A DNA stretch of 64,000 nt from Terracidiphilus sp. (GTDB taxonomy: Bacteria > Acidobacteriota > Terriglobia > Terriglobales > Acidobacteriaceae), in contig JBMFHB010000002.1 of NCBI GenBank assembly GCA_049977045.1, positions 47,355 to 111,354 on the forward strand. Reading direction: 5' to 3'. This document shows, piece by piece, positions 1-64,000 of this stretch. The notes beneath the pieces were generated by a model. The model saw only the letters and a list, made by a program, of their open reading frames with translations, searched no databases and was not told where the DNA came from. Both the position numbers and the translations under genes were made by a program. The first letter of the stretch is position 1. Each line of letters opens with the position of its first letter.

Positions 1-1
1 C

Positions 2-775
2 GTGCCGCCTGACTACTTTTCCGAGACTGGCCAGCGTTGGGGCAATCCGCTCTATCGCTGGGATGTGCTCGACGCAAGCGGCTTTCAATGGTGGATCGAG
101 CGTATGCGCCGCTCCGTCGAACTCTACGACATCGTGCGCCTGGACCACTTCCGCGGCTTCGATGCTTACTGGGCGATTCCTGCCGCGGAAGAGACCGCCG
201 TGAAAGGCGAGTGGATCAAAGCGCCGGGTCTCGAACTGTTTCGCGCGCTCGAATCAGCGCTCGGACCTTTGCCTCTGGTTGCGGAAGATCTGGGGCTCAT
301 CACGCCGGAGGTCGAGGCGCTGCGCCTCGACCTGGATCTGCCCGGCATGAAGGTACTGCAATTCGGTTTCAGTTCGAAAGGCGCGCACACTCACCTGCCA
401 CACCAGTTTGCGCCCGCCACCGTGGCCTACACCGGCACGCACGACAACGACACGACACTGGGATGGTGGCGCGCGGCGAGCAGAACGGAACGAGCGGCCG
501 TGGAAGCCCTGAGCGGTCCGGTTCACGATCGGCCCACATGGCCGCTGATCCGCGCGGCGCAGGCGAGCGTGGCCCAAATCGCCATTGCGCCCGCGCAGGA
601 TCTGCTCGAACTTGGCTCCGAGGCGCGCATGAATACTCCGGCTGTCGCGTACGGCAACTGGAACTGGCGCGCGCCGCAAGGCTGCTGGACGGATGAGTTG
701 TCCACGCGGCTGGCCGCCCTGGCGGAAGTGACAGACCGCGACAACGACCCGCTGGGAACGGCCGCGTCAGGGTAG
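2..775 (+). CDS. malQ: 4-alpha-glucanotransferase (amylomaltase, GH77), C-terminal part; 5' end lies outside the window
   Basis: ORF open at the left edge; GQRWGNPLYRW, VRLDHFRGF and VAEDLG motifs are typical of MalQ. Confidence 0.9.
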   Translation: MPPDYFSETGQRWGNPLYRWDVLDASGFQWWIERMRRSVELYDIVRLDHFRGFDAYWAIPAAEETAVKGEWIKAPGLELFRALESALGPLPLVAEDLGLITPEVEALRLDLDLPGMKVLQFGFSSKGAHTHLPHQFAPATVAYTGTHDNDTTLGWWRAASRTERAAVEALSGPVHDRPTWPLIRAAQASVAQIAIAPAQDLLELGSEARMNTPAVAYGNWNWRAPQGCWTDELSTRLAALAEVTDRDNDPLGTAASG

Positions 776-792
776 TCTACAAAGAGAACGAT

Positions 793-1449
793 ATGGCCAC
801 GCTCATCCCGCTCGGAGATGTATCGCGGCGCACACGGCGCTTTGCACTGATCACGCTGCTGATCGTGCTCGCCAACGTGTATGTATTTTTCCGCGAACTG
901 GTTGAGGGCAACCGCTTCGTGCGCCATTGGGCAGTCATTCCCATCCGCATCGAGCACGGCCAGCATTGGATCACGCTTGTCACCGGAACGTTTCTGCACG
1001 CGGGGTGGCTGCACATCGCGGGAAACATGGTCTTCCTCTGGGCGTTCGGTCCCGTCATCGAAGAGGCCATGGGCAAGACGCGATATCTCGCGTTCTACCT
1101 GACAGGCGGCGTAGTGGCGATGCTGGCGCAGGTGGCAGGCAGCCCGAGTTCGCGCATTCCCTGCCTGGGCGCCAGCGGAGCCATCGCTGCGGTCATGGGC
1201 GCCTTCATCGTGCTCTTCCCGCACGACCGCATCCGCTCGCTGGTCTGGATCCTGATTATTATTCGCGTCGCCTACATTCCCGCCGCGCTTCTGATCGGCG
1301 TCTGGTTCCTGTTTCAACTCCTGAATGTGGTGGGTTCGGTAGCGACCGTGCAAAGCGGAGGCGTGGCCTATCTCGCGCACGTGGGCGGCTTTCTGTTCGG
1401 CGCGGCCACGGCTCACTGGTGGGCGCAGGCGCGGCCGTGGTCCGGTTGA
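793..1449 (+). CDS. rhomboid family intramembrane serine protease
   Basis: Multi-TM ORF with the GASGAIAAVMGAF serine motif and HVGGFLFG histidine motif. Confidence 0.85.
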   Translation: MATLIPLGDVSRRTRRFALITLLIVLANVYVFFRELVEGNRFVRHWAVIPIRIEHGQHWITLVTGTFLHAGWLHIAGNMVFLWAFGPVIEEAMGKTRYLAFYLTGGVVAMLAQVAGSPSSRIPCLGASGAIAAVMGAFIVLFPHDRIRSLVWILIIIRVAYIPAALLIGVWFLFQLLNVVGSVATVQSGGVAYLAHVGGFLFGAATAHWWAQARPWSG

Positions 1450-1465
1450 GAACTGCCTCGCCGCG

Positions 1466-1723
1466 TTACCTTCCGCGCCGCTTTCGCCGCGCCGCGCGCC
1501 GCGCCTCTTCGCTGCGCCGGTCCACCTGCTCGAAGAGGTTGCTCATCACGCCAACGAGCGCCGAAGCCAGCGCCGCCAGCAAAAGGATCAGCGCGACCGT
1601 GCGCCACAAGGTGCCGTTGGCCGGCAAACCGGGCTGAAAGGTTGAAGGCACCAGCGCCATGCCGCCGGAGACCATGGCAAAAAAACCAAGCGTGGCAGCA
1701 AGAATGTAAAAGTTGCGGGACAT
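1466..1723 (-). CDS. small membrane protein, unknown function
   Basis: 85 aa with two hydrophobic helices and a basic tail (RRAARRKRRGR); no family recognised. Confidence 0.4.
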   Translation of the reverse strand: MSRNFYILAATLGFFAMVSGGMALVPSTFQPGLPANGTLWRTVALILLLAALASALVGVMSNLFEQVDRRSEEARRAARRKRRGR

Positions 1724-1781
1724 TGTTTTGCTCGCCGGCGATTCGGCCTGTTGCGATTCTACGCGGAATCGCGAAGCTGGA

Positions 1782-1844
1782 TCACACCTTAAGCGCCGCT
1801 AAATCACGTGCGGCGCGCGCGGTAATGTTAACGAGATAAGCCAC
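1782..1844 (-). pseudogene. ParE/RelE-type toxin remnant (about 20 codons only)
   Basis: GTG-started frame overlapping the antitoxin stop reads (M)AYLVNITARAARDLAALKV then TGA. This matches the usual ParE N-terminus pattern (Y-x-V-x-I/F-T-x-x-A-x-x-DL), but the rest of the toxin is missing. Confidence 0.4.
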
Positions 1845-2133
1845 GCGCCGACTCGAACTCGCGGAAGAACTCACGTGCCGGATGCGTTCTTCCGCCTCTT
1901 GCGTCTTCCAATCCCTGACGCACGCCTTCCCTGGCATCGGCACGCGCCGCCACGTCGAGCAACCGCTGATAGGCTTCAGCATCCTGAACCACGGCCGCAG
2001 CCTTGCCGTTCAACGTAAGCACCAGGGGACGCTTGCTCTTCCTCAGTTGTCTGATCATACGCGCGGAGCCGCGACGAAACTCAGTCAACGATTGAATGTC
2101 CGTGACGATATTCAGCACGATTCCTCCCGTCAA
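1828..2133 (-). CDS. Phd/YefM family type II antitoxin (orphan)
   Basis: 101 aa; SLTEFRRGSARMIRQL...RPLVLTLNGKAAAVVQDAEAYQRL is the classic Phd/YefM fold signature. Confidence 0.75.
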   Translation of the reverse strand: MTGGIVLNIVTDIQSLTEFRRGSARMIRQLRKSKRPLVLTLNGKAAAVVQDAEAYQRLLDVAARADAREGVRQGLEDARGGRTHPAREFFREFESARGLSR

Positions 2134-2172
2134 GCACCGAATTAGGTGCTTTCAGTGTAATCGAGTCTTGCC

Positions 2173-2802
2173 TCATCCGGAAAGCTCCGAGGTGTCGATC
2201 AGGGCGACTCCCGCCTCGGCGAACCGTGCTTCCATGGCCGCCGCGGAGCCATTGAGATCGATGGCGCGGCAGGCATCGCGCAAAACCACTGCCGGAAAGT
2301 TCAATCGCCGCGCGTCGAGCGCCGAGTAGCCCACGCAGTAGTCGTAGGCAAGCCCCACCAGAAACACGCGACGGAGATTCCGCTCGCGCAGGTAGGCAGC
2401 GAGGCCGGTCGGCGTGGTGTGGTCGTTCTCAAAGAATGCGGAATAGGAATCGATCTCTGCCCGGAACCCTTTGCGCAGGATCAGTTCGGCCTGCGGCAGC
2501 TTGAGCGCGGGATGAAAATCCGCTCCAACTGTTCCCTGCACGCAATGCAGCGGCCAAAGCGTCTGCGGGCCGCAGGGAAGCTCGATGGTCTCGAACGGTT
2601 TCCGGCCTGGATGCGATGCCGCAAACGACGTGTGGCGGGCCGGGTGCCAGTCCTGCGTGAGAACAATGTGCTGAAAGCGCGGCGTAATGCGAAGGATGGG
2701 CGCGATGACCTCGTCTCCGCGCGGCACAGCCAGCGATCCGCCGGGGCAAAAGTCATTCTGCACATCGGTGACGATCAGAACATCGTTCGCATCGATTCGC
2801 AT
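2173..2802 (-). CDS. pncA: nicotinamidase/pyrazinamidase (isochorismatase family)
   Basis: LIVTDVQNDFCPGGSLAV motif. Start moved to the internal ATG at 2802 (MRIDAND...), giving a typical 209 aa length. Confidence 0.85.
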   Translation of the reverse strand: MRIDANDVLIVTDVQNDFCPGGSLAVPRGDEVIAPILRITPRFQHIVLTQDWHPARHTSFAASHPGRKPFETIELPCGPQTLWPLHCVQGTVGADFHPALKLPQAELILRKGFRAEIDSYSAFFENDHTTPTGLAAYLRERNLRRVFLVGLAYDYCVGYSALDARRLNFPAVVLRDACRAIDLNGSAAAMEARFAEAGVALIDTSELSG

Positions 2803-2864
2803 GGGATCTCCGGGCCTGGCGCCCAACGACAGATCATGGCCGCCGGCGTGCAAGACTGCTCCGA

Positions 2865-3623
2865 TTATGCCAGAAGCACTTCAATCCCATTTTTGCGTAG
2901 CATGGCAACGTATTCCGGCGCGAGTTGCGCGTCGGAGACGACAAGATGCGCGGCGGTGAGCGGAGCCACGGGAATCATGCCGCCGCGTCCGAACTTGGTG
3001 TGGTCGGTCACGATGATCACGCGGCTCGCCACCTCGATCATCTTCTGCTCCGAACCCACGACGAGCGTATTGTTGTTGCTCAATCCAGCTTCGGTAACGC
3101 CGCCAATTCCCATGATGACGGTATCGGCGCGAATGGCGCCGAGCATCTGCTCGCAGAAGGGACCGAGCATGACGCGCGAGCGCGGGTCTAGATAGCCGCC
3201 GGTCAGCGTCAATTCGATATTGCGCAAAGACTCGAGCCCCTCGGCAATGGGCAGCGAGTTGGTGACGATATGCAGCGACTTCGAGGTCAGTTCGCGCGCC
3301 ACCGCGGCCACGGTCGAGCCGCCATCGAGAATCACGGTCTGGCCGTCTTCGATGAGGCCCGCCGTGAGCTTGCCGATGCGGCCTTTCTCGTCGCTCAGGC
3401 GCACGCTCTCCACCGCGTAATCCGAGGCGTGATTCGGCGAGACCTGCACACTCACCGCGCCGCCGTAGACGCGCTTGAGCAGGCCTTCCTGTTCCAGGAT
3501 GTCGAGATCGCGGCGGACACTCGATTCCGATGCGTCGAGTTCGCGGCAAAGAGTCTCCGAGTCGATGAAGTCCCGGGTCTCAAGCATCTGGCGAATTCGC
3601 AGTTGCCGCTCTGCAGCCTTCAT
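2865..3623 (-). CDS. DeoR family transcriptional regulator (last gene of the BMC operon strand)
   Basis: N-terminal wHTH (ETLCRELDASESSVRRDLDILEQEGLLKRVYGGAV) plus DeoR C-terminal sugar-phosphate sensor domain. Confidence 0.9.
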   Translation of the reverse strand: MKAAERQLRIRQMLETRDFIDSETLCRELDASESSVRRDLDILEQEGLLKRVYGGAVSVQVSPNHASDYAVESVRLSDEKGRIGKLTAGLIEDGQTVILDGGSTVAAVARELTSKSLHIVTNSLPIAEGLESLRNIELTLTGGYLDPRSRVMLGPFCEQMLGAIRADTVIMGIGGVTEAGLSNNNTLVVGSEQKMIEVASRVIIVTDHTKFGRGGMIPVAPLTAAHLVVSDAQLAPEYVAMLRKNGIEVLLA

Positions 3624-3677
3624 CGTCTATCCGTGTTACGCCTGATTTTTCGCTCCCGCAGTTCCGCAGTCCCTGCC

Positions 3678-4778
3678 CTATCGCATCGCTTCCATCACCG
3701 CATCCGTCACCGACTTGACCAGCGATTCAAGATCGCTGTCCGAAGCCGCGGCAGCTCTTGACGTGGGCCCGTCACAGGGCGTAGGTTCGACCGCGATCGA
3801 GCCTGGCACCTCGAGGTCGGACAACTGGCACTCCTTCATGCGCGAAGTGTCAAAACGAATATCCGGCAGGCCCAGCTTCTTTTTGATGGCCAGCAGATCG
3901 GTGCCATGCTCATCGGAGATGCGTGAGATAGGCGCGCCAAGCTGTGAGGCGATCAACAGCGTCCAGCAGTAAGTCTCCAGCACTTCGGCATACCACTCGG
4001 CGTGTGTCACCGTGTCGGCCCAGCACACAATTCCATGATTCGAGAGCAGGACGGTGTTGTGTTGCTTCACATAAGGCAGCACAGTTTCAGCGAAGGCCTT
4101 CGTGCCCGGCGTCTCGTAAGGGGAAACCGCAACCTTGCCGACAAAAACCTCGAACTCCGGAATGATGAGATTGGGCGGCACGCGGCCCGTGATGGCGTAG
4201 GCCGTGGCATGCGGCGGATGGCAGTGAACCACCGCCTTGGCTTCCGGCACCGCCTTGTAAATCTCCAGATGCAGCAGCAACTCGCTCGTCCGGGGCTTAG
4301 AGCCGGCAATCTGAACGCCGTCCATGTCTGTCATCCCGATCACCTCGGGCGTCAAATCGTATTTGCTCACCAGAGTTGGCGTGCAGAGCACTTCATTGGG
4401 TCCGATGCGGTAGGAGATGTTTCCGCCGTTGCCGTCGACGAACTGGCGCATCCAGAGCTTGCGGCCCACCGAGCAGATCTCTTTCTTGACGGCCTCGGCT
4501 TCAGGCGAGGTGAAAAGACGGCGATTGACAGCGGAAGCGGCGGGCGCGGCGGGCGCTAAAGCCGGGGTCGGCTGTGCGGCGGGCGCAGAGACCGCTGCCG
4601 CGCCTTCCACCACAAGCTCGATGCCGTGCTGCTGCAAAAAATCGCGCGCCGAAGGCGTGACGATGCTGTTGGCCGCGACCACAATGCTGCCGGCTCCCGC
4701 TGACAATGCGTCCTGCACATCGCGCATTGCAATCAGCTTGCGCCCGCCAAGATCGATGCTTTTTTCTCCGCTTTTCAC
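3678..4778 (-). CDS. class II (fuculose/rhamnulose-1-phosphate type) aldolase with extra N-terminal domain and C-terminal encapsulation-peptide-like helix
   Basis: Core carries VVHCHPPHATAYA zinc-His motifs. About 60 aa of unassigned N-terminal domain is followed by an Ala/Pro linker; the C-terminal helix is DSDLESLVKSVTDAVMEAMR. Confidence 0.85.
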   Translation of the reverse strand: MKSGEKSIDLGGRKLIAMRDVQDALSAGAGSIVVAANSIVTPSARDFLQQHGIELVVEGAAAVSAPAAQPTPALAPAAPAASAVNRRLFTSPEAEAVKKEICSVGRKLWMRQFVDGNGGNISYRIGPNEVLCTPTLVSKYDLTPEVIGMTDMDGVQIAGSKPRTSELLLHLEIYKAVPEAKAVVHCHPPHATAYAITGRVPPNLIIPEFEVFVGKVAVSPYETPGTKAFAETVLPYVKQHNTVLLSNHGIVCWADTVTHAEWYAEVLETYCWTLLIASQLGAPISRISDEHGTDLLAIKKKLGLPDIRFDTSRMKECQLSDLEVPGSIAVEPTPCDGPTSRAAAASDSDLESLVKSVTDAVMEAMR

Positions 4779-4800
4779 TTCTCCACCTCGAACAAACTCT

Positions 4801-5088
4801 CTATTGCCCCACGTCTACCGCGTCCACAATCAGCGCCAGGTATGCATCTACCGGCACCTGTGCGGGCCAAAAAGGATTCGCGGCCTCGCGGCCTTCCGTA
4901 AACGCCACCAACTGGCCCATTGCCGCACCCAGTTCGTCGACCGCAATCAGCGCCTTGCCGCCGCCCTGCTCATTCTTCGCGCGGAGGTTTTCCATCGTCA
5001 CCGGCTCCACAATCTTGAGCGTGCGCCCCTGAAATGACGCGACGGCATGCGCGAGGGTCACTTGACCGCGGACGATGCCGAGCCTCAT
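4801..5088 (-). CDS. BMC-P pentameric vertex shell protein (EutN/CcmL family)
   Basis: 95 aa; MRLGIVRGQVTLAHAV... N-terminus is typical of Pfam03319-type proteins; start overlaps the upstream stop (ATGA). Confidence 0.9.
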   Translation of the reverse strand: MRLGIVRGQVTLAHAVASFQGRTLKIVEPVTMENLRAKNEQGGGKALIAVDELGAAMGQLVAFTEGREAANPFWPAQVPVDAYLALIVDAVDVGQ

Positions 5089-5369
5089 GCGGCGCCTCCT
5101 GCGAAGGGTTGCTGCACCGCATCCACCAGGCCCGCGACCACCAGGCGCGCCGGCGTGTTGTTGCCCAACCTCTGGCGCGAAATATCGCCGTCGGTCGAAA
5201 CCATGACTGTCTCACCCTGCGCAGCGCCCATCCAGTCCACGACGACGATCGGTTCTTCCGCCGCGGTTCCATCTGCCTCCAGCCGCTGCGCAACAAGAAA
5301 CCTGCATCCGTTCAATGAGGGATGCTTTGCCGTTGCCACGACCGTGCCTGCAATCCGCACCAGAAACAT
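5085..5369 (-). CDS. BMC-P pentameric vertex shell protein (EutN/CcmL family)
   Basis: 94 aa; MFLVRIAGTVVATAKHPSLNGCRFLVAQ... Confidence 0.9.
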   Translation of the reverse strand: MFLVRIAGTVVATAKHPSLNGCRFLVAQRLEADGTAAEEPIVVVDWMGAAQGETVMVSTDGDISRQRLGNNTPARLVVAGLVDAVQQPFAGGAA

Positions 5370-5371
5370 TG

Positions 5372-6826
5372 CTAGATAATCCTCAGTGCATTCCCGACCA
5401 CAATCTGCCGTTCGCGCGTAAAGGTGAGCGGCGTCGTGATTCCTTCGCCCGTCGGCGTGGCGATGGTGTGGCTGAAGTAGCCCGGGCCGCCCACACCCAG
5501 CGACGCCGGCGAGGCCGCGTTGTGAATGAACAACGTGGTGTTCACTGCCTTCGCCATGCGCGTCGCCGTCTCCAGATTGTTGGTGTGAATGACGGCGGTG
5601 TGCCCGTAGCCGTGTTCCGCGCGGACCGCGGCGGCAATCGCCTCATCCACGTTCTTCACCCGCACGACGGGCACGAACGGCATCATCTGTTCTTCCTGAA
5701 CAAATGCATGCTCCTCGACGGTCTCGCCGAAGAGCAGATCGGTTCCGGCAGGCGCCTGCACACCGGCTGCTTTTGCCAGCACGGCCACATCCTTGCCCAC
5801 CAGATCCTTTTTCACATGCGCGCGGGCGCAGCCGCCGCCGTCGCCTTCAAACGTAAACGCAGCCTTGGTGAGCCGGTCGATCGCCGCCGCATCCAGTTGA
5901 TAAGCTCCCGCGCGCTTCATGGCCGCGATAAACGCATCGGCTACCGATGCCACCACGAAGACTTCCTTTTCGCCGATGCACAGCAGATTGTTGTCGAAGG
6001 CCGCGCCATCGATGATGCAGCGCGCCGCGCGATCGAGATCCGCGGTTTCATCCACTACCACCGGCGGATTTCCCGGCCCGCCTGCGATGACGCGCTTGCC
6101 CGACATGGCCGCGGCCCTGGCCACCGCCGCGCCACCCGTGCAGCAGAGCAGCGCCACCTTGGGGTGATGGAAGATCTGCTCGGCAGCTTCGATCGTCGGC
6201 TCCACGGTGGTTGTGAAAACATTGGCCACGCCCAGTTCGCGCTCAATCTCGCGATTCCACAACTGCAACGCATACTGCGCCACGCGCTTGCCCGAAGGAT
6301 GCGGCCCGAAGACCGCCGTATTTCCCGCGGCAACAACATTAATGGCGTTCGAGGCCATGGTTGGCACCGAATGTGTGACCGGCAGCATCATGCCGACGAC
6401 GCCCCAGGGCGCGTGCTCGATGATGCAGACGCCAGTGGTGCTGCTGCGCGCCTCGGTGTGCAACGCCTCCACGCCAAGCACAAAGCGCATGTTCTGCAGC
6501 TTCAGAATCTTGTGGTCGAGGCGGCCGACCTTGGTCTCTTCCAGCTCCATGCGGCCCAGTTCTTCACGCCGGTCGTTGCAGATGCCACGCACGATGTCCA
6601 CAATGCGCATACGGTCTTCGAGCGGCATCGCCGCTACTTTCTTCTGCGCCTCGAATGCCGCGTTCACCGCCTCGTCCACGGTGGCAAAGATGCCATCGCG
6701 CGCAGACGATTTTGGCGCGGGAACGGGCGCTGCCGGCGCCGTCTGCATCTGCATGCGCAGCCGCGCAACCACTTCCTTTGCGATCTCTTGAATCATCTGC
6801 GGCGAAACTTGCTGTTCGGTCTGCAT
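5372..6826 (-). CDS. CoA-acylating aldehyde dehydrogenase (PduP/EutE-like) with N-terminal encapsulation peptide
   Basis: Catalytic Cys context FDNNLLCIGEKEV. N-terminal amphipathic helix PQMIQEIAKEVVARLRMQM is followed by a Pro/Ala linker. Confidence 0.9.
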   Translation of the reverse strand: MQTEQQVSPQMIQEIAKEVVARLRMQMQTAPAAPVPAPKSSARDGIFATVDEAVNAAFEAQKKVAAMPLEDRMRIVDIVRGICNDRREELGRMELEETKVGRLDHKILKLQNMRFVLGVEALHTEARSSTTGVCIIEHAPWGVVGMMLPVTHSVPTMASNAINVVAAGNTAVFGPHPSGKRVAQYALQLWNREIERELGVANVFTTTVEPTIEAAEQIFHHPKVALLCCTGGAAVARAAAMSGKRVIAGGPGNPPVVVDETADLDRAARCIIDGAAFDNNLLCIGEKEVFVVASVADAFIAAMKRAGAYQLDAAAIDRLTKAAFTFEGDGGGCARAHVKKDLVGKDVAVLAKAAGVQAPAGTDLLFGETVEEHAFVQEEQMMPFVPVVRVKNVDEAIAAAVRAEHGYGHTAVIHTNNLETATRMAKAVNTTLFIHNAASPASLGVGGPGYFSHTIATPTGEGITTPLTFTRERQIVVGNALRII

Positions 6827-6848
6827 AGAAAAACTCCCCGAATCCCGT

Positions 6849-7145
6849 CTACGGTTTCGCGACGGCCACGCCGTTCACCTCGATCATGTCCACGATGCCC
6901 ACAATCACTGCATCGACGGGCGCGTCCTTGGTTGCGGGCGTCAGGCGCGCCGAACTGCCCTGCGTAAACAGCACGCACTCACCGACGCCAGCGCCCACGC
7001 CGTCCACCGCGACAACGGAGCTGCCCGAGATCTGCAGCTTGCCTTCCTTGTTGATGTAAGGCTGAACCAGGAGCAGCTTCATGCCGCGGAACTTCGCGAT
7101 CTTCTGCGTGGAGACCACGTTGCCGATGACTTTCGCGATGAACAT
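6849..7145 (-). CDS. BMC-P pentameric vertex shell protein (EutN/CcmL family), third paralog
   Basis: 98 aa; MFIAKVIGNVVSTQKIAKFRGMKLLLVQP... Confidence 0.9.
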   Translation of the reverse strand: MFIAKVIGNVVSTQKIAKFRGMKLLLVQPYINKEGKLQISGSSVVAVDGVGAGVGECVLFTQGSSARLTPATKDAPVDAVIVGIVDMIEVNGVAVAKP

Positions 7146-7298
7146 TGCGAACCTCTTTAAAGGGCCGCGCGCGCAGAGGCTAAAGCCCCCGTTCGTGTTG
7201 GGCCGACTCTTGCGGCACGGCCAAGGCCGCGCCCTTTCAAAGCCGACGACCGCCGCAGGCCGTGGAAATCCGCGCCTGCCTGCCGTACCGTTTCACAA

Positions 7299-7329
7299 CG
7301 CCTCGCCTGAAACACGAACCGGCGAGGCG
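7299..7329 (-). other. intra-operon hairpin in the 197-bp spacer between BMC-H and BMC-P genes
   Basis: CGCCTCGCC (7299-7307) pairs with GGCGAGGCG (7321-7329) across a 13-nt loop; no clear U-tract follows. Confidence 0.3.
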
Positions 7330-7342
7330 GAATCCCGCTTCG

Positions 7343-7615
7343 CTATTTCGGCAGGACGGTGCCCAGCGAATCGTGCGGACGCGCGATCACATGCACGCTC
7401 TGCACCTCGCCGGCCGCGCGAGCCGCTGCCGCGCCCGCATCGACCGCGGCGCGCACCGAACCCACGTCGCCCGTGACATACACAGAGCAGAGGCCGCTGC
7501 CCGCCTTGTTCCAACCCATATACCTGACGCTCGCCGCCTTCAGCATGGCGTCCGTCGCCTGCACCAGAGCCACCAGGCCCTTGGTTTCGATCATCCCGAT
7601 TGCTTCACTCGCCAT
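7343..7615 (-). CDS. BMC-H hexameric shell protein (PduA/EutM-like, Pfam00936)
   Basis: [26 protein letters not shown]..., KAGSGL pore loop, RPHD C-terminal motif. Confidence 0.95.
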
Positions 7616-7637
7616 TGCGATCTCCCTCTTCTGATGC

Positions 7638-7907
7638 CTACTTCAACAAGTTCTCGACCAGCGCATCGTGGGGCCGCGGAATCACGTGCGACGACACCAG
7701 TTCGCCGACCACCTTGGCCGCGGCTGCGCCTGCATCTACCGCCGCGCGCACGCTGCCTACGTCGCCACGCACGATCACGGTGACATAGCCGCCGCCGATC
7801 GGCACCGTCTTTACCAGCTCCACGCTGGCAGCCTTCACCATGGCGTCGCTCGCTTCCACGATTCCCACCATGCCCCTGGTTTCAATCAATCCGATTGCCT
7901 GACTCAT
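7638..7907 (-). CDS. BMC-H hexameric shell protein
   Basis: [26 protein letters not shown]..., IGGGYVTV pore loop. Confidence 0.95.
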
Positions 7908-7924
7908 CGCTTCTCCTCGAAGTG

Positions 7925-8048
7925 CAGCTTCTAGCTGCCAGCTTCTAGCTTGTTCGTGCTGTGTCTACCGGGCTGTCATTTGAGCTTGCGTCCCGGAATA
8001 TCCACGAAAGCTCGTTCTCCCGCCTCCAAGCTAGCCGCTAGAAGCTGG
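7925..8048. repeat. CTAG-rich inverted clamp bracketing the BMC-H2/BMC-H3 spacer
   Basis: CAGCTTCTAGC occurs at 7925-7935 and 7939-7949. CCAGCTTCTAGC (7938-7949) is the exact reverse complement of GCTAGAAGCTGG (8037-8048). Confidence 0.7.
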
Positions 8049-8058
8049 GAGCTTGCCT

Positions 8059-8352
8059 TTACGCCTTCTTCGCCGCCGCTTTGCTCTGCTGAACGAAAGA
8101 CGGCAGCTCGTCGTGAGGCCGTGAGATCACTTGCACGCTCACCACCTCGCCGATTCTCGATGCCGCTTCCGCGCCCGCATCGGTAGCAGCTTTAACGGCC
8201 GCCACGTCGCCTTCGACGAAGGCGGTCACCAGACCCGAACCTACGGTCTGCCAGCCGGCGAACGACACGTTTGCCGATTTGAGCATGGCGTCGGTCGCTT
8301 CAAACAGCGCGACCAAACCCTTTGTCTCAACCATTCCCAGCGCTTGTTTCAT
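8059..8352 (-). CDS. BMC-H hexameric shell protein with Lys/Ala-rich C-terminal tail
   Basis: [26 protein letters not shown]..., VGSGL pore loop, tail [10 protein letters not shown]. Confidence 0.95.
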
Positions 8353-8394
8353 CGCTTCCTCTCTTGTTGCTTGGCGTTACTTCCCTGTTGCGAC

Positions 8395-9084
8395 TTACTT
8401 GAAAATCTCCAATTCCCTGGTCAAATGCAGACCGCAGGCATTGGCTTCGTCCGTATCCATGTGCACGTTGAGCCGCGACGAAGGGTCGATGCGCACATGC
8501 ACGTTATTAAACGTCACGCTCGAAGGGCCGCCCACACGCAGCTTCATCCTGTCGCCCTTCTTGACACCGAAATAGGCGGCCTCCTGCGGATTCATGTGCA
8601 CGTGGATGGCGGCGCGGATCACACCCTCTTTCAGTTCCACCACACCCTTGGGCCCGACAATCACCGCGCCCGGCGTGCCCTCGATGTCGCCCGAGAGCCG
8701 CACCGGCAGGTCGTTGAAGCCCAGCATAATGGCGTCGGTAAAGGCCAGCTCCACCTGCGACTGCTTGCGCATCGGTCCCAGAATGCGCAGGTTGGAGATG
8801 ATGCGGCTGCGCGGCCCGACAATCGTCACCATTTCCCTGGCCGCGAAGTTGCCTTCCTGAAAAAGCGGACGGTCGAAGGTCAGCTCCGAGCCGGGGCCAA
8901 ACAGCACATCCATATCTTCACGGCACACATGCATGTGGCGCGACGAGGCCTGCACCACCAGCTCCGGCGCCTTGCCGTTGGGGGCCCCGGATTTCCCGCG
9001 CCCCAGATACTCGAGCGCCACCTGGCGCACAATACGTTCCACCGTCGCCCTGTCGATCACCGGATTTCCTGTGCTTGCCATCAT
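8395..9084 (-). CDS. pduL: phosphate acyltransferase PduL with N-terminal encapsulation peptide
   Basis: Two PduL repeats with metal-binding His motifs (SSRHMHVCREDMD; AAIHVHMNPQEA). N-terminal helix is DRATVERIVRQVALEYL. Confidence 0.9.
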   Translation of the reverse strand: MMASTGNPVIDRATVERIVRQVALEYLGRGKSGAPNGKAPELVVQASSRHMHVCREDMDVLFGPGSELTFDRPLFQEGNFAAREMVTIVGPRSRIISNLRILGPMRKQSQVELAFTDAIMLGFNDLPVRLSGDIEGTPGAVIVGPKGVVELKEGVIRAAIHVHMNPQEAAYFGVKKGDRMKLRVGGPSSVTFNNVHVRIDPSSRLNVHMDTDEANACGLHLTRELEIFK

Positions 9085-9132
9085 CAGTCCTTAGCAGAGT
9101 TAGCGGAGTTAGCCGGACAAGCTGCTGCCGTG

Positions 9133-9166
9133 CTATCCCCTCAGTCCCTTAGTCCCTTAGTCCCTG
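9133..9166 (-). repeat. tandem octamer (plus-strand AGTCCCTT, about 3 copies) giving TAA/TGA/TAG in three frames at the ackA stop
   Basis: Minus-strand stops read from plus-strand TTA 9149-9151 (native ackA stop), TCA 9141-9143 and CTA 9133-9135. The 8-nt spacing puts them in all three frames. Confidence 0.75.
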
Positions 9167-10330
9167 CCTTTTCACCACTGCCACCGTCTCCCGCGCCACA
9201 ATCGACTCCTCGTTGGCGGGGATGACGAGAACTTTTACCTTGGAGTGCGGCGTCGAAATCTCACCTTCGCCGCCGATCCTCTGGTTGGCCATCTCGTCGA
9301 GATCCATGCCGAAGGCCGCTGTCCCTTTGAGCACTCCAGCGCGAATCGCAGCGCTGTTTTCGCCAATCCCGCCCGAAAACGTGATCACGTCCAGGCCGCC
9401 CAGTTCCAGCATGAACGCGCCCAGGTAGTGCCGGATGGCGTGGACAAAAACATCGAGCGCGAGCTGCGCCCGGGCGCTTCCCCTGGCCGCTGCCTCTTCG
9501 AGGTCGCGCAGATCGCCACTGGCGCCGCTGATCCCAGCCAGGCCCGACTGGCTGCCGAGCAATTTGGCCATCGCATCCGGCCCCATGCCGAGCTTTTTCA
9601 TCATGTGCAGCACGGCGAATACATCGATATCGCCCACACGGTTGTTCTGCGGCAGGCCCGACTGCGGCGAGGCACCCATGCTTACGTCCACCGCAACGCC
9701 GTTGCGAAAGGCGGCTACACTCGAACTGCCACCCAGATGGCAGGAGATGTGGCGCAAATCCTTGCGCGAGAGAAACGCCTGCGTGCGTTCGCTGGCCGAG
9801 CGGTGACTGGCGCCGTGAAATCCATAACGCCGGATTCCATGCTCCGTTCGCCACTCGTAGGGAACGGCATAGGTCGTCGACGCTTCGTCCATGAACCGGT
9901 AGGGAAACGGCTCCATCACCGCGACCAGCGGCACGCCCGGCAACTCCTGCCGGAAACCCTTCATGGCGGCGATATACGGCGGATTGTGCGCCGGAGCCAG
10001 GAAGATAAACTCCTCCATGGCGGCAAGAAACCTGTCATCGACGATCTGCGGTGTATTGAGTGGCCCCGCGTGCACAGCCTTGAAGCCAACAGCCGCAATT
10101 TCGCCAAGGCTCTTGAGCGGCTTGCCCGCTCCGGCAATCTCACTGAGACATTTTCTGATCGCGGCGGGGTAATCGGCGCACTCGCCGCCCGGCTGGCCGA
10201 TGCGCTCCACGCGGCCCTGCGCCAGCACGGTTTCTCCCGGAGCCGACGCACCCGAAGCGTCGATTTCCGAGAGTTCAAGTAACCGGTACTTGAACGAGGT
10301 GCTGCCGATATTGGGGATCAAGACCTTCAT
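9149..10330 (-). CDS. ackA: acetate/propionate kinase
   Basis: MKVLIPNIGSTSFKYRL N-terminal ASKHA motif; full-length 393 aa; no obvious encapsulation peptide. Confidence 0.9.
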   Translation of the reverse strand: MKVLIPNIGSTSFKYRLLELSEIDASGASAPGETVLAQGRVERIGQPGGECADYPAAIRKCLSEIAGAGKPLKSLGEIAAVGFKAVHAGPLNTPQIVDDRFLAAMEEFIFLAPAHNPPYIAAMKGFRQELPGVPLVAVMEPFPYRFMDEASTTYAVPYEWRTEHGIRRYGFHGASHRSASERTQAFLSRKDLRHISCHLGGSSSVAAFRNGVAVDVSMGASPQSGLPQNNRVGDIDVFAVLHMMKKLGMGPDAMAKLLGSQSGLAGISGASGDLRDLEEAAARGSARAQLALDVFVHAIRHYLGAFMLELGGLDVITFSGGIGENSAAIRAGVLKGTAAFGMDLDEMANQRIGGEGEISTPHSKVKVLVIPANEESIVARETVAVVKRQGLRD

Positions 10331-10424
10331 TTTTGACTGTTCTTGATTGAAAATGAATGATACGATAATTTAGTCGCCAGAGTCAATCACTAAATTTGGC
10401 GGTTTTTGAGGGATAATCCGAGGT
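10331..10424. promoter_or_regulatory. AT-rich divergent control region between the ackA-led BMC operon and the pduS/pduT-like pair
   Basis: Marked GC drop. TTGACT (10333-10338), TTGATT (10343-10348), GATAAT (10364-10369 and 10412-10417). Inverted AATTTAG/CTAAATT and TGATTG/CAATCA pairs could be DeoR operators. Confidence 0.35.
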
Positions 10425-11768
10425 ATGACTCCACAAACGAGCATTACCGGACCAACTTCTGCCAGGCTTACCTCCTCGCTCGACCGCATCGAGGAGCTGG
10501 GGATTATCGGCGCCGGCGGCGGCGGCTTTCCCACGGCAGTCAAGTTCAAGGCCCAGGCGCCTCTATTGATTGCCAACGCCGCCGAGTGCGAACCACTGCT
10601 GCACAAAGACAAGGAACTGCTCCACCACCATGCCGAGCCATTCCTGCGCGGCATGACGATGGCGATGCAACTGGTAGGCGCACGTGAGGGCGTCATCGGC
10701 ATCAAGGAAAAGTATTTGGAGATCATTGCCGCGCTCGAGGCGAAGGTTCCAGAGAACATTCGCGTTGCGCCGCTGCCCGACTGCTACCCAGCCGGCGACG
10801 AGTTCATCCTGGTGCACATGGTCACGGGTCGAGTGATACCGCCTGGCGGCCTGCCGAAAGACGTCGGCGCAACCGTCTCCAACGTGGAAACGCTAATGAA
10901 CATCGGCCTGGACCGGCCGGTGACGCACAAGTATCTAACCGTCGCGGGCGCGGTTGCCCATCCCGTGACGCTGCGCGTACCCGTAGGCATCACGATCGGC
11001 GAAGTGATTGAGGCCGCGGGCGGCGCGACCGTTCCCGACTTCGGCGTCCTTCTGGGCGGCGTGATGATGGCCCGGCCCGCCGCCAATCTCGACGTACCTG
11101 TCACGAAGACCACGGGCGGCATCATCGTGTTGCCCGCCGAGCACGCGCTCATCCGCCGGCACAATGCGCCGTGGATGCACATCGCCAGGATTGGCCGGTC
11201 GGCATGCGATCAATGCCGCTTCTGTACCGAGTTCTGCCCGCGCTATCTGCTCGGCCATCCCATCGAGCCGCACATGGCGATGCGCTCGCTGGGTTTCTCC
11301 GAGCCGGGGGATCTTACTGTAGCCACGCTCTATTGCTGCGAGTGCAACCTGTGCACCATGTTCGCGTGCCCCGAGGATCTGGACCCGAAGAACGTTTGCG
11401 TGCAGGGCAAGCCGATTGCGCGCGAGCGCGGACTGACGTGGAAAGGCACACCGGATTCGATCCAGCCGCATCCGATGGCGGAGTTCCGCCGCGTGCCCAT
11501 GCGCCGGCTTATCGCCAAACTCGGTCTGGGCGAGTTTGTGAACGAAGGGCCGCTTACCGAATACAATTTTGCTCCGCGCAAGGTGACGATTCCGCTCAAG
11601 CAACATGCTGGCGCGCCCGCAGCTGCAGTGGTAAAGTGCGGCGACCGCGTGCGCGTGGGCGATCTGCTGGCCGCGCCCGAGCCGGGGCAGCTCGGCGCGC
11701 GCATTCACTCGAGCATTGACGGCCACGTCACGGTGGGCAAGGATGCCGTGGTGATTGAAGCAGTTTGA
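10425..11768 (+). CDS. PduS-like Fe-S flavoprotein (RnfC/NuoF-type nucleotide-binding domain, SLBB, two 4Fe-4S motifs)
   Basis: GIIGAGGGGFPTAVKF glycine-rich motif; CDQCRFCTEFCP and CCECNLCTMFACP cluster motifs. C-terminal IPLKQHAGAP...VGDLL...HSSIDGHV resembles the RnfC N-terminal barrel. Confidence 0.85.
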   Translation: MTPQTSITGPTSARLTSSLDRIEELGIIGAGGGGFPTAVKFKAQAPLLIANAAECEPLLHKDKELLHHHAEPFLRGMTMAMQLVGAREGVIGIKEKYLEIIAALEAKVPENIRVAPLPDCYPAGDEFILVHMVTGRVIPPGGLPKDVGATVSNVETLMNIGLDRPVTHKYLTVAGAVAHPVTLRVPVGITIGEVIEAAGGATVPDFGVLLGGVMMARPAANLDVPVTKTTGGIIVLPAEHALIRRHNAPWMHIARIGRSACDQCRFCTEFCPRYLLGHPIEPHMAMRSLGFSEPGDLTVATLYCCECNLCTMFACPEDLDPKNVCVQGKPIARERGLTWKGTPDSIQPHPMAEFRRVPMRRLIAKLGLGEFVNEGPLTEYNFAPRKVTIPLKQHAGAPAAAVVKCGDRVRVGDLLAAPEPGQLGARIHSSIDGHVTVGKDAVVIEAV

Positions 11769-11780
11769 AGAGATTGCCAC

Positions 11781-11807
11781 TGTTCACTGACCACTGACCA
11801 CTGTTGA
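11781..11807 (+). repeat. heptad repeat (CCACTGA) placing TGA in three frames after the pduS-like stop
   Basis: TGA at 11788, 11795 and 11805 fall in three different frames. The block sits between the stop at 11766 and the GGAG RBS of the next gene. Confidence 0.75.
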
Positions 11808-11820
11808 AAAGGAGCCAAAC

Positions 11821-12384
11821 GTGGCGACAGAAATTAACTCCATTGGACTGATCGAGCTTTCGAGCGTAGCAACCGGATTCGTCGTCGAGGACCAGATGCT
11901 GAAGGCGGGATCTGTGCAACTGCTGCTGGCGCGCAGCATCTGCTCGGGCAAGTTCCTGATCGTGGTTTCGGGCGACGTCACCAGCGTGCAATCGGCGCTC
12001 CTCGCCGGGGCTGCCGCCGCCGGAGCCTCATTGATTGAGCGCCGCCAGATTGCGCGCGTGCATCCGCAGGTGCTGCAGGCCATTTCGCAGAGCGTAGACA
12101 TTCCGCCAAGCCAGCTAAAGTCGATCGGCGTGATTGAAACTTTTTCGGCGGCCAGCATCATTGAAGTGGCAGACACCGCCGTCAAATCCGCAGCCGTCAC
12201 GTTGATGAAGGTTCATCTGGCCATGGCGCTGGGCGGCAAGGGCTTCGTGGTCATGGCCGGCGACGTGGCCAGCGTGCAGGCCGCCGTCGCTGCTGGCTCA
12301 AAGGCGGCAGCCGACGACGGCATGTTGGTGGGCAGAGGCGTGATTGCAGCTCCGTCGCCGGAGTTGTTCAAGGAATATATCTAA
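11821..12384 (+). CDS. BMC-T tandem-domain shell protein, PduT-like (candidate 4Fe-4S pore)
   Basis: 187 aa made of two BMC domains. ARSICSGKFLIVVSGDV matches the PduT KTICPGKFLL segment that carries the cluster-ligating Cys (recalled from memory, not aligned). Confidence 0.85.
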   Translation: MATEINSIGLIELSSVATGFVVEDQMLKAGSVQLLLARSICSGKFLIVVSGDVTSVQSALLAGAAAAGASLIERRQIARVHPQVLQAISQSVDIPPSQLKSIGVIETFSAASIIEVADTAVKSAAVTLMKVHLAMALGGKGFVVMAGDVASVQAAVAAGSKAAADDGMLVGRGVIAAPSPELFKEYI

Positions 12385-12493
12385 AAGACAGAGAACAGCG
12401 GATGCGCCGACGCGGCGATTTGCATCTCCGGCAACGATCGGAATTTTCTTCTGTTCCCTATCCGCACTCACTTCAGCGGAGTCCGCGAATTCG

Positions 12494-14941
<2,448 letters not shown>

Positions 14942-14988
14942 TCATGCGCGGCGCGTTGGGGATTCCGGTGAGGACGCAGAAGCGATGG

Positions 14989-17022
14989 CTACGGGTGATT
15001 TCCTGGTTCCCGTTTGTCCGTGAAGAACGTCTCGACATCCACGATGTTCTGCGTCATGCGGTAGGGCGGAAGAGACTGGAGGAAGATCTGGCCATAGCGC
15101 TGGGTGCGAACGCGCGGGTCGAGGAGCACCAGCAGGCCGCGATCTTCGAGCGAGCGGATAAGGCGGCCGAATCCCTGCTTGAGGGTGAGCACGGCCTCGG
15201 GAACCTGGTAGTCGAAGAAGGGACGGCCGCCGGATTCCTCGATGGCCTTCATACGCGCCTGGACGACGGGATCGGACGGCACGGCGAAGGGCAGACGGTC
15301 GATGATGACGCAACTGAGCGCCTCACCCTGCACGTCGACGCCCTGCCAGAAGCTGGACGTGCCGAAGAGGACGGCGTTGGGCGTAGAGCGGAACTCTTCG
15401 AGGAGGGCTTTGCGCGGGGCCGTGCCGTGGAGGAGGACGGGGTAGTCGAGTACAGGCAGCAGCCGCTCGTAAAGCGCCCGCATCTGGCTGTAGCTGGTGA
15501 AGAGGCAGAAGGCGCGGCCGCGGGTGATGCCGAGGATGCGCTCGATGGTTTTGGCGGCAGCCTCGGGGAATTCAGCGGCGCGCGGGTCGGGCATCTGCGG
15601 AGGCAGGTAGAGCAGCGCCTGGCGGTCGTAACGGAAGTGCGAGGGGACGACAAGCTCGCGCGTATCCTTGAGGCCGAGACGGCGGCGCAGGTGCTCAAAA
15701 CCGCCCTGCACAGTGAGCGTGGCCGAGGTGAGCACCACTGTGGGCGTCTGCTCCCAGACGAGTTCGTTCAGGATGGTGGAGACATCGATGGGTGTGGCTT
15801 GAAGGAATGTGGTTCTCATGCCGCCGCGCGTGGCCGTTCTTCGGTCTGGATTCGTTGGCGCTCCGCGACGTTCCAGCCAGAAGACCATGTTGTCCGCTTT
15901 GGCTTCGAGCAGGAAGGAGAGGTCTGTGCGGAGGGCGGCCGCGCGGGCCTCGAGACCGGAGGCTTCGTCGATTTCGCCGAGGTGGTCGAGTTCCGCTTCA
16001 AGGAGCTTGAGCGTCGTGTTGACGCCGAGATAGAGATCGCCGGAGGACTCGAGGAACTCCTCGCGATTGGCGAAAGGATGACGGCCGTCGCCCCCCTGCG
16101 GTAGAGCCGCGAAGAAGAGCCGCGCACGCTCGCGCAACTGTTGCGTGAGGATGTACACCTGCGAGGAGTCCTGCTTGCCGCGCAAAAGCACGTCGGCATC
16201 GCGGGCAAAGTCCTCAAAGCGCACGTTCGAAAGCGAACGGCCAAAATAATTTGACGCCACCTCTTCGAGTTCGTGCGCCTCATCAAAGACAACGGCCGAG
16301 GCCTCGGGCAGGATGCCGGCATCGGGCGCGGCTACGGCTGCCGCGCGCACGGCAGCGTCGGCAAAGAAGAGGTGGTGGTTGACGATGATCAGGTCCGATT
16401 CCATGGCGCGGCGGCGCATCTCGGTGATGAAGCAGCGGCGGTAATCGGGGCAGGATGAGCCGAGACAGGCTTCGGACCTCGCGTCGAGCTTGTGCCAGAG
16501 GGCGCTCGATTCAGGCAGGCCGGAGAGTTCGGCGCGATCGCCGGTCTCCGTTATCTTCTCCCACTCGGCGACCTGCCGGTATTCGTCAATCTCTTCAAGG
16601 CCGGTAAGGATGGGCTGGTCGCGCAACGCATGGAGCTTGTGGCGGCAGAGGTAGTTGGCGCGGCCTTTCATGTAGCAGACGCGCAACTCGCCCAGAAGCG
16701 CCTCGAGAAATGGCACATCGCGGAAGAAGAGCTGATCCTGCAGGGCCTTGGTTCCGGTGGAGACGATGACGCGCTGGCCGGTACGCAGCGCGGGCAGCAG
16801 GTAGGCGAGGGTTTTGCCGGTGCCTGTACCGGCTTCGACGATGAGATGGCGGCGCTCGGCGAGCGCGCGCTCGACGGACTTGGCCATCTCGTACTGGCCG
16901 GGACGGTACTCGTAAGGGAGTGGCGAGCGGGCGAGGATGCCACCGGGCGCGAAGAACTCGTGGAGGGTGGGCAGGGCGCGGGTTGGAGCGTTCGAGGAGG
17001 GCATGGAGGGCGCTGCATCCAT
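14989..17022 (-). CDS. dinG: ATP-dependent DNA helicase, DinG/XPD (Rad3) family
   Basis: Walker A EAGTGTGKT and DEAH box VVFDEAHELE. Cys residues fit an XPD-type Fe-S domain (YLC, CLGSSCPDYRRC). Start is uncertain (17022 or 17103). Confidence 0.85.
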   Translation of the reverse strand: MDAAPSMPSSNAPTRALPTLHEFFAPGGILARSPLPYEYRPGQYEMAKSVERALAERRHLIVEAGTGTGKTLAYLLPALRTGQRVIVSTGTKALQDQLFFRDVPFLEALLGELRVCYMKGRANYLCRHKLHALRDQPILTGLEEIDEYRQVAEWEKITETGDRAELSGLPESSALWHKLDARSEACLGSSCPDYRRCFITEMRRRAMESDLIIVNHHLFFADAAVRAAAVAAPDAGILPEASAVVFDEAHELEEVASNYFGRSLSNVRFEDFARDADVLLRGKQDSSQVYILTQQLRERARLFFAALPQGGDGRHPFANREEFLESSGDLYLGVNTTLKLLEAELDHLGEIDEASGLEARAAALRTDLSFLLEAKADNMVFWLERRGAPTNPDRRTATRGGMRTTFLQATPIDVSTILNELVWEQTPTVVLTSATLTVQGGFEHLRRRLGLKDTRELVVPSHFRYDRQALLYLPPQMPDPRAAEFPEAAAKTIERILGITRGRAFCLFTSYSQMRALYERLLPVLDYPVLLHGTAPRKALLEEFRSTPNAVLFGTSSFWQGVDVQGEALSCVIIDRLPFAVPSDPVVQARMKAIEESGGRPFFDYQVPEAVLTLKQGFGRLIRSLEDRGLLVLLDPRVRTQRYGQIFLQSLPPYRMTQNIVDVETFFTDKREPGNHP

Positions 17023-17090
17023 GATAGAGAAGCGGGGAGCACGGGAACGAGGGGACAGGGAAACGGGAGGGTGAAATGTGCGTCTTTTGT

Positions 17091-17125
17091 TTGACTTTGC
17101 CAAGTGGACTAAGGATACTTAGTCC
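17091..17125 (+). promoter_or_regulatory. candidate promoter plus palindromic operator abutting the antitoxin start codon
   Basis: TTGACT (17091-17096), 17-nt spacer, GATACT (17114-17119). Perfect palindrome GGACTAAG-GATA-CTTAGTCC (17106-17125) ends 1 nt before ATG 17126. Confidence 0.4.
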
Positions 17126-17407
17126 ATGGCGTACACCGTCCATCAGGCGAAGACAAACTTCTCGCGGATTCTCAAAGAGGTTGAGGCGGGCGAAGAGGTG
17201 ATCGTGATGCGCGGAAAAAAGCCGGTGGCGAAGGTCGTGCCGATTGCCGCTCCGGCATTCTCGCGGAGTGCGCTCGCCGGTTCGTATCGCGGAAAGTTGC
17301 GTTGGACGGAGGACGCCTTTGATCCCCTCACCGATGCGGAGCTTCGTGAAATGGGCATGGACTATCTGGCCGACGCCCCGTTGGAGCCACCGAACGAAAA
17401 ACGATGA
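17126..17407 (+). CDS. Phd/YefM-type antitoxin paired with VapC
   Basis: MAYTVHQAKTNFSRILKEVEAGEEVIVMRGKKPVAKVVPI; 4-nt ATGA overlap with the toxin gene. Confidence 0.85.
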   Translation: MAYTVHQAKTNFSRILKEVEAGEEVIVMRGKKPVAKVVPIAAPAFSRSALAGSYRGKLRWTEDAFDPLTDAELREMGMDYLADAPLEPPNEKR

Positions 17408-17790
17408 ACTTTCTGCTCGACACTCACACGTTCATCTGGTTCCTTCAGGAACCGGAGCGGTTGCCGCGTGAGGTTCACGCAGTTGTCGTAGGCTCCGATC
17501 AGCCATTGGCATTGTCCATTGCGACGCCATGGGAGATGGCGATCAAAGCCGGCGCGGGAAAGCTGAAGACCCCGGAGATTCTCGATAATTTCGAACTCCT
17601 CGCAAGAAAATGCGGTTGCATCATTCTGCCGTTAACAGTAAGACATGTCATTGCTTCAGGACTACTGCCGTTACACCACAAGGATCCCTTCGACCGGTTG
17701 CTGATTGCGCAGGCGCTCGATCTCAACCTGCCGATTCTCAGTTGCGACGAGATCTTCGATCGGTACGACGTCAAGCGGATCTGGAATTAA
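17404..17790 (+). CDS. vapC: PIN-domain ribonuclease toxin VapC
   Basis: LLDTHTFIW at the N-terminus and a conserved acidic residue in HKDPFDRLLIAQA. Confidence 0.9.
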   Translation: MNFLLDTHTFIWFLQEPERLPREVHAVVVGSDQPLALSIATPWEMAIKAGAGKLKTPEILDNFELLARKCGCIILPLTVRHVIASGLLPLHHKDPFDRLLIAQALDLNLPILSCDEIFDRYDVKRIWN

Positions 17791-17853
17791 GTTCGCCGTA
17801 ACGGAAAGCAAGGCAGATCCAACGGCGTTCTGGAGCTTTGCCGGGAGGTTTGA

Positions 17854-19341
17854 TTGCCGACATATCGCAGATCGGTTGTGCCCGTGAGGGCGGACGCTGC
17901 GCAGTTGCCGCTTGTGGCGATTGTGGGCCGCCCCAACGTGGGAAAAAGTACGCTCTTCAACCGGCTCACCGGAAGCCGCCGCTCGATTGTGGGCGACGAA
18001 CCGGGAATCACGCGCGACCGTATCTATGGCGAGTACGAGTGGGCAGGACGGCGCTATCGGCTGGTCGACACGGGCGGCATTGTGCCCGACGATCCTGAAC
18101 TTATCGCCGCGGAGATCTTTCGCCAGGCCAAGGTGGCGCTCGAAGAGGCGGACGCGCTGGTGATGGTGGTGGATGCACGCACGGAGCTGGCGCGGCCGGA
18201 CTACGACCTGGCGCAGCTTCTCCGGCGCGGCGGCAAGCCTCTGTTTCTGGCAGTCAACAAAGTTGAGAGCGATGCGCTGGCCAGCGAGGCCGAGAACTTT
18301 CGGCGGCTGGGCATCGGCAACGTGTTTCCCGTGAGTTCGGAGCACGGACAGGGCGTTGGCGAATTGCTGGATGCGATTGGCGAGCAAGTCAGCGAGCCAG
18401 CCAGTGAGCAGGCCGGCATCGAGGACGATCGCACGCAAGACGGCGAAAAGCGCGAGACGCGAATCCGGACCCACGGCGAGTTCGAGCAGCATGAGACTTC
18501 TGTGGCGATTATCGGGCGGCCAAATGTTGGCAAGTCGACGCTGCTGAACGCGCTCACCGGGACTTCGCGTGCGATTGTCTCGCCGATCGCCGGCACCACG
18601 CGCGACGCGGTGGACGAAGTGGTTGAGTTCGAGGGGCAGACGCTGCGCTTTGTCGATACCGCCGGCATTCGCCGCAAAGGCAAGACGAAGCTGATGGCGG
18701 AAAAATTGAGCGTGGTCATGGCGCGGCGGCATCTGGAGGCCGCCGACGTGGCGCTCCTGGTGATTGACGCGGTCGAAGGCGTGACAGCGAGCGATGCGAC
18801 CATCGGCGGCTACGCGCACGAGAGCGGGCGCAGCGTGATCGTCGTCGTGAACAAGTGGGACGCGGTGACTACGGGCCGCACCGACGGCAAACCCCCGGCG
18901 GATCGCGAGATCTTCGAGCAGCAGTTGCGCAGAGCACTCAAATACCTCGATTACGCGCCGGTGGTTTTTCTTTCCGCTCTTGAAGCGGCGGAACTGAATC
19001 GCGAAAACGCGCGGAAAGCCATGGCGCGCGTGCTGCACGAGGTGATTTTCGTGGCCCAGGAGCGGCGCAAGCGCGTTACAACGGGGCAAATGAATCGATT
19101 CCTGGAGCGAATCGATTTTCAGCGCGCTCCCGTGCCGATAGCCAGGCGTGTGCGGATCTTCTATATGACGCAGGCGGCCGTGGCCCCGCCGACCTTCGTT
19201 CTCTTTACCGACCGCAGCGTGAAACTGCACTTCGCCTTCGTGCGATTCCTTGAAAACCAGATTCGCGCGGCGTTCGGATTCAAGGGGACGCCGATCTGGT
19301 TCAAAGTGAGAGAACGGCAGGAAACTGGAAGTAGAAGGTAG
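17854..19341 (+). CDS. der: ribosome-associated GTPase Der (EngA), double G-domain
   Basis: Two GRPNVGKSTL P-loops plus a KH-like C-terminal domain. Confidence 0.95.
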   Translation: MPTYRRSVVPVRADAAQLPLVAIVGRPNVGKSTLFNRLTGSRRSIVGDEPGITRDRIYGEYEWAGRRYRLVDTGGIVPDDPELIAAEIFRQAKVALEEADALVMVVDARTELARPDYDLAQLLRRGGKPLFLAVNKVESDALASEAENFRRLGIGNVFPVSSEHGQGVGELLDAIGEQVSEPASEQAGIEDDRTQDGEKRETRIRTHGEFEQHETSVAIIGRPNVGKSTLLNALTGTSRAIVSPIAGTTRDAVDEVVEFEGQTLRFVDTAGIRRKGKTKLMAEKLSVVMARRHLEAADVALLVIDAVEGVTASDATIGGYAHESGRSVIVVVNKWDAVTTGRTDGKPPADREIFEQQLRRALKYLDYAPVVFLSALEAAELNRENARKAMARVLHEVIFVAQERRKRVTTGQMNRFLERIDFQRAPVPIARRVRIFYMTQAAVAPPTFVLFTDRSVKLHFAFVRFLENQIRAAFGFKGTPIWFKVRERQETGSRR

Positions 19342-19405
19342 AGAGCTTTTGCGTGCTCATGCGGGTCGGATCATGGCGCGCAAGTCTTGTAGCAAGCTGG
19401 GTTCC

Positions 19406-19578
19406 CAAAAAGCAACCGCAGTCACGCATGGCCCTGTTGGGCCACCCGGAGAACATGAGAATCCGGCCAGGAAGAACCGCAGATCCCTCGTCGCAGCGCT
19501 CCTCGGGATGACAGAGTCAGGCAGGCGGCGAATTTTCAGGGCAGATCCATTTGTTCGCTACGCTCACTCAGGATGACA
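19406..19578 (+). repeat. dispersed ~165-bp intergenic repeat, copy A
   Basis: Aligns by eye with the reverse complement of 60107-60265. Shared blocks include AACCGCAGTCACGCATGGCCCTGTTGGGCCACCC and AACCGCAGATCCCTCGTCGC.GCGCTCCTCGGGATGACAGAGTCAGGC.GGCGGCGAATTTTCAGGGCAGATC. Confidence 0.8.
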
Positions 19579-19629
19579 AATCTGAGGTCGACGCAACGCG
19601 GCGGTATCCACGCGGTTGAAGCCGCGCAT

Positions 19630-21708
19630 TTATCGCTGCGCGGGCTCGGTAGGTGGCGGCAAGGCGCTATCCGCGCCGTCGAGACGCCGAATGTGCACGC
19701 TGGCCTCAGTTTCGGGAACCGTACCATTGTTGGCCTGAACTTCAGTGGGACGGCCCTGGATAAGAATGTGCTGCGCGATCGAGCCGCGCGCGGGAACGAG
19801 GATGCGCTGGGTCACCGAAGTGTCGGCGTTGCGCACGATGACAGGAATTTCGGCAGTTGCGTAGCCGGAGTTGGAGAGGCTTACGGTAACGAGCCATCCG
19901 TTGGCGATGGCAGTCTCGTCATCAGTATTAGTCGAGCTCGATGTGTGCGCGGGCCGCTCCACGGAGGTAAAAAAGACGTTATTGATGGCGATGTCGGGAA
20001 GTCCTTTGTCGGCGTCGATCCAATCGGCGAAGAACCACGATAAATCGCGGCGCAGACCGGCCTGTTCGAGGAGCTTTTCGAACGATCCCGATCCCGACGC
20101 GGGCCCAAGACCACGCGCTGCGTCCTGCGCGGGATCGTAGGCTCGCAGCGCGGCGGAGAGCGCGGCATCGCCGACCAGATCGCGCAGCATCCAGAAGACA
20201 TAAGCGGCTTTGGTGCGGTAGTAGATGGGCGAGATGGCCTGGGCGAGCGGCTGGCCGGCGCTCTCGCCGGGGCTGGAAGGCTCGATCAGCGCCAGCGCGG
20301 CGCGGCCCGATGCCAGCGATTCGAGCGCCTTTTCGCGGCCCAACTGTTTTTCAAGCCATAACGTTCCCATGAAGTGCGCGACACCTTCGCTCAACCAGGC
20401 GCGAGGCGACGACATCCACGCGTGGGTCAGCGCATGAGCCATGGCTCCCGTGAGGCGATCGCTCGGAAGCTGCCTGATGGGAATGACCAGCAGCGCGCCG
20501 GTTTCGAAGGGCGCGTCCTGGGGATCTGGAGGATCGAGAACCGTGAGCTGCGAACGCGGCGCATGGCCAAGCCAGCCGGCGAGGAAGGGCGTGACCGTGG
20601 AAATCGCAGAGGACCATGCGGGAACGGCTGCGTCGTCGGCCGGCAACGTCCAGAGAGTGGTGTTGGTGGCGTGGCTCTGGTTGCGCACGGCGACGAAGAG
20701 GCTGGGGGCCTCAAAGCCGAGCGTCGCGCTCTCCAGCGTGGCCGTGGCGATGCCGGGGATCTCGCCGCCTCCGTTCTGGGGCTCGGTGATGGCGAGCGGT
20801 ACGGAATGTCCGTTGATGAGAGCGACTGTGGGCTTGTGATCGTGAGGAAACTCGACGGTGAGGTGCAGGAAGAAATGCGCGCCGGCCATGCGCAGCTTGT
20901 GCTCGCCCATCTCGTCGAAGACGCGCGAACCATCGCCAAGAATCACCGGGACGGAGGAGGCAGGATACCAGACCACATTGCCGAAGCCGCGCAGGCCGGT
21001 AAAGTCGGTATCGATCTCGTCCCAGTCGGAGTGCAGAGCCATGTCTTCGGGAGTTCCAAGAGCGATGAGCCGTTGCGCCGACTGCAGAATCGTGCCGGAA
21101 TACGTGACATCGAGTTGCATCGAAGCGCCGGGCGCGAGCGGCGTGGAGAGCTTGACAGCGGCCTCATGAAGCTGGCCAGTGTGGTCTGTGTCGGAGTTGA
21201 GCGTGGCGACGGTATAGAGAGCGTCCCGGCCAGCAACGCGGATGCGCTCCCAGCGGAGCGACGAAGAGAGCTGGAGCGGGATGTACGCGAGCGGCCCTTT
21301 GCCGTCGTTGCGCACGGTAATGAGGGCGCGGACGGCAATCTCGTGCGTGGCGGGGCGGAGATGCACATCCATATTGAATTCCGTGAAGGTGACAGCCTCG
21401 CGCTCTGCGTCGCTGGCGGTCGGCGCCTGGACAGCTTCGCCGCCGGGGTTCTTCACTTGCACGCCGGGACCGACGGTGGTCGTGGTCACGCCGTTCTTGT
21501 CGGTTGAGCGCGAGAAGATGACCTGGCCGTGATGAGGCTGCTCCTGCGAAGCCGCAGGCGTGCTTTGCGCTGCTCCGGGAAGCGCGACGAAGAGCAAAAC
21601 GCTCGCGAGAATGAGATGGATTGTGCGCGAGAACTCCCAGCTTTTCGCAAGGAACGCGAAAGGTTGGGGCACGGGGCTGGTTGCAACATCGAAAGATTGA
21701 TTTCTCAT
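19630..21708 (-). CDS. exported gluzincin (MA clan) peptidase-like protein with HALTH in place of HExxH
   Basis: Signal-like N-terminus. MAHALTHAWMSSPRAWLSEGVAHF resembles the HExxH...E zinc site, but the Glu codon is GCG (Ala; motif at nt 20386-20436). Confidence 0.6.
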   Translation of the reverse strand: MRNQSFDVATSPVPQPFAFLAKSWEFSRTIHLILASVLLFVALPGAAQSTPAASQEQPHHGQVIFSRSTDKNGVTTTTVGPGVQVKNPGGEAVQAPTASDAEREAVTFTEFNMDVHLRPATHEIAVRALITVRNDGKGPLAYIPLQLSSSLRWERIRVAGRDALYTVATLNSDTDHTGQLHEAAVKLSTPLAPGASMQLDVTYSGTILQSAQRLIALGTPEDMALHSDWDEIDTDFTGLRGFGNVVWYPASSVPVILGDGSRVFDEMGEHKLRMAGAHFFLHLTVEFPHDHKPTVALINGHSVPLAITEPQNGGGEIPGIATATLESATLGFEAPSLFVAVRNQSHATNTTLWTLPADDAAVPAWSSAISTVTPFLAGWLGHAPRSQLTVLDPPDPQDAPFETGALLVIPIRQLPSDRLTGAMAHALTHAWMSSPRAWLSEGVAHFMGTLWLEKQLGREKALESLASGRAALALIEPSSPGESAGQPLAQAISPIYYRTKAAYVFWMLRDLVGDAALSAALRAYDPAQDAARGLGPASGSGSFEKLLEQAGLRRDLSWFFADWIDADKGLPDIAINNVFFTSVERPAHTSSSTNTDDETAIANGWLVTVSLSNSGYATAEIPVIVRNADTSVTQRILVPARGSIAQHILIQGRPTEVQANNGTVPETEASVHIRRLDGADSALPPPTEPAQR

Positions 21709-22514
21709 GAGCCGAGGCCTTTCGCACTGCCACTGCGTGGAGCAGACTTTGGGACGGGTGTCGTGGAGATTCCGGCGGCAGCGCGGCGCTGGCGGGCGGC
21801 CTCGTAAAGAACCACGGCCCCCGCGGCGGAGACATTGAGCGAGTTGACGCCGCCGGCCATGGGAATGCGCAGCAGGTGGTCGCAGGTGCGGCGAACGAGG
21901 TCGTGCAAGCCGGCGCCTTCGCGGCCCAGCACAACCACAAGATTGCCGGTAAGGTCGAAACGGTCGTAGTCGGTCTGTCCGCGTTCGTCGAGCCCGACAA
22001 CCCAGAGATTCCGCCGCTTGAGATCTTCAAGCGCGCGGACCAGATTGACGACGCGCGCGATGCGCAGGTGCTCGGCCGCGCCAGCGCTGGCCTTGACGGC
22101 CACGGGACTCAAGGGTGCGGAGCGGCGCTCGGTGAGGACGACGCCGTCAACACCGGCGCCATCGGCCACGCGCAGCAACGCGCCCAGATTCTGCGGATCC
22201 TCGACGCCGTCTAGCGCAAGGATGAGGCGCGCGGCGGAAGGGTTTCCGGTTGCCGGCTCGAAGAGATCTTCAAGGGCGAGAAACTCCTGCGCGCGGACGA
22301 GCGCGACGACGCCCTGGTGCGCGGGCGTACTGGCGGCGAGCGTCAACTGCTCGCGCGGCTGCTCAAGCACGCGGACGTGAGCCTGACGGCACTGCGCGAC
22401 AAGGCGATCGAGACGCGCGTCGCGGCGCTCACGCGCCACGAGGACATGATCGAAGCGGCGCTTTCCGGCTTTGAGAGCCTCCTCCACCGGATGCAGGCCG
22501 TAGAGAACTTCCAT
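21705..22514 (-). CDS. rlmB: 23S rRNA 2'-O-ribose methyltransferase (SpoU/TrmH family, RlmB-like)
   Basis: N-terminal substrate-binding domain (LYGLHPVEEAL) plus SpoU methylase motifs (LVVVLGREGAGL, IPMAGGVNSLNVS). Confidence 0.85.
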   Translation of the reverse strand: MEVLYGLHPVEEALKAGKRRFDHVLVARERRDARLDRLVAQCRQAHVRVLEQPREQLTLAASTPAHQGVVALVRAQEFLALEDLFEPATGNPSAARLILALDGVEDPQNLGALLRVADGAGVDGVVLTERRSAPLSPVAVKASAGAAEHLRIARVVNLVRALEDLKRRNLWVVGLDERGQTDYDRFDLTGNLVVVLGREGAGLHDLVRRTCDHLLRIPMAGGVNSLNVSAAGAVVLYEAARQRRAAAGISTTPVPKSAPRSGSAKGLGS

Positions 22515-22537
22515 AAAGTTAGTTTAGTTGGCGGAGG

Positions 22538-22885
22538 CTATGCAGAGAGCTTGGCGCTGGCGAGGCGATTGAGACTCACTCCCTGTTCCGCCGCTGCGAT
22601 AGACAACGAGCGATGCACTGCAGGGGGGATACGAACGCGAAATTGGCCGCTGTAGTGTTTCGTTGCCAATGGAACAGGGACCGGCTCTCCTGCCGATTCC
22701 ATATCTTTGACCGCTGCATTCACGACCTTGCGAATTCCAATGAGCGCGTCTTCCGGAGTTCGCGCCAGCCACGAAAGCGAAGGCAACTCTGCGCAAAGGC
22801 CGACATATTCCCGATCTTCCGCCGACCAGGTGACTCGATAGGTGAAGAAATCAATCTTTGGATTTCTCTTTTGGTTTTGCTTCAT
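22538..22885 (-). CDS. hicB: HicB family antitoxin with C-terminal ribbon-helix-helix
   Basis: YRVTWSAEDREYVGLCAELPSLSWLARTPEDAL HicB fold plus VRIPPAVHRSLSIAAAEQGVSLNRL RHH. Confidence 0.85.
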   Translation of the reverse strand: MKQNQKRNPKIDFFTYRVTWSAEDREYVGLCAELPSLSWLARTPEDALIGIRKVVNAAVKDMESAGEPVPVPLATKHYSGQFRVRIPPAVHRSLSIAAAEQGVSLNRLASAKLSA

Positions 22886-22887
22886 GG

Positions 22888-23133
22888 TTAAGTCCTTTTC
22901 AACTTATCGATCGCCGCCAAAACCTGTCGCACTTGATAAGCCTTAGCCTTCCCTTTCTCACTCTGGATATTCACGCGCGGATCGCCTGGCCACGGGGTCT
23001 TGAAGACAGCGTGACTTGTACCGTGCTGGCGGGGTTTGCCAAAATGCTCTACGCATAGCCGAAAAAGGTCTCCAAACCGTACATTTGCCGGCGCGCGGCG
23101 CATTGCTTCTACAATTTCCCTCGAAGTAGCCAT
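22888..23133 (-). CDS. hicA: HicA family mRNA interferase toxin
   Basis: GTSHAVFKTPWPGDPRVNIQ...KAKAYQVRQVLAAI; lies immediately upstream of hicB; start set to ATG 23133. Confidence 0.8.
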   Translation of the reverse strand: MATSREIVEAMRRAPANVRFGDLFRLCVEHFGKPRQHGTSHAVFKTPWPGDPRVNIQSEKGKAKAYQVRQVLAAIDKLKRT

Positions 23134-23388
23134 GCCCTTTTCTATGGTATCACTATTGGAACCATCTATCGAGCACAGATCTCCCGCGCCCCACTTTGAA
23201 CGACACGAAGTGCGCCGGATTGCAGCGCCCATCTATTTCGATAAACGAATTGCCCGCTGCACAAAGCGGCCACCGAATCGGCTTCGGCCAGTGACCGAGC
23301 GGCTAGCTGCCTACACTGTGCGAGAGGAGAAGAAGACCGTAAGATCGGTCAGCTCCCGAAGATCGCCATTCGCGAGAGGATGGTTGAA

Positions 23389-24306
23389 CTACGCGTCGCC
23401 GTGGTGTTTCGAGTCAACCTGGAGGGTGAGCTTCTGTTGTTTCTTATCGCGCAGAATCGTCACCTGCACGGGCTTGTCCCGATTGGAGCGCAGGGCGCGA
23501 GCCCAGTCAGCCGAGGTCGCCATGGAGTCGGCGCCCACCTTGAGAATCACGTCGAAGGCCCGCAGTCCGGCGGCGGCGGCCTCGCTCTTTTGGGCAACCT
23601 GCTTCACCATCAGGCCACTCTTGACACCCAGGTACTCGGCCATCTGCGAGGTGAGCGGCTCAACCAGAGCGCCTACGTCGAGCGTACTCGCAAAGAAAGG
23701 GACGTGAAATCTGCTCGATGGAACAGCGGTGTTGTCGCCGCTCATCATGTCCATCGCCGGAGTCGAGCCCGCGGAACCGCCCAGCCGCGACGGCACGATG
23801 CTCTCGACATCCGCGCCAATCTTCGACCAGATGCTCTTTTCCATGGCTCTGCGGTCGGCCAGTTGCACTTCCATTGTTTGCACGCTGCCATCGCGGCTGA
23901 TCTCGAGATTGATCTTGCGGCCCGGAGGAATCTGCCGCAACATGCGGCGCAACTGCTCGGCGTCGCCCACGCTCTGGCCGTCAATAGCCAGCACCACATC
24001 ATTCACCTTGAGTCCGGCCTGGCCGGCGGGCGCATCGTGATCGATCAGAGTAATGAGAGCGCCGTGCGGTTCCTTCAATTTGAGCGACTGCGCCTTGCCG
24101 GCGTCGATGTCGGTGACATCGACGCCCAGATAACCGGCCGGGCTGGCATGTGCGATGACGGGATGGGAATTCGCAAGGAGAGGCGTGAGCGACTGCGCCT
24201 GGGAATGCGCCGTGCGTGGCGCCAGGAGGAGGCAGATTGCCGAAACCAGCGAGGCGCAACCAAGGAAAGAATTGAACGTGCGGTAAGGCCTCAAAAAGTA
24301 CCTCAT
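23389..24306 (-). CDS. exported protein with two PDZ domains and no protease domain
   Basis: Signal peptide plus two HtrA-like PDZ units (GYLGVDVTDID...GLKVNDVVLAIDG; MAEYLGVKSGLMVKQV...GLRAFDVILKVG). Confidence 0.8.
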   Translation of the reverse strand: MRYFLRPYRTFNSFLGCASLVSAICLLLAPRTAHSQAQSLTPLLANSHPVIAHASPAGYLGVDVTDIDAGKAQSLKLKEPHGALITLIDHDAPAGQAGLKVNDVVLAIDGQSVGDAEQLRRMLRQIPPGRKINLEISRDGSVQTMEVQLADRRAMEKSIWSKIGADVESIVPSRLGGSAGSTPAMDMMSGDNTAVPSSRFHVPFFASTLDVGALVEPLTSQMAEYLGVKSGLMVKQVAQKSEAAAAGLRAFDVILKVGADSMATSADWARALRSNRDKPVQVTILRDKKQQKLTLQVDSKHHGDA

Positions 24307-24381
24307 CGGTATCTCCCGTCGCAGTTGATCGTCCGGTCTGCGCTCATCGAGACGGCGCAGTGGCCGGAAAGGTTAGCAAGC

Positions 24382-25365
24382 CTACTGAATCTCCGGCACC
24401 CGGCTCAAAACCTGCCGGGAAACATTTCTGATCCGCGGGTTGTCGTCGGAGTTGGAGACGGAGTAAAGCACCTGGCGAACGCTCATATCGGCATCGACCG
24501 GCTCCAACAGACCAATGGCAGCCGTGCGGATCGACGGATCATTGTCGTTCAGTACAGCTTCAAGCACCGCATCGCGCACGCGGATGTCGTCAGCTACGTA
24601 AGGCTCCAGGCCTTCGAGCGCCTTTTGGCGCACCTTGGCGCTGTGGTCGTAGCGCAACGCCACCATAAGCGCCTCGCGGACGCCGGTCGACTTGCAACTG
24701 CGGTCTGCGCGGCACTCGGCCGCGAGCAGGGCCACGGAGTCCCCGCGCACGCCCGCCGGGGCATTCTGCGCGGCCAGCATGAGCAGTTGACGGATCTGCG
24801 GATCGTCGAGCGATCCCTCCACATGGCGCGGCACAATCTGGTTGTAGCTCACATCCACAAGGTCGCTGTTGGGCTCCCGTGCAATGCCGGAGATGCTGGC
24901 CACATTGGCCAGTGCGGGCAGCGCGGCCGCAGGCTGCGTCTTGAAGGCCGCGGGAGCTGCAATCTGCGCAGCCGCCGCGTGGGCCGCGCGGTTTAGCGCG
25001 TATTCGTACCCGCCGAGAACCCCGGCTCCCGCGCCTGCCACCAATAAAAGCAGCGCCGCAACCGGCGCGGCCTGCAGGCTCGAGAAGTTGCCCAGGATGC
25101 GCTCGCCGAGGCGCTCATACCAGCGCTTGGGCGGCAGCGCATCGAGCGATTCGTCCAGGCGCAGGCGCGCGCGAGCAACAAGATTCGGTCCCGGCTCCAC
25201 AACAGGATAGGCGCCGGCAAGCGTCTTGAGCGCCAGCACATGCTCGCGCTCCTTCCGGCACTCCGCGCAGGCAGCCACGTGCCGCTCCAGTTCGTGGGTC
25301 AGTTCGTCGGACAACTCTCCGTAAGCAGAGGTTACAATCCGTTCGTGTGCAAGTTGGCAATTCAT
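24382..25365 (-). CDS. anti-sigma factor (zf-HC2) with one TM helix and extracytoplasmic HEAT-like repeats
   Basis: MNCQLAHERI...HVAACAECRKE zinc-finger anti-sigma motif; TM VAALLLLVAGAGAGVLGG; repetitive helical C-terminus. Start set to ATG 25365 (GAGGA upstream). Confidence 0.8.
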   Translation of the reverse strand: MNCQLAHERIVTSAYGELSDELTHELERHVAACAECRKEREHVLALKTLAGAYPVVEPGPNLVARARLRLDESLDALPPKRWYERLGERILGNFSSLQAAPVAALLLLVAGAGAGVLGGYEYALNRAAHAAAAQIAAPAAFKTQPAAALPALANVASISGIAREPNSDLVDVSYNQIVPRHVEGSLDDPQIRQLLMLAAQNAPAGVRGDSVALLAAECRADRSCKSTGVREALMVALRYDHSAKVRQKALEGLEPYVADDIRVRDAVLEAVLNDNDPSIRTAAIGLLEPVDADMSVRQVLYSVSNSDDNPRIRNVSRQVLSRVPEIQ

Positions 25366-25399
25366 GGTGTCACGTCCTCTAAGCCTCAAAAAGCAGCAG

Positions 25400-25428
25400 T
25401 CAGCTTTCAGCTACCAGTTCTCAGTTCA
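25400..25428 (-). repeat. stop-rich short-repeat block between the sigma and anti-sigma genes
   Basis: Minus-strand stops read from plus-strand TCA 25400, TCA 25407, CTA 25411, TCA 25421 and TCA 25426 cover all three frames. Confidence 0.6.
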
Positions 25429-25535
25429 TCGTCCGCAGTTCGAGCTTGTCGTATTCTCTGCGGATCTTCGCGCTCAGTTGCCGAAATCTGTCTCTCTCCT
25501 CAAAAAACTGATAGCCGACGGCTGACAGCTAACGG

Positions 25536-26213
25536 TCATCTCAACTCCGCCAGTTGCGCGCGCAACTTTTTCGTTGCGCGGAAGAGGGTGTTCTTGGCGG
25601 TCTCTTCCGTGGTGTTCAGCATCTCGCCGATGGTACGGAGCCTGAGGCCCTGATAGTGCTTCAGCTCGAAGACCATCCGCTCGCGCGGCGTCAACTTTCC
25701 CAGCGCCGCCTGAATTTTTTCTCCCAGCAGCTTGCGATCGAGTTCACGCGCCGGGTTGGAAAACGATCGATTATCGGAGACCGAGGCCAGCAGGTCGATC
25801 TCGTCGCCGGCGCGGTCCACCAGCACCGCGTGGTCCTCGCGGCGGGTCTTGCGGCGCCGCAACTGGTCCAGGCACAGGTTGGTGACGATGCGGTAAATCC
25901 ATGTGTAGAACGAGCACTCGAAGCGGAAGTTTCCCAGGTAGCGGTAGGCCTTTAAGAATGCCTCCTGGTAGATGTCCTCCGCATCCTGCTCCGAACCGGT
26001 CAGGTGCAAGGCCAGACGCAGCACCTGATGCTCGTACTGCCGCACCAAGGCATCGAAGGCTGCGCGCGACCCCGCCTGCGCCTCGCGGATCAGGTCCATT
26101 TCCAGCGCACGACTGTAGGCGTGCTCGTCTAGCTGAGCCGCGTCGCGCCCGCTCTCGTCCTTTGGGCTCGCACTCTCCCGGTTCGTGCCGTCCATTGCCC
26201 TTGTCGCAGCCAT
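25536..26213 (-). CDS. ECF-type RNA polymerase sigma-70 family factor
   Basis: Region 2 (DAEDIYQEAFLKAYRYL, FYTWIYRIVTN) and region 4 (LTPRERMVFELKHYQGLRLRTIGEML). Start is uncertain (26213 chosen). Confidence 0.85.
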   Translation of the reverse strand: MAATRAMDGTNRESASPKDESGRDAAQLDEHAYSRALEMDLIREAQAGSRAAFDALVRQYEHQVLRLALHLTGSEQDAEDIYQEAFLKAYRYLGNFRFECSFYTWIYRIVTNLCLDQLRRRKTRREDHAVLVDRAGDEIDLLASVSDNRSFSNPARELDRKLLGEKIQAALGKLTPRERMVFELKHYQGLRLRTIGEMLNTTEETAKNTLFRATKKLRAQLAELR

Positions 26214-26483
26214 GCCTGGAAAGGATTGTACGCCCCGCCCGGTTAACGGGGCGAAAACAGCTGCGCTCTGAAACCGGGCAAATGGAACGCTGACCACATC
26301 TCCATCCATCAGATGCTCTCCGGCAAGGTCAAGCTTGTACGCATAAAAATAGACGTGGATGGAAGGATTTGGAAAGCAGGGGCGGGGCAAGCCAGTAGCC
26401 GGCAGCTTGCAGCTTGTGATTGCCGGCTGCTGACTGCCTCCTGGTTCCGTGTCCCTCTTATCTGCCTATACACTTAAGAAGCG

Positions 26484-26966
26484 ATGACTGGAAATCTTTT
26501 TGGAAACGAGGCCATTGGCGCCAGGCAGCCGGCCGAAGGGTGGTTTACGGCGCATTGTGACGGCGGATCGCGGGGAAACCCTGGGCCGGCTGGTTTTGGC
26601 GCGGTGATTGAGGACTCCGAGGGGCAGGTGACGGCTCGGCTCAGCGAGTATCTGGGCCGCCAGACCAACAATTACGCCGAGTATAAGGGGCTGCTGTCCG
26701 TGCTCGCCTGGGCGCTTGCCAACGGCGTGCGGCGGCTGCGGGTGGTCTCCGACTCCGAGCTGATGGTGCGGCAGATGAAGGGCATCTACAAGGTGAAGAA
26801 TCCGGGCCTGCGGCCGCTTTGGGAGGAGGCGCAGCAGATGGCGCGGCGGCTGGACAGCTTTGAGATGCGGCACACCCTGCGCGAGGGAAATAAAGAAGCG
26901 GACCGGCTTGCCAATGCCGCGATGGACAGTGGACAGGCCAAAGCAGCCAAAGCCGAGCGGCGGTAA
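26484..26966 (+). CDS. rnhA: ribonuclease H (type 1)
   Basis: CDGGSRGNPGPAGFGAVI, NNYAEYKGLL and GNKEADRLAN catalytic motifs. Confidence 0.85.
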   Translation: MTGNLFGNEAIGARQPAEGWFTAHCDGGSRGNPGPAGFGAVIEDSEGQVTARLSEYLGRQTNNYAEYKGLLSVLAWALANGVRRLRVVSDSELMVRQMKGIYKVKNPGLRPLWEEAQQMARRLDSFEMRHTLREGNKEADRLANAAMDSGQAKAAKAERR

Positions 26967-27188
26967 GAAGCATCGGAGCCTGATGGCACGGACTTTTTAT
27001 GCCGCCGTGACTGGCGCCGACAATAATCGTCTTTTCAATGCTTTGCGAGCGCATAATCTTACACATTCGTGCTATTACTTTAGATTTTTAGCCGAATACA
27101 ACCATCAATTGAAACTATGTATCCTATAAATGGTTGAAGTGCCTTGGTTCTTCTTCCTTGCCTGAGATATCTTCCAGGAGGAGATGCA

Positions 27189-28649
27189 ATGAGGAAAGAA
27201 AAAACGCAGGATCAGGCGCCAGACATACGTCTGTGGGTTTCTATTACTTTTGTGTGTCTGCTGGCTGTGGCTCTCTTTGTGGCCTCATGTAGCAGCGGCA
27301 CGCAATCCTCGTCCAGTTCAGGAATGGGCACCGCGAACGTGATGTTGAGCGATCCTGCCACCTGCGCGGGACCCGGCGGCCCGTTTTCCCACGTCTACGT
27401 CACCATCACGGACGTACAGGCCAACGTAAGTTCAACCGCGTCAGCCAATGACAGCGGATGGGTCGATCTCACCCCCAATTTGTCCAGCGCGCCCAAGCAG
27501 GTCGATCTCCTCGGTCAGGCCAACAACCAGTGCTTTCTGGCTACGCTTGGTGCCACACAGCAGCTTCAGGCGGGCACGTACCAGCAGATTCGGCTGATCC
27601 TGGCCAGCAACAGCGCCACTGGCATCTCGGGCAACGCATGCGGCAACGCAAACTCAAACAACTGCGTGGTGCTGTCCTCCGACTCAAGCGTTCACCCACT
27701 CCTGCTTTCGAGCGAATCACAGACCGGTATCAAGATTCCTTCGGGCCAGATTGCCTCGGGAGGATTCACGATCGCAGCAGGACAAACCAAGGATCTGGAC
27801 ATCGATTTCAGTACCTGCGAGTCGATCATCGAAGAGGGCAACGGGCAATACCGCCTGAAGCCCGTTCTGCACGCGGGCGAGGTAAGCACGACCTCGACTT
27901 CGATCAACGGCACGGTACTGGATGCGGCAACGGGCAATGCAGTGAAGGGCAGCGTGCTTATCTCGGTGGAACAGAAGGACTCGGCCGGAGTAGACCGAGT
28001 CCAGAGGTCCACGCTGACAGACGCTGACGGCTCGTTCGTCTTTTGCCCGCTTCCCGCTGGAACCTACGACCTAGTGATCGTTGGCACGCGGTCGGATGGT
28101 GTGCTTTACCTGCCGTCCATCGTGACGGGAGTATCGGTGGGCTCGACGGTAGGCAACGTGAAACTGTATCTCCCGGCGGCTACCGCGACAAGCATGGCAA
28201 GCCTGACGGGGACCGTGACCTCACAGAACACCTCAATGACGGGAACGGTAGCTGATATTCAGTTGAGCGTGCTGGAGACCGTCAATTCCAACACCTATAC
28301 CATTCCGCTGCCCCCGACGTCGTCGCAATCCTCGGCCACGCTCGCCCTGGAGACGGCCGCGACAAGCAACACACCACCGAGTTGCCCTCTGGGCACGGAC
28401 TGTGCAAACTACTCGCTGACGGTTCCCTCCGGCGGAGTTTATGCCGGCGCATGGACTTCGGGCGGAGTCAGTCTGACGGCGGGCGCGATGTGGGCAAGCT
28501 ACGCAGTGGATGCAAATGCGTCTGTCCCAAGTTCGGGCGGGACATCGGATTGCAGCCCATCGGAGATGACGTCGCAGGCCACCACCCTTACGGCGGCTGG
28601 ACCATTTACCGTTCCCGTGAAGACACTTGCGTTTTTGCAGTGCCAGTAA
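27189..28649 (+). CDS. lipoprotein with DUF4382-like N-terminal domain and carboxypeptidase-regulatory-like beta-sandwich
   Basis: Lipobox LFVASC. HVYVTITDVQAN...WVDL...KQVDLL pattern, then a GTVLDAATGNAVKGSVLI...DADGSFVFCPLPAGTYDL module. GGAGGAG RBS lies before ATG 27189; upstream leader is AT-rich. Confidence 0.7.
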   Translation: MRKEKTQDQAPDIRLWVSITFVCLLAVALFVASCSSGTQSSSSSGMGTANVMLSDPATCAGPGGPFSHVYVTITDVQANVSSTASANDSGWVDLTPNLSSAPKQVDLLGQANNQCFLATLGATQQLQAGTYQQIRLILASNSATGISGNACGNANSNNCVVLSSDSSVHPLLLSSESQTGIKIPSGQIASGGFTIAAGQTKDLDIDFSTCESIIEEGNGQYRLKPVLHAGEVSTTSTSINGTVLDAATGNAVKGSVLISVEQKDSAGVDRVQRSTLTDADGSFVFCPLPAGTYDLVIVGTRSDGVLYLPSIVTGVSVGSTVGNVKLYLPAATATSMASLTGTVTSQNTSMTGTVADIQLSVLETVNSNTYTIPLPPTSSQSSATLALETAATSNTPPSCPLGTDCANYSLTVPSGGVYAGAWTSGGVSLTAGAMWASYAVDANASVPSSGGTSDCSPSEMTSQATTLTAAGPFTVPVKTLAFLQCQ

Positions 28650-28666
28650 AGCGAATCAACCCCAAC

Positions 28667-28705
28667 AAAAGGCCGTAGCTTCCATGGAAGCTACGGCCTT
28701 TTTCT
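28667..28705. terminator. bidirectional intrinsic terminator between convergent genes
   Basis: Perfect 28-nt palindrome GGCCGTAGCTTCCATGGAAGCTACGGCC (28671-28698), flanked by AAAA upstream and TTTTT downstream. Confidence 0.8.
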
Positions 28706-28859
28706 CGTGCGCCGCCCGTAGCGCCGCCCGCAGCGCCATGGTCCCATTCAAGAATCCACCGGTCTCCGGGCAGCAGCTTGCACATTTCAGGCGTCAAAGC
28801 CCTGGGCTTCCATTACAGCCAAAAGAGTCTTTCCTCGCAGTGCGAAATACTGGCGTACG

Positions 28860-30419
28860 CTACTTCCGTCCCAGGTCGTTGCGCCAGGCGTAGCCGTCGC
28901 GTTCCAGCAGGTGATCGGCGCACTCGGGGCCCCAGGAACCGGCGAAGTAGTTCGGGAAGACTTCAGGCTTTTTGGCCGCCCAGGCTTCGAGGATGGGTGT
29001 GTAGAGAGCCCAGTTGGTTTCAACGCCGGCGCGGTGCGAGAAGAGGGTCTGGTCGCCCAGCATGGCGTCAAGCAGCAGGCGCTCGTAACCGTTGGCGCTC
29101 GATTTACCAAAGGCGGACTCGTAGTCGAAGTCCATATTGACCGGGCAGACAGCCATCTGCGAGCTGGTGGGCACCTTGGCGCCAAAACGCAGGGCGATGC
29201 CCTCATCGGGCTGGATGCGGATGGTAAGCAGATTCGGCTGAATTCCGTTGTACGGGAGGGCCGCGCTCATGCGGTTGAAGATCAACAGCGGGGGCTGCTT
29301 GAAGAAGATGGAGATCTCAGTGGCGCGCTTCTTGAGCCGCTTGCCGGCACGCAGAAAAAACGGGACGCCTGCCCAGCGCCAGTTGTCGATGGCCAGGCGC
29401 AGCGCGGCAAAGGTCTCCGTGCTTGACTCGGGATCGACGCGTTCCTCATCGCGGTAGCCGATCACGTGCTGCCCAGCGACAATGCCGGGACCGTATTGGC
29501 CGCGAATCGTGTTGGTGATCGGGATGGGCGGAATGGCCTGCCATACCTTGAGTTTTTCGCGGCGCACGCTCTTGGCCTCAAAGCTCGATGGCGGCTCGAG
29601 GGCAACAAAGGCAAGCAGCTCCATCATGTGGTTCTGGACCACATCGCGCAGGGCGCCTGCCTTCTCGTAGAACGGGCCGCGGCCCTCTACGCCGATGGTC
29701 TCGGCCGCGGTGATCTGCACGTGATCGATAAAGTTGCGGTTCCAGACAGGCTCGAAGATGCCGTTGGCGAAGCGAAAAACCAGCAGGTTCTGAACGGTCT
29801 CTTTACCGAGGTAGTGGTCGATGCGGAAGACCTGGGTTTCGCTGAAGACGGCGTTGACCTGCTGGTTGAGCTTGCACGCCGAATCAAGATCGTGGCCGAA
29901 TGGCTTCTCAATGATGACGGCCGCGCGGCCTTTCTCGGGCTGCGCCAAACCCTGCGCGCCCAGATTTTCCACGATGCCGGCAAAAAACTCTGGCGCGGTG
30001 GCGAGGTAGTAGAGGCGGTCGGGGCCAATCTGCTTTTCCTCGGCGAGGCGGTCGAGTTCGCTCTTCAGGTCGGCGTAGTGCGCGGGGTCGTCAAAGTGGA
30101 GCGGAAAATAGCTCACGTGGCTGATGAAGCCGTCGAGTTTAGGATCGGAGGTGTCGATGCCGCCAAACTCGACAATACCGGCGCGCATGTCGGCGGCAAA
30201 CTCGTCGCCGAGCGGACGGCGCGCTACGCCAACGATGGCGAACTGCTGCGGCAGGAGGTTCGCCTGGTAGAGATGAAAAAGAGCGGGAAGCAGTTTGCGC
30301 TTGGTAAGGTCGCCAGAGGCGCCAAAGATGACGAGGATGGCCGGGGCGGGGATGCGCTCGGCGCCCTTCGGCATTTGCGAAAGATCTTCAGGGCGCACAC
30401 TCATTTGGATGGTAGCCAT
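28860..30419 (-). CDS. zwf: glucose-6-phosphate 1-dehydrogenase
   Basis: GASGDLTKRKL and RIDHYLGKE motifs; start set to ATG 30419 (GGAG upstream). Confidence 0.95.
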   Translation of the reverse strand: MATIQMSVRPEDLSQMPKGAERIPAPAILVIFGASGDLTKRKLLPALFHLYQANLLPQQFAIVGVARRPLGDEFAADMRAGIVEFGGIDTSDPKLDGFISHVSYFPLHFDDPAHYADLKSELDRLAEEKQIGPDRLYYLATAPEFFAGIVENLGAQGLAQPEKGRAAVIIEKPFGHDLDSACKLNQQVNAVFSETQVFRIDHYLGKETVQNLLVFRFANGIFEPVWNRNFIDHVQITAAETIGVEGRGPFYEKAGALRDVVQNHMMELLAFVALEPPSSFEAKSVRREKLKVWQAIPPIPITNTIRGQYGPGIVAGQHVIGYRDEERVDPESSTETFAALRLAIDNWRWAGVPFFLRAGKRLKKRATEISIFFKQPPLLIFNRMSAALPYNGIQPNLLTIRIQPDEGIALRFGAKVPTSSQMAVCPVNMDFDYESAFGKSSANGYERLLLDAMLGDQTLFSHRAGVETNWALYTPILEAWAAKKPEVFPNYFAGSWGPECADHLLERDGYAWRNDLGRK

Positions 30420-30438
30420 GGGGAAAGTCTCCAAAACA

Positions 30439-30542
30439 CAGCTTTCTGCCGTCAGCTCTCAGCTTTCAGCTTTTCGTCGCCGCGCCGCCGCGGCGCGTAC
30501 TGGCGTAATGCACTGAAGGCTGAGAACTGACCGTTAAAGCTG
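30439..30542. repeat. imperfect 32-nt inverted repeat in the sodA-zwf spacer; each arm holds three heptad-spaced TGA on its own strand
   Basis: Arm 1 is 30439-30470 and arm 2 is 30511-30542; about three quarters of positions are complementary. Minus-strand TGA read from TCA at 30452, 30459, 30466; plus-strand TGA at 30514, 30521, 30528. Confidence 0.65.
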
Positions 30543-30557
30543 CCTGCTTGTCTTGAG

Positions 30558-31184
30558 TTACCGCGACTTCGCTTTGGCGAAGCGATTGTTGACCTCGGCC
30601 CAGTTGACGACGTTCCACCAGGCGGCGAGGTATTCGGGGCGGCGGTTCTGATACTTGAGGTAGTAGGCATGCTCCCACACGTCATTGCCCAGGATGGGAT
30701 AAAGCCCCTGCGAGAGCGGCGAGTCCTGGTTGGCGGTGGTCATGATCTTGAGCTTGCCGCCGGTGAAGACCAGCCAGCCCCAGCCTGAGCCAAACTGCTT
30801 GGCTGTAGCCTCGTTGAATGCCTTCTTGAAGGCATCAAAATCGCTGAAGTCGGCAGAGATCTGCTTGGCGATCTCGCCCGAGGGGTGGCCGCCAATGCCG
30901 GGGGAGTTGGCCGGACCCATGATGTTCCAGAACATGGTGTGGTTGGAGTGGCCGCCACCGTTGTTGCGGACGGTAGCGCGAATGTCTTCGGGGACCGCAT
31001 TCAGGTCGCTGATGAGGTCGTCAACGGTCTTGGCTGCAAGCGCCGGAAGGTTGGCCAGGGCCGCATTCACGTTGTTGATGTAGGCTTGGTGGTGCTTGTC
31101 ATGATGCAGGTGCATGGTTTCGGTGTCGATGAACGGCTCCAGCGCGTTGTAGTCGTAAGGAAGCGGGGCGAGTTCGTATGCCAT
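30558..31184 (-). CDS. sodA: superoxide dismutase, Mn-type
   Basis: [13 protein letters not shown] and [18 protein letters not shown] match the Mn-SOD signature; start set to ATG 31184 ([10 protein letters not shown]). Confidence 0.9.
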
Positions 31185-31346
31185 CGGGGAATTTCTCCTT
31201 GGTTGGGATTGTACTGGGTCAAGCCTGATCTCAGGCCACAATTCGGCTCCGTGTCTATAAGGATGGATGCGGAATCCGGCATTGAGGGTGCGAAGAAAGT
31301 TCACAGATTGAGATAAATAGGGCGTCAGGAGGGGTTTGCGGGACGA

Positions 31347-32192
31347 TCAGAACCAGTCGGCCCCATCGGTCTGGGCCGAAACGGGAAACCTGACCGGGGA
31401 TTCCAGGTTGAGACGCGCCGGCGAACCAAGGGGCGGGCGCGCTTCGAAGGCTTCGAAAGCGCCTGCGGCGGTGGCTTCCACCGCAAGAGCGATGCGATGC
31501 CCTGCGTGATCGAACTGGCGGAATCGCCAGCGGGCGGGATTGTCGTCGACCTCCGGGGCGGCTGCAAAGCGGAGCGCCTTCGGGCCATCGAAGAGAAACG
31601 AAATCTCACGCAAAGAGAGCGAAAGACCCATGCCGCGCGCCTTGATGTAGGCTTCCTTGAGAGTCCAGAGCGAGAGCGCACGATCGGGGCGTGCGGCGGC
31701 GGACAGGACGTCTAACTGCGCGCGCTCTGCCTCGGAGAAGACGCGGGCAGCCAGAGGCGGGATCTCTCCGGCGCGGGCGAAGGACTCAACATCGACGCCG
31801 ACCTCCACGGCGTTCGCGCCGTTCTTCACGCCGGGGCGGGCATCGCATTTTGAAACCAGGCAAACCGCCAGCTCCACGCTGTTCGACTGATTGAAGCGCA
31901 GGCCGCACTCTGGAACCGGCGACGGCTTGCCATACTTGTTGACCGAAAAACGCCAGGATTGCGGAGGCAATGGATGCGCGTGCGAGAGAGCAACTCGCGC
32001 CAGCGCGTGCGTGGCCAGGAATTCGCGCCGGTGGCGATCGAAGCGGAAGCGGCCGGCGCGGGCGCGCTCGGCATCGTCGAGAATCGCGGTGCACGCCTCT
32101 TCGACCGCCGGATCGGCAAGATCACCCGGGAACGCGAACCAAAGATCGAGCGAGGAGCTGTTCATCGCGCTGTTGTCGGCTAAGCAGTTCAC
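31347..32192 (-). CDS. 4'-phosphopantetheinyl transferase (Sfp-type)
   Basis: VGVDVE and WTLKEAYIKARG motifs. Confidence 0.8.
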   Translation of the reverse strand: MNCLADNSAMNSSSLDLWFAFPGDLADPAVEEACTAILDDAERARAGRFRFDRHRREFLATHALARVALSHAHPLPPQSWRFSVNKYGKPSPVPECGLRFNQSNSVELAVCLVSKCDARPGVKNGANAVEVGVDVESFARAGEIPPLAARVFSEAERAQLDVLSAAARPDRALSLWTLKEAYIKARGMGLSLSLREISFLFDGPKALRFAAAPEVDDNPARWRFRQFDHAGHRIALAVEATAAGAFEAFEARPPLGSPARLNLESPVRFPVSAQTDGADWF

Positions 32193-32294
32193 ATGATTCC
32201 ATGAGCGGCGTGCGCAGGCAAAAAGCCGGGGCTCCTGTCCAAATGCGATTGCCCTGTCCTGTTCCCTGTTCCCTGTTGACGATTCCCTGCCTCT

Positions 32295-34022
32295 TTATTC
32301 CGGCGGCGGATAAAACGGCAGCTTCCCGTTCGTCGCGTTGGCGCGGCGCACCGTGGCGTCGTCGAACAGCAGCGCCGGCGCGATCACGGTTGTTGGCACG
32401 TCGCCATAGTAATTGGCCACGAACAAGTCTTTTCCCGCAGCTTCAATGCTGGAGCGCAGGGCGCGCTCGTCGATATCGTCGAGGATGGCGCCGCGCACCA
32501 GTTCGCGCTTGCCGTCCTGGCTCAGACGGTAGAGCATGCGCGGCGTGCGCGGACCGCCCATGGTCTCTACACAATACACGCTCTTGAGTCCGCTCTCCTT
32601 GGCCATTCGAAGCAGCTTCTGGTTAAGCTCGCTCTCGCTCAGGCCGTTTTGCGCGTCGATCATGAGAACGCCGATGGAGGGATGCGCGGGACCGTAGACG
32701 CCTGCGCGGCCGTGGCCGTTCGATTGCGGAAAATCGCGTACCGGCTGTCGGCCGATGAGATAGTTGACCAGCCGCCCGGCATCGACCAACTTCACCGCCT
32801 GCGCGGGCACGCCTTCGTCATCCACGTCGTAGGCGCCAATGAGTCCCTTGCCTTCGTAGGTCTTCTGGCCTGGATCGTCAACCACATTCATGAAATCGGG
32901 CAGCACGCGGGTATGAAGGCTGGAGGCAAAAGGCCCGTTGGTGCGCGTCTCCGTGCCGAGCGGTGGACGCGTGGCGATGACGGCCGTGGAGAGCAGCGAG
33001 CGCAGAACGTCGGTCGCGGCGTCGGAGGTCATCAGCAGCGGTCCGTGATACTCGTCTTCGACGAGCGGCGCCTTCCGCAACGCAGAGAGCGAAGCGATCT
33101 CATCGACGGCGTGCTTGTTAAAGACGGGCTCCGTTTCGAGGCCGGCGGCTGAGGTTCCCGTGGAAGCATACGAGCGGTCGATACTCATGCCGTCCGGGGC
33201 CTGCGTGCCCGCGGAAAATGCCTCCTGATATTCAGCCGAGGATTTACGCACGAGGGTTCCTTCGCTGTTGACCAGCCACGTGGTGATAGCGCGGGCGCGG
33301 AAGGCGCCCTGCGAATATTGGATATCGCGCTGGGTTGCGCTGACCGCCGGGTCCGAGCGGTAAAGGCCGCTCAACCGCGCCACACGGGCCGTCCACGCGC
33401 TCTCATCGAATGCGAGCGCGGCGGGGCTGGCGAGCGAGACGACAGGCTTCTCGTGGCTGAAGTCGTCGGCCTGCGGCGGCGTCTGGACCTCTTTGAGCGC
33501 AGCCTGCTTTCGCGCGTAGGCGTCGAGCGCGCTCTTGTAGGCGCGGTCTGTTGCCTGCCACAGCGCGGAGCGGATGGCAATGGGGTCATCGTCAAGGGCG
33601 GCGAGATCGATTGAGCCCTCGCCGCGTCCACCGGAACTGTCAGTCTTGTAGCTGCCCACGCGCACCGTCACGCTCGCCACGCGCTGCCGCATGCGTTCGG
33701 CTCCTTCGCTTGCGCCGAACTCCGCCCTGGTATCGAAGGTATCCACTTCCTCGATGCGGTACTGGATGAAGAACGGTCTGGCAAAACCGGGGAGCTGAAG
33801 CTGGCTCATGCTGCGATCGAGCTCGGTGAGCATGGCATTGAACACAGGGTCTTTCTCGGCGTCGCCGCGGGTGGGTTGCGCTTGAACCGCGTGCGTCATG
33901 AAAGCAGCGCAGAGCAGGGGCAGAGCTTGCCGTCCCGCCCTCTCGCAAAGAACGCGAAAGGATTGGGCACGGGAAACCTGGCCCCTGTTGGAGAAGGTGA
34001 AGAGGGAACGAAGCCTGTTCAT
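32295..34022 (-). CDS. TldE/PmbA-like (non-catalytic) partner of the TldD metallopeptidase; signal-peptide-bearing
   Basis: TldD/PmbA family C-terminal region. The position equivalent to the TldD HExxxH reads DVLRSLLSTAV. 4-nt overlap with the upstream gene. Confidence 0.8.
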   Translation of the reverse strand: MNRLRSLFTFSNRGQVSRAQSFRVLCERAGRQALPLLCAAFMTHAVQAQPTRGDAEKDPVFNAMLTELDRSMSQLQLPGFARPFFIQYRIEEVDTFDTRAEFGASEGAERMRQRVASVTVRVGSYKTDSSGGRGEGSIDLAALDDDPIAIRSALWQATDRAYKSALDAYARKQAALKEVQTPPQADDFSHEKPVVSLASPAALAFDESAWTARVARLSGLYRSDPAVSATQRDIQYSQGAFRARAITTWLVNSEGTLVRKSSAEYQEAFSAGTQAPDGMSIDRSYASTGTSAAGLETEPVFNKHAVDEIASLSALRKAPLVEDEYHGPLLMTSDAATDVLRSLLSTAVIATRPPLGTETRTNGPFASSLHTRVLPDFMNVVDDPGQKTYEGKGLIGAYDVDDEGVPAQAVKLVDAGRLVNYLIGRQPVRDFPQSNGHGRAGVYGPAHPSIGVLMIDAQNGLSESELNQKLLRMAKESGLKSVYCVETMGGPRTPRMLYRLSQDGKRELVRGAILDDIDERALRSSIEAAGKDLFVANYYGDVPTTVIAPALLFDDATVRRANATNGKLPFYPPPE

Positions 34023-35881
34023 TTGGCATCCTTCATTGCATCGGCTCCAGGGATCGCCAGGATCGGCGGTCTTGCGGTGCCTTGCGCTTCGCGCTGCGTC
34101 TCGATCTCGCTTAACAGCATGGCGGGAGCCACCGCGCTGACGGGAATCGATCCTGACTCGGCGCCGCAGATGCCGTCGAATACCTCGCTCCTGTTGCCGG
34201 TGACGAGAATTTTCTTCATGGCCGCCAGCGGCGTGCCCACAATGCTCACGCCGCGCACCAGTTCATCGGGCCGGCCGTCGGTATACACACGCCACACGAC
34301 CAGCGGAATCACCTGAAACGCCTGCGGCGACCTGCGCAGCGTCACAGCGAAGCCCGAAGAGATGTCCTCAAAGTAGAGTCCGTAAGGTTTGCCCTGACGC
34401 TTCGCTTCCGCGATCAGATCTTTACGCAGTTCGGCGTCGGAGACGGTCTTGGTCGAAGTCACGATCAGGTTGCCCTGCCGGCCGGTGGGCATAAAGCCGT
34501 TTTGCGCGCGGCCGTGACCGTTTGAGTCCCTGAAACTGGCAATCGGCAGGCGCGACATGAGGAAGTTCTTGAGTACCCCGTCCTGGATCAGCTCGACACG
34601 TTCGGCTTTCTCGCCCTCGCTATCGTACTCGTAGTGACCGGCGAGCGAGATTCCATCGAAGCGCGCAAGCGTGGGGTCGTCGGCAACCGAGAGAAACGGC
34701 GGCAGAATCTCCTTGCCCAGATCCTTGGTAAAGGTCTCGCCCTCCTGATCGCCGCGCTGGCGCTGGCCCTCGAGCCGGTGGCCCAGCACTTCGTGAAAAA
34801 AAACGGCGGCGGCGCGTCCGGAGAGAATAGCCGGCCCATCGAACGGCGCGGCCACGGGCGCCTTGCGCAGAGCTTCGAGCCGCGCGCCCATTTCGCGCAC
34901 TGCTCTTTCAAGATCGGCCTGTGCGGGCAATCCCGCGGGTGTATCGGCTTCAAACGTGCGCGCGAGGAACAGGTCCATGCCATCGTCGGCTCGTGTGGTG
35001 GCGACGATGAACAATTCCGCGGTCAATGAGGGCGTAACGATCTTTGCGCCCTCCGAAGAAACAAAATAGCGAGTCGAGGTTTGCGCCGAGAATCCCACCT
35101 CGTTCTCATAAACATTCGGGTACTGGCGGAAGATGCGCGAAAGCGCCCGGACGCGATTCTCCCACTCCGTCTTGCGTACCATCAGGGGCGGCGCGGGCTT
35201 TCCCAGATGCACCATGGGCGTCTCTTCGCTGAAATCGGGCGAGGTGTCTTCCTCTTTGGCGCGCACCTGGGCCTCGGTCTCCACGCGCAGGTAGTTATCG
35301 AGGGCATTGCCGTAGCCCCTGTTGGTGGCAAACCAGAGAGCGCGCTCAATGGCCTCGCGCTCGTCTCCGAGCGGAAGGGCCATGCTTTCGATCGCCGAGT
35401 TGCGGTGGTCACCGTGCGTGTTGTCGAGCTTGGGGGCGCCCACGCGCACTTGCACATCGACAGAACGCTGATGCGAAGCGGTGTTCGTAGTCAGCGCGCC
35501 GTACTGCGCGGCGATGGTGACCATGTCGGTATCGTGCGCCGAGTAACTGATGAAGTAGGGCGGCGGCTGTTTCGCGTCCGGCGCGGATGGAGGGTTTGCC
35601 TTCCCGCCCTGGGTGTTCACTGTTGCGGGCGGGGCAACCGAGCCCGGCCTGCCGAGCAAGGTTAATGCACGGTGCAGCTCGGCGCTCATGGCATCCAGAA
35701 GAGCTGGCGCGTTGGCCGGCGATTGCGACCCAGCCCGCTTTTGCGCGAGAGCCGCGATCGGCAAGCCAGCGAGCGCAACCGCCGCAAGCGCAGTCGCAAT
35801 GCGGGAGATCGAGACGGTCCGAAGCTTGGCGGCGGCCAAAGTTCGGTGTTGCGTAACGTCAAGTGTTTCAGGTAGAAGCAT
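34019..35881 (-). CDS. TldD-like zinc metallopeptidase; signal-peptide-bearing
   Basis: FFHEVLGHRLEG (HExxxH). Hydrophobic N-terminus IATALAAVALAGLPIAALAQ. Start set to ATG 35881. Confidence 0.8.
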   Translation of the reverse strand: MLLPETLDVTQHRTLAAAKLRTVSISRIATALAAVALAGLPIAALAQKRAGSQSPANAPALLDAMSAELHRALTLLGRPGSVAPPATVNTQGGKANPPSAPDAKQPPPYFISYSAHDTDMVTIAAQYGALTTNTASHQRSVDVQVRVGAPKLDNTHGDHRNSAIESMALPLGDEREAIERALWFATNRGYGNALDNYLRVETEAQVRAKEEDTSPDFSEETPMVHLGKPAPPLMVRKTEWENRVRALSRIFRQYPNVYENEVGFSAQTSTRYFVSSEGAKIVTPSLTAELFIVATTRADDGMDLFLARTFEADTPAGLPAQADLERAVREMGARLEALRKAPVAAPFDGPAILSGRAAAVFFHEVLGHRLEGQRQRGDQEGETFTKDLGKEILPPFLSVADDPTLARFDGISLAGHYEYDSEGEKAERVELIQDGVLKNFLMSRLPIASFRDSNGHGRAQNGFMPTGRQGNLIVTSTKTVSDAELRKDLIAEAKRQGKPYGLYFEDISSGFAVTLRRSPQAFQVIPLVVWRVYTDGRPDELVRGVSIVGTPLAAMKKILVTGNRSEVFDGICGAESGSIPVSAVAPAMLLSEIETQREAQGTARPPILAIPGADAMKDAK

Positions 35882-35928
35882 GTGTATGCTCGATTGTCTC
35901 AAACCAGCCTGACCCAAAGAGGGTTTCC

Positions 35929-37269
35929 ATGAAGATTGGACGCAAAAGTCTGCTGGCAATGTTGCCGTTCGCACTTCTGGCCGGATTGGCCTCTCTGCCC
36001 CTGAAGGCGCAAACCGCCGCATCGGCCGCGAATCCGGCGCAAACCACGGCTGCCGCTCCGGCGCAGACGGCTCCGCAACCCGCGTATTCGCTGCCACCTG
36101 ACAAGCTGGCGAAGGCCATCGCGATCAGCCGCATTCGCAACATTCTCAATATTGCCGGATCGCTTTGGAGCATCGTGTTCCTGTGGTTATTGCTTGCCGT
36201 GGGCGCCCTCGCCGGAGTCGATCACTGGACGCAGGGAGTCGCAAAGCGCCGCTGGGTGCAGGGACTGATCTTTTTCGCCGCATTTATCGTAATCACCACG
36301 CTGGCCGGCCTGCCGTTCGATTGGCTCGGCCAGCACTACGAGCGCAGCTACGGCATCAGCGTGCAGGGTTGGGGCAGTTGGCTGGGCGATGAGGGGAAGA
36401 GTCTGGGACTGGCGCTGGTCTTCGGCGTGCCGATCCTGCTGCTCTTCAACTGGGTTGTCAAACGGTGGCCGAGGCGCTACTGGCTCGGCATCTGGGTGCT
36501 CACGCTGCCCATTCTGGTGCTGACCGTCTTCGTCGAGCCGCTCCTGGTTCCGCTCTTCTACAAGCAGGAGCCGCTCCAGAAACACCACGCCGCGCTAGTT
36601 GCCAGAATGGAGACGGTGGTCGCGCGCACCGGGATCAATATCCCGCCCGATCGAATGTATCTCATTCAGGCAAGCGCAAAATCCAAAGGGATTAACGCCT
36701 TCGTGGCCGGAATCGGCGCGACCAAGCGGTACGTCATGTGGGACACGGCGACGGACCAGATGCCGGACGACGAGATTCTGTTCGTCTTCGGCCACGAAAG
36801 CGGGCACTATGTGCTGCACCACATCCCCAAGATCCTTGTCGGCTCGGCCCTCGGAATGTTCTTCATTTACTGGGCCTGCGCCGCGCTTGCCGCGTGGCTG
36901 ATCGCACGATACGGAGATCGATGGGGAGCCGACGGTCTGGCCTCGCGCACGGGCTTCGTGGTGCTGCTATTTGCAATTTCGCTCGCCGGCTTTGTCACCG
37001 AACCTGCCTCCAATGCCTTCAGCCGCTACTTCGAGCACCAGGCCGATGTCTATGGGCAGGAGGCGATCCACGGCATTGTGGCCGATCCACAAAAGACCGC
37101 CGTGGCCGCGTTCAACAAGCTCGGCGAGTCGTGGCTTGAAGATCCGAATCCGAATCCGATCATCGAGTTCTGGCTCTTCAACCACCCCAGCGTCGAACAT
37201 CGCGCCGAGTTCGCCGAGCACTACAATCCCTGGGCGAATGGCGGGCATGGGGAGTTTTTCAAGAACTAA
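35929..37269 (+). CDS. M48 family (Ste24/HtpX-like) membrane zinc metallopeptidase
   Basis: Multi-TM N-terminal half; FVFGHESGHYVLHH HExxH motif; start set to ATG 35929. Confidence 0.85.
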   Translation: MKIGRKSLLAMLPFALLAGLASLPLKAQTAASAANPAQTTAAAPAQTAPQPAYSLPPDKLAKAIAISRIRNILNIAGSLWSIVFLWLLLAVGALAGVDHWTQGVAKRRWVQGLIFFAAFIVITTLAGLPFDWLGQHYERSYGISVQGWGSWLGDEGKSLGLALVFGVPILLLFNWVVKRWPRRYWLGIWVLTLPILVLTVFVEPLLVPLFYKQEPLQKHHAALVARMETVVARTGINIPPDRMYLIQASAKSKGINAFVAGIGATKRYVMWDTATDQMPDDEILFVFGHESGHYVLHHIPKILVGSALGMFFIYWACAALAAWLIARYGDRWGADGLASRTGFVVLLFAISLAGFVTEPASNAFSRYFEHQADVYGQEAIHGIVADPQKTAVAAFNKLGESWLEDPNPNPIIEFWLFNHPSVEHRAEFAEHYNPWANGGHGEFFKN

Positions 37270-37279
37270 CTCTCCGGGC

Positions 37280-37345
37280 GCATGAAGAAGAACCTTCCGT
37301 ACCCTTTCCGCGTTCTTTGCGGAAAGGATGGGATAGCACGAAAGC
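37280..37345 (+). repeat. REP-like hairpin element, copy 1
   Basis: GCATGAAGAAGAACCTTCCG...CCTTTCCGC-GTTCTTT-GCGGAAAGG (stem 37303-37311/37319-37327); homologous to 56942-57010. Confidence 0.6.
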
Positions 37346-37452
37346 CATCATGTAACATTCACCCGCTCCCGGAACCAGCTCTCTGAAAGCATGAGTCTGA
37401 AATGATCCCGGTCCCGCACCGGCTGACGCTGGCTCGCTCACCTGCCGGCCTG

Positions 37453-38040
37453 CTACCGGGCATTCAGGTCGATCAGCCCCTCGGGCAGCGCCATCTCCAT
37501 TCGCCGGCCTTCGAGATCGATCCGGCGCAGGTAGCTCTTTGCAAAGGGAACCAGCACCTCGCCGCGCGCGCCACGCACCACGAGAAGCGGGACGGGACCG
37601 GCCGAACGGTCCACGTCCTCGATCTCGCCTACTCGAATCGGTTCCGGCCCGGCCACGTCGACCAGAATGCAGCCGATGAGGTCGCCGATGTAGGCTTCAC
37701 CTTCGGAGAGCGGCGCCCGATCGGCGCGGGGAATGGCGACGATGAGACCTTGCAACTCTTCGGCATCTGAGATGGAGTCGACGCCGGCGAAATGCAGCAC
37801 GATGCCGCCTTTGTGCAGCCAGTGGTTGGCTAATTCGACAGGGCGAGCTTGAGGAAAAGCAGCCTTGGTCTCCCGGGCGTCCAAATGCGAGGGAGCGGAG
37901 GCGCCCAGAAGGAACAGGTGCTTGCGTTCCGCAAATTTTTCAGGGAAATCTGTGAGAATCTCCGCGAAGACCTCGCCTTTACGGCCTTGCGGACTGCGAA
38001 TGCGCGCCAGCCAGACCCAGTTCTCCGGCGCTGAAGTCAC
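37453..38040 (-). CDS. rimM: 16S rRNA processing protein RimM
   Basis: N-terminal RimM domain (VARIRSPQGRKGEVFAEILTDFPE) plus PRC barrel; synteny with rpsP. Confidence 0.85.
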   Translation of the reverse strand: MTSAPENWVWLARIRSPQGRKGEVFAEILTDFPEKFAERKHLFLLGASAPSHLDARETKAAFPQARPVELANHWLHKGGIVLHFAGVDSISDAEELQGLIVAIPRADRAPLSEGEAYIGDLIGCILVDVAGPEPIRVGEIEDVDRSAGPVPLLVVRGARGEVLVPFAKSYLRRIDLEGRRMEMALPEGLIDLNAR

Positions 38041-38089
38041 ATCTCCCTCCGCCTCCGGAAGATGCGGCAGGTGCGAGGGACAGAGGGCC

Positions 38090-38377
38090 CTACGCTTGCT
38101 CGTCCTCTTCCAGAATATCGAGCGTGTAACGGTGGTGCAGTTTCATGCTGACCGCGCCAAGGATGGTGCGGATCGACCGCGCGGTACGCCCCTGCTTGCC
38201 AATCACCTTGCCCACGTCCTGCGCCGCCACGCGAAGCCGCAGCACCGTGCTCTCATCCCGGTTCACAGATTCCACTGCAACAGCTTCCGATTCATCCACC
38301 AAAGCCCGCGCGATTTCGCGGACCAATTCGTCGACTTGCACCATTTCAGCTTGGGCCATGATCTTGCCTCTGACCAT
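38090..38377 (-). CDS. KH-domain RNA-binding protein (YlqC-like)
   Basis: VGKVIGKQGRTARSIRTIL GxxG KH motif; between rpsP and rimM as usual. The true start may be ATG 38359. Confidence 0.75.
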   Translation of the reverse strand: MVRGKIMAQAEMVQVDELVREIARALVDESEAVAVESVNRDESTVLRLRVAAQDVGKVIGKQGRTARSIRTILGAVSMKLHHRYTLDILEEDEQA

Positions 38378-38503
38378 CTACTACAGTACGAAGATTGAAG
38401 CCTCTTGGACCGTGCGCGAATGGTAACACGTATGCCTAGCTGGCGCAACGAGCCACTGCTGCCCGCGGCCCTTGATGCTGCGGGTAGCCGTCGCGGCGGC
38501 AGA

Positions 38504-38800
38504 TCAGGCTGCCGCGGGGTCCGGAACCACAGGCGTTGACGCAGTGTCAGTAACCACCGGCGCTGACGCCGGGTTCTTTTCGATCAGCTTTGCCATGGTG
38601 GGCGAAAGCTGGGCGCCCTTGCCGCGCCAGTAGGCAATCCGCTCGTGCTGCAGATTGACGGTCGCAGGGTTGGTACGTGGATTGTAGGTGCCCACCACCT
38701 CAATGGAGCGGCCGTTGCGGGCGCGGTCCTTCTCGATGACGACAACACGGTAATAGGGCTGCTTGCGGGCGCCAACGCGCGCCAAACGAATCATGACCAC
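38504..38800 (-). CDS. rpsP: 30S ribosomal protein S16
   Basis: MIRLARVGARKQPYYRVVVIEKDRARNGRSIEVVGTYNP. Confidence 0.95.
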   Translation of the reverse strand: MVMIRLARVGARKQPYYRVVVIEKDRARNGRSIEVVGTYNPRTNPATVNLQHERIAYWRGKGAQLSPTMAKLIEKNPASAPVVTDTASTPVVPDPAAA

Positions 38801-39115
38801 AGTGGCTATCGTTCCTTTCCGGTTTACGAGCTTCTCGTGCGCTTCCGAGGAGAATTTTGCGCCGGATCTGCGCCCACTTACAGACTTGCACGCGAGCGGC
38901 GGCCGATCTCCTGCGCAAGAACGGCCGGGACAAATGCGCCCGGCCGCACAGATCGCAATACCTAAGTATCGCCGAAATCGGGCCTGCGTGGCAAATCCGC
39001 TTTCGCTCGCGCGGAGCCTTATTTTCAGAGATCAGCTTTGCTCGCTTATGATGACAGATTACCCCCTCGCTTTTGCGCGGGAGCGAACCATACTGTACGC
39101 TGTTGGATTTGCACC

Positions 39116-39832
39116 ATGAACCGGGAATATCACGAATGGCAATCGGAGCGGCTTGACCGCTCGATGGAGCTGCTTGTCTTTGGCCGTGGAGGCCTGCCCG
39201 TCCTGGTCTTTCCCACCTCCGGCGGGCGCTTCTTCGACATGGAAGACCGAGGCATGGTGGCTGCGCTCAACGACCCGGTCGAAGGCGGGCGGATGCAGCT
39301 CTTTTGCGTCGATTCGATCGACCGCGAAAGCTGGTACAACCTCCAGATCGCGCCCGACCGGCGCGTCGCGCGGCACATGCAGTACGAGGCTTACCTACTC
39401 GACGAGGTCGTGCCGCTCATTCGCCGGATGAACCCAGACCCGCGCCTGATGGCTCTCGGCCTGAGCTTCGGCGGCTATCACGCGGCGAACATTGCCCTGC
39501 GTCATCCGGATCTTTTCAGCGGATTGGTCTCACTCTCCGGCGTCTTCGATCTCACGCTCTTTCTCGATGGTTACTACGACCAGAACTGCTACTTTCACCT
39601 GCCGACGCACTACCTGCCCGGGCTCGAAGACAGTTGGTATCTGGAGCGCATGCGCGCCAGCCAGTACGTACTGGCCAGCGGGTGGGACGACCCATGCCTC
39701 ACCCACAACCAGCAGCTCGATCGCATTCTGACGGAGAAAGGAATCCCGCACCAGTTGCACGTGTGGGATGCGCCGAACTCGCACGACTGGCCAACATGGC
39801 GGCGCATGGCGGCCGCTCTGTTGACCTGCTGA
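39116..39832 (+). CDS. esterase family protein (alpha/beta hydrolase, esterase D-like)
   Basis: LPVLVFPTSGGRFFD and GLSFGGYHA (GxSxG-like nucleophile elbow); start set to ATG 39116. Confidence 0.7.
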   Translation: MNREYHEWQSERLDRSMELLVFGRGGLPVLVFPTSGGRFFDMEDRGMVAALNDPVEGGRMQLFCVDSIDRESWYNLQIAPDRRVARHMQYEAYLLDEVVPLIRRMNPDPRLMALGLSFGGYHAANIALRHPDLFSGLVSLSGVFDLTLFLDGYYDQNCYFHLPTHYLPGLEDSWYLERMRASQYVLASGWDDPCLTHNQQLDRILTEKGIPHQLHVWDAPNSHDWPTWRRMAAALLTC

Positions 39833-39930
39833 CTCGCCAGGGCCTGCTGGCGGTTCGCTCGCTCGTCGTACACTGTTGGCGTGCGAAGTGTGGCGATTCA
39901 ACCATGCCGCCGCGCACGGAGGACCGGCGC

Positions 39931-40917
39931 ATGAAGAAGATCGGCATTCTGTTCGGCGTGGAGAACAGTTTTCCGAGCGCCTTCGTCGAGCGTGTCAATG
40001 CACGCAATCCCGCGGGCATTCGCGCCGAGTTCGTGCTTACTGGCGCCGTTGAGATCGGCCAGGCCCAGCGCTACGCGGTGATTCTCGATCGCATCTCGCA
40101 CGATGTGCCGTTTTACCGCGCGTATCTCAAATATGCGATTCTCAACGGCACGGCTGTCATCAACGATCCTTTCCGGGCCGCGGCCGACGACAAGTTTTAT
40201 AACTATGCGCTCGCCGCGCGGCTCGGCGTGGCTGTTCCGCCCACGGTGCTTTTGCCGCACAAGCAATTGCCTAACGGAACTTCGGACAAGTCGATGCGCA
40301 ACCTGGAGTTCCCGCTCGACTGGGATGCCGTGTTTGCCGCCGTGGGCGAGCATGGATTCCTGAAGCCCATCGACGGCGGCGGCTGGCGCGATGTGCACGA
40401 GGTGCGGGGGCGCGAAGAGTTCTTCAGCGCCTTCGACCAGTCGCGCGATCTGTGCATGGTCTTTCAAAAGGCGGTCGACTACAGCGAGTACTTTCGGTGT
40501 TTTGTGGTGGGGCAGAAGAAGGTGCGCGTCATGCCGTACGATCCGCGCCGGCCCTTTGCTGAACGCTATCTGAAAGACTCGGCTCGGCCCAGAACCCTGC
40601 GCGCGCGGCTGCTTTGGAGAAAGATGGAAGAAGACGCCCTGAAGCTCTGCCGCGCGCTCGGCTACGAGTTGAACTCCGTCGAGTTCGCCGTCCAGGACGG
40701 GATTCCGTACGCGATCGACTTCATGAATCCCGTGCCTGACGCCGATGTGCATTCGGTGGGCGAGGAGCATTTCGCGTGGATTGTCGATCACGTGGCCAAG
40801 ATGGCGATTGCGCGGGCGCGGTCATCGGAGGGCGAAGCGGGATTGCCCCGGCCTCGGCCTGCGGCTTTCGGCGCAGCAAGAAGTTCCCGGAAGCGTGCTG
40901 GAAAGAACAAGAAGTAA
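39931..40917 (+). CDS. ATP-grasp domain protein (RimK/glutathione-synthetase-like ligase)
   Basis: MKKIGILFG...; HGFLKPIDGGGWRDV ATP-grasp core; basic C-terminal tail. The upstream 600 nt of the ORF-track frame overlaps the esterase gene and is discarded. Confidence 0.7.
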   Translation: MKKIGILFGVENSFPSAFVERVNARNPAGIRAEFVLTGAVEIGQAQRYAVILDRISHDVPFYRAYLKYAILNGTAVINDPFRAAADDKFYNYALAARLGVAVPPTVLLPHKQLPNGTSDKSMRNLEFPLDWDAVFAAVGEHGFLKPIDGGGWRDVHEVRGREEFFSAFDQSRDLCMVFQKAVDYSEYFRCFVVGQKKVRVMPYDPRRPFAERYLKDSARPRTLRARLLWRKMEEDALKLCRALGYELNSVEFAVQDGIPYAIDFMNPVPDADVHSVGEEHFAWIVDHVAKMAIARARSSEGEAGLPRPRPAAFGAARSSRKRAGKNKK

Positions 40918-41084
40918 TCCGGGGCAATGCCAGGGCAAGCGCATTTGGATAGGCGTCCAGCGACTTGAAGCGCGTTTGCCCTCTGGGCGATGCGGCTGGT
41001 GGAGAGCCTGAAGCGTCGGGCCTGGATCGTCATGCGGCCCCAAATCCCGGAGTTGGGATCTGGGCACCGGTCGAAACAGTAGTT

Positions 41085-41591
41085 TTATTTCGCGCCGGCG
41101 GCGGCCATCGCCTTCCGCATGCGGTCCTCGGCGTCGGCGGGCCAGTACGCGCAGCCGAGCTCGAAGAAGACAGTTGTGTAGGGGATGGTCAGCTCGGTCT
41201 TGATAATCAGCACGCGAAAGACCTGCGAGACCTGGTCGAGTTTGGCGATAATCTCCTCGTGCAAAAGTTCTTTCGCCGAAGAGCCAAACATCTGGGCGAG
41301 ATGCGCGCGGTAGGCGGTAACGCCGGGCGCGTCCTTTTCGGAGACGAAGGCCAGCTCGCGGTCGAGGTAGATGTTGGAGCGCACATGGCGGCTGGCGTTG
41401 ATGGCGTCGGCCACCTTGCGCGCCACTTCGAGCTGTCCGGCGCCGGAGACAATCGTCTCAATGCCCGGCTTGGATTGCGCGGGATAGGCAGAGTCTGCAA
41501 CCACGATCCAGTTGCGGTGGCCGTAGAGCGGCAGCACGGTTTCCAGTTCCCGTTCCCACTCGGGTTTTGTCAGTCTTGGCGCATCAGCCAT
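41085..41591 (-). CDS. RbsD/FucU family protein (sugar mutarotase/pyranase-like)
   Basis: LPLYGHRNWIVVADSAYPA parallels the GHGDEIIFSDAHFPA motif of FucU (recalled from memory, not aligned). Confidence 0.55.
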   Translation of the reverse strand: MADAPRLTKPEWERELETVLPLYGHRNWIVVADSAYPAQSKPGIETIVSGAGQLEVARKVADAINASRHVRSNIYLDRELAFVSEKDAPGVTAYRAHLAQMFGSSAKELLHEEIIAKLDQVSQVFRVLIIKTELTIPYTTVFFELGCAYWPADAEDRMRKAMAAAGAK

Positions 41592-41648
41592 GGTGTCCTC
41601 GTTTCAAGCAGCGGCGCTGGCGGGGGCGGCGGCGCCAGCAAAGCCGGG

Positions 41649-42716
41649 CTATTTCAATTCCTCGTCGGCGCAGACGGCCACTTTACCGCACTTGCCGGAT
41701 GCCATTAGCGCGTAGGCATCGCCGGCGCTCTGCAGCGGAAAACGGTGCGTGATGATATCGGCCGGGTGCAGATTCCAGCGTACCAGCCGCTCCACCAGTT
41801 CTTCCATGAGCCAGGTGGAAGTGACCCACGAGCCGTAAAGCGTCTTTTGATCGTGAATCAAATCGGGCGAGGGGTTGAACTCGACGCGCCCGCCTTCACC
41901 GAGGAAGACGATGCGGCCCCACTTGCGTGTGGCGCGAATCGCAGTGGCGCGGGCCTGGTCGTTAGCCGAGCAGTCGACGGCGCGCTCCACGCCCATCCCT
42001 GCCGTCAGACGCTTCACCTCGGCCACGTTGTCAGGGCCGGACCTTAAAACCTCGTCGCAAAGGCCAAGGTCTTTGGCGATTTTCATCCGCTCCGGCACCA
42101 CGTCGATGCCGATGATCTTGTTGGCGCCGAGCTTGCGGCAGAGCGCGCCGGTGGCCAGACCCACCGGACCGAGGCCAGTGATGAGCACCGCGTGGTTGCC
42201 ATCGATGCCGATTTTTTCCAGGCCCTCGTAGACGGTGCCGAACCCGCAGGCCACCTGCGCGCCGTCGGCGTAGGAGAGCGCGTCGGGCAGGGCGATCAGA
42301 TCCTTCTCTTCGGCGATCATGAACTCGGCCATGCCGCCGTCGCGCTGCCAGCCGTAGGCGCGGCGATACTTCTCACTGGTGCAGGAGATCATGTAGCCGC
42401 GGCGGCAGTCGTTGCACACACCACAGCCCGAGATGTGATAGACAATCACGCGTTCACCAACGTTGAAACGGCGGCAGCCGGGGCCGGTGGCGACGATCTG
42501 GCCGCAAGGCTCGTGGCCGGCGATCACACCCTGGTAGCCCTCGGGGCCTTTCCCGAGGTGTTCGTGATAAATGCAGCGGATGTCGGAGCCGCAGATGGTC
42601 GAGGCCTTGACGCGCACAAGGACTTCGCCGTGGCCCGGCTCGGGCACAGGCACGGTGCGCATCTCGACGGTGGAATTGCCGGGCAGGTAAGCGGCGGTCA
42701 TGGTGGACGGAAGCAT
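41649..42716 (-). CDS. zinc-dependent medium-chain alcohol/polyol dehydrogenase
   Basis: GHEPCG catalytic zinc motif, structural-zinc Cys cluster CGVCNDCRRGYMISC, GLGPVG Rossmann motif. Confidence 0.85.
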   Translation of the reverse strand: MLPSTMTAAYLPGNSTVEMRTVPVPEPGHGEVLVRVKASTICGSDIRCIYHEHLGKGPEGYQGVIAGHEPCGQIVATGPGCRRFNVGERVIVYHISGCGVCNDCRRGYMISCTSEKYRRAYGWQRDGGMAEFMIAEEKDLIALPDALSYADGAQVACGFGTVYEGLEKIGIDGNHAVLITGLGPVGLATGALCRKLGANKIIGIDVVPERMKIAKDLGLCDEVLRSGPDNVAEVKRLTAGMGVERAVDCSANDQARATAIRATRKWGRIVFLGEGGRVEFNPSPDLIHDQKTLYGSWVTSTWLMEELVERLVRWNLHPADIITHRFPLQSAGDAYALMASGKCGKVAVCADEELK

Positions 42717-42842
42717 TTCTTTACTCCAGATTCTTTGAGCCAGCAGCCGTTAGCCGAAAGCTTATCTTGTGGAAGCGCGCTCTTCCTGGACTCTTTGCAG
42801 CCTTCGAAGCTACAGGTTACCGGCCGATGCCTACAGGCCGTT

Positions 42843-43880
42843 TCACTGCGCGATTTCCCCATTCGGATCCCAGAGATCTTCCCAGCTCTGGCCGTCCTTC
42901 CACAGAAAAACCTGGCCTTTGATGAAGCGGCAGTTGCGGTCGATCCCCGCGATCGCGCGCATCTCTTCGCCGGTGAACGGCTCGCCTGCTGCGGCCGCAA
43001 GATTCTCGCGATAGTGATGCACAGAAAACGGAATGGGGGTCTGCCCACGCTGGACGGCCCACCGGATGCAAACTGCCGCGGGATGCATTCCGCGCCGATG
43101 GGCGATCTCCACAATCACAGGATCCTCCGTGGGCACGGTATCCTCCGGCGTGCGGTCGCGATCCGGGCGCGCTGGCGAGCCGATGGGGCAGTAGCCGACC
43201 GGCTGGATGCCGTTTTCAACGACAAAACGGAACAGTTCCGGCTGCTGGAAGTGTGGATGCAGCTCCATCTCGTTTACCGCGGGCCTGATGCGCGCATCGC
43301 GCAGCAGGAGCTTGAGCTTGGGGATGGTCATGTTCGAGGTGCCGATGTGCCGCACCAGTCCCATGTCGACAAGCTCTTCCATCTTGCGCCAGGTCTTCAT
43401 AAAGTTTTCGTGAATGTAGGGCCTGGCGCCGGGTGAACGCGAGGTCACGTCGCAGCCCGGCGGATGGAAGTTGGGAAACGGCCAGTGCACCAGGTAGAGG
43501 TCTAGGTACTCAAGGCGCAGGTCGGCAAGCGACTGGCGGCAAGCGGCGATCACGTCGTCTTCGCCGTGCTTGTCGTTCCAGAGCTTGGAAGCGATCCACA
43601 AATCTTCGCGCTTGATTCCGCTCCGCAGAATGGCCTCAAAGGAGGCGCCAATCTCCGCCTCGTTGCCGTAGACCGAGGCGCAGTCAAAATGCCGGTATCC
43701 GACAGCGGCCGCGCCCTTCACGGCCTCGGCAATTTCTATTGCGGAAACGTGGTCGGAGCCGAAAGTACCGAGGCCGATGGCGGGCATCGATGCGCCAGTC
43801 GCAAGTGTGCGTTGCGGAATTGCCGCCGGATCGATCGCTGCGGGTGCGGCTGGATGGGCCATGTCTGCTCTGCCTTGCAT
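42843..43880 (-). CDS. aldo/keto reductase
   Basis: HFDCASVYGNE, WNDKH and LHPHFQQ motifs (AKR catalytic D/Y/K/H tetrad contexts). Confidence 0.85.
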   Translation of the reverse strand: MQGRADMAHPAAPAAIDPAAIPQRTLATGASMPAIGLGTFGSDHVSAIEIAEAVKGAAAVGYRHFDCASVYGNEAEIGASFEAILRSGIKREDLWIASKLWNDKHGEDDVIAACRQSLADLRLEYLDLYLVHWPFPNFHPPGCDVTSRSPGARPYIHENFMKTWRKMEELVDMGLVRHIGTSNMTIPKLKLLLRDARIRPAVNEMELHPHFQQPELFRFVVENGIQPVGYCPIGSPARPDRDRTPEDTVPTEDPVIVEIAHRRGMHPAAVCIRWAVQRGQTPIPFSVHHYRENLAAAAGEPFTGEEMRAIAGIDRNCRFIKGQVFLWKDGQSWEDLWDPNGEIAQ

Positions 43881-44114
43881 GAAGTATAGTTATCGCTGAC
43901 TTTGAAGAGAATAGTCTAACGCGGCACGAGTGTCAATCGGCTCCTTTTGTTGGGCGTTGTTGGGCGAAAAAACGCGGCCTGAGCGCCGCCAGCGGAGATA
44001 GTGGAGTTGGAAGATCTGTGCTGACAGGCGGCCACGTTCCATGCAAGAGGCACTTGTCGCTCAAGCCGCGTTGCGGCGTCCGAGACCATGCATGTATCTC
44101 GACTGGCGATGGAC

Positions 44115-44225
44115 GCGGGTCTGGAGACCCGCACTACAGCCGATCTGGAGATCGGCTGTACGGGTAGGCGGCACGGGTAGGCTGTACGGGTAGGCGGCAC
44201 GGAGATCGGTGGTACGGGGGAGACG
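44115..44225. repeat. complex repeat: two TGGA-loop hairpins followed by ~26-nt degenerate tandem repeats
   Basis: GCGGGTC-TGGA-GACCCGC (44115-44132); TACAGCCGATC-TGGA-GATCGGCTGTA (44135-44160); GTACGGGTAGGCGGCAC repeated at 44158-44174 and 44184-44200. Confidence 0.7.
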
Positions 44226-44267
44226 GTTTTTCCCCAAGCCGTCCAAGGTGTTTTAGTAAACTGGTTT

Positions 44268-45875
44268 ATGAGCACAACCGGCAATTCAGCAGAGACCTTC
44301 AAGGCCGCCCACAGCGAATGGCGGCCTACGGTAAATCCGTGGATGGTCGCGCTCAGTGTCATGCTGGCCACGTTCATGGTGGTGCTCGACTCCTCGATTG
44401 CCAACGTCGCGCTGCCGCACATCGCGGGCAGTTTGTCCGCGTCCACCGACGAATCCACATGGGTGCTGACCAGCTACCTGGTCGCAAACGGCATCATGCT
44501 GCCGGCTTCAGGATGGCTGGCTCGGCGCATTGGCCGCAAACGCCTGCTGATGCTTTCGATTCTGGGTTTTACCGGCGCGTCGATTCTCTGCGGCATGTCG
44601 CTGAATATGCCCATGTTGATTGTGGCGCGGGTGCTGCAAGGGGCGGGCGGCGGCGGCCTGCAGCCACTGGCGCAATCCATCCTGCTCGAAAGCTTTCCGC
44701 CAGAAAAGCACGGCAAGGCCATGGCCGCCTATGGGATGGGCACCGTCGTCGCGCCGGTCATCGGCCCAACGCTGGGCGGATGGATCACCGACAGCTACTC
44801 CTGGCGCTGGATCTTCTACATCAATCTTCCGGTCGGTCTGCTGGCGCTGTTCATGACCAGCCTTTACATCGAAGACCCGCCCTATCTGCGCCACGTAGTG
44901 CGTACGGCAGTTGATCGCCTCGGCTTTGGGATGATGGCGGTCTGGCTGGGGGCGATGCAACTGGTTCTCGACAAGGGCCAGGAGGCGGATTGGTTTGGAA
45001 CCACATGGATCTGCTGGTGCACTGCAATCTCCGCTGCGGCATTTCTTGCCTTCGTCGCGCGCGAGTTGATCTGCCGCGATCCCATCGTGCAGTTGCGCGC
45101 GCTGCTCGACCGCAACTTCTGTATAGGAACGCTCATTACGGGACTCTTCGGCGTTCTGCTCTACGGCGTCACCGCCTTTCTGCCGCTGTTTCTGCAGACG
45201 CTGCTAGGCTATTCGGCGATGGACAGCGGCCTGACGGTAAGCCCGCGCGGACTGGGCGCGATGCTGGCGATGCTGCTGGTGGGCGCGCTGATGAGCCATT
45301 TTGATTCCCGCGCGCTGCTGGCCGTGGGGCTGGGCATCTTCGCGCTCTCCACCTTTTCGCTCAGCCGCATCAATCTTGGCATCGCCATGAGCAACGTGAT
45401 CTGGCCGAACTTCTGGAACGGTTTTGGCGGCGGATTTGTCTTCGTGCCGCTCACCACGCTGGCCATGGGCCGGCTGCGCAAGCAGGAGATGGGCAACGCC
45501 GCCGGCATTTACAACCTGGTTCGCAATATCGGCGGCAGCATCGGAATCGCCGCGCTCACTGCGTCGCAGGTGCGCGGGTCGCAGATCCACCAGAGCTACC
45601 TGGGCGCCCACCTGAATGCGGGTAATCCTGTTGCCGCCGGCGCCCTTCGGGAGCTCGGTTCCCGGTTCCAGACCGGCGGCGCCGATGCCGTGCTGTCGCA
45701 TCGCGAGGCGTTGGGCGCGGTATACCGCAGCTTGCAGCAGCAAGCCGCCGTGCTCGCCTACGCGGACAACTTCCGTTTCCTCGGATATCTGGCGCTGGCC
45801 TGCATTCCACTGGCCCTGCTGCTCAAGCGGCCCGAACCTGGATCGAAGAGCCGCCACGAGGTGGTCGCCGAGTAG
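44268..45875 (+). CDS. MFS transporter, DHA2 (EmrB/QacA-like, 14-TMS) family
   Basis: 535 aa; LDSSIANVALPHI and GWLARRIGRKR motifs. Confidence 0.9.
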   Translation: MSTTGNSAETFKAAHSEWRPTVNPWMVALSVMLATFMVVLDSSIANVALPHIAGSLSASTDESTWVLTSYLVANGIMLPASGWLARRIGRKRLLMLSILGFTGASILCGMSLNMPMLIVARVLQGAGGGGLQPLAQSILLESFPPEKHGKAMAAYGMGTVVAPVIGPTLGGWITDSYSWRWIFYINLPVGLLALFMTSLYIEDPPYLRHVVRTAVDRLGFGMMAVWLGAMQLVLDKGQEADWFGTTWICWCTAISAAAFLAFVARELICRDPIVQLRALLDRNFCIGTLITGLFGVLLYGVTAFLPLFLQTLLGYSAMDSGLTVSPRGLGAMLAMLLVGALMSHFDSRALLAVGLGIFALSTFSLSRINLGIAMSNVIWPNFWNGFGGGFVFVPLTTLAMGRLRKQEMGNAAGIYNLVRNIGGSIGIAALTASQVRGSQIHQSYLGAHLNAGNPVAAGALRELGSRFQTGGADAVLSHREALGAVYRSLQQQAAVLAYADNFRFLGYLALACIPLALLLKRPEPGSKSRHEVVAE

Positions 45876-45889
45876 CGATTCCGATGTGT

Positions 45890-46627
45890 CTACGCCTCAA
45901 CCCGCACCAGCAGACATGTACTGTTGTCGTGCCCGCCGGCGCTGTTGGCGGCTTCGATCAGGCGCGCGCACAGCTCCGGAAGCGGAAGATCGCGCTTCAT
46001 CAGTGTTTCGAGCTGCGCATCCGGGATCTCGCGCGTAAGCCCATCGGAACAGAGCAGATAAAGATCGCCAGGTTCGGCCGCAAGCTCGAAAATGTCCGGC
46101 GTCACTGAGCCTTGCGTGCCCAGGGCGCGCGTAATCACGTTCCTGAGAGGTGAGCGATCTGCTTCCAGACGATCCATGCGGCCCATGCGCACCTGCTCCT
46201 CGACCAGCGAATGGTCGAGCGTAATCTGCTTCAACTGCGCGTTGCGCATACGATAACCACGGCTGTCACCCACGTTGATCATGTAACCGTGGTGGCCTTC
46301 GGTGAGCAGTCCTACCAGCGTCGTTCCCATGCCGTTCAGATTGCGGCTCTGTGTTGCGCGCGCGAAGATGGTTGCATTTGCGGTAGAGACCGCACTTTCC
46401 GCTTCGTCAAACAGCGAGCGCGCCGCATCGCGCCTGGTAAGCACCCGCATCATCTCGTCGACAGCCAGGGAACTGGCCACCTCCCCCGCGGCCGCACCAC
46501 CCATCCCGTCGCAAACAACGTAGACGCCGTGCTCGACGGAGTAGCCGAAGGCATCTTCATTGGTGGCCCGCTTGCGGCCGCGATCCGTGGCCGCCGCGGC
46601 CGAGTAGTGTACGCCGGATGTGGCCAA
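45890..46627 (-). CDS. PP2C-family Ser/Thr protein phosphatase
   Basis: RKRATNEDAF, VCDGMGGAAAGEVAS and GGHDNSTCLLV motifs; TTG start preceded by GGAGGAG. Confidence 0.9.
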   Translation of the reverse strand: MATSGVHYSAAAATDRGRKRATNEDAFGYSVEHGVYVVCDGMGGAAAGEVASSLAVDEMMRVLTRRDAARSLFDEAESAVSTANATIFARATQSRNLNGMGTTLVGLLTEGHHGYMINVGDSRGYRMRNAQLKQITLDHSLVEEQVRMGRMDRLEADRSPLRNVITRALGTQGSVTPDIFELAAEPGDLYLLCSDGLTREIPDAQLETLMKRDLPLPELCARLIEAANSAGGHDNSTCLLVRVEA

Positions 46628-46665
46628 ATTGCTCCTCCGTGGCTCAGTGTACCGAAAAACAGTGG

Positions 46666-46682
46666 TCAGTGGTCAGTGGTCA
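46666..46682 (-). repeat. heptad repeat (CCACTGA x3, minus strand) starting at the native stop of the upstream gene
   Basis: Plus-strand TCA at 46680-46682 (native stop), 46673-46675 and 46666-46668 gives three minus-strand TGA in three frames. Confidence 0.8.
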
Positions 46683-48035
46683 CTGTCCTCCCGGCACGGG
46701 CGGCGCTGGAGGCAGATCGAAGATCTGGATGGCGCCGGCGTTGAGAATCGCCACGCGCCGGCCGGAGGGCGAGACGGCTACATTGCCGCCGGCATCCAGC
46801 ATGGGGCTGAGCGGCGAGACAAACGCGATGTCGCCAGTGGCTGCGTCGAAGACCGTCACCGACTGCTCCTTCACGTCGTCGGAGTCCATGGGAGCAAAGG
46901 GGCCCACGGGACGGAGGGTATCGAGCGTGGACCATGCCATGCGCGAGCCGTTGGACGCTACGGTCAACTGCGGCCACACCTGAGTTGGCGGCGCCTGCGA
47001 GATCCACAGCGTTCTTCCTTCGGTCGTCATCGCCACCAGCTTGCGCGCTCCCTCCGTATTGCATCCCTCGATCAGAATCTCGTTCTCCGAAAGAAAGTTG
47101 TCGATGGGGTCGCAAGCGGTTTCTACGCTGCCCAGCATCTTGCTGCCGCCGGTGAAGTAGCCCAGATTCAAAATCCAGCCCATGCTCTGACCGCGCAGGT
47201 TTTCAAGATATCCCTTGGAGTTGATGGGCAAATGCACGGGCGTCCGCACGCGGCTGACCAGCATCACCTGTCCGGTGTCGCGCCGCAGGATGCGCACGAC
47301 GAGGTCGGGTGGATTGCCCGCGGTCTCTTCTTCATCCTCGCCCGCGGCAGCTGCGCCGGTTGCAGCCGGCGCGTTCGAGTCATCTGGCGATTCCCGTGTT
47401 CCAGCCACCGGCTCGTCGGAATTCGACACCAGGTACTGCTGCTCTGGATTGAGTTCGACCGAGAGCAGCGGCCCGGGAAATTCAAGATAGGGCTTCAGCT
47501 TGAGAGTGGCGTCGCCTTCGAGAAGATTGTTGCGGTCACGCAGAAGAAAGTGGCCGTCCTTGAGCGGCCACAGGTAGCGCATACGATCGTGCAGCGTCCA
47601 CAATCCCTCGGCCTCTACTTGAGCCTCGCCCGTTCCCTGCGGCAGCCGAAGCACCAGGGCGCGAATCTCGCGCTCGTAGCTATTTTCGCCGCTTTTGGAG
47701 GAGCGATGGATGAGCCCCGGCACGCGAAACGTGAAAAGCAGGTGGTTCTCATCGAGAAAATCAAGCGAAACAAAGGTATTGCGCGCGCCCAGATAGTTGA
47801 TATTCGGCGCCGTGAAACCAAGCGGATCGAGAGGAATGCTGGCAGAGGGCGCAAGCGACGGCTGGGCGGGAAAACGATCGGTCATCAATCGCGCTTTCAC
47901 CGACGGTGCAGGAGGACCGATGCCGTTTTGCGCCCGGAGGATGTGGGCAAAAGAGCACAGCACAGCAACCACGGCCAGAGCGGCCACCACCCTCCGAACA
48001 ACCTCAGCCATGCCGATTCCCTGCCGCGTCGCCAT
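46680..48035 (-). CDS. exported protein of unknown function (possibly beta-propeller-like)
   Basis: Signal-like N-terminus (VVRRVVAALAVVAVLCSFAHILRAQ) and an acidic low-complexity insert. Co-directional with the PP2C gene. No family recognised. Confidence 0.5.
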   Translation of the reverse strand: MATRQGIGMAEVVRRVVAALAVVAVLCSFAHILRAQNGIGPPAPSVKARLMTDRFPAQPSLAPSASIPLDPLGFTAPNINYLGARNTFVSLDFLDENHLLFTFRVPGLIHRSSKSGENSYEREIRALVLRLPQGTGEAQVEAEGLWTLHDRMRYLWPLKDGHFLLRDRNNLLEGDATLKLKPYLEFPGPLLSVELNPEQQYLVSNSDEPVAGTRESPDDSNAPAATGAAAAGEDEEETAGNPPDLVVRILRRDTGQVMLVSRVRTPVHLPINSKGYLENLRGQSMGWILNLGYFTGGSKMLGSVETACDPIDNFLSENEILIEGCNTEGARKLVAMTTEGRTLWISQAPPTQVWPQLTVASNGSRMAWSTLDTLRPVGPFAPMDSDDVKEQSVTVFDAATGDIAFVSPLSPMLDAGGNVAVSPSGRRVAILNAGAIQIFDLPPAPPVPGGQ

Positions 48036-48202
48036 CGAAGAGTATTTTCGCCGATGTGGGCTTGACGGCGAAAGCCTGCCTGTTTCTGGTGAACTGGATC
48101 GAGCGCGCAAAGCTGCGAACCACCCACTGATCGCGTGAAGAAAAGGCGCTTCGCCCCGGCCGCGCGAACCCTGCACGGGTATTGTGCGACATTAATGAAA
48201 GG

Positions 48203-49165
48203 ATGGCACTGCAAGGTTCGGCAAAAGGGAAGCTCCTGTTTCTGGGCTACGGCGCCTGTGCCCTGGCCGGAACCCTTTGGGGCACAGGCTTTTATTGGGG
48301 GAGGCTCGCGCTCAACGAGATGAACGTTGAGCACATGGTGCTCTACCGATTCCTCTTTGCCTGCCTCGGCATAGCGCCCGTGATGTTCGGCCGCCGCGTT
48401 CGCCTGACAGCCAGCGAATGGCAAACCATGCTGCTGGCGGCGGCCTTTGGCATTCCCATCCAGTTTCTGTTGCAGTTTCACGGCCTGGCGCTCACCACGG
48501 TGAGCCACGCCTCGCTGATGGTGGGCGCCATGCCCGTGCTGCTGGCGGCCGGAGCGGCGCTGTTTGCCGGCGAGCGGCTCGACTGGATCGGCTGGCTGGC
48601 GCTCTTTGCCTCCACGGCCGGCACGGCCATGGTGGTTCTGGGCGGCGATCGCGCAACCACGGGCCGCGAGACGCCCACGCTCACGGGCGACCTGCTGGTC
48701 ATCGCCTCGCTCATTGTTGCGCTGGCATGGATTCTGCTCAGCAAAAAGCTGCTGCAAACCCATAGCGCGCCGGTCGTCTCCGCTTACACCATCTATTTCG
48801 GTACGTTGATGCTGGTGGCGTGGGATCTGGTCATGTGGCTGCTCGCGCCGCTCACGCACGAGAAGGTCGAACCGATACCGTTTGCCCACATCAGCGCGAC
48901 GGCCTGGATGGCGCTCGCCATCAGCGGCGTGCTGTGCACGGCCACCACCACGCTCTTGTGGAACTGGGGCATTCATCACGTACCGGCCTCGCGCGCCGGA
49001 ATCTTCCTGAACATCGAGCCGGTGCTTGGCTCGGTGCTGGGCGTGGAACTGCTCGGCGAGCGGCTCGGCCCCTATGCATGGCTCGGCGGCGTACTCATCC
49101 TCGGCGCGGCCATCACGCTCACCACCCGCGGCCACGAACCGGAGCCCGAGGTGATTCTCGAATAG
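48203..49165 (+). CDS. EamA/DMT family transporter (10 TMS)
   Basis: Two EamA repeats of hydrophobic helices; start set to ATG 48203. Confidence 0.85.
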   Translation: MALQGSAKGKLLFLGYGACALAGTLWGTGFYWGRLALNEMNVEHMVLYRFLFACLGIAPVMFGRRVRLTASEWQTMLLAAAFGIPIQFLLQFHGLALTTVSHASLMVGAMPVLLAAGAALFAGERLDWIGWLALFASTAGTAMVVLGGDRATTGRETPTLTGDLLVIASLIVALAWILLSKKLLQTHSAPVVSAYTIYFGTLMLVAWDLVMWLLAPLTHEKVEPIPFAHISATAWMALAISGVLCTATTTLLWNWGIHHVPASRAGIFLNIEPVLGSVLGVELLGERLGPYAWLGGVLILGAAITLTTRGHEPEPEVILE

Positions 49166-49270
49166 GCAATAGCCAGGAGTGCCAATTCAGCTTCTACCAC
49201 GCCGACCTCCTCTTCAGCGCAGACTACTTCCTATTGGCTGCCTCCTGCCTCCTCCGCTAGCATCAGGTTT

Positions 49271-49987
49271 ATGGAAGCGCCTGCAACTTCGCCGCGCCTG
49301 CCGGTGCAGTCTGTCTCCGCGCGCAGCCGGCGGCGCGACGGGATCGAGATTGCCGTCGCTTACGGACTGATCCTGGCTGTCGAGTGGACGCCGCGGCCTC
49401 TGCAGCGCGTACTCTGGATCGTTGCCGCGGCCGGACTGATTTTCATCGCGCGAATCTCCTTCGACGGCTGGCGCGCCATGGGTTTCCGCGCAGCGAACTT
49501 CTGGCGCTCGCTGTGGATCGCCGGCGCCGCCCTGGCGCTGGCTGCAACGGCGGTTGCGATTGCGGCCGTCATGCACTCGTTGCGCATGCCTCGTGGACTT
49601 CTTGCCTTTCTTGCTACGTATTCCGCCTATGCCATCTGGGCCGGCGTGCAGCAGTTCCTTTTGCAAGGCGTGTTTCTGCTGCGATTTCTGCGCCTCATTC
49701 CCCGGCCCGGGTGGGCGGCGCTCGCTGCTTCGACACTGTTTGCGCTGGCGCACCTGCCCAACCTCGTCCTTATGCCGATCACATTCGTGTGGGGCTTTGC
49801 GGCGTGTCTGCTGTTCCTGCGCTATCGCAACATCTATCCACTCATGATCGCGCACGCCATTCTCGGCATCACCGTTGCGATAACGATTCCGGGTCCGGTG
49901 GACCACAACATGCGGGTAGGGCTTGGCTATCTGCGTTACGATCCGCACAGGCCGGCGCGTCCGCCGGAGCGTTTACTTCAGCCATAG
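49271..49987 (+). CDS. CPBP (CAAX protease/Abi) family membrane protein with a variant first motif
   Basis: LFALAHLPN and IAHAILG motifs are present, but the canonical EExxxR reads QQFLLQG (nt 49649-49654 = CAGCAG). Confidence 0.7.
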   Translation: MEAPATSPRLPVQSVSARSRRRDGIEIAVAYGLILAVEWTPRPLQRVLWIVAAAGLIFIARISFDGWRAMGFRAANFWRSLWIAGAALALAATAVAIAAVMHSLRMPRGLLAFLATYSAYAIWAGVQQFLLQGVFLLRFLRLIPRPGWAALAASTLFALAHLPNLVLMPITFVWGFAACLLFLRYRNIYPLMIAHAILGITVAITIPGPVDHNMRVGLGYLRYDPHRPARPPERLLQP

Positions 49988-50863
49988 AGACCATACGGCA
50001 TCGACGGTAGCGTGCGTGACAGCCGACGCGCCCACACGCCTCTCACTGCGCCACGCGCGTCCATAGAAAACGCCGGCCAGCGCCGCCAGCAGCACGTAGC
50101 GCCAGTTGAAGTGCGCCGCGCGCTTGTTGAAGTGCGCGAGGCCGAAGAGGCAGGACGTCAAGATCAGCGATCCGGTCCGGCCCAGGCGCTTTTCAAGCAG
50201 GTTTTCGAGCCAGCCGCGAAAAAACAACTCCTCCGGCACCGCGATAAAGAGAAAGGTGAAGAACCACGCGCCGGCGATCAGTAAAACTCCTGGCCAGACA
50301 CGGTGAGGATGCAGGAAACCGAGGCCGAGACCGATCAAGAGTCCAATCGGCGTATAGAACGCCCATTCGCGCAACCCCACGCCCACATCCTTCAAGCGCA
50401 GGCGGAGGTCAAAACCGGCGCCGTCCAGCTCGCGAATGAGCACGAAGCCGTAAATGCCGGCATCGAGCAGCAGCACCTTGTTGAAGACCGCCAGATGCGC
50501 CGGCCAGGCGCCCTCGAACCAGCGCAGATCGACGGCCAGTCCCAGCGTAATGAGCACCAGAAAGTCGCGCCAGTTTCCTCGCTGCGCCGCATCGACGCGT
50601 GCGGCTTCGCCAAGCAGCCACACAATCGCCACCGGCAGGAGAGTGTACAAAGCAAACCAGCCCCAGCGAAAGACGCCTGCCCCGCTCGCCACCAGCACAT
50701 AAGGGATTGCGAGCGCGGCAGGGGCGGCAATCCGCGTCCAGACGGGCCAGGAGCGCACCCGCGCGGCCGATGACGACGGGGAAAATGCCACAACCAGATA
50801 AGGCAGGAGCGTGAGAACGGCGGCAATCACGTTCAATGGAGTCACAAAAGCCATCGTTTCCAT
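49973..50863 (-). CDS. CPBP family intramembrane glutamic endopeptidase
   Basis: PEELFFRGW, FGLAHF and VTHATVD motifs are intact; the 3' end overlaps the convergent paralog by 15 nt. Confidence 0.8.
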   Translation of the reverse strand: METMAFVTPLNVIAAVLTLLPYLVVAFSPSSSAARVRSWPVWTRIAAPAALAIPYVLVASGAGVFRWGWFALYTLLPVAIVWLLGEAARVDAAQRGNWRDFLVLITLGLAVDLRWFEGAWPAHLAVFNKVLLLDAGIYGFVLIRELDGAGFDLRLRLKDVGVGLREWAFYTPIGLLIGLGLGFLHPHRVWPGVLLIAGAWFFTFLFIAVPEELFFRGWLENLLEKRLGRTGSLILTSCLFGLAHFNKRAAHFNWRYVLLAALAGVFYGRAWRSERRVGASAVTHATVDAVWSLWLK

Positions 50864-51084
50864 TTTGCGCCGGTTCGCCTCTCTCGCTACAGAAACATTG
50901 GACTGGCAGTGCAAGAGCGAAAGTACCGCCGTGACTCAAAGGGCGCGGCGTGAACTCATGCGAGACAACCCTGTGCGCAGATGTCCAACCGCGAAACAAC
51001 ACTGCTTCCGCGCGTACAGTCACTGAACCATGACCGGGATCGTTCGATAACAACTCTGTCGGCTGCTGCCGGCGGGAGCCTGGC

Positions 51085-51492
51085 ATGTCTCTATTGACCT
51101 GGAACGATACTTACTCGGTAGGGGTCACTACCATCGATCAACAGCACTCGGGCCTATTCGCCATTGTGAACGAGTTGCACACTGCCATGATGAAGGGTCA
51201 GGCGCAAAGCGTCCTCGGATCGTTGCTCGACAAGCTGATCAAATACACCGTTCTGCATTTCGCCTACGAAGAGCGCATGATGGAAGCAGCAAAGTATCCT
51301 AACCTTGCAGCACACCGCACCCGTCATGCTGACCTGACGCGCCAGGTGCGGGAGTTCTCGGCGCGTTATAAGAAGGGCGACGCCAATCTGAATATCGAGT
51401 TGCTGCGTTTCCTCAGCGACTGGCTCACCAAACACATCCTGCACGAGGATAAGCAATACAGCCTTTGTCTTACGCAAAGCGGCGCGAAATAA
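51085..51492 (+). CDS. bacteriohemerythrin
   Basis: LTWNDTYSVGVTTIDQQHSGLF...HFAYEE...HRTRH...WLTKHILHEDK iron-ligand His/Glu/Asp pattern. Confidence 0.9.
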   Translation: MSLLTWNDTYSVGVTTIDQQHSGLFAIVNELHTAMMKGQAQSVLGSLLDKLIKYTVLHFAYEERMMEAAKYPNLAAHRTRHADLTRQVREFSARYKKGDANLNIELLRFLSDWLTKHILHEDKQYSLCLTQSGAK

Positions 51493-51587
51493 AGCGCGAG
51501 AACAGAGTGGAACTGTCCGGCCGATCAGCATGAGGCCGGCTCTTCCTCGACGGGGCATTCGCAGACGACGTGGAGAGGAGCAGGACA

Positions 51588-52040
51588 ATGGCCGAAATAA
51601 GCTGGAGCGAAAAGCAGGCGGTTGGCATCGAATCGATCGACAATCAGCACAAGGAACTCTTCGATGCCCTGCGTGAAATCGAAGAGACGATGACGCGGAA
51701 CGTGGGGTCGGCAGAGACGGTCGCGCTGCTCCAGAAACTGGCAAGCGGCGCGGGCAGGCACTTTGCGGACGAAGAAGCCCTCATGCGCGCAACAAAGTAT
51801 CCCGGCATCATACTGCATGAGGCGAACCATCAGCGCCTGATGCAGAAGATCGATGCTTTTGTTGCCCGCTACAAACGGATCGGCGCGCCGCTGGATAAAC
51901 ATGCGCTGGACTTTCTCCGCGATTGGCTTGTTTACCACATCGAAAACGACGATCTGCGGCTCGGCGACTGGCTCCATGACCGCGTCCGCGATCTGGCTCA
52001 CATGCAGCAGCTCGCGCAGGTGGCGCAGCAAAGCGGCTAA
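51588..52040 (+). CDS. bacteriohemerythrin, second copy
   Basis: ISWSEKQAVGIESIDNQHKELF...HFADEE...HQRL...WLVYHIENDD. Confidence 0.85.
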   Translation: MAEISWSEKQAVGIESIDNQHKELFDALREIEETMTRNVGSAETVALLQKLASGAGRHFADEEALMRATKYPGIILHEANHQRLMQKIDAFVARYKRIGAPLDKHALDFLRDWLVYHIENDDLRLGDWLHDRVRDLAHMQQLAQVAQQSG

Positions 52041-52072
52041 AAGGGAGCGCGCCGTCGGGTTCCGGCTGAAGC

Positions 52073-53263
52073 TCAGCCCTCGAACGACAACTGTGGCGAA
52101 ACCCACGCCGCAGCTGCGGTCCTGGGCTCCGAGGCCAGTTCGTAGACAAGCCGTTCCAGCACCAATCGCTTGTCGGGCGGCGAGGAACGCAGCTCCAGGT
52201 CGGCGCGCGCCACCAGCCGCAGGGCACGCGTAAGCTCGCGGCGGCTCTTGTAGCGCCTCGCCTGACGAATCAGATCGTCGGCGGCAAAGGGCGGCATGCG
52301 GAACCCCTGCCACAGCGCCTGCCAGATGGCGCGCGAGTCGCGCACGTTCTTCTCAAGGATGACAAGCATCTGCCGGAAGGTGCGGGCGAGCATGTAAAGA
52401 TGCCCGATGGCCGCGTCCTCGCCGGCGTCCGAGCTATTCAGCAGACCTTCGAGCAGCGCCAGCGCACGCACGCGGTCGTGGGCGCTGATGGCGTCGGTCA
52501 GCTCATAGAGCGAGCGCTGCTTGGCGGCAAGCACCATGGTCTCCACGTCGCCGAGAGTGATTCGCCCGCGGCCCGTTGCATAGAGCAGCAGCTTCTCAAG
52601 CTCCGAGGCCACCAGCATCATGTCGGCGCCGAGCGCGTCCACCAGCTCGCGCGCCGCATCGGGCTCCAGACGCGTTCCCTGTTCCTGCGCCGTCGCGACA
52701 ACCCAGCGCATGGCGTCTTCCTCGCTCACGCGCGCCAGTTCCACCATGCCGCAGTGTTCCCCAAGAGTTTCTTTCAGGCGTTCGTAGCGATTCTTGTCGT
52801 CGAGATCCATGCGCCGCACGTCCGACGGGATGCGCAGAAAGTCCGCGACGAAAACCAGCAGCGCCTGCGGATTCGGCGACCGGAAATAGCGGTCCAGCGC
52901 CGCAAACTCGTCCTTCTTGGCGCCGCGCGTGTAAAGCTGGCGCACGTTGCGCACAAAGATCACCTGGAATGGAGCCATCAACGAGGGTGTCTGCGCGCGA
53001 TCCAGAACCTCGAAGATCGAGGTCGCGGAAAGATCGAGATCCGAGAGGCAGAAGTCGCGCAGATCGCCGGGAACAAATGCTTTGAGAACGGCCGCGCGGC
53101 AGCGATCGAGCAGAAAGATCTCGTCACCGGCAAGCACGTAGCCGGCCTGCAACTTGCCCTTGCCTGCCTGAGCGGCCTCAATCTCGGAGACGAAGCGCCC
53201 CGCTGCGGCAAATCCCGCGCCCCATCGCACTCCGCTCACAGCCGCGGCCCTCCTACCATGCAA
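52073..53263 (-). CDS. holA: DNA polymerase III subunit delta
   Basis: Length and pattern (YVLAGDEIFLLDR...) fit HolA, and it sits near lptE. The N-terminal boundary is uncertain. Confidence 0.75.
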   Translation of the reverse strand: MHGRRAAAVSGVRWGAGFAAAGRFVSEIEAAQAGKGKLQAGYVLAGDEIFLLDRCRAAVLKAFVPGDLRDFCLSDLDLSATSIFEVLDRAQTPSLMAPFQVIFVRNVRQLYTRGAKKDEFAALDRYFRSPNPQALLVFVADFLRIPSDVRRMDLDDKNRYERLKETLGEHCGMVELARVSEEDAMRWVVATAQEQGTRLEPDAARELVDALGADMMLVASELEKLLLYATGRGRITLGDVETMVLAAKQRSLYELTDAISAHDRVRALALLEGLLNSSDAGEDAAIGHLYMLARTFRQMLVILEKNVRDSRAIWQALWQGFRMPPFAADDLIRQARRYKSRRELTRALRLVARADLELRSSPPDKRLVLERLVYELASEPRTAAAAWVSPQLSFEG

Positions 53264-53387
53264 TCGTGCCTCATCCGGCTCCAGAATACCGCCCGGCGGG
53301 CGAACACACCAGCGCGGAAAACCGGGAAGGAATATCGGGTGCGCTCGTAATCAACAGGGGAAGTCTTCCTGTCGGGAGAAAGAATGG

Positions 53388-53418
53388 GTATATCACTTAC
53401 AGTCATGTAATGATATAC
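53388..53418 (+). promoter_or_regulatory. near-palindromic candidate operator in the AT-rich leader of the RHH-VapC module
   Basis: GTATATCACTTAC (53388-53400) and GTAATGATATAC (53407-53418) are near reverse complements; TATATATAT follows. Confidence 0.4.
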
Positions 53419-53435
53419 TTTATATATATCGCGGA

Positions 53436-53657
53436 GTGGCCATGCGGATTCTCATTGATGTCCCCAATATCGACCTCGAACTATTGGACGAAGTCACCAA
53501 GCAACGGGCAGTGTCCCGCGCCGAGTTCATTCGACAGGCCATTCGAACTTCGCTCACTCCCTATCGGCGGAAAATGAACCATGCTGCTTTCGGCGCATGG
53601 TCGGCGATGGAAGAGGACGGTCTGGCGTATCAGGAGAGGATGCGCAGCGAATGGTGA
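53436..53657 (+). CDS. ribbon-helix-helix (CopG/VapB-type) antitoxin
   Basis: MRILIDVPNIDLELLDEVTKQRAVSRAEFIRQAIRTSL. Confidence 0.8.
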   Translation: MAMRILIDVPNIDLELLDEVTKQRAVSRAEFIRQAIRTSLTPYRRKMNHAAFGAWSAMEEDGLAYQERMRSEW

Positions 53658-54046
53658 GTTCTCCGGTTCTCTTCGACACATGCATTCTGATCGATTACCT
53701 GCGAGGCATTCCGCAGGCTCGCGCAGTGTGTGACCGGTGTGGCGACCGCGGCATCAGCATTGTCACTTGGATGGAAGTGCTCGCTGGCGCAACGGCTGCC
53801 CAGGATGACGAGGCCCGCTCGTTTCTCCTGAATTTCCAACTCTTTCCGCTCACCTCGGAGATCGCGGAACGCGCCGTGAAGATACGCAGGAGCAGCAAGG
53901 TCAAACTCCCCGACGCCATCATCCAGGCCACGGCGCAAAGCGAAGGGCGTGTGCTCCTCACGCGAAACACCCGCGATTTTCCCGCCTCCGCGCCGGGTGT
54001 TCACATCCCGTACACGCTGTCGCTACGCAACACCAGCCGCACATAG
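53651..54046 (+). CDS. vapC: PIN-domain toxin VapC
   Basis: VLFDTCILIDYLRG...PDAIIQATA; the ATG at 53651 overlaps the antitoxin stop (ATGGTGA). Confidence 0.85.
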   Translation: MVSSPVLFDTCILIDYLRGIPQARAVCDRCGDRGISIVTWMEVLAGATAAQDDEARSFLLNFQLFPLTSEIAERAVKIRRSSKVKLPDAIIQATAQSEGRVLLTRNTRDFPASAPGVHIPYTLSLRNTSRT

Positions 54047-54077
54047 ACTGCCAACCCGTCGATGCTGAGTTGGCCGG

Positions 54078-54611
54078 TCACATGCCTTCAAGAATGTCCG
54101 CCACCAACTGCCGCGCAAACTGGCGCGACAGGCGCTGGATGGCCGCCGGATCTTCCTCGATGAACGTGGGCAGGTCGGTGCTGGACTGGTACTCCGCGCG
54201 GTAGACGTAGTTCTTGTTCTGGTAGAGGATGCTGCCGTCGCGCGCGTTGAGCGTGACAGAGGCCACGATGGTGATGACGAAGCTCGACGACTGCTGCGTG
54301 GCCGCGTTGTAAGTGAGAGGCGCCACGGCCTGCTTGAGAATCGTTCCGTGCAGGACCGCGTCGGCGTCGCCGCTTGATCTTGTCGTCACGCGGAAGCGGG
54401 TGCGCGTCATGAACTCGCGAACCACCGCCTCGGTCAGCACCGTCTCCGTACCGTTCGTCTCGGTCTGCGTGGCAAAGACCGGCACGGCAAGCGTTTTTAC
54501 ATCGGGAGGCAGATGTGTGGCCGCGCCCAATGCGTGGTAGCCGCAGCCGCTCGCGCCGACGAGAGCGAGAGCAAGCGAGGCAGCAATCAGCAATCGCGGG
54601 AGCGGGCGCAT
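54078..54611 (-). CDS. lptE: LPS-assembly lipoprotein LptE-like
   Basis: Lipobox LVGASGCGYH, about 170 aa, on the same strand as holA and 0.8 kb upstream of it (holA lies at lower coordinates), matching the common lptE-holA gene order. Confidence 0.65.
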   Translation of the reverse strand: MRPLPRLLIAASLALALVGASGCGYHALGAATHLPPDVKTLAVPVFATQTETNGTETVLTEAVVREFMTRTRFRVTTRSSGDADAVLHGTILKQAVAPLTYNAATQQSSSFVITIVASVTLNARDGSILYQNKNYVYRAEYQSSTDLPTFIEEDPAAIQRLSRQFARQLVADILEGM

Positions 54612-54684
54612 GAGGCCATTCTATCCTGCGGGTTTCGCTGGCGTCGTCAGCCGCCGCCGGACCCGCGCGCGTATGCTAAAAGCC

Positions 54685-55116
54685 ATGAACTGGACGACAA
54701 GTTGGGTTGGATGGGCGCTGCTTGCCGCCGTCTTTGCCGCCGCCACGGCGCTGTTGACCAAAGTCGGCGTGGCGCACGTTGACTCGAATCTGGCTACGGC
54801 GCTGCGCACCAGCGTGGTCGTGATCTTTGCCTGGACCATCGTCATCGCTCTCGGCAAGCACGGCGAGATCCGTGCGCTCGATCGCCACACCGTGCTGTTT
54901 CTCACGCTTGCGGGGATTGCCACGGGCCTTTCGTGGATCTGCTACTTCCGCGCCCTGCAACTGGGACCGGCCTCGCGCGTAGCGCCGCTCGACAAACTCA
55001 GCGTCCCGCTGGTGATGCTCTTTGCCTGGCTGCTGCTGGGCGAAAAACTCAATACCGCTGCAATCCTTGGCGGCGCGTTGATCACTGTGGGCGCCATTGT
55101 GATGGTGCTTGCCTAG
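54685..55116 (+). CDS. small EamA-like (single-repeat DMT) membrane transporter
   Basis: Five hydrophobic helices in about 143 aa; start is uncertain (54673 or 54685). Confidence 0.7.
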   Translation: MNWTTSWVGWALLAAVFAAATALLTKVGVAHVDSNLATALRTSVVVIFAWTIVIALGKHGEIRALDRHTVLFLTLAGIATGLSWICYFRALQLGPASRVAPLDKLSVPLVMLFAWLLLGEKLNTAAILGGALITVGAIVMVLA

Positions 55117-55163
55117 CAGGTGTCGGGTTCAGGCGTCGGGGATCCGCCCACTAGCACCAATTT

Positions 55164-55748
55164 TTGACACCTATACTGAAACCGATGACAGCAGCCTCGA
55201 CAAACGCATCTTCTCAAAGCGACATTGCGGCGGAAACTCGGCCGCGCCGCATCGTGCTTACAGGTTTTATGGGCTCGGGCAAGAGCACCGTGGGACCGCT
55301 GCTCGCCGCGCGGCTCGGCTGGAGGTTCGTCGATGCCGACGACGTGATCGCAACCGAGGCCGGCTGTTCGATTCCCGAGATCTTCAGGCGCGAGGGTGAA
55401 GCCGCGTTCCGCGAGCGAGAGCGCGCGGTGATTGCGCGCCTGGCCGGCGAGTCTGCGCTCGTTCTGGCTCTTGGCGGCGGAGCCATTGAAACCGAGGCCA
55501 CGCGCTCGCTGCTGCTCGGCGCGCCCGAGACGCTGCTGGTTCACCTCGAAGTGGAGTTGGCGACCACGCTCGCTCGCTGCCGCGGCACGGAGCATCTGCG
55601 CCCCATTCTGGCCGACGGGGCGAATCTTGAGAGCCGCTACCAGCGGCGCCTGCCGCTTTACCGCACGGCGCATCTGTCGATCGCCGTGAATGCCCTCGCG
55701 CCCGAGCAGATCGTCGATGCAATCCTCAGCGCCGCGCGCCGCACATAA
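55164..55748 (+). CDS. aroK: shikimate kinase
   Basis: VLTGFMGSGKSTVGPLLAARLGWRFVDADD. Confidence 0.9.
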   Translation: MTPILKPMTAASTNASSQSDIAAETRPRRIVLTGFMGSGKSTVGPLLAARLGWRFVDADDVIATEAGCSIPEIFRREGEAAFRERERAVIARLAGESALVLALGGGAIETEATRSLLLGAPETLLVHLEVELATTLARCRGTEHLRPILADGANLESRYQRRLPLYRTAHLSIAVNALAPEQIVDAILSAARRT

Positions 55749-55851
55749 TCCCGCCAATCCATGGCGGTGGCATAACTTGAAAATACGATTGCACTGCTCC
55801 AAGAAAGATCGCAGTTATCTTTTACTGCAATTGCAGTATACTTTCACTGCA

Positions 55852-56457
55852 ATGCTTTCACTTCGGTCCGAGTTGCGGCGTAAGGTATTGACCTTCTTCT
55901 ACATGAACAGGAAGAGACGAGTCTACGTGCGCCAACTGGCCGCCGAACTCGACGCCGACTCGACCAACATCTCCCGCGAGTTGGCCCGGTTGGCGCGCGA
56001 GGGATTCCTGAACGCGGAGAGGGAAGGGCGGCAACTCTACTACAGCGTCAATCATGCTTACCCCTATTTGAAGCCGGTTTTTGCTCTGCTACATGGCTCG
56101 GTGGGTATCGAGCCAACGCTCAAGCGGGCGCTTGAGCCCGTCGCCGGCATCGCATCGGCCTGGATCTTCGGCTCCTTTGCAAAGGATGAGGCGGACGCGG
56201 CCAGCGACATCGACCTGCTGATCGTGGGTAAGCCCGATCAAGTGCTGCTTTCAAGAGAAATCCGAAAGGCCGAAAAGGCCGTACACCGAGAGGTCAGCTA
56301 CACTGTTTTCACTCCTCATGAACTCAACCGGAGGCTCGCCAGGCGCGATCCTTTTGTCACGGACATTTGGAACGGAAAGCGGATTGGTTTGATTCAGGAT
56401 GGCAACGACAAAACCGCAGAAGGTCGATCCCAAGCAAGTAAAGCAATTCCTGGCTGA
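55852..56457 (+). CDS. winged-helix (ArsR-like) domain fused to a minimal nucleotidyltransferase (MNT-type antitoxin)
   Basis: VYVRQLAAELDADSTNISRELARLAREGFL wHTH plus the GSFAKDEADAASDIDLLIVG NTase motif. Confidence 0.75.
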   Translation: MLSLRSELRRKVLTFFYMNRKRRVYVRQLAAELDADSTNISRELARLAREGFLNAEREGRQLYYSVNHAYPYLKPVFALLHGSVGIEPTLKRALEPVAGIASAWIFGSFAKDEADAASDIDLLIVGKPDQVLLSREIRKAEKAVHREVSYTVFTPHELNRRLARRDPFVTDIWNGKRIGLIQDGNDKTAEGRSQASKAIPG

Positions 56458-56818
56458 CGCACAAAAGAAGGTTGCCGCGGCCCGGAAGAACCTTGAGATC
56501 GATGAAGAGACCGCCTATCAGACGGCTTATCAGGCCGCGCTGAAGGCCTCGCTGGCGCTGATGCTGAGCCATGGGCAGCGCCCGCGGGTGCAGCTTGGCC
56601 ACCACGTCGCGATTCTTGAGTTTGCGCAGAAGCAACTCGATCCGGCACTCGCCCCCACCTTTGACCTTTTCGACAGAATGCGGCGAAAACGCAACGACGC
56701 CTTTTACGATATCGCGATCATCGGCGAGGTAGAGGCAGAAGAGGCCGTAGCGGCTGCTGAAGCGTATTTGCCTGTGATTGCCGCGGACATAAAAAAGAGA
56801 ATGACCAAACCCGGCTAA
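56399..56818 (+). CDS. HEPN domain protein (toxin partner of MNT)
   Basis: All-helical 139 aa with RVQLGHH (Rx4H-like) and RMRRKRNDAFYD; overlaps the MNT gene by 59 nt. Confidence 0.7.
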   Translation: MATTKPQKVDPKQVKQFLADAQKKVAAARKNLEIDEETAYQTAYQAALKASLALMLSHGQRPRVQLGHHVAILEFAQKQLDPALAPTFDLFDRMRRKRNDAFYDIAIIGEVEAEEAVAAAEAYLPVIAADIKKRMTKPG

Positions 56819-56941
56819 GATCCTGAGTATCCAAAACCGATGAGAGACGGGGGTTATAACCGAAAATTCAGCGCCCAACCCTCAATTGGAGGAATGCACA
56901 AAGGAGAAGAACTACTCATCAATGTCCACTGGTCTGTGACC

Positions 56942-57010
56942 GCATGAAGATGAAACTTCCGCGCCCCACCCTTTCGCCCGTTCTTTGGGTGAAAGGGTGG
57001 AAAACCACGA
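56942..57010 (+). repeat. REP-like hairpin element, copy 2
   Basis: GCATGAAGATGAAACTTCCG...CCACCCTTTC (56966-56975) pairs with GAAAGGGTGG (56991-57000); homologous to 37280-37345. Confidence 0.6.
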
Positions 57011-57110
57011 CCTACAAACGATCGAAAGTCATGCGGTCACAACCTGCCACTGTCCTTTGACGAAAATCGCCGCTGCGATGCAAGATGGGCAGTGGCTCGC
57101 GCAGGGAGGG

Positions 57111-57773
57111 ATGATGCACAGCAATGAAGTCGCGGAGCGAATCGAAGAGATCGGTATTGTGCCCTGCGCTCGGGCAGCGACCCGCGACCAGGTGCGCTTT
57201 GCGGCCGAGACTCTTTACGCGGCACGGATTCCAGTGCTTGAAGTGCCTTTGACCGTCCCCAGGGCGGCCGAGGTGATCGGCGCGCTGGTCGAGCAATTTC
57301 CCGACATGATCGTGGGAGCCGGGACCGTGCTCGATGAGACAGAGGCGCAGCAGTGCCTCGATGCAGGCGCCCGCTTCATCACCAGCCCCGGGTTTGTCGC
57401 CAGCGTCGTGGCCTGCGCCAGGCGAGCGGACACCTGTGTGTTTCCGGGAGCGATGACGCCGTCGGAGGTCATTGCCGCCTGGAAGGCAGGCGCGGATTTT
57501 GTGAAGATTTTTCCCGCGGCCACCGCAGGCGGGCCGCACTACCTTCGCGCCCTCCAGGCGCCGTTGCCGCAGGTTCCCTTGATCGCAACCGGCGGCGTGA
57601 ATCAGCTGACCGCGTTCGACTACATTCTGGCCGGGGCGCGCGCCATCGGCGTCGGCGGAGAGATGCTGCCCAGGGAGGCGCTCGAACAGCGCCAGGCCGA
57701 CCGCATTCACGAGCTGGCGCGCCGTTTTCTCCTCATGGTCAAGGAAGCCCGCGCCCAGCGTAATGGCGAGTAG
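57111..57773 (+). CDS. eda: KDPG/KHG aldolase
   Basis: LEVPLTVP, GAGTVL, GADFVKIFPA and ATGGV motifs; start is uncertain (57078, 57111 or 57114). Confidence 0.85.
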   Translation: MMHSNEVAERIEEIGIVPCARAATRDQVRFAAETLYAARIPVLEVPLTVPRAAEVIGALVEQFPDMIVGAGTVLDETEAQQCLDAGARFITSPGFVASVVACARRADTCVFPGAMTPSEVIAAWKAGADFVKIFPAATAGGPHYLRALQAPLPQVPLIATGGVNQLTAFDYILAGARAIGVGGEMLPREALEQRQADRIHELARRFLLMVKEARAQRNGE

Positions 57774-57779
57774 GCGCTT

Positions 57780-58805
57780 CTACACAAAATGCTGCCACCC
57801 ATGGGGAACGAGCGGCTCAGGCCCTTGCGCGGTGATGAGCGCGGCCATCGGCCGGCCCTTGCGCCGGCGCACGATGCGGCCGATTCGCGTGACGGGAACG
57901 CCGCCAATGCGTCGCGGCAGACGCGCGGTTGACGGCGCGGTAAACAGCAGCTCGTAGTCCTCGCCACCGTGGAGCGCCTGCGCAAGCGTTGCGCTGGAAT
58001 GAATGGGCAGCGCGGCGGCGTCGACTTCAGCGGCGACATGAGACTCCTCGCACAGGTGAGCCAAATCGGTCGAAAGCCCGTCGCTCAGGTCGATGGCTGC
58101 GGTAGCGATGCCGCGTCGCGCCAGCCATGCGCCCTCAGCAATACGCGGCTCGGGAGCCAGATGCGGAGCGAGCAGGGTCTGGAGCTTGCGGGGAATGCGC
58201 GGTGCGCCGGATGTTTCTCCGCGTGCCCTGGTCTCGGCTTCAGCCCATGCCGTAAGTCGATCCAATGCCGCCGCAGCCCCGCCCAGCGCGCCCGTGATGT
58301 AGAGCAAATCGCCCGGCCGCGCGCCCGAGCGCAGAAGAGCCTTCCCCCGCCGCACCGCGCCGGTGAGTACGATGTCAGCCACGGCGGTCGGCGATTCCGC
58401 CAGATCGCCTCCAGCCAATGGCACGCCATGCACGCGGGCCAGCGCGAAAAAGCCATCGAGAAATCGCTCCAGCCAGCGATCTTCCCTGTTTTGGACGAGA
58501 CTTTTGGGAAGCCCAAGAGACAGAAAGGCCGCGACCGGCCGCGCGCCCATGGCGGCGAGATCGCTCAAGCCACGCGCAAGCGTGCGATGCCCGATCGACT
58601 CCGGCGAATGCCAGGCGAGGCGGAAGTGCTGGCCGTCAATCGCGAGATCTGTCGTCACGGCAAGCTCTTCGCCCGCGCCGAGCCGCAGCAAGGCACAGTC
58701 GTCGCCGATGCCAAGGCGCAGACGGCCGGAGGCAGACCGCCCGGCCCGCGCGCGAATCTGCTTCAGGAGGTCCAGTTCACCGAACTTACCGCTATCGGAG
58801 GGCAT
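57780..58805 (-). CDS. thiL: thiamine-monophosphate kinase
   Basis: GKFGELDLLKQI and IGDDCALL AIR-synthase-like motifs; start is either 58805 or 58823. Confidence 0.85.
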   Translation of the reverse strand: MPSDSGKFGELDLLKQIRARAGRSASGRLRLGIGDDCALLRLGAGEELAVTTDLAIDGQHFRLAWHSPESIGHRTLARGLSDLAAMGARPVAAFLSLGLPKSLVQNREDRWLERFLDGFFALARVHGVPLAGGDLAESPTAVADIVLTGAVRRGKALLRSGARPGDLLYITGALGGAAAALDRLTAWAEAETRARGETSGAPRIPRKLQTLLAPHLAPEPRIAEGAWLARRGIATAAIDLSDGLSTDLAHLCEESHVAAEVDAAALPIHSSATLAQALHGGEDYELLFTAPSTARLPRRIGGVPVTRIGRIVRRRKGRPMAALITAQGPEPLVPHGWQHFV

Positions 58806-59038
58806 GTTTTGAGAATAGGCCATGGCGACGCAGAGGGGATGGACGATCAGCCTTGCATCTTCGGCGATTGCCAAAAGCCGACCCTCATACGGGATAAACC
58901 CCGAAATGCGCCATCGATCTCTGCGTCCTGCCGGTCCATGCCCTGCCGCTCATCGACCCCGGTAAAGCGATCGGAATCAGTCAATGAACAGACTTTACGC
59001 TGAGCCGTGGTCTGAATGGGCTTTTTTGTTCCGCGCCT

Positions 59039-59962
59039 TCATGCTGCCCGCTCGACATGGTAGAAAAACGGCGGACCTTGCGTTTCGGCAAGCTTTTTAA
59101 GCGTGGTCAGAAAGGCTTTGGCGGCGTAGGAGAGCGTGGAGTGACGCCGAAGGGCGAGACGCAACACGCGGCGCACCTCCAGGCCGTCGACCGGCACGCG
59201 GACCAGATCGCCGGTATCGAGCTCGCGCGCCACGGTCAGGTGCGGCAGAAGCGCCACGCCGTTCCCCATGGCGACAAATCGCTTGATGGCTTCGATGGTG
59301 GGCAGCTCGATGCCCATGTGGAGCGGCGTGCGATGGCGCTGAAAGGCCTCAATCACCTTGCGGCGCAGCGGCGAGGCTACATTGTGGGCGATGAAGTTTT
59401 CCCGGCCCAGGTCGCGGATGGTGACGCGGCCGGCGTGGGCGAGCGGGTGCGCCGGACTGACGATGAAATCCAGACTGTCGCCGTAGACAGCGATGGTGCG
59501 GACCTGCGCCGGATCGGGACGGAAAGAGATGACGCCCAGCTCAAAGCTGCGCCGAGCGAGCTCCTCGGGAATGTGCGAGGCCAGCATGCGCTGCACGGTG
59601 ACGTCGATGTGCGGGTACTCCCGGCGAAAGTCGTCGATGGCCGGCAGGAGATACATGCAGGTGTACTCGTTGGCCGCGAGTTGAAGATGGCCACGCTCCA
59701 GGCTCTTGAGCTCATCGAGCGCGCTGGATGCCTCGCGGCGCAGAGCCAGCAGGCGCAAGGCGTAATCACGCAGAAGCTCGCCGGCCGCCGTCAGCGAGCC
59801 GTCGCGCGCGGTGCGGTCGAGGAGCTTTTCGCCGACCGACTCTTCCAACTTGCGAATCACCTGGCTGATGGCAGGCTGCGTGCGATGCAGCCGCGCGGCG
59901 GCGCGCGAAAAGCTGTGCTCCTCGGCCACGGCGAGGAAGGTCTCGAGCTGGCTCAATTCCAT
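59039..59962 (-). CDS. LysR family transcriptional regulator (divergent from the leu genes)
   Basis: MELSQLETFLAVAEEHSFSRAAARLHRTQPAISQVIRKLE HTH plus a LysR substrate-binding domain. Confidence 0.9.
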   Translation of the reverse strand: MELSQLETFLAVAEEHSFSRAAARLHRTQPAISQVIRKLEESVGEKLLDRTARDGSLTAAGELLRDYALRLLALRREASSALDELKSLERGHLQLAANEYTCMYLLPAIDDFRREYPHIDVTVQRMLASHIPEELARRSFELGVISFRPDPAQVRTIAVYGDSLDFIVSPAHPLAHAGRVTIRDLGRENFIAHNVASPLRRKVIEAFQRHRTPLHMGIELPTIEAIKRFVAMGNGVALLPHLTVARELDTGDLVRVPVDGLEVRRVLRLALRRHSTLSYAAKAFLTTLKKLAETQGPPFFYHVERAA

Positions 59963-60106
59963 GTCATTGCTCCGGAATGCGGGGCGCGGGGTTCGAGGCC
60001 CTTGGCGCGGCCCCAGTCATACCGCCCCCTGAAACCCGACCCCTGTCCCAGGGTAAACGCATTTGAGTCCTGCTTTCCTTCGATCCCGACTCCGCTCATC
60101 GAGCAG

Positions 60107-60265
60107 TGTCATCCCGAACGGAGTGATCTGCCCTGAAAATTCGCCGCCCGCCTGACTCTGTCATCCCGAGGAGCGCCGCGACGAGGGATCTGCGGTTGTT
60201 CCTGGCCGAATTCTCATATTCTCTGGGTGGCCCAACAGGGCCATGCGTGACTGCGGTTGTTTTTC
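60107..60265 (-). repeat. dispersed ~165-bp intergenic repeat, copy B (inverted relative to copy A)
   Basis: Its reverse complement aligns with 19406-19578 over most of its length. Confidence 0.8.
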
Positions 60266-60330
60266 TCCCCTTGCGGCGTCGTCGGGTGAAATCAGCCCGC
60301 CAAAACCGAAGCTCTGCGTGAGAAATAGAC

Positions 60331-60378
60331 CCCAAAAGCAACCGCGGATTCCTCGTCGCTGCGCTTCTCGGAATGACA
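60331..60378 (+). repeat. short (internally deleted) copy of the same repeat family
   Basis: CCCAAAAGCAACCGCGGATTCCTCGTCGCTGCGCTTCTCGGAATGACA joins the two AACCGC(A/G)G points of the long copies, so about 75 bp between them is missing. Confidence 0.65.
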
Positions 60379-60551
60379 GCGCGAAGAGCATGATTCGTAA
60401 AGCGTCAAACGAATTGAAATGCGTCGGCCCTGATTCCTGTCCCTATAAACATTACTAATGCTACATCAAAGAATTATAACTTTGCCTTATGTCGATACAT
60501 CGGTGATAATAAAAGCCAAGGAGGAGGTCGCTTTCCCCGGCAGGCACAATT

Positions 60552-61748
60552 ATGAATTCAAATCACCTGTCTTTCTTCGACACCACCTTACGCGACGGCG
60601 AGCAGTCTCCCGGTTGCAGCATGACCACGCAGGAGAAGCTCACCATGGCTCACGCCCTCGAGGATCTGGGCGTGGACATCATCGAAGCCGGCTTTGCCAT
60701 GGCTTCGGAGGGCGATTTTGCGGCCATCGCAACGATTACGCAGGCCATTCGCAAGCCGCGCATCGCGTCGCTTGCCCGCGCCAAGTCCGAAGACATTGAG
60801 ATGGCAGCTCGCGCGCTGAAGTTTGCCGACCGCGCGCGCATTCACGTCTTTCTGGCGTCGAGCGATCTGCACCTCGAATACAAATTGAAGATCGAACGCG
60901 CCGAGGCGCTGGATCTGTGCGGCGAGTCGGTGCGTCTGGCACGCTCGCTGTGCGACGATGTGGAGTTTTCCCCCGAGGATGCAACCCGCTCCGACCGCGA
61001 ATTTCTGGTGGAGATGGTGCGCATTGCGGTCGAGGCCGGCGCCACGACGATCAATATGCCGGACACGGTGGGCTACACCACTCCCGAAGAGTATGGCGCA
61101 ATGTTCCGCGAGGTCCGCGAGCGCATTCCCGCGATCGACGAAAAGGGCGTGATTCTCTCCTCGCACTGCCACGACGATCTGGGGTTGGCGGTGGCCAACT
61201 CGCTGGCGGCCGTCGAGGCCGGCGCGCGCCAGGTAGAGTGCACCATCAACGGCATCGGCGAGCGGGCTGGCAACGCGGCGCTTGAAGAGATTGCCGCGGC
61301 GCTTTATGTGCGCGCCGACCGTTACGGCGTCGCCAACAACATCAAGCTCGACCAGCTTTATCCAACCAGCGAGGTATTGGGCAACCTGATCACCTTCCGT
61401 CCCTCCCCGAATAAGGCTGTGGTGGGAGCCAACGCCTTTGCCCACGAGTCGGGCATTCACCAGCACGGCGTGCTGGCAAACCCGCTTTGCTACGAGATCA
61501 TGACGCCGCAACTTGTCGGCGTGACAAAGACGCATCTGGTGCTGGGCAAGCACTCGGGCCGCGCGGCATTGCGGCATCGCCTGGAGCAACTCGGATTCGC
61601 GGTCTCGCGCGATGAACTGCAGCACGTGTACTACCGGTTTGTGGCGCTGGCGGACCGCAAGAAGAACATCTACGACCAGGATCTGGTCGGTCTTCTTCCC
61701 GACCACATTCGCGAGCGGCGCAGCGAGCCGGTAAGCGAACTGGATTAA
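60552..61748 (+). CDS. leuA: 2-isopropylmalate synthase-like (LeuA/HCS/CimA family), short form without C-terminal regulatory domain
   Basis: FFDTTLRDGEQSPG and HCHDDLGLAVANSLAAVEAGA motifs. Only 398 aa, and just 104 nt of spacer before leuB. Confidence 0.8.
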   Translation: MNSNHLSFFDTTLRDGEQSPGCSMTTQEKLTMAHALEDLGVDIIEAGFAMASEGDFAAIATITQAIRKPRIASLARAKSEDIEMAARALKFADRARIHVFLASSDLHLEYKLKIERAEALDLCGESVRLARSLCDDVEFSPEDATRSDREFLVEMVRIAVEAGATTINMPDTVGYTTPEEYGAMFREVRERIPAIDEKGVILSSHCHDDLGLAVANSLAAVEAGARQVECTINGIGERAGNAALEEIAAALYVRADRYGVANNIKLDQLYPTSEVLGNLITFRPSPNKAVVGANAFAHESGIHQHGVLANPLCYEIMTPQLVGVTKTHLVLGKHSGRAALRHRLEQLGFAVSRDELQHVYYRFVALADRKKNIYDQDLVGLLPDHIRERRSEPVSELD

Positions 61749-61810
61749 TACAGGGGCCAGGAACCAGGCGCCGAAGCTGCGGGTGAACTGGACCATCTGT
61801 TCAGCGCCCC

Positions 61811-61834
61811 TGACAACTGACTACTGACTACTGA
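61811..61834 (+). repeat. heptad repeat giving four TGA at exact 7-nt spacing between leuA and leuB
   Basis: TGACAAC TGACTAC TGACTAC TGA; TGA at 61811, 61818, 61825 and 61832 cover all three frames. Confidence 0.8.
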
Positions 61835-61852
61835 AAGTTGGAAAGACTCGGA

Positions 61853-62926
<1,074 letters not shown>

Positions 62927-62950
<24 letters not shown>

Positions 62951-63066
62951 CTCCTAGCTTTTTGGCGATAAGGCGCGACGCCATCAACAAACGCAACATT
63001 GAACTCGACTCCGCGCAGAGTCGCAACAGTTTCGATCGGCAAAAAAGAGCTGGTAGCTAGAAGCTG
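62927..63066. repeat. CTAG-rich inverted clamp bracketing the leuB-leuC spacer; the left arm holds four TAG at 7-nt spacing
   Basis: CAGCTTCTAGC (62927-62937) is the reverse complement of GCTAGAAGCTG (63056-63066). TAG at 62934, 62941, 62948 (native leuB stop) and 62955. Confidence 0.75.
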
Positions 63067-63087
63067 GCAGCCAGGAGTTTCATTGAA

Positions 63088-64000
63088 ATGGGCGAACCGA
63101 AGACATTATTTGAAAAGGTCTGGGGGCAGCATGTAGTGGTTGAGCCGAAAGGCGAGCCGACGCTGCTCTACATCGACCTGCAACTTGTTCACGAGGTCAC
63201 ATCGCCGCAGGCATTTGAAGGGCTGCGGCTGGCCGGGCGCAAGGTGCGCCGGCCGGACCGCACGGTGGCCACGGTGGATCACAACGTGCCCACGACGAAG
63301 GAGGGGCGGCTGCATATCGTCGATCAGATTGCCGCCACGCAGATTGCCACGCTGCGCAAGAACTGCGCCGACTTTGGCGTCGAACTCTACGACGTGGACT
63401 CGCCCAACCAGGGCGTGGTGCACGTGGTGGGGCCGGAGTTGGGACTAACCAAGCCGGGCATGACGATTGTCTGCGGCGACTCGCACACCTCGACGCATGG
63501 CGCCTTCGGGGCACTGGCCTTCGGCATCGGCACCAGCGAAGTGGAGCACGTGCTGGCGACGCAGACGCTGCCGCAATCGAAGCCCAGGACCTTTCGCATC
63601 TCGGTGGAGGGCAATCTGCCGCTCGGCGTCACCGCCAAGGACATCATTCTCGCCATCATCGGCAAGATCGGCACGGACGGCGCCACGGGCTGCGTGATTG
63701 AGTACGCCGGCTCGGCCATCCGCGCGCTCTCGATGGAAGGCCGGATGACTGTCTGCAATATGAGCATCGAGGCGGGCGCGCGCGCGGGCATGATTGCGCC
63801 GGACGAGACGACGTTCGCGTATCTGGAGGGCAAACGCTTTAGTCCAAAAGGAGAAGCCTGGAGGGCCGCCGTTGCCGAATGGAGCAAGCTGCCTTCGGAT
63901 CCCGGCGCGAAGTTCGACCGCGAATTGACCATCGACGCGGCGGCTCTGGTTCCCTACGTGAGTTGGGGGACAAGCCCCGGCATGGTCGCGCCCGTCACCG
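63088..64000 (+). CDS. leuC: 3-isopropylmalate dehydratase large subunit; 3' end lies outside the window
   Basis: Not in the ORF track (no stop in the window). Hand translation gives [17 protein letters not shown]...[34 protein letters not shown]...[15 protein letters not shown]. Confidence 0.95.

Follow-up and report, generated by a model that had tools for sequence, protein, structure and literature searches.

Does an acidobacterium encode a protein-shelled organelle of the Planctomycetes-Verrucomicrobia (PVM) family, and on which substrate would such an organelle act? The question is raised by positions 2865-12384 of a 64-kb stretch of DNA (the window, meaning the whole stretch analysed) from a peat-soil acidobacterium of the Terracidiphilus/Occallatibacter type. 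This host belongs to the Acidobacteriota (Acidobacteriaceae) and is thus outside the PVM phyla, as the original prediction had supposed. We regard it as practically certain that the region represents a real operon pair for a catabolic metabolosome of the aldolase-signature PVM family. The full reading, which combines the PVM-family organelle with the mechanism proposed below, is held with good confidence as the best explanation.

Gene content and layout of the locus

The locus comprises 13 genes in two divergent units, and its limits coincide exactly with ORF boundaries. The minus strand carries, in order of increasing coordinates, the genes for a DeoR regulator, a class II aldolase, two BMC-P, an acylating aldehyde dehydrogenase (AldDH), a further BMC-P, three BMC-H, PduL, and AckA. 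A PduS-like/PduT-like pair on the plus strand diverges from this unit. In a Pfam profile search all 13 genes scored above the curated cut-offs, and the gene list of the original prediction held in every position and strand. The features, including encapsulation peptides (EPs), are:

2865..3623, minus: DeoR-family transcriptional regulator, at the distal end of the minus-strand unit (PF00455 (DeoRC) 2.7e-42, PF08220 (HTH_DeoR) 4.4e-12)
3678..4778, minus: signature class II aldolase of the FucA/RhaD superfamily, 366 aa (PF00596 2e-44)
3684..3734, minus: aldolase C-terminal EP, residues ~349-365, DLESLVKSVTDAVMEAM (invariant residues, hydrophobic moment, AF2 helix)
4605..4763, minus: aldolase N-terminal extra domain, residues ~6-58 (motif RDVxxA..GA....V..VVTPSARDFL..HGI.L)
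4801..5088, minus: BMC-P paralog 3, pentameric vertex protein, 95 aa (PF03319 1.2e-16)
5085..5369, minus: BMC-P paralog 2, 94 aa (PF03319 6.1e-22)
5372..6826, minus: CoA-acylating AldDH, 484 aa (PF00171; NCBIfam NF011927 (PRK15398, EutE-type) 551 bits, cut-off 403)
6746-6802, minus: AldDH N-terminal EP IAEIAKEVVARLR, residues ~9-27 (conserved, followed by a variable A/P linker)
6849..7145, minus: BMC-P paralog 1, PvmH-type, 98 aa (PF03319 2.7e-30)
7343..7615, minus: BMC-H hexamer protein 3, 90 aa (PF00936 2.3e-25)
7638..7907, minus: BMC-H hexamer protein 2, 89 aa (PF00936 4.3e-29)
8059..8352, minus: BMC-H hexamer protein 1, 97 aa, with a short Lys/Ala C-terminal tail (PF00936 6.3e-26)
8395..9084, minus: PduL-type phosphotransacylase, 229 aa (PF06130 1.8e-66; NF011652 231.8 bits, cut-off 209)
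9004-9054, minus: PduL N-terminal EP VERIVRQVALEYLG, residues ~11-27 (conserved)
9149..10330, minus: acetate/propionate-family kinase AckA, 393 aa, at the head of the minus-strand unit (PF00871 4.9e-93; TIGR00016 300.9 bits, cut-off 293.4)
10331..10424, no strand: divergent promoter/putative operator region, 94 bp, 36% G+C vs 62% G+C in the genome (back-to-back sigma-70-like sites)
10425..11768, plus: PduS-like flavo-iron-sulfur protein (metabolosome NADH dehydrogenase, MNdh), 447 aa (Complex1_51K 1e-41, SLBB, Fer4_17, RnfC_N)
11821..12384, plus: PduT-type tandem-domain shell trimer (BMC-T^SE), 187 aa (two PF00936 domains)
11941-11943, plus: PduT-like pore Cys41 (aligned with the pore Cys of 3nwg)

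All shell ORFs pass the PF00936 or PF03319 HMMs. BMC-P paralog 3 shares 37% and 29% identity with the other two BMC-P, and paralog 2 shares 29-30% with its two counterparts. The paralog 2 ORF and its neighbour share 4 nt, suggestive of translational coupling. BMC-P paralog 1 is 100% identical to NCBI MGC9222468.1. As far as can be read from the genes, the metabolosome locus is complete and self-contained.

Conservation and catalogue typing

In 80 species-level genomes of related Acidobacteriaceae, all complete loci have their genes in this same order while the DNA on either side varies, and the genes are therefore not a chance grouping. A relative with an aldolase of just 48% identity retains the order as well. 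BMC-H hexamer protein 1 keeps 82-99% identity across the 80 genomes. The ortholog in 'Ca. Sulfotelmatomonas gaucii' SbA5 has the same order with 80-96% identity per protein (94% for BMC-P paralog 1), and it carries the label 'bmcType=PVM (main)' in the tree and data files from Sutter et al. 2021. There, its 98-aa BMC-P bears the label pvmH, branches basally as sister to the PvmH clade of Verrucomicrobia and has 'true-pvmH' as its best HMM match, and T_pdut is the type given to its BMC-T; the relatedness to PVM is taken from this published tree for the one ortholog.

Together with the gene content (aldolase, AldDH, PduL, AckA, DeoR, the BMC-P triplet and several BMC-H), this typing bears out the aldolase-type, PVM-family reading of the original prediction. 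By its own yardstick, a gene-for-gene match to a catalogued type, its suggestion of novelty fails, because the SbA5 ortholog with the same gene order had already been typed. The locus is thus a sound finding but no new kind of system. In the literature on the acidobacterial members of the locus we found no expression, microscopy or enzymology.

Cargo enzymes and proposed pathway

The PDB entries nearest to the AldDH are the BMC AldDHs 5jfl (1.5e-103), 6gvs, and 4c3s. Its segment CIGEKE (residues 283-288) is conserved in the orthologs, and we take it to be the site of the catalytic Cys, as in EutE/PduP-type enzymes. The terminal helices of AldDH, PduL and aldolase that had been proposed as encapsulation peptides are amphipathic, with helical hydrophobic moments that reach or exceed the 95th percentile within each protein, and they are conserved within the acidobacterial clade (70-96% identity). 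Their placement, N-terminal in AldDH and PduL and C-terminal in the aldolase, is the arrangement published for this enzyme set (PMC4594438; PMC8217296 supplement, under MIC4, MUF2 and MUF3). The termini of AckA have a low hydrophobic moment and nothing EP-like.

In the proposed pathway, the aldolase would cleave a ketose-1-phosphate to DHAP and an aldehyde. Within the shell, AldDH would use CoA and NAD+ to turn the aldehyde into an acyl-CoA (lactyl-CoA), from which PduL would form the acyl-phosphate and recycle CoA. AckA, which does not carry a targeting helix and is probably located outside the shell, would then produce ATP and the free acid (lactate).

The signature aldolase and its substrate

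From N- to C-terminus, the aldolase consists of the extra domain, an Ala/Pro linker, the core (~residues 95-300, with the PF00596 match limited to residues 100-272), a conserved Cys-containing segment (KECQL...PTPCDG), a further linker, and the encapsulation helix. This whole 366-aa architecture is retained in relatives at 100% coverage, down to 71% identity. In the encapsulation peptide, L353, V357, T358, D359, V361, and M362 are invariant in the ortholog alignment, the hydrophobic moment of 0.62 is the maximum of the protein, and AF2 predicts a helix over residues 343-364. The extra domain is a conserved, small beta-alpha-beta-alpha-beta module of ~50 residues (pLDDT 83 for residues 1-62 in the AF2 model), in which R19, D20, A29, T41, P42, S43, A44, and D46 are invariant in 42 aldolase orthologs. 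Pfam has no family for it, and a PDB fold search gave no match better than E = 0.04. Because the domain recurs on unrelated proteins encoded in other BMC loci, one of which fits the 'uncharacterized protein' that Sutter et al. describe in MUF2 loci, it probably serves as a second module for docking or self-association.

None of the NCBIfam equivalogs, the FucA and RhaD models included, reached its cut-off with the aldolase. The top model was 3-oxo-tetronate-4-phosphate decarboxylase (1.9e-35), followed by L-ribulose-5-P 4-epimerase, and 6voq and 6vop are second and third among the PDB matches. The PF00596 protein might accordingly be a decarboxylase, epimerase or dehydratase of the superfamily (e.g. 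OtnC-like), with the aldehyde coming from an enzyme encoded elsewhere. However, these matches are all far under their cut-offs (122 bits vs 250 for the decarboxylase), the EP-bearing architecture is that of the BMC aldolases, and the protein is the sole candidate signature enzyme in the conserved 13-gene unit. In addition, AldDH depends on an aldehyde, and neither the decarboxylases nor the epimerases of the superfamily would be expected to provide one. We therefore consider a non-aldolase function highly improbable.

For the aldolase, L-fuculose-1-P and/or L-rhamnulose-1-P, yielding L-lactaldehyde, would be the likeliest substrates. PVM organelles have been tied experimentally to fucose and rhamnose in Planctopirus (PMC4207490; PMC8217296), but a deoxy-hexose is here a best guess that we rate as about evenly balanced between right and wrong. 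In agreement with the original prediction, the ORFs scanned in the 64-kb window (most ORFs longer than ~150 aa) include no isomerase or kinase for fucose or rhamnose. Likewise, no isomerase, kinase, permease, or mutarotase gene for these sugars is linked to the locus here or in the 80 relatives, or conserved in the flanks. The same organelle and core chemistry could thus be fed by a different ketose-1-phosphate, for example 5-deoxy- or 5-methylthio-ribulose-1-P giving acetaldehyde or methylthio-acetaldehyde, or a pentulose-1-P giving glycolaldehyde, in which case PduL and AckA would yield acetate or glycolate and not lactate. This would suit the FucA and RhaD models below cut-off, the promiscuity of class II aldolases stressed by Axen et al. 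(PMC4207490), and the solved structures nearest by sequence, where 6btd (DrdA, 5-deoxyribulose-1-P aldolase, 1.6e-20) is slightly ahead of E. coli FucA (1fua). We nevertheless find another feedstock unlikely. A salvage flux of the 5-deoxyribose type seems too small for an organelle. Moreover, 5-deoxyribose salvage is encoded in three-gene clusters with a kinase (PMC6079011), of which there is none here, the shell protein of the SbA5 ortholog clusters with PvmH, a clade of fucose/rhamnose organelles, and a C-terminal EP, published for BMC aldolases, is a hallmark of the lactaldehyde-forming ones (PMC4594438).

Proposed NAD+ recycling

The locus contains no gene for an alcohol dehydrogenase or lactate/malate dehydrogenase, and none is conserved beside it in the relatives. 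The PduS-like MNdh would re-oxidise the NADH instead of an alcohol dehydrogenase, and electrons would leave the organelle by way of the FMN and the two [4Fe-4S] clusters of MNdh and then a further such cluster, held by Cys41 in the pore of the PduT-like protein. The pair is the known MNdh/BMC-T^SE module, which would replace the absent alcohol dehydrogenase and likely accounts for the electron-export step. For such pairs there is experimental evidence of NAD+ regeneration, and 361 BMC loci have the pair but lack an alcohol dehydrogenase (Sutter et al., PNAS 2024, PMC11626177). As in that module, the two genes are adjacent and accompanied by an AldDH, and the PduS-like protein has the FMN domain, RnfC_N permuted to the C-terminus and two conserved 4Fe-4S-type Cys motifs (C261-x2-C-x2-C-x3-CP and C305-x-C-x2-C-x4-CP). 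The PduT-like protein, which is nearest to 3nwg (3e-43) and PduT 3n79/3pac in the PDB, shares the pore cysteine within an 'ICSGK' conserved in 64 of 64 orthologs. Its pore motif C-S-G-K differs, however, from the published C-P-(G/S)-K, and the pair here forms its own divergent transcription unit. The original prediction had overlooked both the NAD+-recycling role of this pair and the extra N-terminal domain of the aldolase.

Regulation

The best NCBIfam matches of the DeoR regulator are GlpR/AgaR-type sugar-phosphate repressors, all under cut-off. Where the 80 relatives have a full-length locus, its ortholog (72-90% identity) usually follows directly after the aldolase; the exceptions are ~16 loci with only a ~47%-identical DeoR-family gene nearby and ~7 with none within the DNA examined. 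In the divergent region, the minus-strand sigma-70-like site TTGACT-18-TATCAT matches 10 of 12 positions. Across 31 aligned relatives TTGACT and the -10 region are conserved, and TCAA/GTTCA repeats are found upstream of ackA. We infer an operator function for this region, so that a build-up of sugar phosphate would cause the DeoR repressor to release both back-to-back promoters.

Comparison with known systems

By gene content, the locus can be compared with the PVM metabolosome known from Planctopirus limnophila and from Verrucomicrobia (Erbilgin et al. 2014; cluster 4.1 in Axen 2014; 285 loci in Sutter 2021). Both systems have a class II aldolase with a C-terminal EP, an acylating AldDH, a PduL-type PTAC, an acetate kinase, a DeoR regulator, and a triplet of divergent BMC-P. 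The acidobacterial locus differs in having three instead of two BMC-H, a PduT-type BMC-T, a PduS-like MNdh in place of the lactate/malate-dehydrogenase-family gene, and the extra domain on the aldolase, and in its host, since the catalogue text has PVM 'only in Planctomycetes and Verrucomicrobia'.

Of the original label 'PVM-like', the assignment to the PVM family stands but the term itself does not, because it now names a type of 36 loci in Firmicutes (Sutter 2021). That type and GRM5 also have a class II aldolase as presumed signature together with AldDH and PTAC. However, their AldDH, PTAC, and BMC-P are GRM5-related and their hosts are Firmicutes, whereas the present locus lacks a glycyl-radical enzyme and its BMC-P triplet is of the PvmH type. 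The ACI metabolosome (125 loci, Sutter 2021), which belongs to Acidobacteria of subdivisions 4 and 6, shares the acidobacterial host, a PF00596 aldolase with C-terminal EP, and the BMC-P triplet. The ACI main locus contains a hydroxyacid dehydrogenase and three unknown proteins, and its AldDH is encoded on a satellite locus and has the EP near the C-terminus, none of which applies here.

MIC4 (15 loci in Sutter 2021, including Melioribacter roseus, formerly 'PVM-like' in Axen 2014) offers a competing classification. Judged by its description, it fits the content of the locus equally well: AldDh with N-terminal EP, PTAC, PF00596 aldolase, PF00871 kinase, BMC-P triplet, and PduS plus a PduT-type BMC-T with pore Cys, the last two of which are missing from canonical PVM loci. 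In addition, the aldolase N-terminal domain is shared with the MUF2-type protein mentioned above. The acidobacterial clade could thus be a lineage of a broader group with aldolase, AldDH, PTAC, AckA, and PduS/T, and be better filed as MIC4-type or MIC4/MUF-related. We are doubtful about this filing, because Acidobacteria are absent from the phyla listed for MIC4, and the catalogue data place the acidobacterial SbA5 ortholog, with its 'true-pvmH' BMC-P, in PVM.

Gene content and layout of the locus

The ORFs of the window were mapped and their proteins searched against Pfam (gathering scores) and NCBIfam (subfamily cut-offs), and both the gene list and the operon layout that had been read from the DNA in the original prediction turned out to be exact.

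Genes of the locus and their unrelated neighbours (window coordinates; genes of the minus-strand unit in transcription order)
9149-10330, minus strand: ackA, first gene of the unit
8395-9084, minus strand: pduL, second
8059-8352, minus strand: BMC-H1, third
7638-7907, minus strand: BMC-H2, fourth
7343-7615, minus strand: BMC-H3, fifth
6849-7145, minus strand: BMC-P paralog 1 (98 aa), sixth
5372-6826, minus strand: acylating aldehyde dehydrogenase (AldDH), seventh
5085-5369, minus strand: BMC-P paralog 2, eighth
4801-5088, minus strand: BMC-P paralog 3, ninth
3678-4778, minus strand: class II aldolase (366 aa), tenth
2865-3623, minus strand: DeoR regulator, last
10425-11768, plus strand: PduS-like flavo-Fe-S protein, beyond a 94-bp AT-rich gap
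11821-12384, plus strand: PduT-like tandem-BMC protein, downstream of the PduS-like gene
2173-2853: nicotinamidase, unrelated neighbour
12494-14896, minus strand: KatG, unrelated neighbour
14989-17103: DinG-like helicase, unrelated neighbour

All 13 locus proteins exceed the Pfam gathering score, including the shell proteins with PF00936 and PF03319, and AldDH (PF00171; 551 bits against NF011927, cut-off 403), PduL (PF06130; 232 bits against NF011652, cut-off 209), and AckA also pass NCBIfam subfamily cut-offs. The shell genes are clustered in the locus and comprise three BMC-H (PF00936), one tandem BMC-T, and three BMC-P (PF03319), the latter sharing 29-37% pairwise identity. Neither the Rfam scan nor the tRNA scan gave a match in the window. 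A 101-aa ORF (1828-2133, minus strand) resembles, by eye only, a Phd/YefM-type antitoxin.

Two copies of a palindromic, REP/MITE-like element (about 130-150 bp; inverted arms rich in CTAGCT, GCAGCTTCTAGCTGCCAGCT ... AGCTAGAAGCTGGCAGCTAG) occupy intergenic DNA of the window, at 7925-8055 between BMC-H1 and BMC-H2 and at 62927-63074. They have the arms in common and differ in their centres. A long stem is predicted for the first copy (-58 kcal/mol, z = -2.9). In orthologous loci the spacer between BMC-H1 and BMC-H2 is either about 23 nt long or, with the element, about 150-165 nt, and the element is therefore an insertion polymorphism within the operon. It might stabilise the mRNA or be a site of its processing, and in this way tune the ratios of the shell genes.

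Elsewhere in the window, five large ORFs of 359-692 aa (19630-21708 minus, 23380-24996 plus, 39304-40917 plus, 46680-48176 minus, and 59057-60136 plus) show the G+C bias by codon position that is usual for real genes and match neither Pfam at E <= 1e-5 nor NCBIfam at E <= 1e-8. Two adjoining PmbA/TldD-like metallopeptidase paralogs of 575 and 692 aa are encoded at 32295-36097 (minus strand), of which Pfam matches the C-terminal domains only.

Host and conservation

The host had been suspected to lie outside the PVM (Planctomycetes-Verrucomicrobia) phyla, and the relatives of the locus together with a BMC-P match place it in the Acidobacteriaceae of the Acidobacteriota. The 98-aa BMC-P matches NCBI MGC9222468.1, which comes from a Terracidiphilus sp. 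MAG, at 100% identity, and the full-length aldolase relatives are 71-96% identical, those with names being 'Terracidiphilus sp.' MAGs. NCBI taxonomy now places Terracidiphilus under Occallatibacter (family Acidobacteriaceae, class Terriglobia). A BMC-P search listed at least 120 matches, apparently all of one clade (at least 82% identity); the few that are named are all Terracidiphilus, and no non-acidobacterial relative is recognisable among the 120 matches listed. With tblastn against one genome per GTDB species, aldolase relatives were found at 295 places, the best 80 of which are all labelled as Acidobacteriota, mostly Terracidiphilus and other Acidobacteriaceae from peat, bog, and soil.

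When the window proteins were searched against these 80 loci with tblastn, the order of the 13 genes was identical in every locus of sufficient length, including that of 'Ca. Sulfotelmatomonas gaucii' SbA5. Most locus genes are 65-99% identical across the 80 loci, with BMC-H the most conserved, and even in a locus whose aldolase is only 48% identical (L087) the gene order is kept. The flanks of the related loci vary by genome and carry genes unrelated to the locus (among them LpxK, Kdo transferase, histidine kinase, Tex, and in one case a GH28). Because the flanks vary while the gene order is constant, the 13 genes behave as a discrete module. The DeoR regulator is more variable than the other locus genes: an ortholog of 72-90% identity follows the aldolase in most full-length loci among the 80 relatives, about 16 full-length loci have only a DeoR-family gene of about 47% identity nearby on either strand, and about seven have no DeoR gene within the fetched DNA. 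The catalase-peroxidase gene katG (12494-14896, minus strand) directly adjoins the locus, and the genes farther on at 28860-30434 and 30558-31304 (both minus strand) encode between them an Fe/Mn superoxide dismutase and a glucose-6-phosphate dehydrogenase. These genes fit an aerobic host, but the adjacency of katG to the locus is not conserved in the relatives.

Encapsulation signals

Terminal amphipathic helices resembling encapsulation peptides had been proposed for three enzymes and are present in the acidobacterial orthologs as well. The AldDH sequence starts as PQMIQEIAKEVVARLRMQM and continues into an Ala/Pro linker, that of PduL starts as DRATVERIVRQVALEYLG with a short Gly/Lys/Pro linker behind it, and the aldolase ends with DLESLVKSVTDAVMEAM, preceded by a variable linker. 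Across the acidobacterial orthologs (70-96% identity) the three helices are conserved and the linkers variable, and the helical hydrophobic moment of each helix is at or above the 95th percentile within its own protein. AckA and the PduS-like protein have no comparable terminus. The same arrangement, N-terminal on AldDH and the phosphotransacylase (PTAC) and C-terminal on the aldolase, has been published (PMC4594438; MUF2/MUF3 descriptions in PMC8217296).

An additional domain in the aldolase

The aldolase is built from several parts, which had been overlooked in the original prediction. The Pfam match covers only residues 100-272 of its 366 residues. Downstream of this core a conserved segment, KECQL...PTPCDG, contains two cysteines that are invariant, and upstream there is an extra domain at about residues 6-58 (window 4605-4763, minus strand) with invariant R19, D20, A29, T41-P-S-A, and D46. 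The N-terminal domain matches no Pfam family. Modelled alone with AF2 it adopts a beta-alpha-beta-alpha-beta arrangement (pLDDT 83), and a fold search of the PDB with this model returned nothing significant (best E = 0.04); the AF2 model of the full-length aldolase has a low pLDDT of 56.8 and was left out of the fold search. The N-terminal domain was searched exhaustively, without a profile, against 1.84 billion cluster representatives; only 53 matched, mostly fragments of the same aldolases. The non-aldolase matches are proteins of other BMC loci, four of which are described here; P0173 also carries the domain.

Non-aldolase proteins with the N-terminal domain (coordinates are those of the fetched loci)
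P0171, locus L085, 8001-9194: Cob_adeno_trans protein (EutT/PduO-like) with two copies of the domain; gene adjoins a PduS/PduT pair
P0172, locus L082, 1495-2163: 222-aa protein of no known family with an N-terminal helix like an encapsulation peptide; gene between PTAC (PduL) and BMC-P, an arrangement of PDU/EUT-like loci
P0166: remainder is probably the sole RpiB (PF02502) match among the 29 proteins scanned
P0162: 163 aa, consisting of the domain, a central part rich in Cys, and an encapsulation peptide at the C-terminus; gene has AldDH on one side and DeoR with a PF00701 aldolase on the other

P0162 agrees with what Sutter et al. (PMC8217296) describe as an 'uncharacterized protein' of the MUF2 type. 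Because the domain recurs on other BMC-locus proteins, it seems to be a module recurrently associated with BMCs, noted before but never characterised, and we infer that its role could be in docking or scaffolding.

Probable NAD+ recycling by the divergent PduS/PduT pair

The divergent pair is a metabolosome NADH dehydrogenase (MNdh)/BMC-T^SE module, the latter being the PduT-type tandem shell trimer with a pore cysteine, and this too had been overlooked. The PduS-like protein contains an NADH/FMN domain, an SLBB domain, two 4Fe-4S-type Cys motifs, and an RnfC_N barrel at the C-terminus, and its gene is adjacent to the PduT-like gene, matching the published definition of the module (PMC11626177). 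In the PduT-like protein, Cys41 occupies the position of the pore cysteine in alignments to 3nwg and PduT and is conserved in all 64 of the 64 orthologs within 'ICSGK'. The published pore motif that binds a 4Fe-4S cluster is CP(G/S)K (PMC11626177), whereas the putative cluster-binding motif here is CSGK.

No gene of the Fe-ADH, Zn-ADH, or Ldh/Mdh families is found in the locus or conserved beside it in the 80 relatives, and no lactate/malate-dehydrogenase-family gene is among those ORFs of the 64-kb window that were scanned. PMC11626177 gives experimental evidence for NAD+ regeneration by MNdh/BMC-T^SE pairs and counts 361 BMC loci in which the pair is present and alcohol dehydrogenase absent. 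Here the role of the alcohol dehydrogenase is plausibly taken over by the PduS/PduT pair.

Proposed pathway, regulation, and substrate

The divergent intergenic region (10331-10424) has 36% G+C in a genome of 62% G+C and contains back-to-back sigma-70-like promoters. An alignment of 31 relatives shows conservation of the TTGACT and the -10 box of the ackA-side promoter (TTGACT-18-TATCAT), and also, just upstream of ackA, TCAA/(T)GTTCA repeats that are candidate DeoR operators. In AldDH the segment CIGEKE, which presumably carries the catalytic Cys, is conserved in orthologs. In the proposed pathway a sugar phosphate would derepress the operon through DeoR, and the aldolase would cleave a ketose-1-phosphate into DHAP and an aldehyde. 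AldDH would then convert the aldehyde to acyl-CoA and NADH, PduL would form the acyl-phosphate and recycle CoA, AckA would yield the acid and ATP, and NAD+ would be regenerated by MNdh/BMC-T^SE. By analogy with PVM organelles (PMC4207490, PMC8217296, PMC4594438), the aldehyde may be L-lactaldehyde from L-fuculose-1-phosphate or L-rhamnulose-1-phosphate.

The aldolase reaches no NCBIfam equivalog cut-off (the best is the OtnC decarboxylase model with 122 bits against 250), and its closest solved structure is DrdA (6btd), a 5-deoxyribulose-1-phosphate aldolase, with FucA only slightly behind. As had been stated from the DNA, no fucose or rhamnose isomerase or kinase is linked to the locus; none was found among the scanned window ORFs or in the flanks of the related loci, and the same holds for a permease. 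A weak RbsD/FucU-family ORF (29.9 bits) was considered as a sign of a fucose cluster and is unconvincing. It has a Zn-dependent dehydrogenase (Zn-ADH) and an aldo-keto reductase as neighbours (the group spans window 41085-43880, minus strand), and an EmrB-type MFS efflux pump (44268-45875, plus strand) diverges from this group.

Affiliation, novelty, and implications

According to the profile searches, the aldolase, AldDH, PduL, AckA, DeoR, three BMC-P, and several BMC-H match the PVM gene set, as had been predicted. Two proteins of SbA5, SBA5_100014 (187-aa BMC-T, T_pdut) and SBA5_100021 (98-aa BMC-P, pvmH), carry the label 'PVM (main)' in the tree files of the Sutter 2021 catalogue, and the published tree has the 98-aa BMC-P as basal sister of the Verrucomicrobia PvmH clade (PMC8217296). 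The lengths of these two match our locus, and their tag spacing fits the gene order of the SbA5 locus, which is 80-96% identical to ours with the order kept. The locus could alternatively be classed as MIC4: by description, that type has AldDh, PTAC, a PF00596 aldolase, and a PF00871 kinase in the main locus, and a BMC-P triplet and PduS alongside a BMC-T of the PduT type that has a pore Cys (PMC8217296), all of which are present here, so that on inventory alone the published description fits as well as PVM. The MIC4 clades are given as AldDh near MUF2/MUF3 and BMC-H of H_fuchsia or H_camo (PMC8217296). However, the catalogue labels the SbA5 ortholog PVM (main) instead. We regard PVM as the more probable assignment and, as the choice depends on how a single ortholog is labelled in the published files, keep MIC4 as a rival classification.

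The original prediction had made its claim to novelty dependent on the type not being catalogued already. As the organelle type, the encapsulation peptide arrangement, and the function of PduS/PduT are published and the SbA5 ortholog is catalogued, this claim falls. Literature searches on PVM organelles of acidobacteria turned up nothing specific, neither a paper that discusses one nor an experimental study of any acidobacterial member. PVM-family organelles in Acidobacteriota are an under-appreciated and very widespread clade; given relatives at 295 places, the best 80 of which share the gene order, the organelle seems to be standard equipment of a dominant acidobacterial lineage of peat and forest soil. 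There it may process deoxy-sugars of plant or microbial origin, which bears on models of peatland carbon turnover. Because it is without alcohol dehydrogenase, the clade is a natural test case for NAD+ recycling through electron export only. We consider it possible, but rather doubtful, that the acidobacterial clade is a distinct and so far undescribed aldolase-metabolosome subtype, widespread in peat and soil Acidobacteriaceae, in which electrons are exported by MNdh/BMC-T^SE only and the N-terminal domain is a second cargo-docking or scaffolding module. If so, the alcohol branch would be fully replaced by electron export and all aldehyde carbon would end in acid and ATP. The recurring domain offers a modest but tractable way into cargo organisation beyond the classical encapsulation peptide. 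The general picture of microcompartments is unchanged by these findings.

Comparison with known types

The group called 'PVM-like' by Axen et al. 2014 was mixed and included Solibacter and Melioribacter (PMC4207490); Sutter et al. 2021 moved Melioribacter to MIC4 and at least one Solibacter BMC-T locus to an ACI satellite, and used 'PVMlike' for a Firmicutes type related to GRM5 (PMC8217296). PVM-like in the latter sense has GRM5-related AldDH, PTAC, and BMC-P, whereas the SbA5 ortholog of our BMC-P falls in the PvmH clade and the host is acidobacterial. The main locus of the ACI type encodes a hydroxyacid dehydrogenase and three unknown proteins (PMC8217296), none of which is found here, and its AldDH is encoded on a satellite locus and has a C-terminal encapsulation peptide, whereas here AldDH is in the main locus with an N-terminal one. 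With PVM the locus shares the class II aldolase (PF00596) with a C-terminal encapsulation peptide (PMC4594438), the triplet of divergent PvmH/K/M-like BMC-P paralogs, of which paralog 1 has an SbA5 ortholog typed as 'true-pvmH', and the ancillary DeoR and acetate kinase genes (PMC4207490). In contrast to PVM, it lacks the lactate/malate-dehydrogenase-family gene that serves as alcohol dehydrogenase equivalent there. The PVM type is further marked by being needed for growth on L-fucose, L-rhamnose, or fucoidan, and no fuc or rha genes were seen linked to our locus, among the scanned window ORFs or in the flanks of the relatives. The PVM text gives two BMC-H and three BMC-P (PMC8217296), whereas the locus encodes three BMC-H, three BMC-P, and a PduT-type BMC-T with PduS. 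The same text restricts PVM hosts to Planctomycetes and Verrucomicrobia (PMC8217296), but our locus and its relatives in Acidobacteriota suggest that the range is wider.

Follow-up and report, generated by a model that had tools for sequence, protein, structure and literature searches.

An MNdh/BMC-T^SE gene pair, a likely cofactor-recycling module, beside the PVM-type metabolosome operon of a peat-soil Terracidiphilus

The gene pair and its setting

The DNA analysed here (the window, 64,000 nucleotides in length) comes from a MAG of a peat-soil acidobacterium of the Acidobacteriaceae (Terracidiphilus), and the nearest proteins and loci are all from the Acidobacteriaceae, either Terracidiphilus or Telmatobacter. 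Two genes at positions 10425-12384 had been described in an earlier, sequence-only reading as a PduS/PduT-like electron-transfer module, and comparisons at the sequence level confirm that they are a genuine PduS/PduT-type pair, now named MNdh and BMC-T^SE. The two genes lie on the same strand with a gap of 52 bp between them, and they adjoin, in divergent orientation, a complete aldolase-type (PVM-type) metabolosome operon (Table 1). The E-values for the features of the pair range from 1e-38 to 1e-120, which is far beyond chance. The current labels of both genes are generic (only "4Fe-4S dicluster domain-containing protein" and "BMC domain-containing protein"), and their annotation can therefore be improved.

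Table 1. Features of the metabolosome locus and of the window, in order of position
Feature	Position	Strand	Basis
DeoR-family regulator	2865..3623	-	NCBIfam DeoR/GlpR models
Class II aldolase, signature enzyme	3678..4778	-	PF00596, 2e-44
BMC-P vertex proteins 2 and 3 (5085-5369, 4801-5088)	4801..5369	-	CcmL/EutN models
CoA-acylating aldehyde dehydrogenase (AldDH), predicted lumenal NADH source	5372..6826	-	NF011927, 551 bits, above cutoff
BMC-P vertex protein 1	6849..7145	-	PF03319
Three BMC-H genes (8059-8352, 7638-7907, 7343-7615)	7343..8352	-	PF00936 each
PduL-type phosphotransacylase	8395..9084	-	PF06130, 1.8e-66
Acetate kinase, first gene of the divergent BMC operon	9149..10330	-	PF00871, 4.9e-93
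Putative shared divergent promoter region, AT-rich, 94 bp, ackA/MNdh gene	10331..10424	.	two facing sigma-70-like sites, TTGACT boxes
MNdh, PduS-type metabolosome NADH dehydrogenase, 447 aa	10425..11768	+	Pfam, PduS identity, RnfC match
Glycine-rich FMN/NADH loop G29-A-G-G-G-G-F-P-T37, inside Complex1_51K	10509..10535	+	alignment-invariant
First [4Fe-4S] motif C261-x2-C264-x2-C267-x3-C271-P = CDQCRFCTEFCP, residues 261-272	11205..11240	+	
Second [4Fe-4S] motif C304(C305)-x-C307-x2-C310-x4-C315-P = CCECNLCTMFACP, residues 304-316	11334..11372	+	
BMC-T^SE, PduT-type tandem-domain shell trimer protein, 187 aa	11821..12384	+	two PF00936, TIGR02526, model
Pore loop I40-C41-S-G-K-F-L46, C41 predicted [4Fe-4S] ligand	11938..11958	+	ungapped to PduT C38
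Generic Zn-ADH	41649-42716	-	~30 kb from locus
Aldo/keto reductase	42843-43880	-	~30 kb from locus

The MNdh protein

The predicted MNdh protein has the domain order that marks members of this family, namely Complex1_51K (residues 22-160), SLBB (171-215), a 4Fe-4S dicluster (Fer4_17, 260-320) and RnfC_N (383-436) in the Pfam search, with the Complex1_51K segment corresponding to a NuoF-like FMN domain. It is 45% identical to Salmonella PduS, with which it is collinear over 420 aa (E = 1e-120) and shares the permuted arrangement of its domains. The GAGGGGFPT nucleotide-binding motif and the two 4Fe-4S motifs that had been pointed out from the letters alone are all present at definable places in this protein (Table 1). 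The first cluster motif aligns with the cluster Cys residues of RnfC and with CEQCRLCTDLCP of PduS; the second has the x4 spacing in both MNdh and Salmonella PduS (CSECNVCESVACP, CxxCxxCx4CP) and x3 in RnfC. Neither the FMN loop nor any of the eight cluster Cys residues varies among the related MNdh proteins (78/78). As in Salmonella enterica, where pduS is followed directly by pduT and the Fe-S motifs are spaced in the same way, the MNdh gene precedes the gene for its presumptive shell partner.

Among proteins of known structure, the best sequence match of MNdh is RnfC in a permuted order, the phmmer alignment with 7zc6 being composed of two stretches whose order is swapped. The FMN/NADH domain, SLBB and the dicluster ferredoxin domain are homologous to those of RnfC, a subunit of Rnf complexes, and of NuoF from complex I. 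The barrel-sandwich domain, in contrast, lies at the N-terminus of RnfC and at the C-terminus of MNdh, and RnfC is partnered with a membrane complex, MNdh with a shell protein; genes for Rnf or Nuo partners are absent from the neighbourhood of the MNdh gene. An AF2 model of MNdh, built from 24 sequences that are >=75% identical, has a mean pLDDT of 65.9, with values <50 for the Fe-S residues 248-362, and its nearest folds are RnfC and NuoF at TM ~0.49; the model is too poor for the geometry of the clusters to be read from it. By analogy with the published homologous system (PMC11626177), we predict that MNdh binds FMN and Fe-S clusters, oxidizes NADH and resides in the lumen of the compartment.

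The shell protein and its pore cysteine

[quoted passage not shown] Its product contains tandem PF00936 domains in the single-layer BMC-T^S fold, as is typical of the class, matches the TIGR02526 eut_PduT model with 115 bits and is 42% identical to, and collinear with, PduT. The AF2 model (pLDDT 94.5) superimposes on the PduT-type structures 3nwg, 3n79 and 3pac at TM values of 0.89-0.91 and rmsd values of 1.5-2.0 A. The segment ARSICSGKFL, which had been likened to the PduT segment that carries the cluster-ligating Cys, spans residues 37-46 and includes the sole Cys of the protein, C41 (nt 11941-11943); by comparison, PduT has three Cys residues. Alignment with the PduT structures, which had been proposed as a check on this assignment, bears it out: in a gap-free alignment C41 falls opposite C38 of PduT (3pac) and the Cys of 3nwg; 3n79 is the C38S mutant of PduT.

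In the BMC-T^SE model, C41 lies in a hairpin turn between the strands formed by residues 32-41 and 44-51. The model is of a monomer, and the pore position assigned to C41 is drawn from homology to the PduT crystal structures as described in PMC11626177; on this analogy, C41 is predicted to face the pore of the trimer, where three C41 residues might together hold a [4Fe-4S] cluster.

The pore motif beside MNdh has been described as a universal CP(G/S)K (PMC11626177), and BMC-T^SE departs from the literal form of this motif in that it reads C-S-G-K. The variant is fixed in the lineage (C-S-G-K is kept in 65/65 related BMC-T loci), and among diverse representatives of clusters at 50% identity it is found in a minority, next to CAGK and CTGK; the Cys, Gly and Lys are kept. 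The "universal" motif thus tolerates Ser, and also Ala or Thr, after the Cys.

The divergent metabolosome operon

The 94-bp region between the acetate kinase and MNdh genes is conserved across related species, and its facing promoter-like sites (Table 1) suggest that it may act as a divergent promoter for the operon and the pair. A scan for terminators around the pair found no more sites than in shuffled controls. Two of the operon's enzymes have amphipathic terminal peptides, at the N-terminus of AldDH (hydrophobic moment 1.86) and at the C-terminus of the aldolase (hydrophobic moment 2.03). A Pfam scan of the N-terminal extension of the aldolase, ~95 aa, returned nothing significant. The orthologous genes of the related locus L001 show PF03319 for BMC-P vertex proteins 2 and 3 and PF08220 plus PF00455 for the DeoR regulator.

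The combination of class II aldolase, AldDH, PduL, acetate kinase, DeoR regulator, BMC-P triplet and BMC-H is that of a PVM fucose/rhamnose locus, and it is on the basis of this gene content that we use the label PVM-type. In their taxonomy the locus and its nearest relatives, all of which belong to the Acidobacteriaceae, fall outside of the Planctomycetes and Verrucomicrobia. Unlike the Planctomycete PVM locus, the one described here is from the phylum Acidobacteriota, has no lactate/malate dehydrogenase-family gene and carries the MNdh/BMC-T^SE pair in the main locus. Assignment to the ACI type, which is found in subdivisions 4 and 6 and has its AldDH on a satellite locus and a hydroxyacid dehydrogenase, was rejected, as the AldDH is in place here and the PVM gene content is matched. 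The family matches of the aldolase fall below the equivalog cutoffs, and genes for an isomerase or kinase of fucose or rhamnose were not seen in the locus; L-fucose or L-rhamnose, degraded by way of lactaldehyde, is a putative compartment substrate as judged from these matches.

Conservation in related genomes

Relatives of the locus were gathered with an MNdh protein that is 89% identical to that of the window (P0137) and by a scan of genome contigs; the window protein itself has a match of 100% identity (P0121). A set of 80 related species-level genomes shares the arrangement, and related genomes have the same metabolosome genes in the same order. Wherever enough sequence is available in the related loci (74/74), the gene after that for MNdh encodes a BMC-T, at distances of 18-568 bp. 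The full ten-gene core operon diverges from the pair in 54/60 related loci, and of the other 6/60, one is without two of the BMC-P genes and the rest have split matches. Co-occurrence of the pair with aldolase-type loci, one part of a check that had been suggested, is a feature of this set of genomes.

Search for alcohol dehydrogenases and B12-dependent enzymes

All of the ORFs in the interval between pncA and katG were scanned, and they comprise the genes for DeoR, the class II aldolase, three BMC-P, AldDH, three BMC-H, PduL and acetate kinase; the leftover gaps in the interval are <= ~200 bp. No ADH, lactate/malate dehydrogenase or B12-dependent enzyme was detected among these ORFs, in keeping with the earlier statement that the interval has no gene for an alcohol or lactaldehyde reductase. 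The only alcohol-dehydrogenase-like genes within the 64-kb window are those for a Zn-ADH and an aldo/keto reductase (Table 1). They were considered as hidden enzymes of the compartment and set aside: both give generic family matches, their domains take up nearly the full length of each protein without an amphipathic extension at either end, and neither gene is syntenic with the locus elsewhere. No homologues of either one, and no conserved extra neighbour, lie <=10 kb from the locus in the 80 related genomes, and the recurrent neighbour families that were tested carry no ADH domain.

These observations bear on the question of whether an alcohol, lactaldehyde or lactate-type dehydrogenase that is encoded elsewhere and targeted to the compartment might be the main NAD+ recycler, with MNdh and BMC-T^SE as a condition-dependent auxiliary. 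There are known systems of this kind: PduQ and PduS coexist in the Salmonella Pdu system, 1,725 BMC loci in a recent survey hold both ADH and MNdh systems (PMC11626177), and a lactate/malate dehydrogenase-family gene has been predicted to fill the ADH role in Planctomycete PVM loci (Axen 2014). The genome is viewed here through 64 kb, and an ADH or lactaldehyde reductase located elsewhere, or one of the two candidates ~30 kb away, could share or take over the recycling. [quoted passage not shown] We consider a separate main recycler unlikely.

The search was equally negative for B12-dependent enzymes, B12-binding domains and adenosyltransferases, both in the locus and in the scanned ORFs of the 64-kb window, in agreement with the sequence-only reading, which had seen no such enzyme. 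The classical annotation of PduS, in which MNdh would be a cobalamin reductase that serves a B12-dependent enzyme, draws on the 45% identity to the Salmonella "cobalamin reductase PduS" and on one source that gives this name to a homologue (P0202). The Salmonella Pdu locus encodes PduQ, an alcohol dehydrogenase, as well as a diol dehydratase that depends on B12; the locus described here has neither, and its signature enzyme is a metal-dependent class II aldolase. In addition, NADH was oxidized without cobalamin in the 2024 study of the homologous system, whose authors argue that any B12 role is indirect (PMC11626177). We therefore regard a cobalamin-reductase function as highly improbable.

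A proposed route for electrons

The published counterpart of the pair is the module described by Sutter et al. (PNAS 2024), in which MNdh oxidizes lumenal NADH and the pore cluster of BMC-T^SE is the electron exit (PMC11626177). For a GRM1 pair from Clostridium botulinum, the purified complex, its NADH oxidase activity, EPR and voltammetry have been reported, and the EPR and voltammetry support transfer from FMN to Fe-S to the pore cluster (PMC11626177). The pair in the window resembles this module in its four-domain MNdh with a C-terminal RnfC_N and its adjoining tandem BMC-T with a pore Cys, and also in that its locus has an AldDH and contains neither an ADH nor a B12 enzyme. Our own results comprise the identities of the genes, the motifs, the equivalence of C41 to C38 of PduT, the lack of an ADH or B12 enzyme in the locus and the synteny; cofactor binding, the direction of electron flow, the lumenal location and the acceptor are taken from the published homologous system.

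On these grounds we consider it likely that the pair is the MNdh/BMC-T^SE cofactor-recycling module of an aldolase-type (PVM-type) metabolosome. In the scheme that we propose, the class II aldolase would split a deoxy-sugar phosphate (by analogy, fuculose-1-P or rhamnulose-1-P) to DHAP and lactaldehyde, AldDH would convert the aldehyde to acyl-CoA with the reduction of NAD+ to NADH, and PduL and acetate kinase would recover the CoA and make ATP. The sole lumenal redox reaction predicted from the locus makes NADH, and an outward sink is therefore needed. MNdh, attached to the BMC-T^SE trimer on the side of the lumen, would oxidize the NADH at its FMN, and the electrons would pass through its two [4Fe-4S] clusters to a third one, held by three C41 residues at the trimer pore, and from there to a cytosolic acceptor, for which ferredoxin, flavodoxin or O2 are candidates. 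NAD+ would thereby be regenerated without an alcohol dehydrogenase and with no diversion of substrate to alcohol.

A different use of the same parts would be for the pore cluster and the flavoprotein to send electrons inward, or to serve as a redox or oxygen sensor or scavenger rather than as a regenerator of NAD+. O2 is an acceptor in vitro, an oxygen-removal role is discussed by the authors of the 2024 study (PMC11626177), and katG adjoins the pair in the window. The adjacency to katG recurs in only ~7/80 related loci, on which ground we rejected katG as a partner of the module (through ROS from the reduction of O2); the only lumenal redox reaction that is predicted here yields NADH, and the measured potentials favour transfer from FMN to Fe-S (PMC11626177). 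An inward or sensory role seems to us extremely improbable.

Relation to known systems and implications

The reoxidation of NADH by the flavoprotein and the exit of electrons through an Fe-S pore, as envisaged in the sequence-only reading, fit the evidence to the extent that sequences can show; the suggestion that this would be a different cofactor-recycling scheme for this class of BMC is not supported, as the mechanism was published in 2024 and PVM compartments are named explicitly among the MNdh-bearing types (PMC11626177). The same survey lists 361 BMC loci with PduS/T and without ADH, and in 97% of the loci that have an MNdh gene it finds a BMC-T gene beside it (PMC11626177). No new principle is involved here: the mechanism is already on record, and so are ADH-less and PVM-type compartments in which it occurs. 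The differences from the published cases are of another kind. The PVM hosts of Sutter et al. are Planctomycetes or Verrucomicrobia, and the present ones are Acidobacteriaceae; 18/20 PVM occurrences of the module are reported to be in satellite loci (PMC11626177), whereas the module is fixed here in the main locus behind a shared, presumably divergent promoter; and the pore motif is C-S-G-K in place of CP(G/S)K. The value of the locus is as a clean natural example in which the electron-export module is inside the main locus, with no ADH nearby, in an ecologically abundant peat-soil lineage.

A more specific proposal, which we put forward tentatively and with somewhat more doubt than conviction, is that in peat-soil Acidobacteriaceae (Terracidiphilus and Telmatobacter) the module is the sole obligate recycler of NAD+, hard-wired to the operon by the shared divergent promoter, with the lineage-specific C-S-G-K possibly tuning the pore cluster. 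Telmatobacter bradus DSM 23630, a relative available from a culture collection, offers a test bed for MNdh/BMC-T^SE as the only recycler and for the nature of the cytosolic acceptor. If the proposal is true, these compartments would represent a natural "alcohol-free" variant, in which all of the aldehyde goes to acyl-CoA and ATP and the electrons are passed to cytosolic or respiratory acceptors.

The locus and its divergent gene pair

The interval between the nicotinamidase gene (pncA) and katG is filled by a complete bacterial-microcompartment (BMC) locus, in which every ORF could be assigned and the remaining gaps are no longer than ~200 bp; as the sequence-only reading had maintained, no alcohol or lactaldehyde reductase gene lies among them. 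The genes for MNdh, the PduS-type flavo-iron-sulfur protein, and BMC-T^SE, the PduT-type shell protein, diverge from the acetate kinase gene across a 94-bp AT-rich spacer (10331-10424). Conserved among species of the Acidobacteriaceae, this spacer holds two sigma-70-like sites that face each other, starting at 10333 (+) and 10386 (-), both with a TTGACT box. It resembles overlapping divergent promoters, which suggests that main operon and pair could be under common control. The katG ORF (12494-14896, minus strand) extends ~60 codons upstream of its likely true start (MSNGTKCPF...); its orthologues are ~730 aa long.

Genes of the microcompartment locus and the ADH-like genes of the window
Feature	Position	Strand	Remarks
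nicotinamidase (pncA)	2173-2853	-	one border of the locus
DeoR-family regulator	2865-3623	-	last in transcription order
class II aldolase	3678-4778	-	after the two BMC-P genes
BMC-P (two further)	5085-5369, 4801-5088	-	after AldDH
CoA-acylating aldehyde dehydrogenase (AldDH)	5372-6826	-	NF011927, 551 bits, over its cutoff
BMC-P	6849-7145	-	after BMC-H trio
BMC-H (three)	8059-8352, 7638-7907, 7343-7615	-	after PduL
PduL phosphotransacylase	8395-9084	-	second in order
acetate kinase (ackA)	9149-10330	-	first in transcription order of main operon
MNdh	10425-11768	+	447 aa; Pfam Complex1_51K 22-160, SLBB 171-215, Fer4_17 260-320, RnfC_N 383-436
BMC-T^SE	11821-12384	+	187 aa, two BMC domains; GTG start, AAGGAG 7 nt upstream
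katG	12494 to ~14710	-	other border of the locus
Zn-dependent medium-chain (alcohol/polyol) dehydrogenase, generic	41649-42716	-	
aldo/keto reductase	42843-43880	-	

Equivalence of the pair to PduS and PduT

The identification of a PduS-like protein was borne out by pairwise alignment with Salmonella PduS, whose annotated gene was recovered by tblastn of plasmid records (45% identity over 420 collinear residues, E = 1e-120). Residues 29-37 of MNdh are GAGGGGFPT, and both cluster motifs were located: C261-x2-C-x2-C-x3-C-P and, at residues 304-316 (nt 11334-11372), C304(C305)-x-C307-x2-C310-x4-C315-P. The second (CxxCxxCx4CP) is one residue longer than that of RnfC and has an extra neighbouring cysteine (C304/C305); its unusual x4 spacing is common to Salmonella PduS (CSECNVCESVACP) and appears to be a trait of the PduS family. 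The barrel domain of MNdh is C-terminal, and phmmer aligns the protein with RnfC (7zc6) in two stretches of swapped order; circular permutation sets PduS-type proteins apart from RnfC (PMC11626177).

BMC-T^SE is 42% identical to PduT. C41, its sole cysteine, lies within A-R-S-I-C-S-G-K-F-L and aligns without gaps with PduT C38 (3pac) and the equivalent cysteine of 3nwg. An AlphaFold2 monomer model from a 60-sequence alignment (mean pLDDT 94.5) puts C41 at a turn between strands 32-41 and 44-51, and Foldseek matched the model to 3nwg, 3n79 (the C38S mutant of PduT) and 3pac (TM 0.89-0.91, rmsd 1.5-2.0 A). Since C38 of PduT ligates the [4Fe-4S] cluster at the pore (PMC11626177), C41 is, by homology, placed at the pore and not away from it.

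Relatives and conservation

MAGs of Terracidiphilus and other Acidobacteriaceae encode the nearest proteins; one database protein (P0121, named 'MAG: ... [Terracidiphilus sp.]') is 100% identical to MNdh. When one genome per GTDB species was scanned, relatives proved to be encoded in 527 stretches; the best 80 are all annotated Acidobacteriota, nearly all Acidobacteriaceae or Terracidiphilus, and among them is the complete Telmatobacter bradus DSM 23630 genome. Wherever enough downstream sequence was available, the MNdh gene is followed by the BMC-T gene (74/74 loci, gaps of 18-568 bp), and 54 of the 60 loci with enough upstream sequence keep all ten core operon genes and the divergent arrangement; of the remaining six, five show a single split or partial match, and one (L043) has no match for two BMC-P genes and only a partial AldDH. 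The glycine loop and both cysteine motifs are kept in 78/78 related MNdh ORFs, as is I-C-S-G-K-[FY]-L in all 65 full-length BMC-T ORFs. Among the same best 80, katG adjoins the BMC-T gene in only ~7 loci and its adjacency is therefore incidental. The present analysis establishes what the two genes are, their motifs, their structural counterparts, their surroundings and their conservation.

Probable cofactor recycling in the lumen

The AldDH, producing NADH, is the sole redox step predicted in the lumen. Its N-terminus and the C-terminus of the aldolase (residues 353-366, LVKSVTDAVMEAMR, strongly so) are amphipathic, as expected of encapsulation peptides. The aldolase also has an N-terminal extension of ~95 aa (residues 1-95) with an Ala/Pro-rich linker and no Pfam match.

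By analogy with the homologous published system, which is the source for the cofactors, the way the electrons flow, the docking in the lumen and the acceptor, MNdh would oxidise AldDH-made NADH at FMN. From there the electrons would cross the two [4Fe-4S] clusters of MNdh, reach a third one held by three C41 residues at the pore of the BMC-T trimer, and go on to a cytosolic acceptor. NAD+ would so be regenerated without an alcohol dehydrogenase (ADH), and half of the aldehyde would not be lost as alcohol. Such NADH oxidation, with export of the electrons through the pore cluster, is what the pair most probably does. Inward electron flow or a sensor role fits the lumenal chemistry poorly and is the least probable reading of all.

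An ADH encoded elsewhere might share in the recycling, given that the visible sequence is 64 kb of a genome, and most other ORFs of the window were scanned for such enzymes. Only two ADH-like genes were found, side by side ~30 kb from the locus; their products have no terminal amphipathic extension, the domains covering nearly the whole proteins. Neither has a homologue within 10 kb of the locus in the best 80 of the 527 related stretches; clustering of the leftover flanking ORFs gave no widely conserved additional neighbour, and none of ten recurrent neighbour families tested by Pfam (helicase, gamma-glutamyl transpeptidase, transporters, DUFs; all unrelated) has an ADH domain. A contribution from an ADH encoded elsewhere is unlikely. 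Enzymes that depend on B12, B12-binding domains and lactate/malate dehydrogenases are likewise missing from the locus and the scanned ORFs, so that a cobalamin-reductase role for MNdh, lacking a client enzyme, is very improbable.

Other ORFs of the window

Two small ORFs with a 4-nt overlap, 17126-17407 (+) and 17404-17790 (+), resemble a toxin-antitoxin pair (MAYTVHQAKTNFSRILKEVEAGEEV... then MNFLLDTHTFIWFL...), with a further antitoxin-like ORF of similar kind at 1828-2133 (-). At 32295-36097 (-), two large genes lie side by side whose products, of 575 and 692 aa, resemble metallopeptidases of the PmbA/TldD family. The ORFs at 19630-21708 (-), 23380-24996 (+) and 46680-48176 (-), of 692, 538 and 498 aa, have coding-like GC3 and no Pfam match at E <= 0.001.

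Relation to the published system

Recycling of NAD+ through the flavoprotein and an Fe-S pore, as first read from this DNA, is correct in substance but not new, being the model of Sutter et al. ('Electrochemical cofactor recycling of bacterial microcompartments', PNAS 2024), who renamed PduS MNdh and its co-occurring PduT homologue BMC-T^SE (PMC11626177); trans-shell electron transport by PduS/PduT in B12-free loci had already been suggested by Axen et al. 2014. MNdh occurs in 2,172 of >7,000 BMC loci, with an adjacent BMC-T gene in 97%, and 361 loci have the pair without an ADH (PMC11626177). The Clostridium botulinum pair was purified as a complex containing FMN and Fe-S; it oxidises NADH with O2 as acceptor (kcat 20 per second), NADH reduces the BMC-T cluster by EPR, and voltammetry gave five redox waves (PMC11626177).

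Judged by gene content alone, the present locus resembles the Planctomycetes-Verrucomicrobia type (PVM) of aldolase-based microcompartment and not the Acidobacteria-specific ACI type, although its host belongs to the Acidobacteriota. PVM is listed as a non-B12 type in which the module occurs 20 times, 18 of these in satellite loci (PMC11626177), whereas here the module is fixed in the main locus. The lactate/malate dehydrogenase-family gene put forward as NAD+ recycler of a Planctomycete locus (Axen et al. 2014) is absent. The pore loop (residues 40-46, nt 11938-11958) reads C-S-G-K, in contrast to the CP(G/S)K called universally conserved beside MNdh (PMC11626177); C-S-G-K occurs in 119/120 close homologues, and 135 diverse 50%-identity representatives have mostly CPGK, with CSGK, CAGK and CTGK too. 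These differences are modest refinements of the published system.
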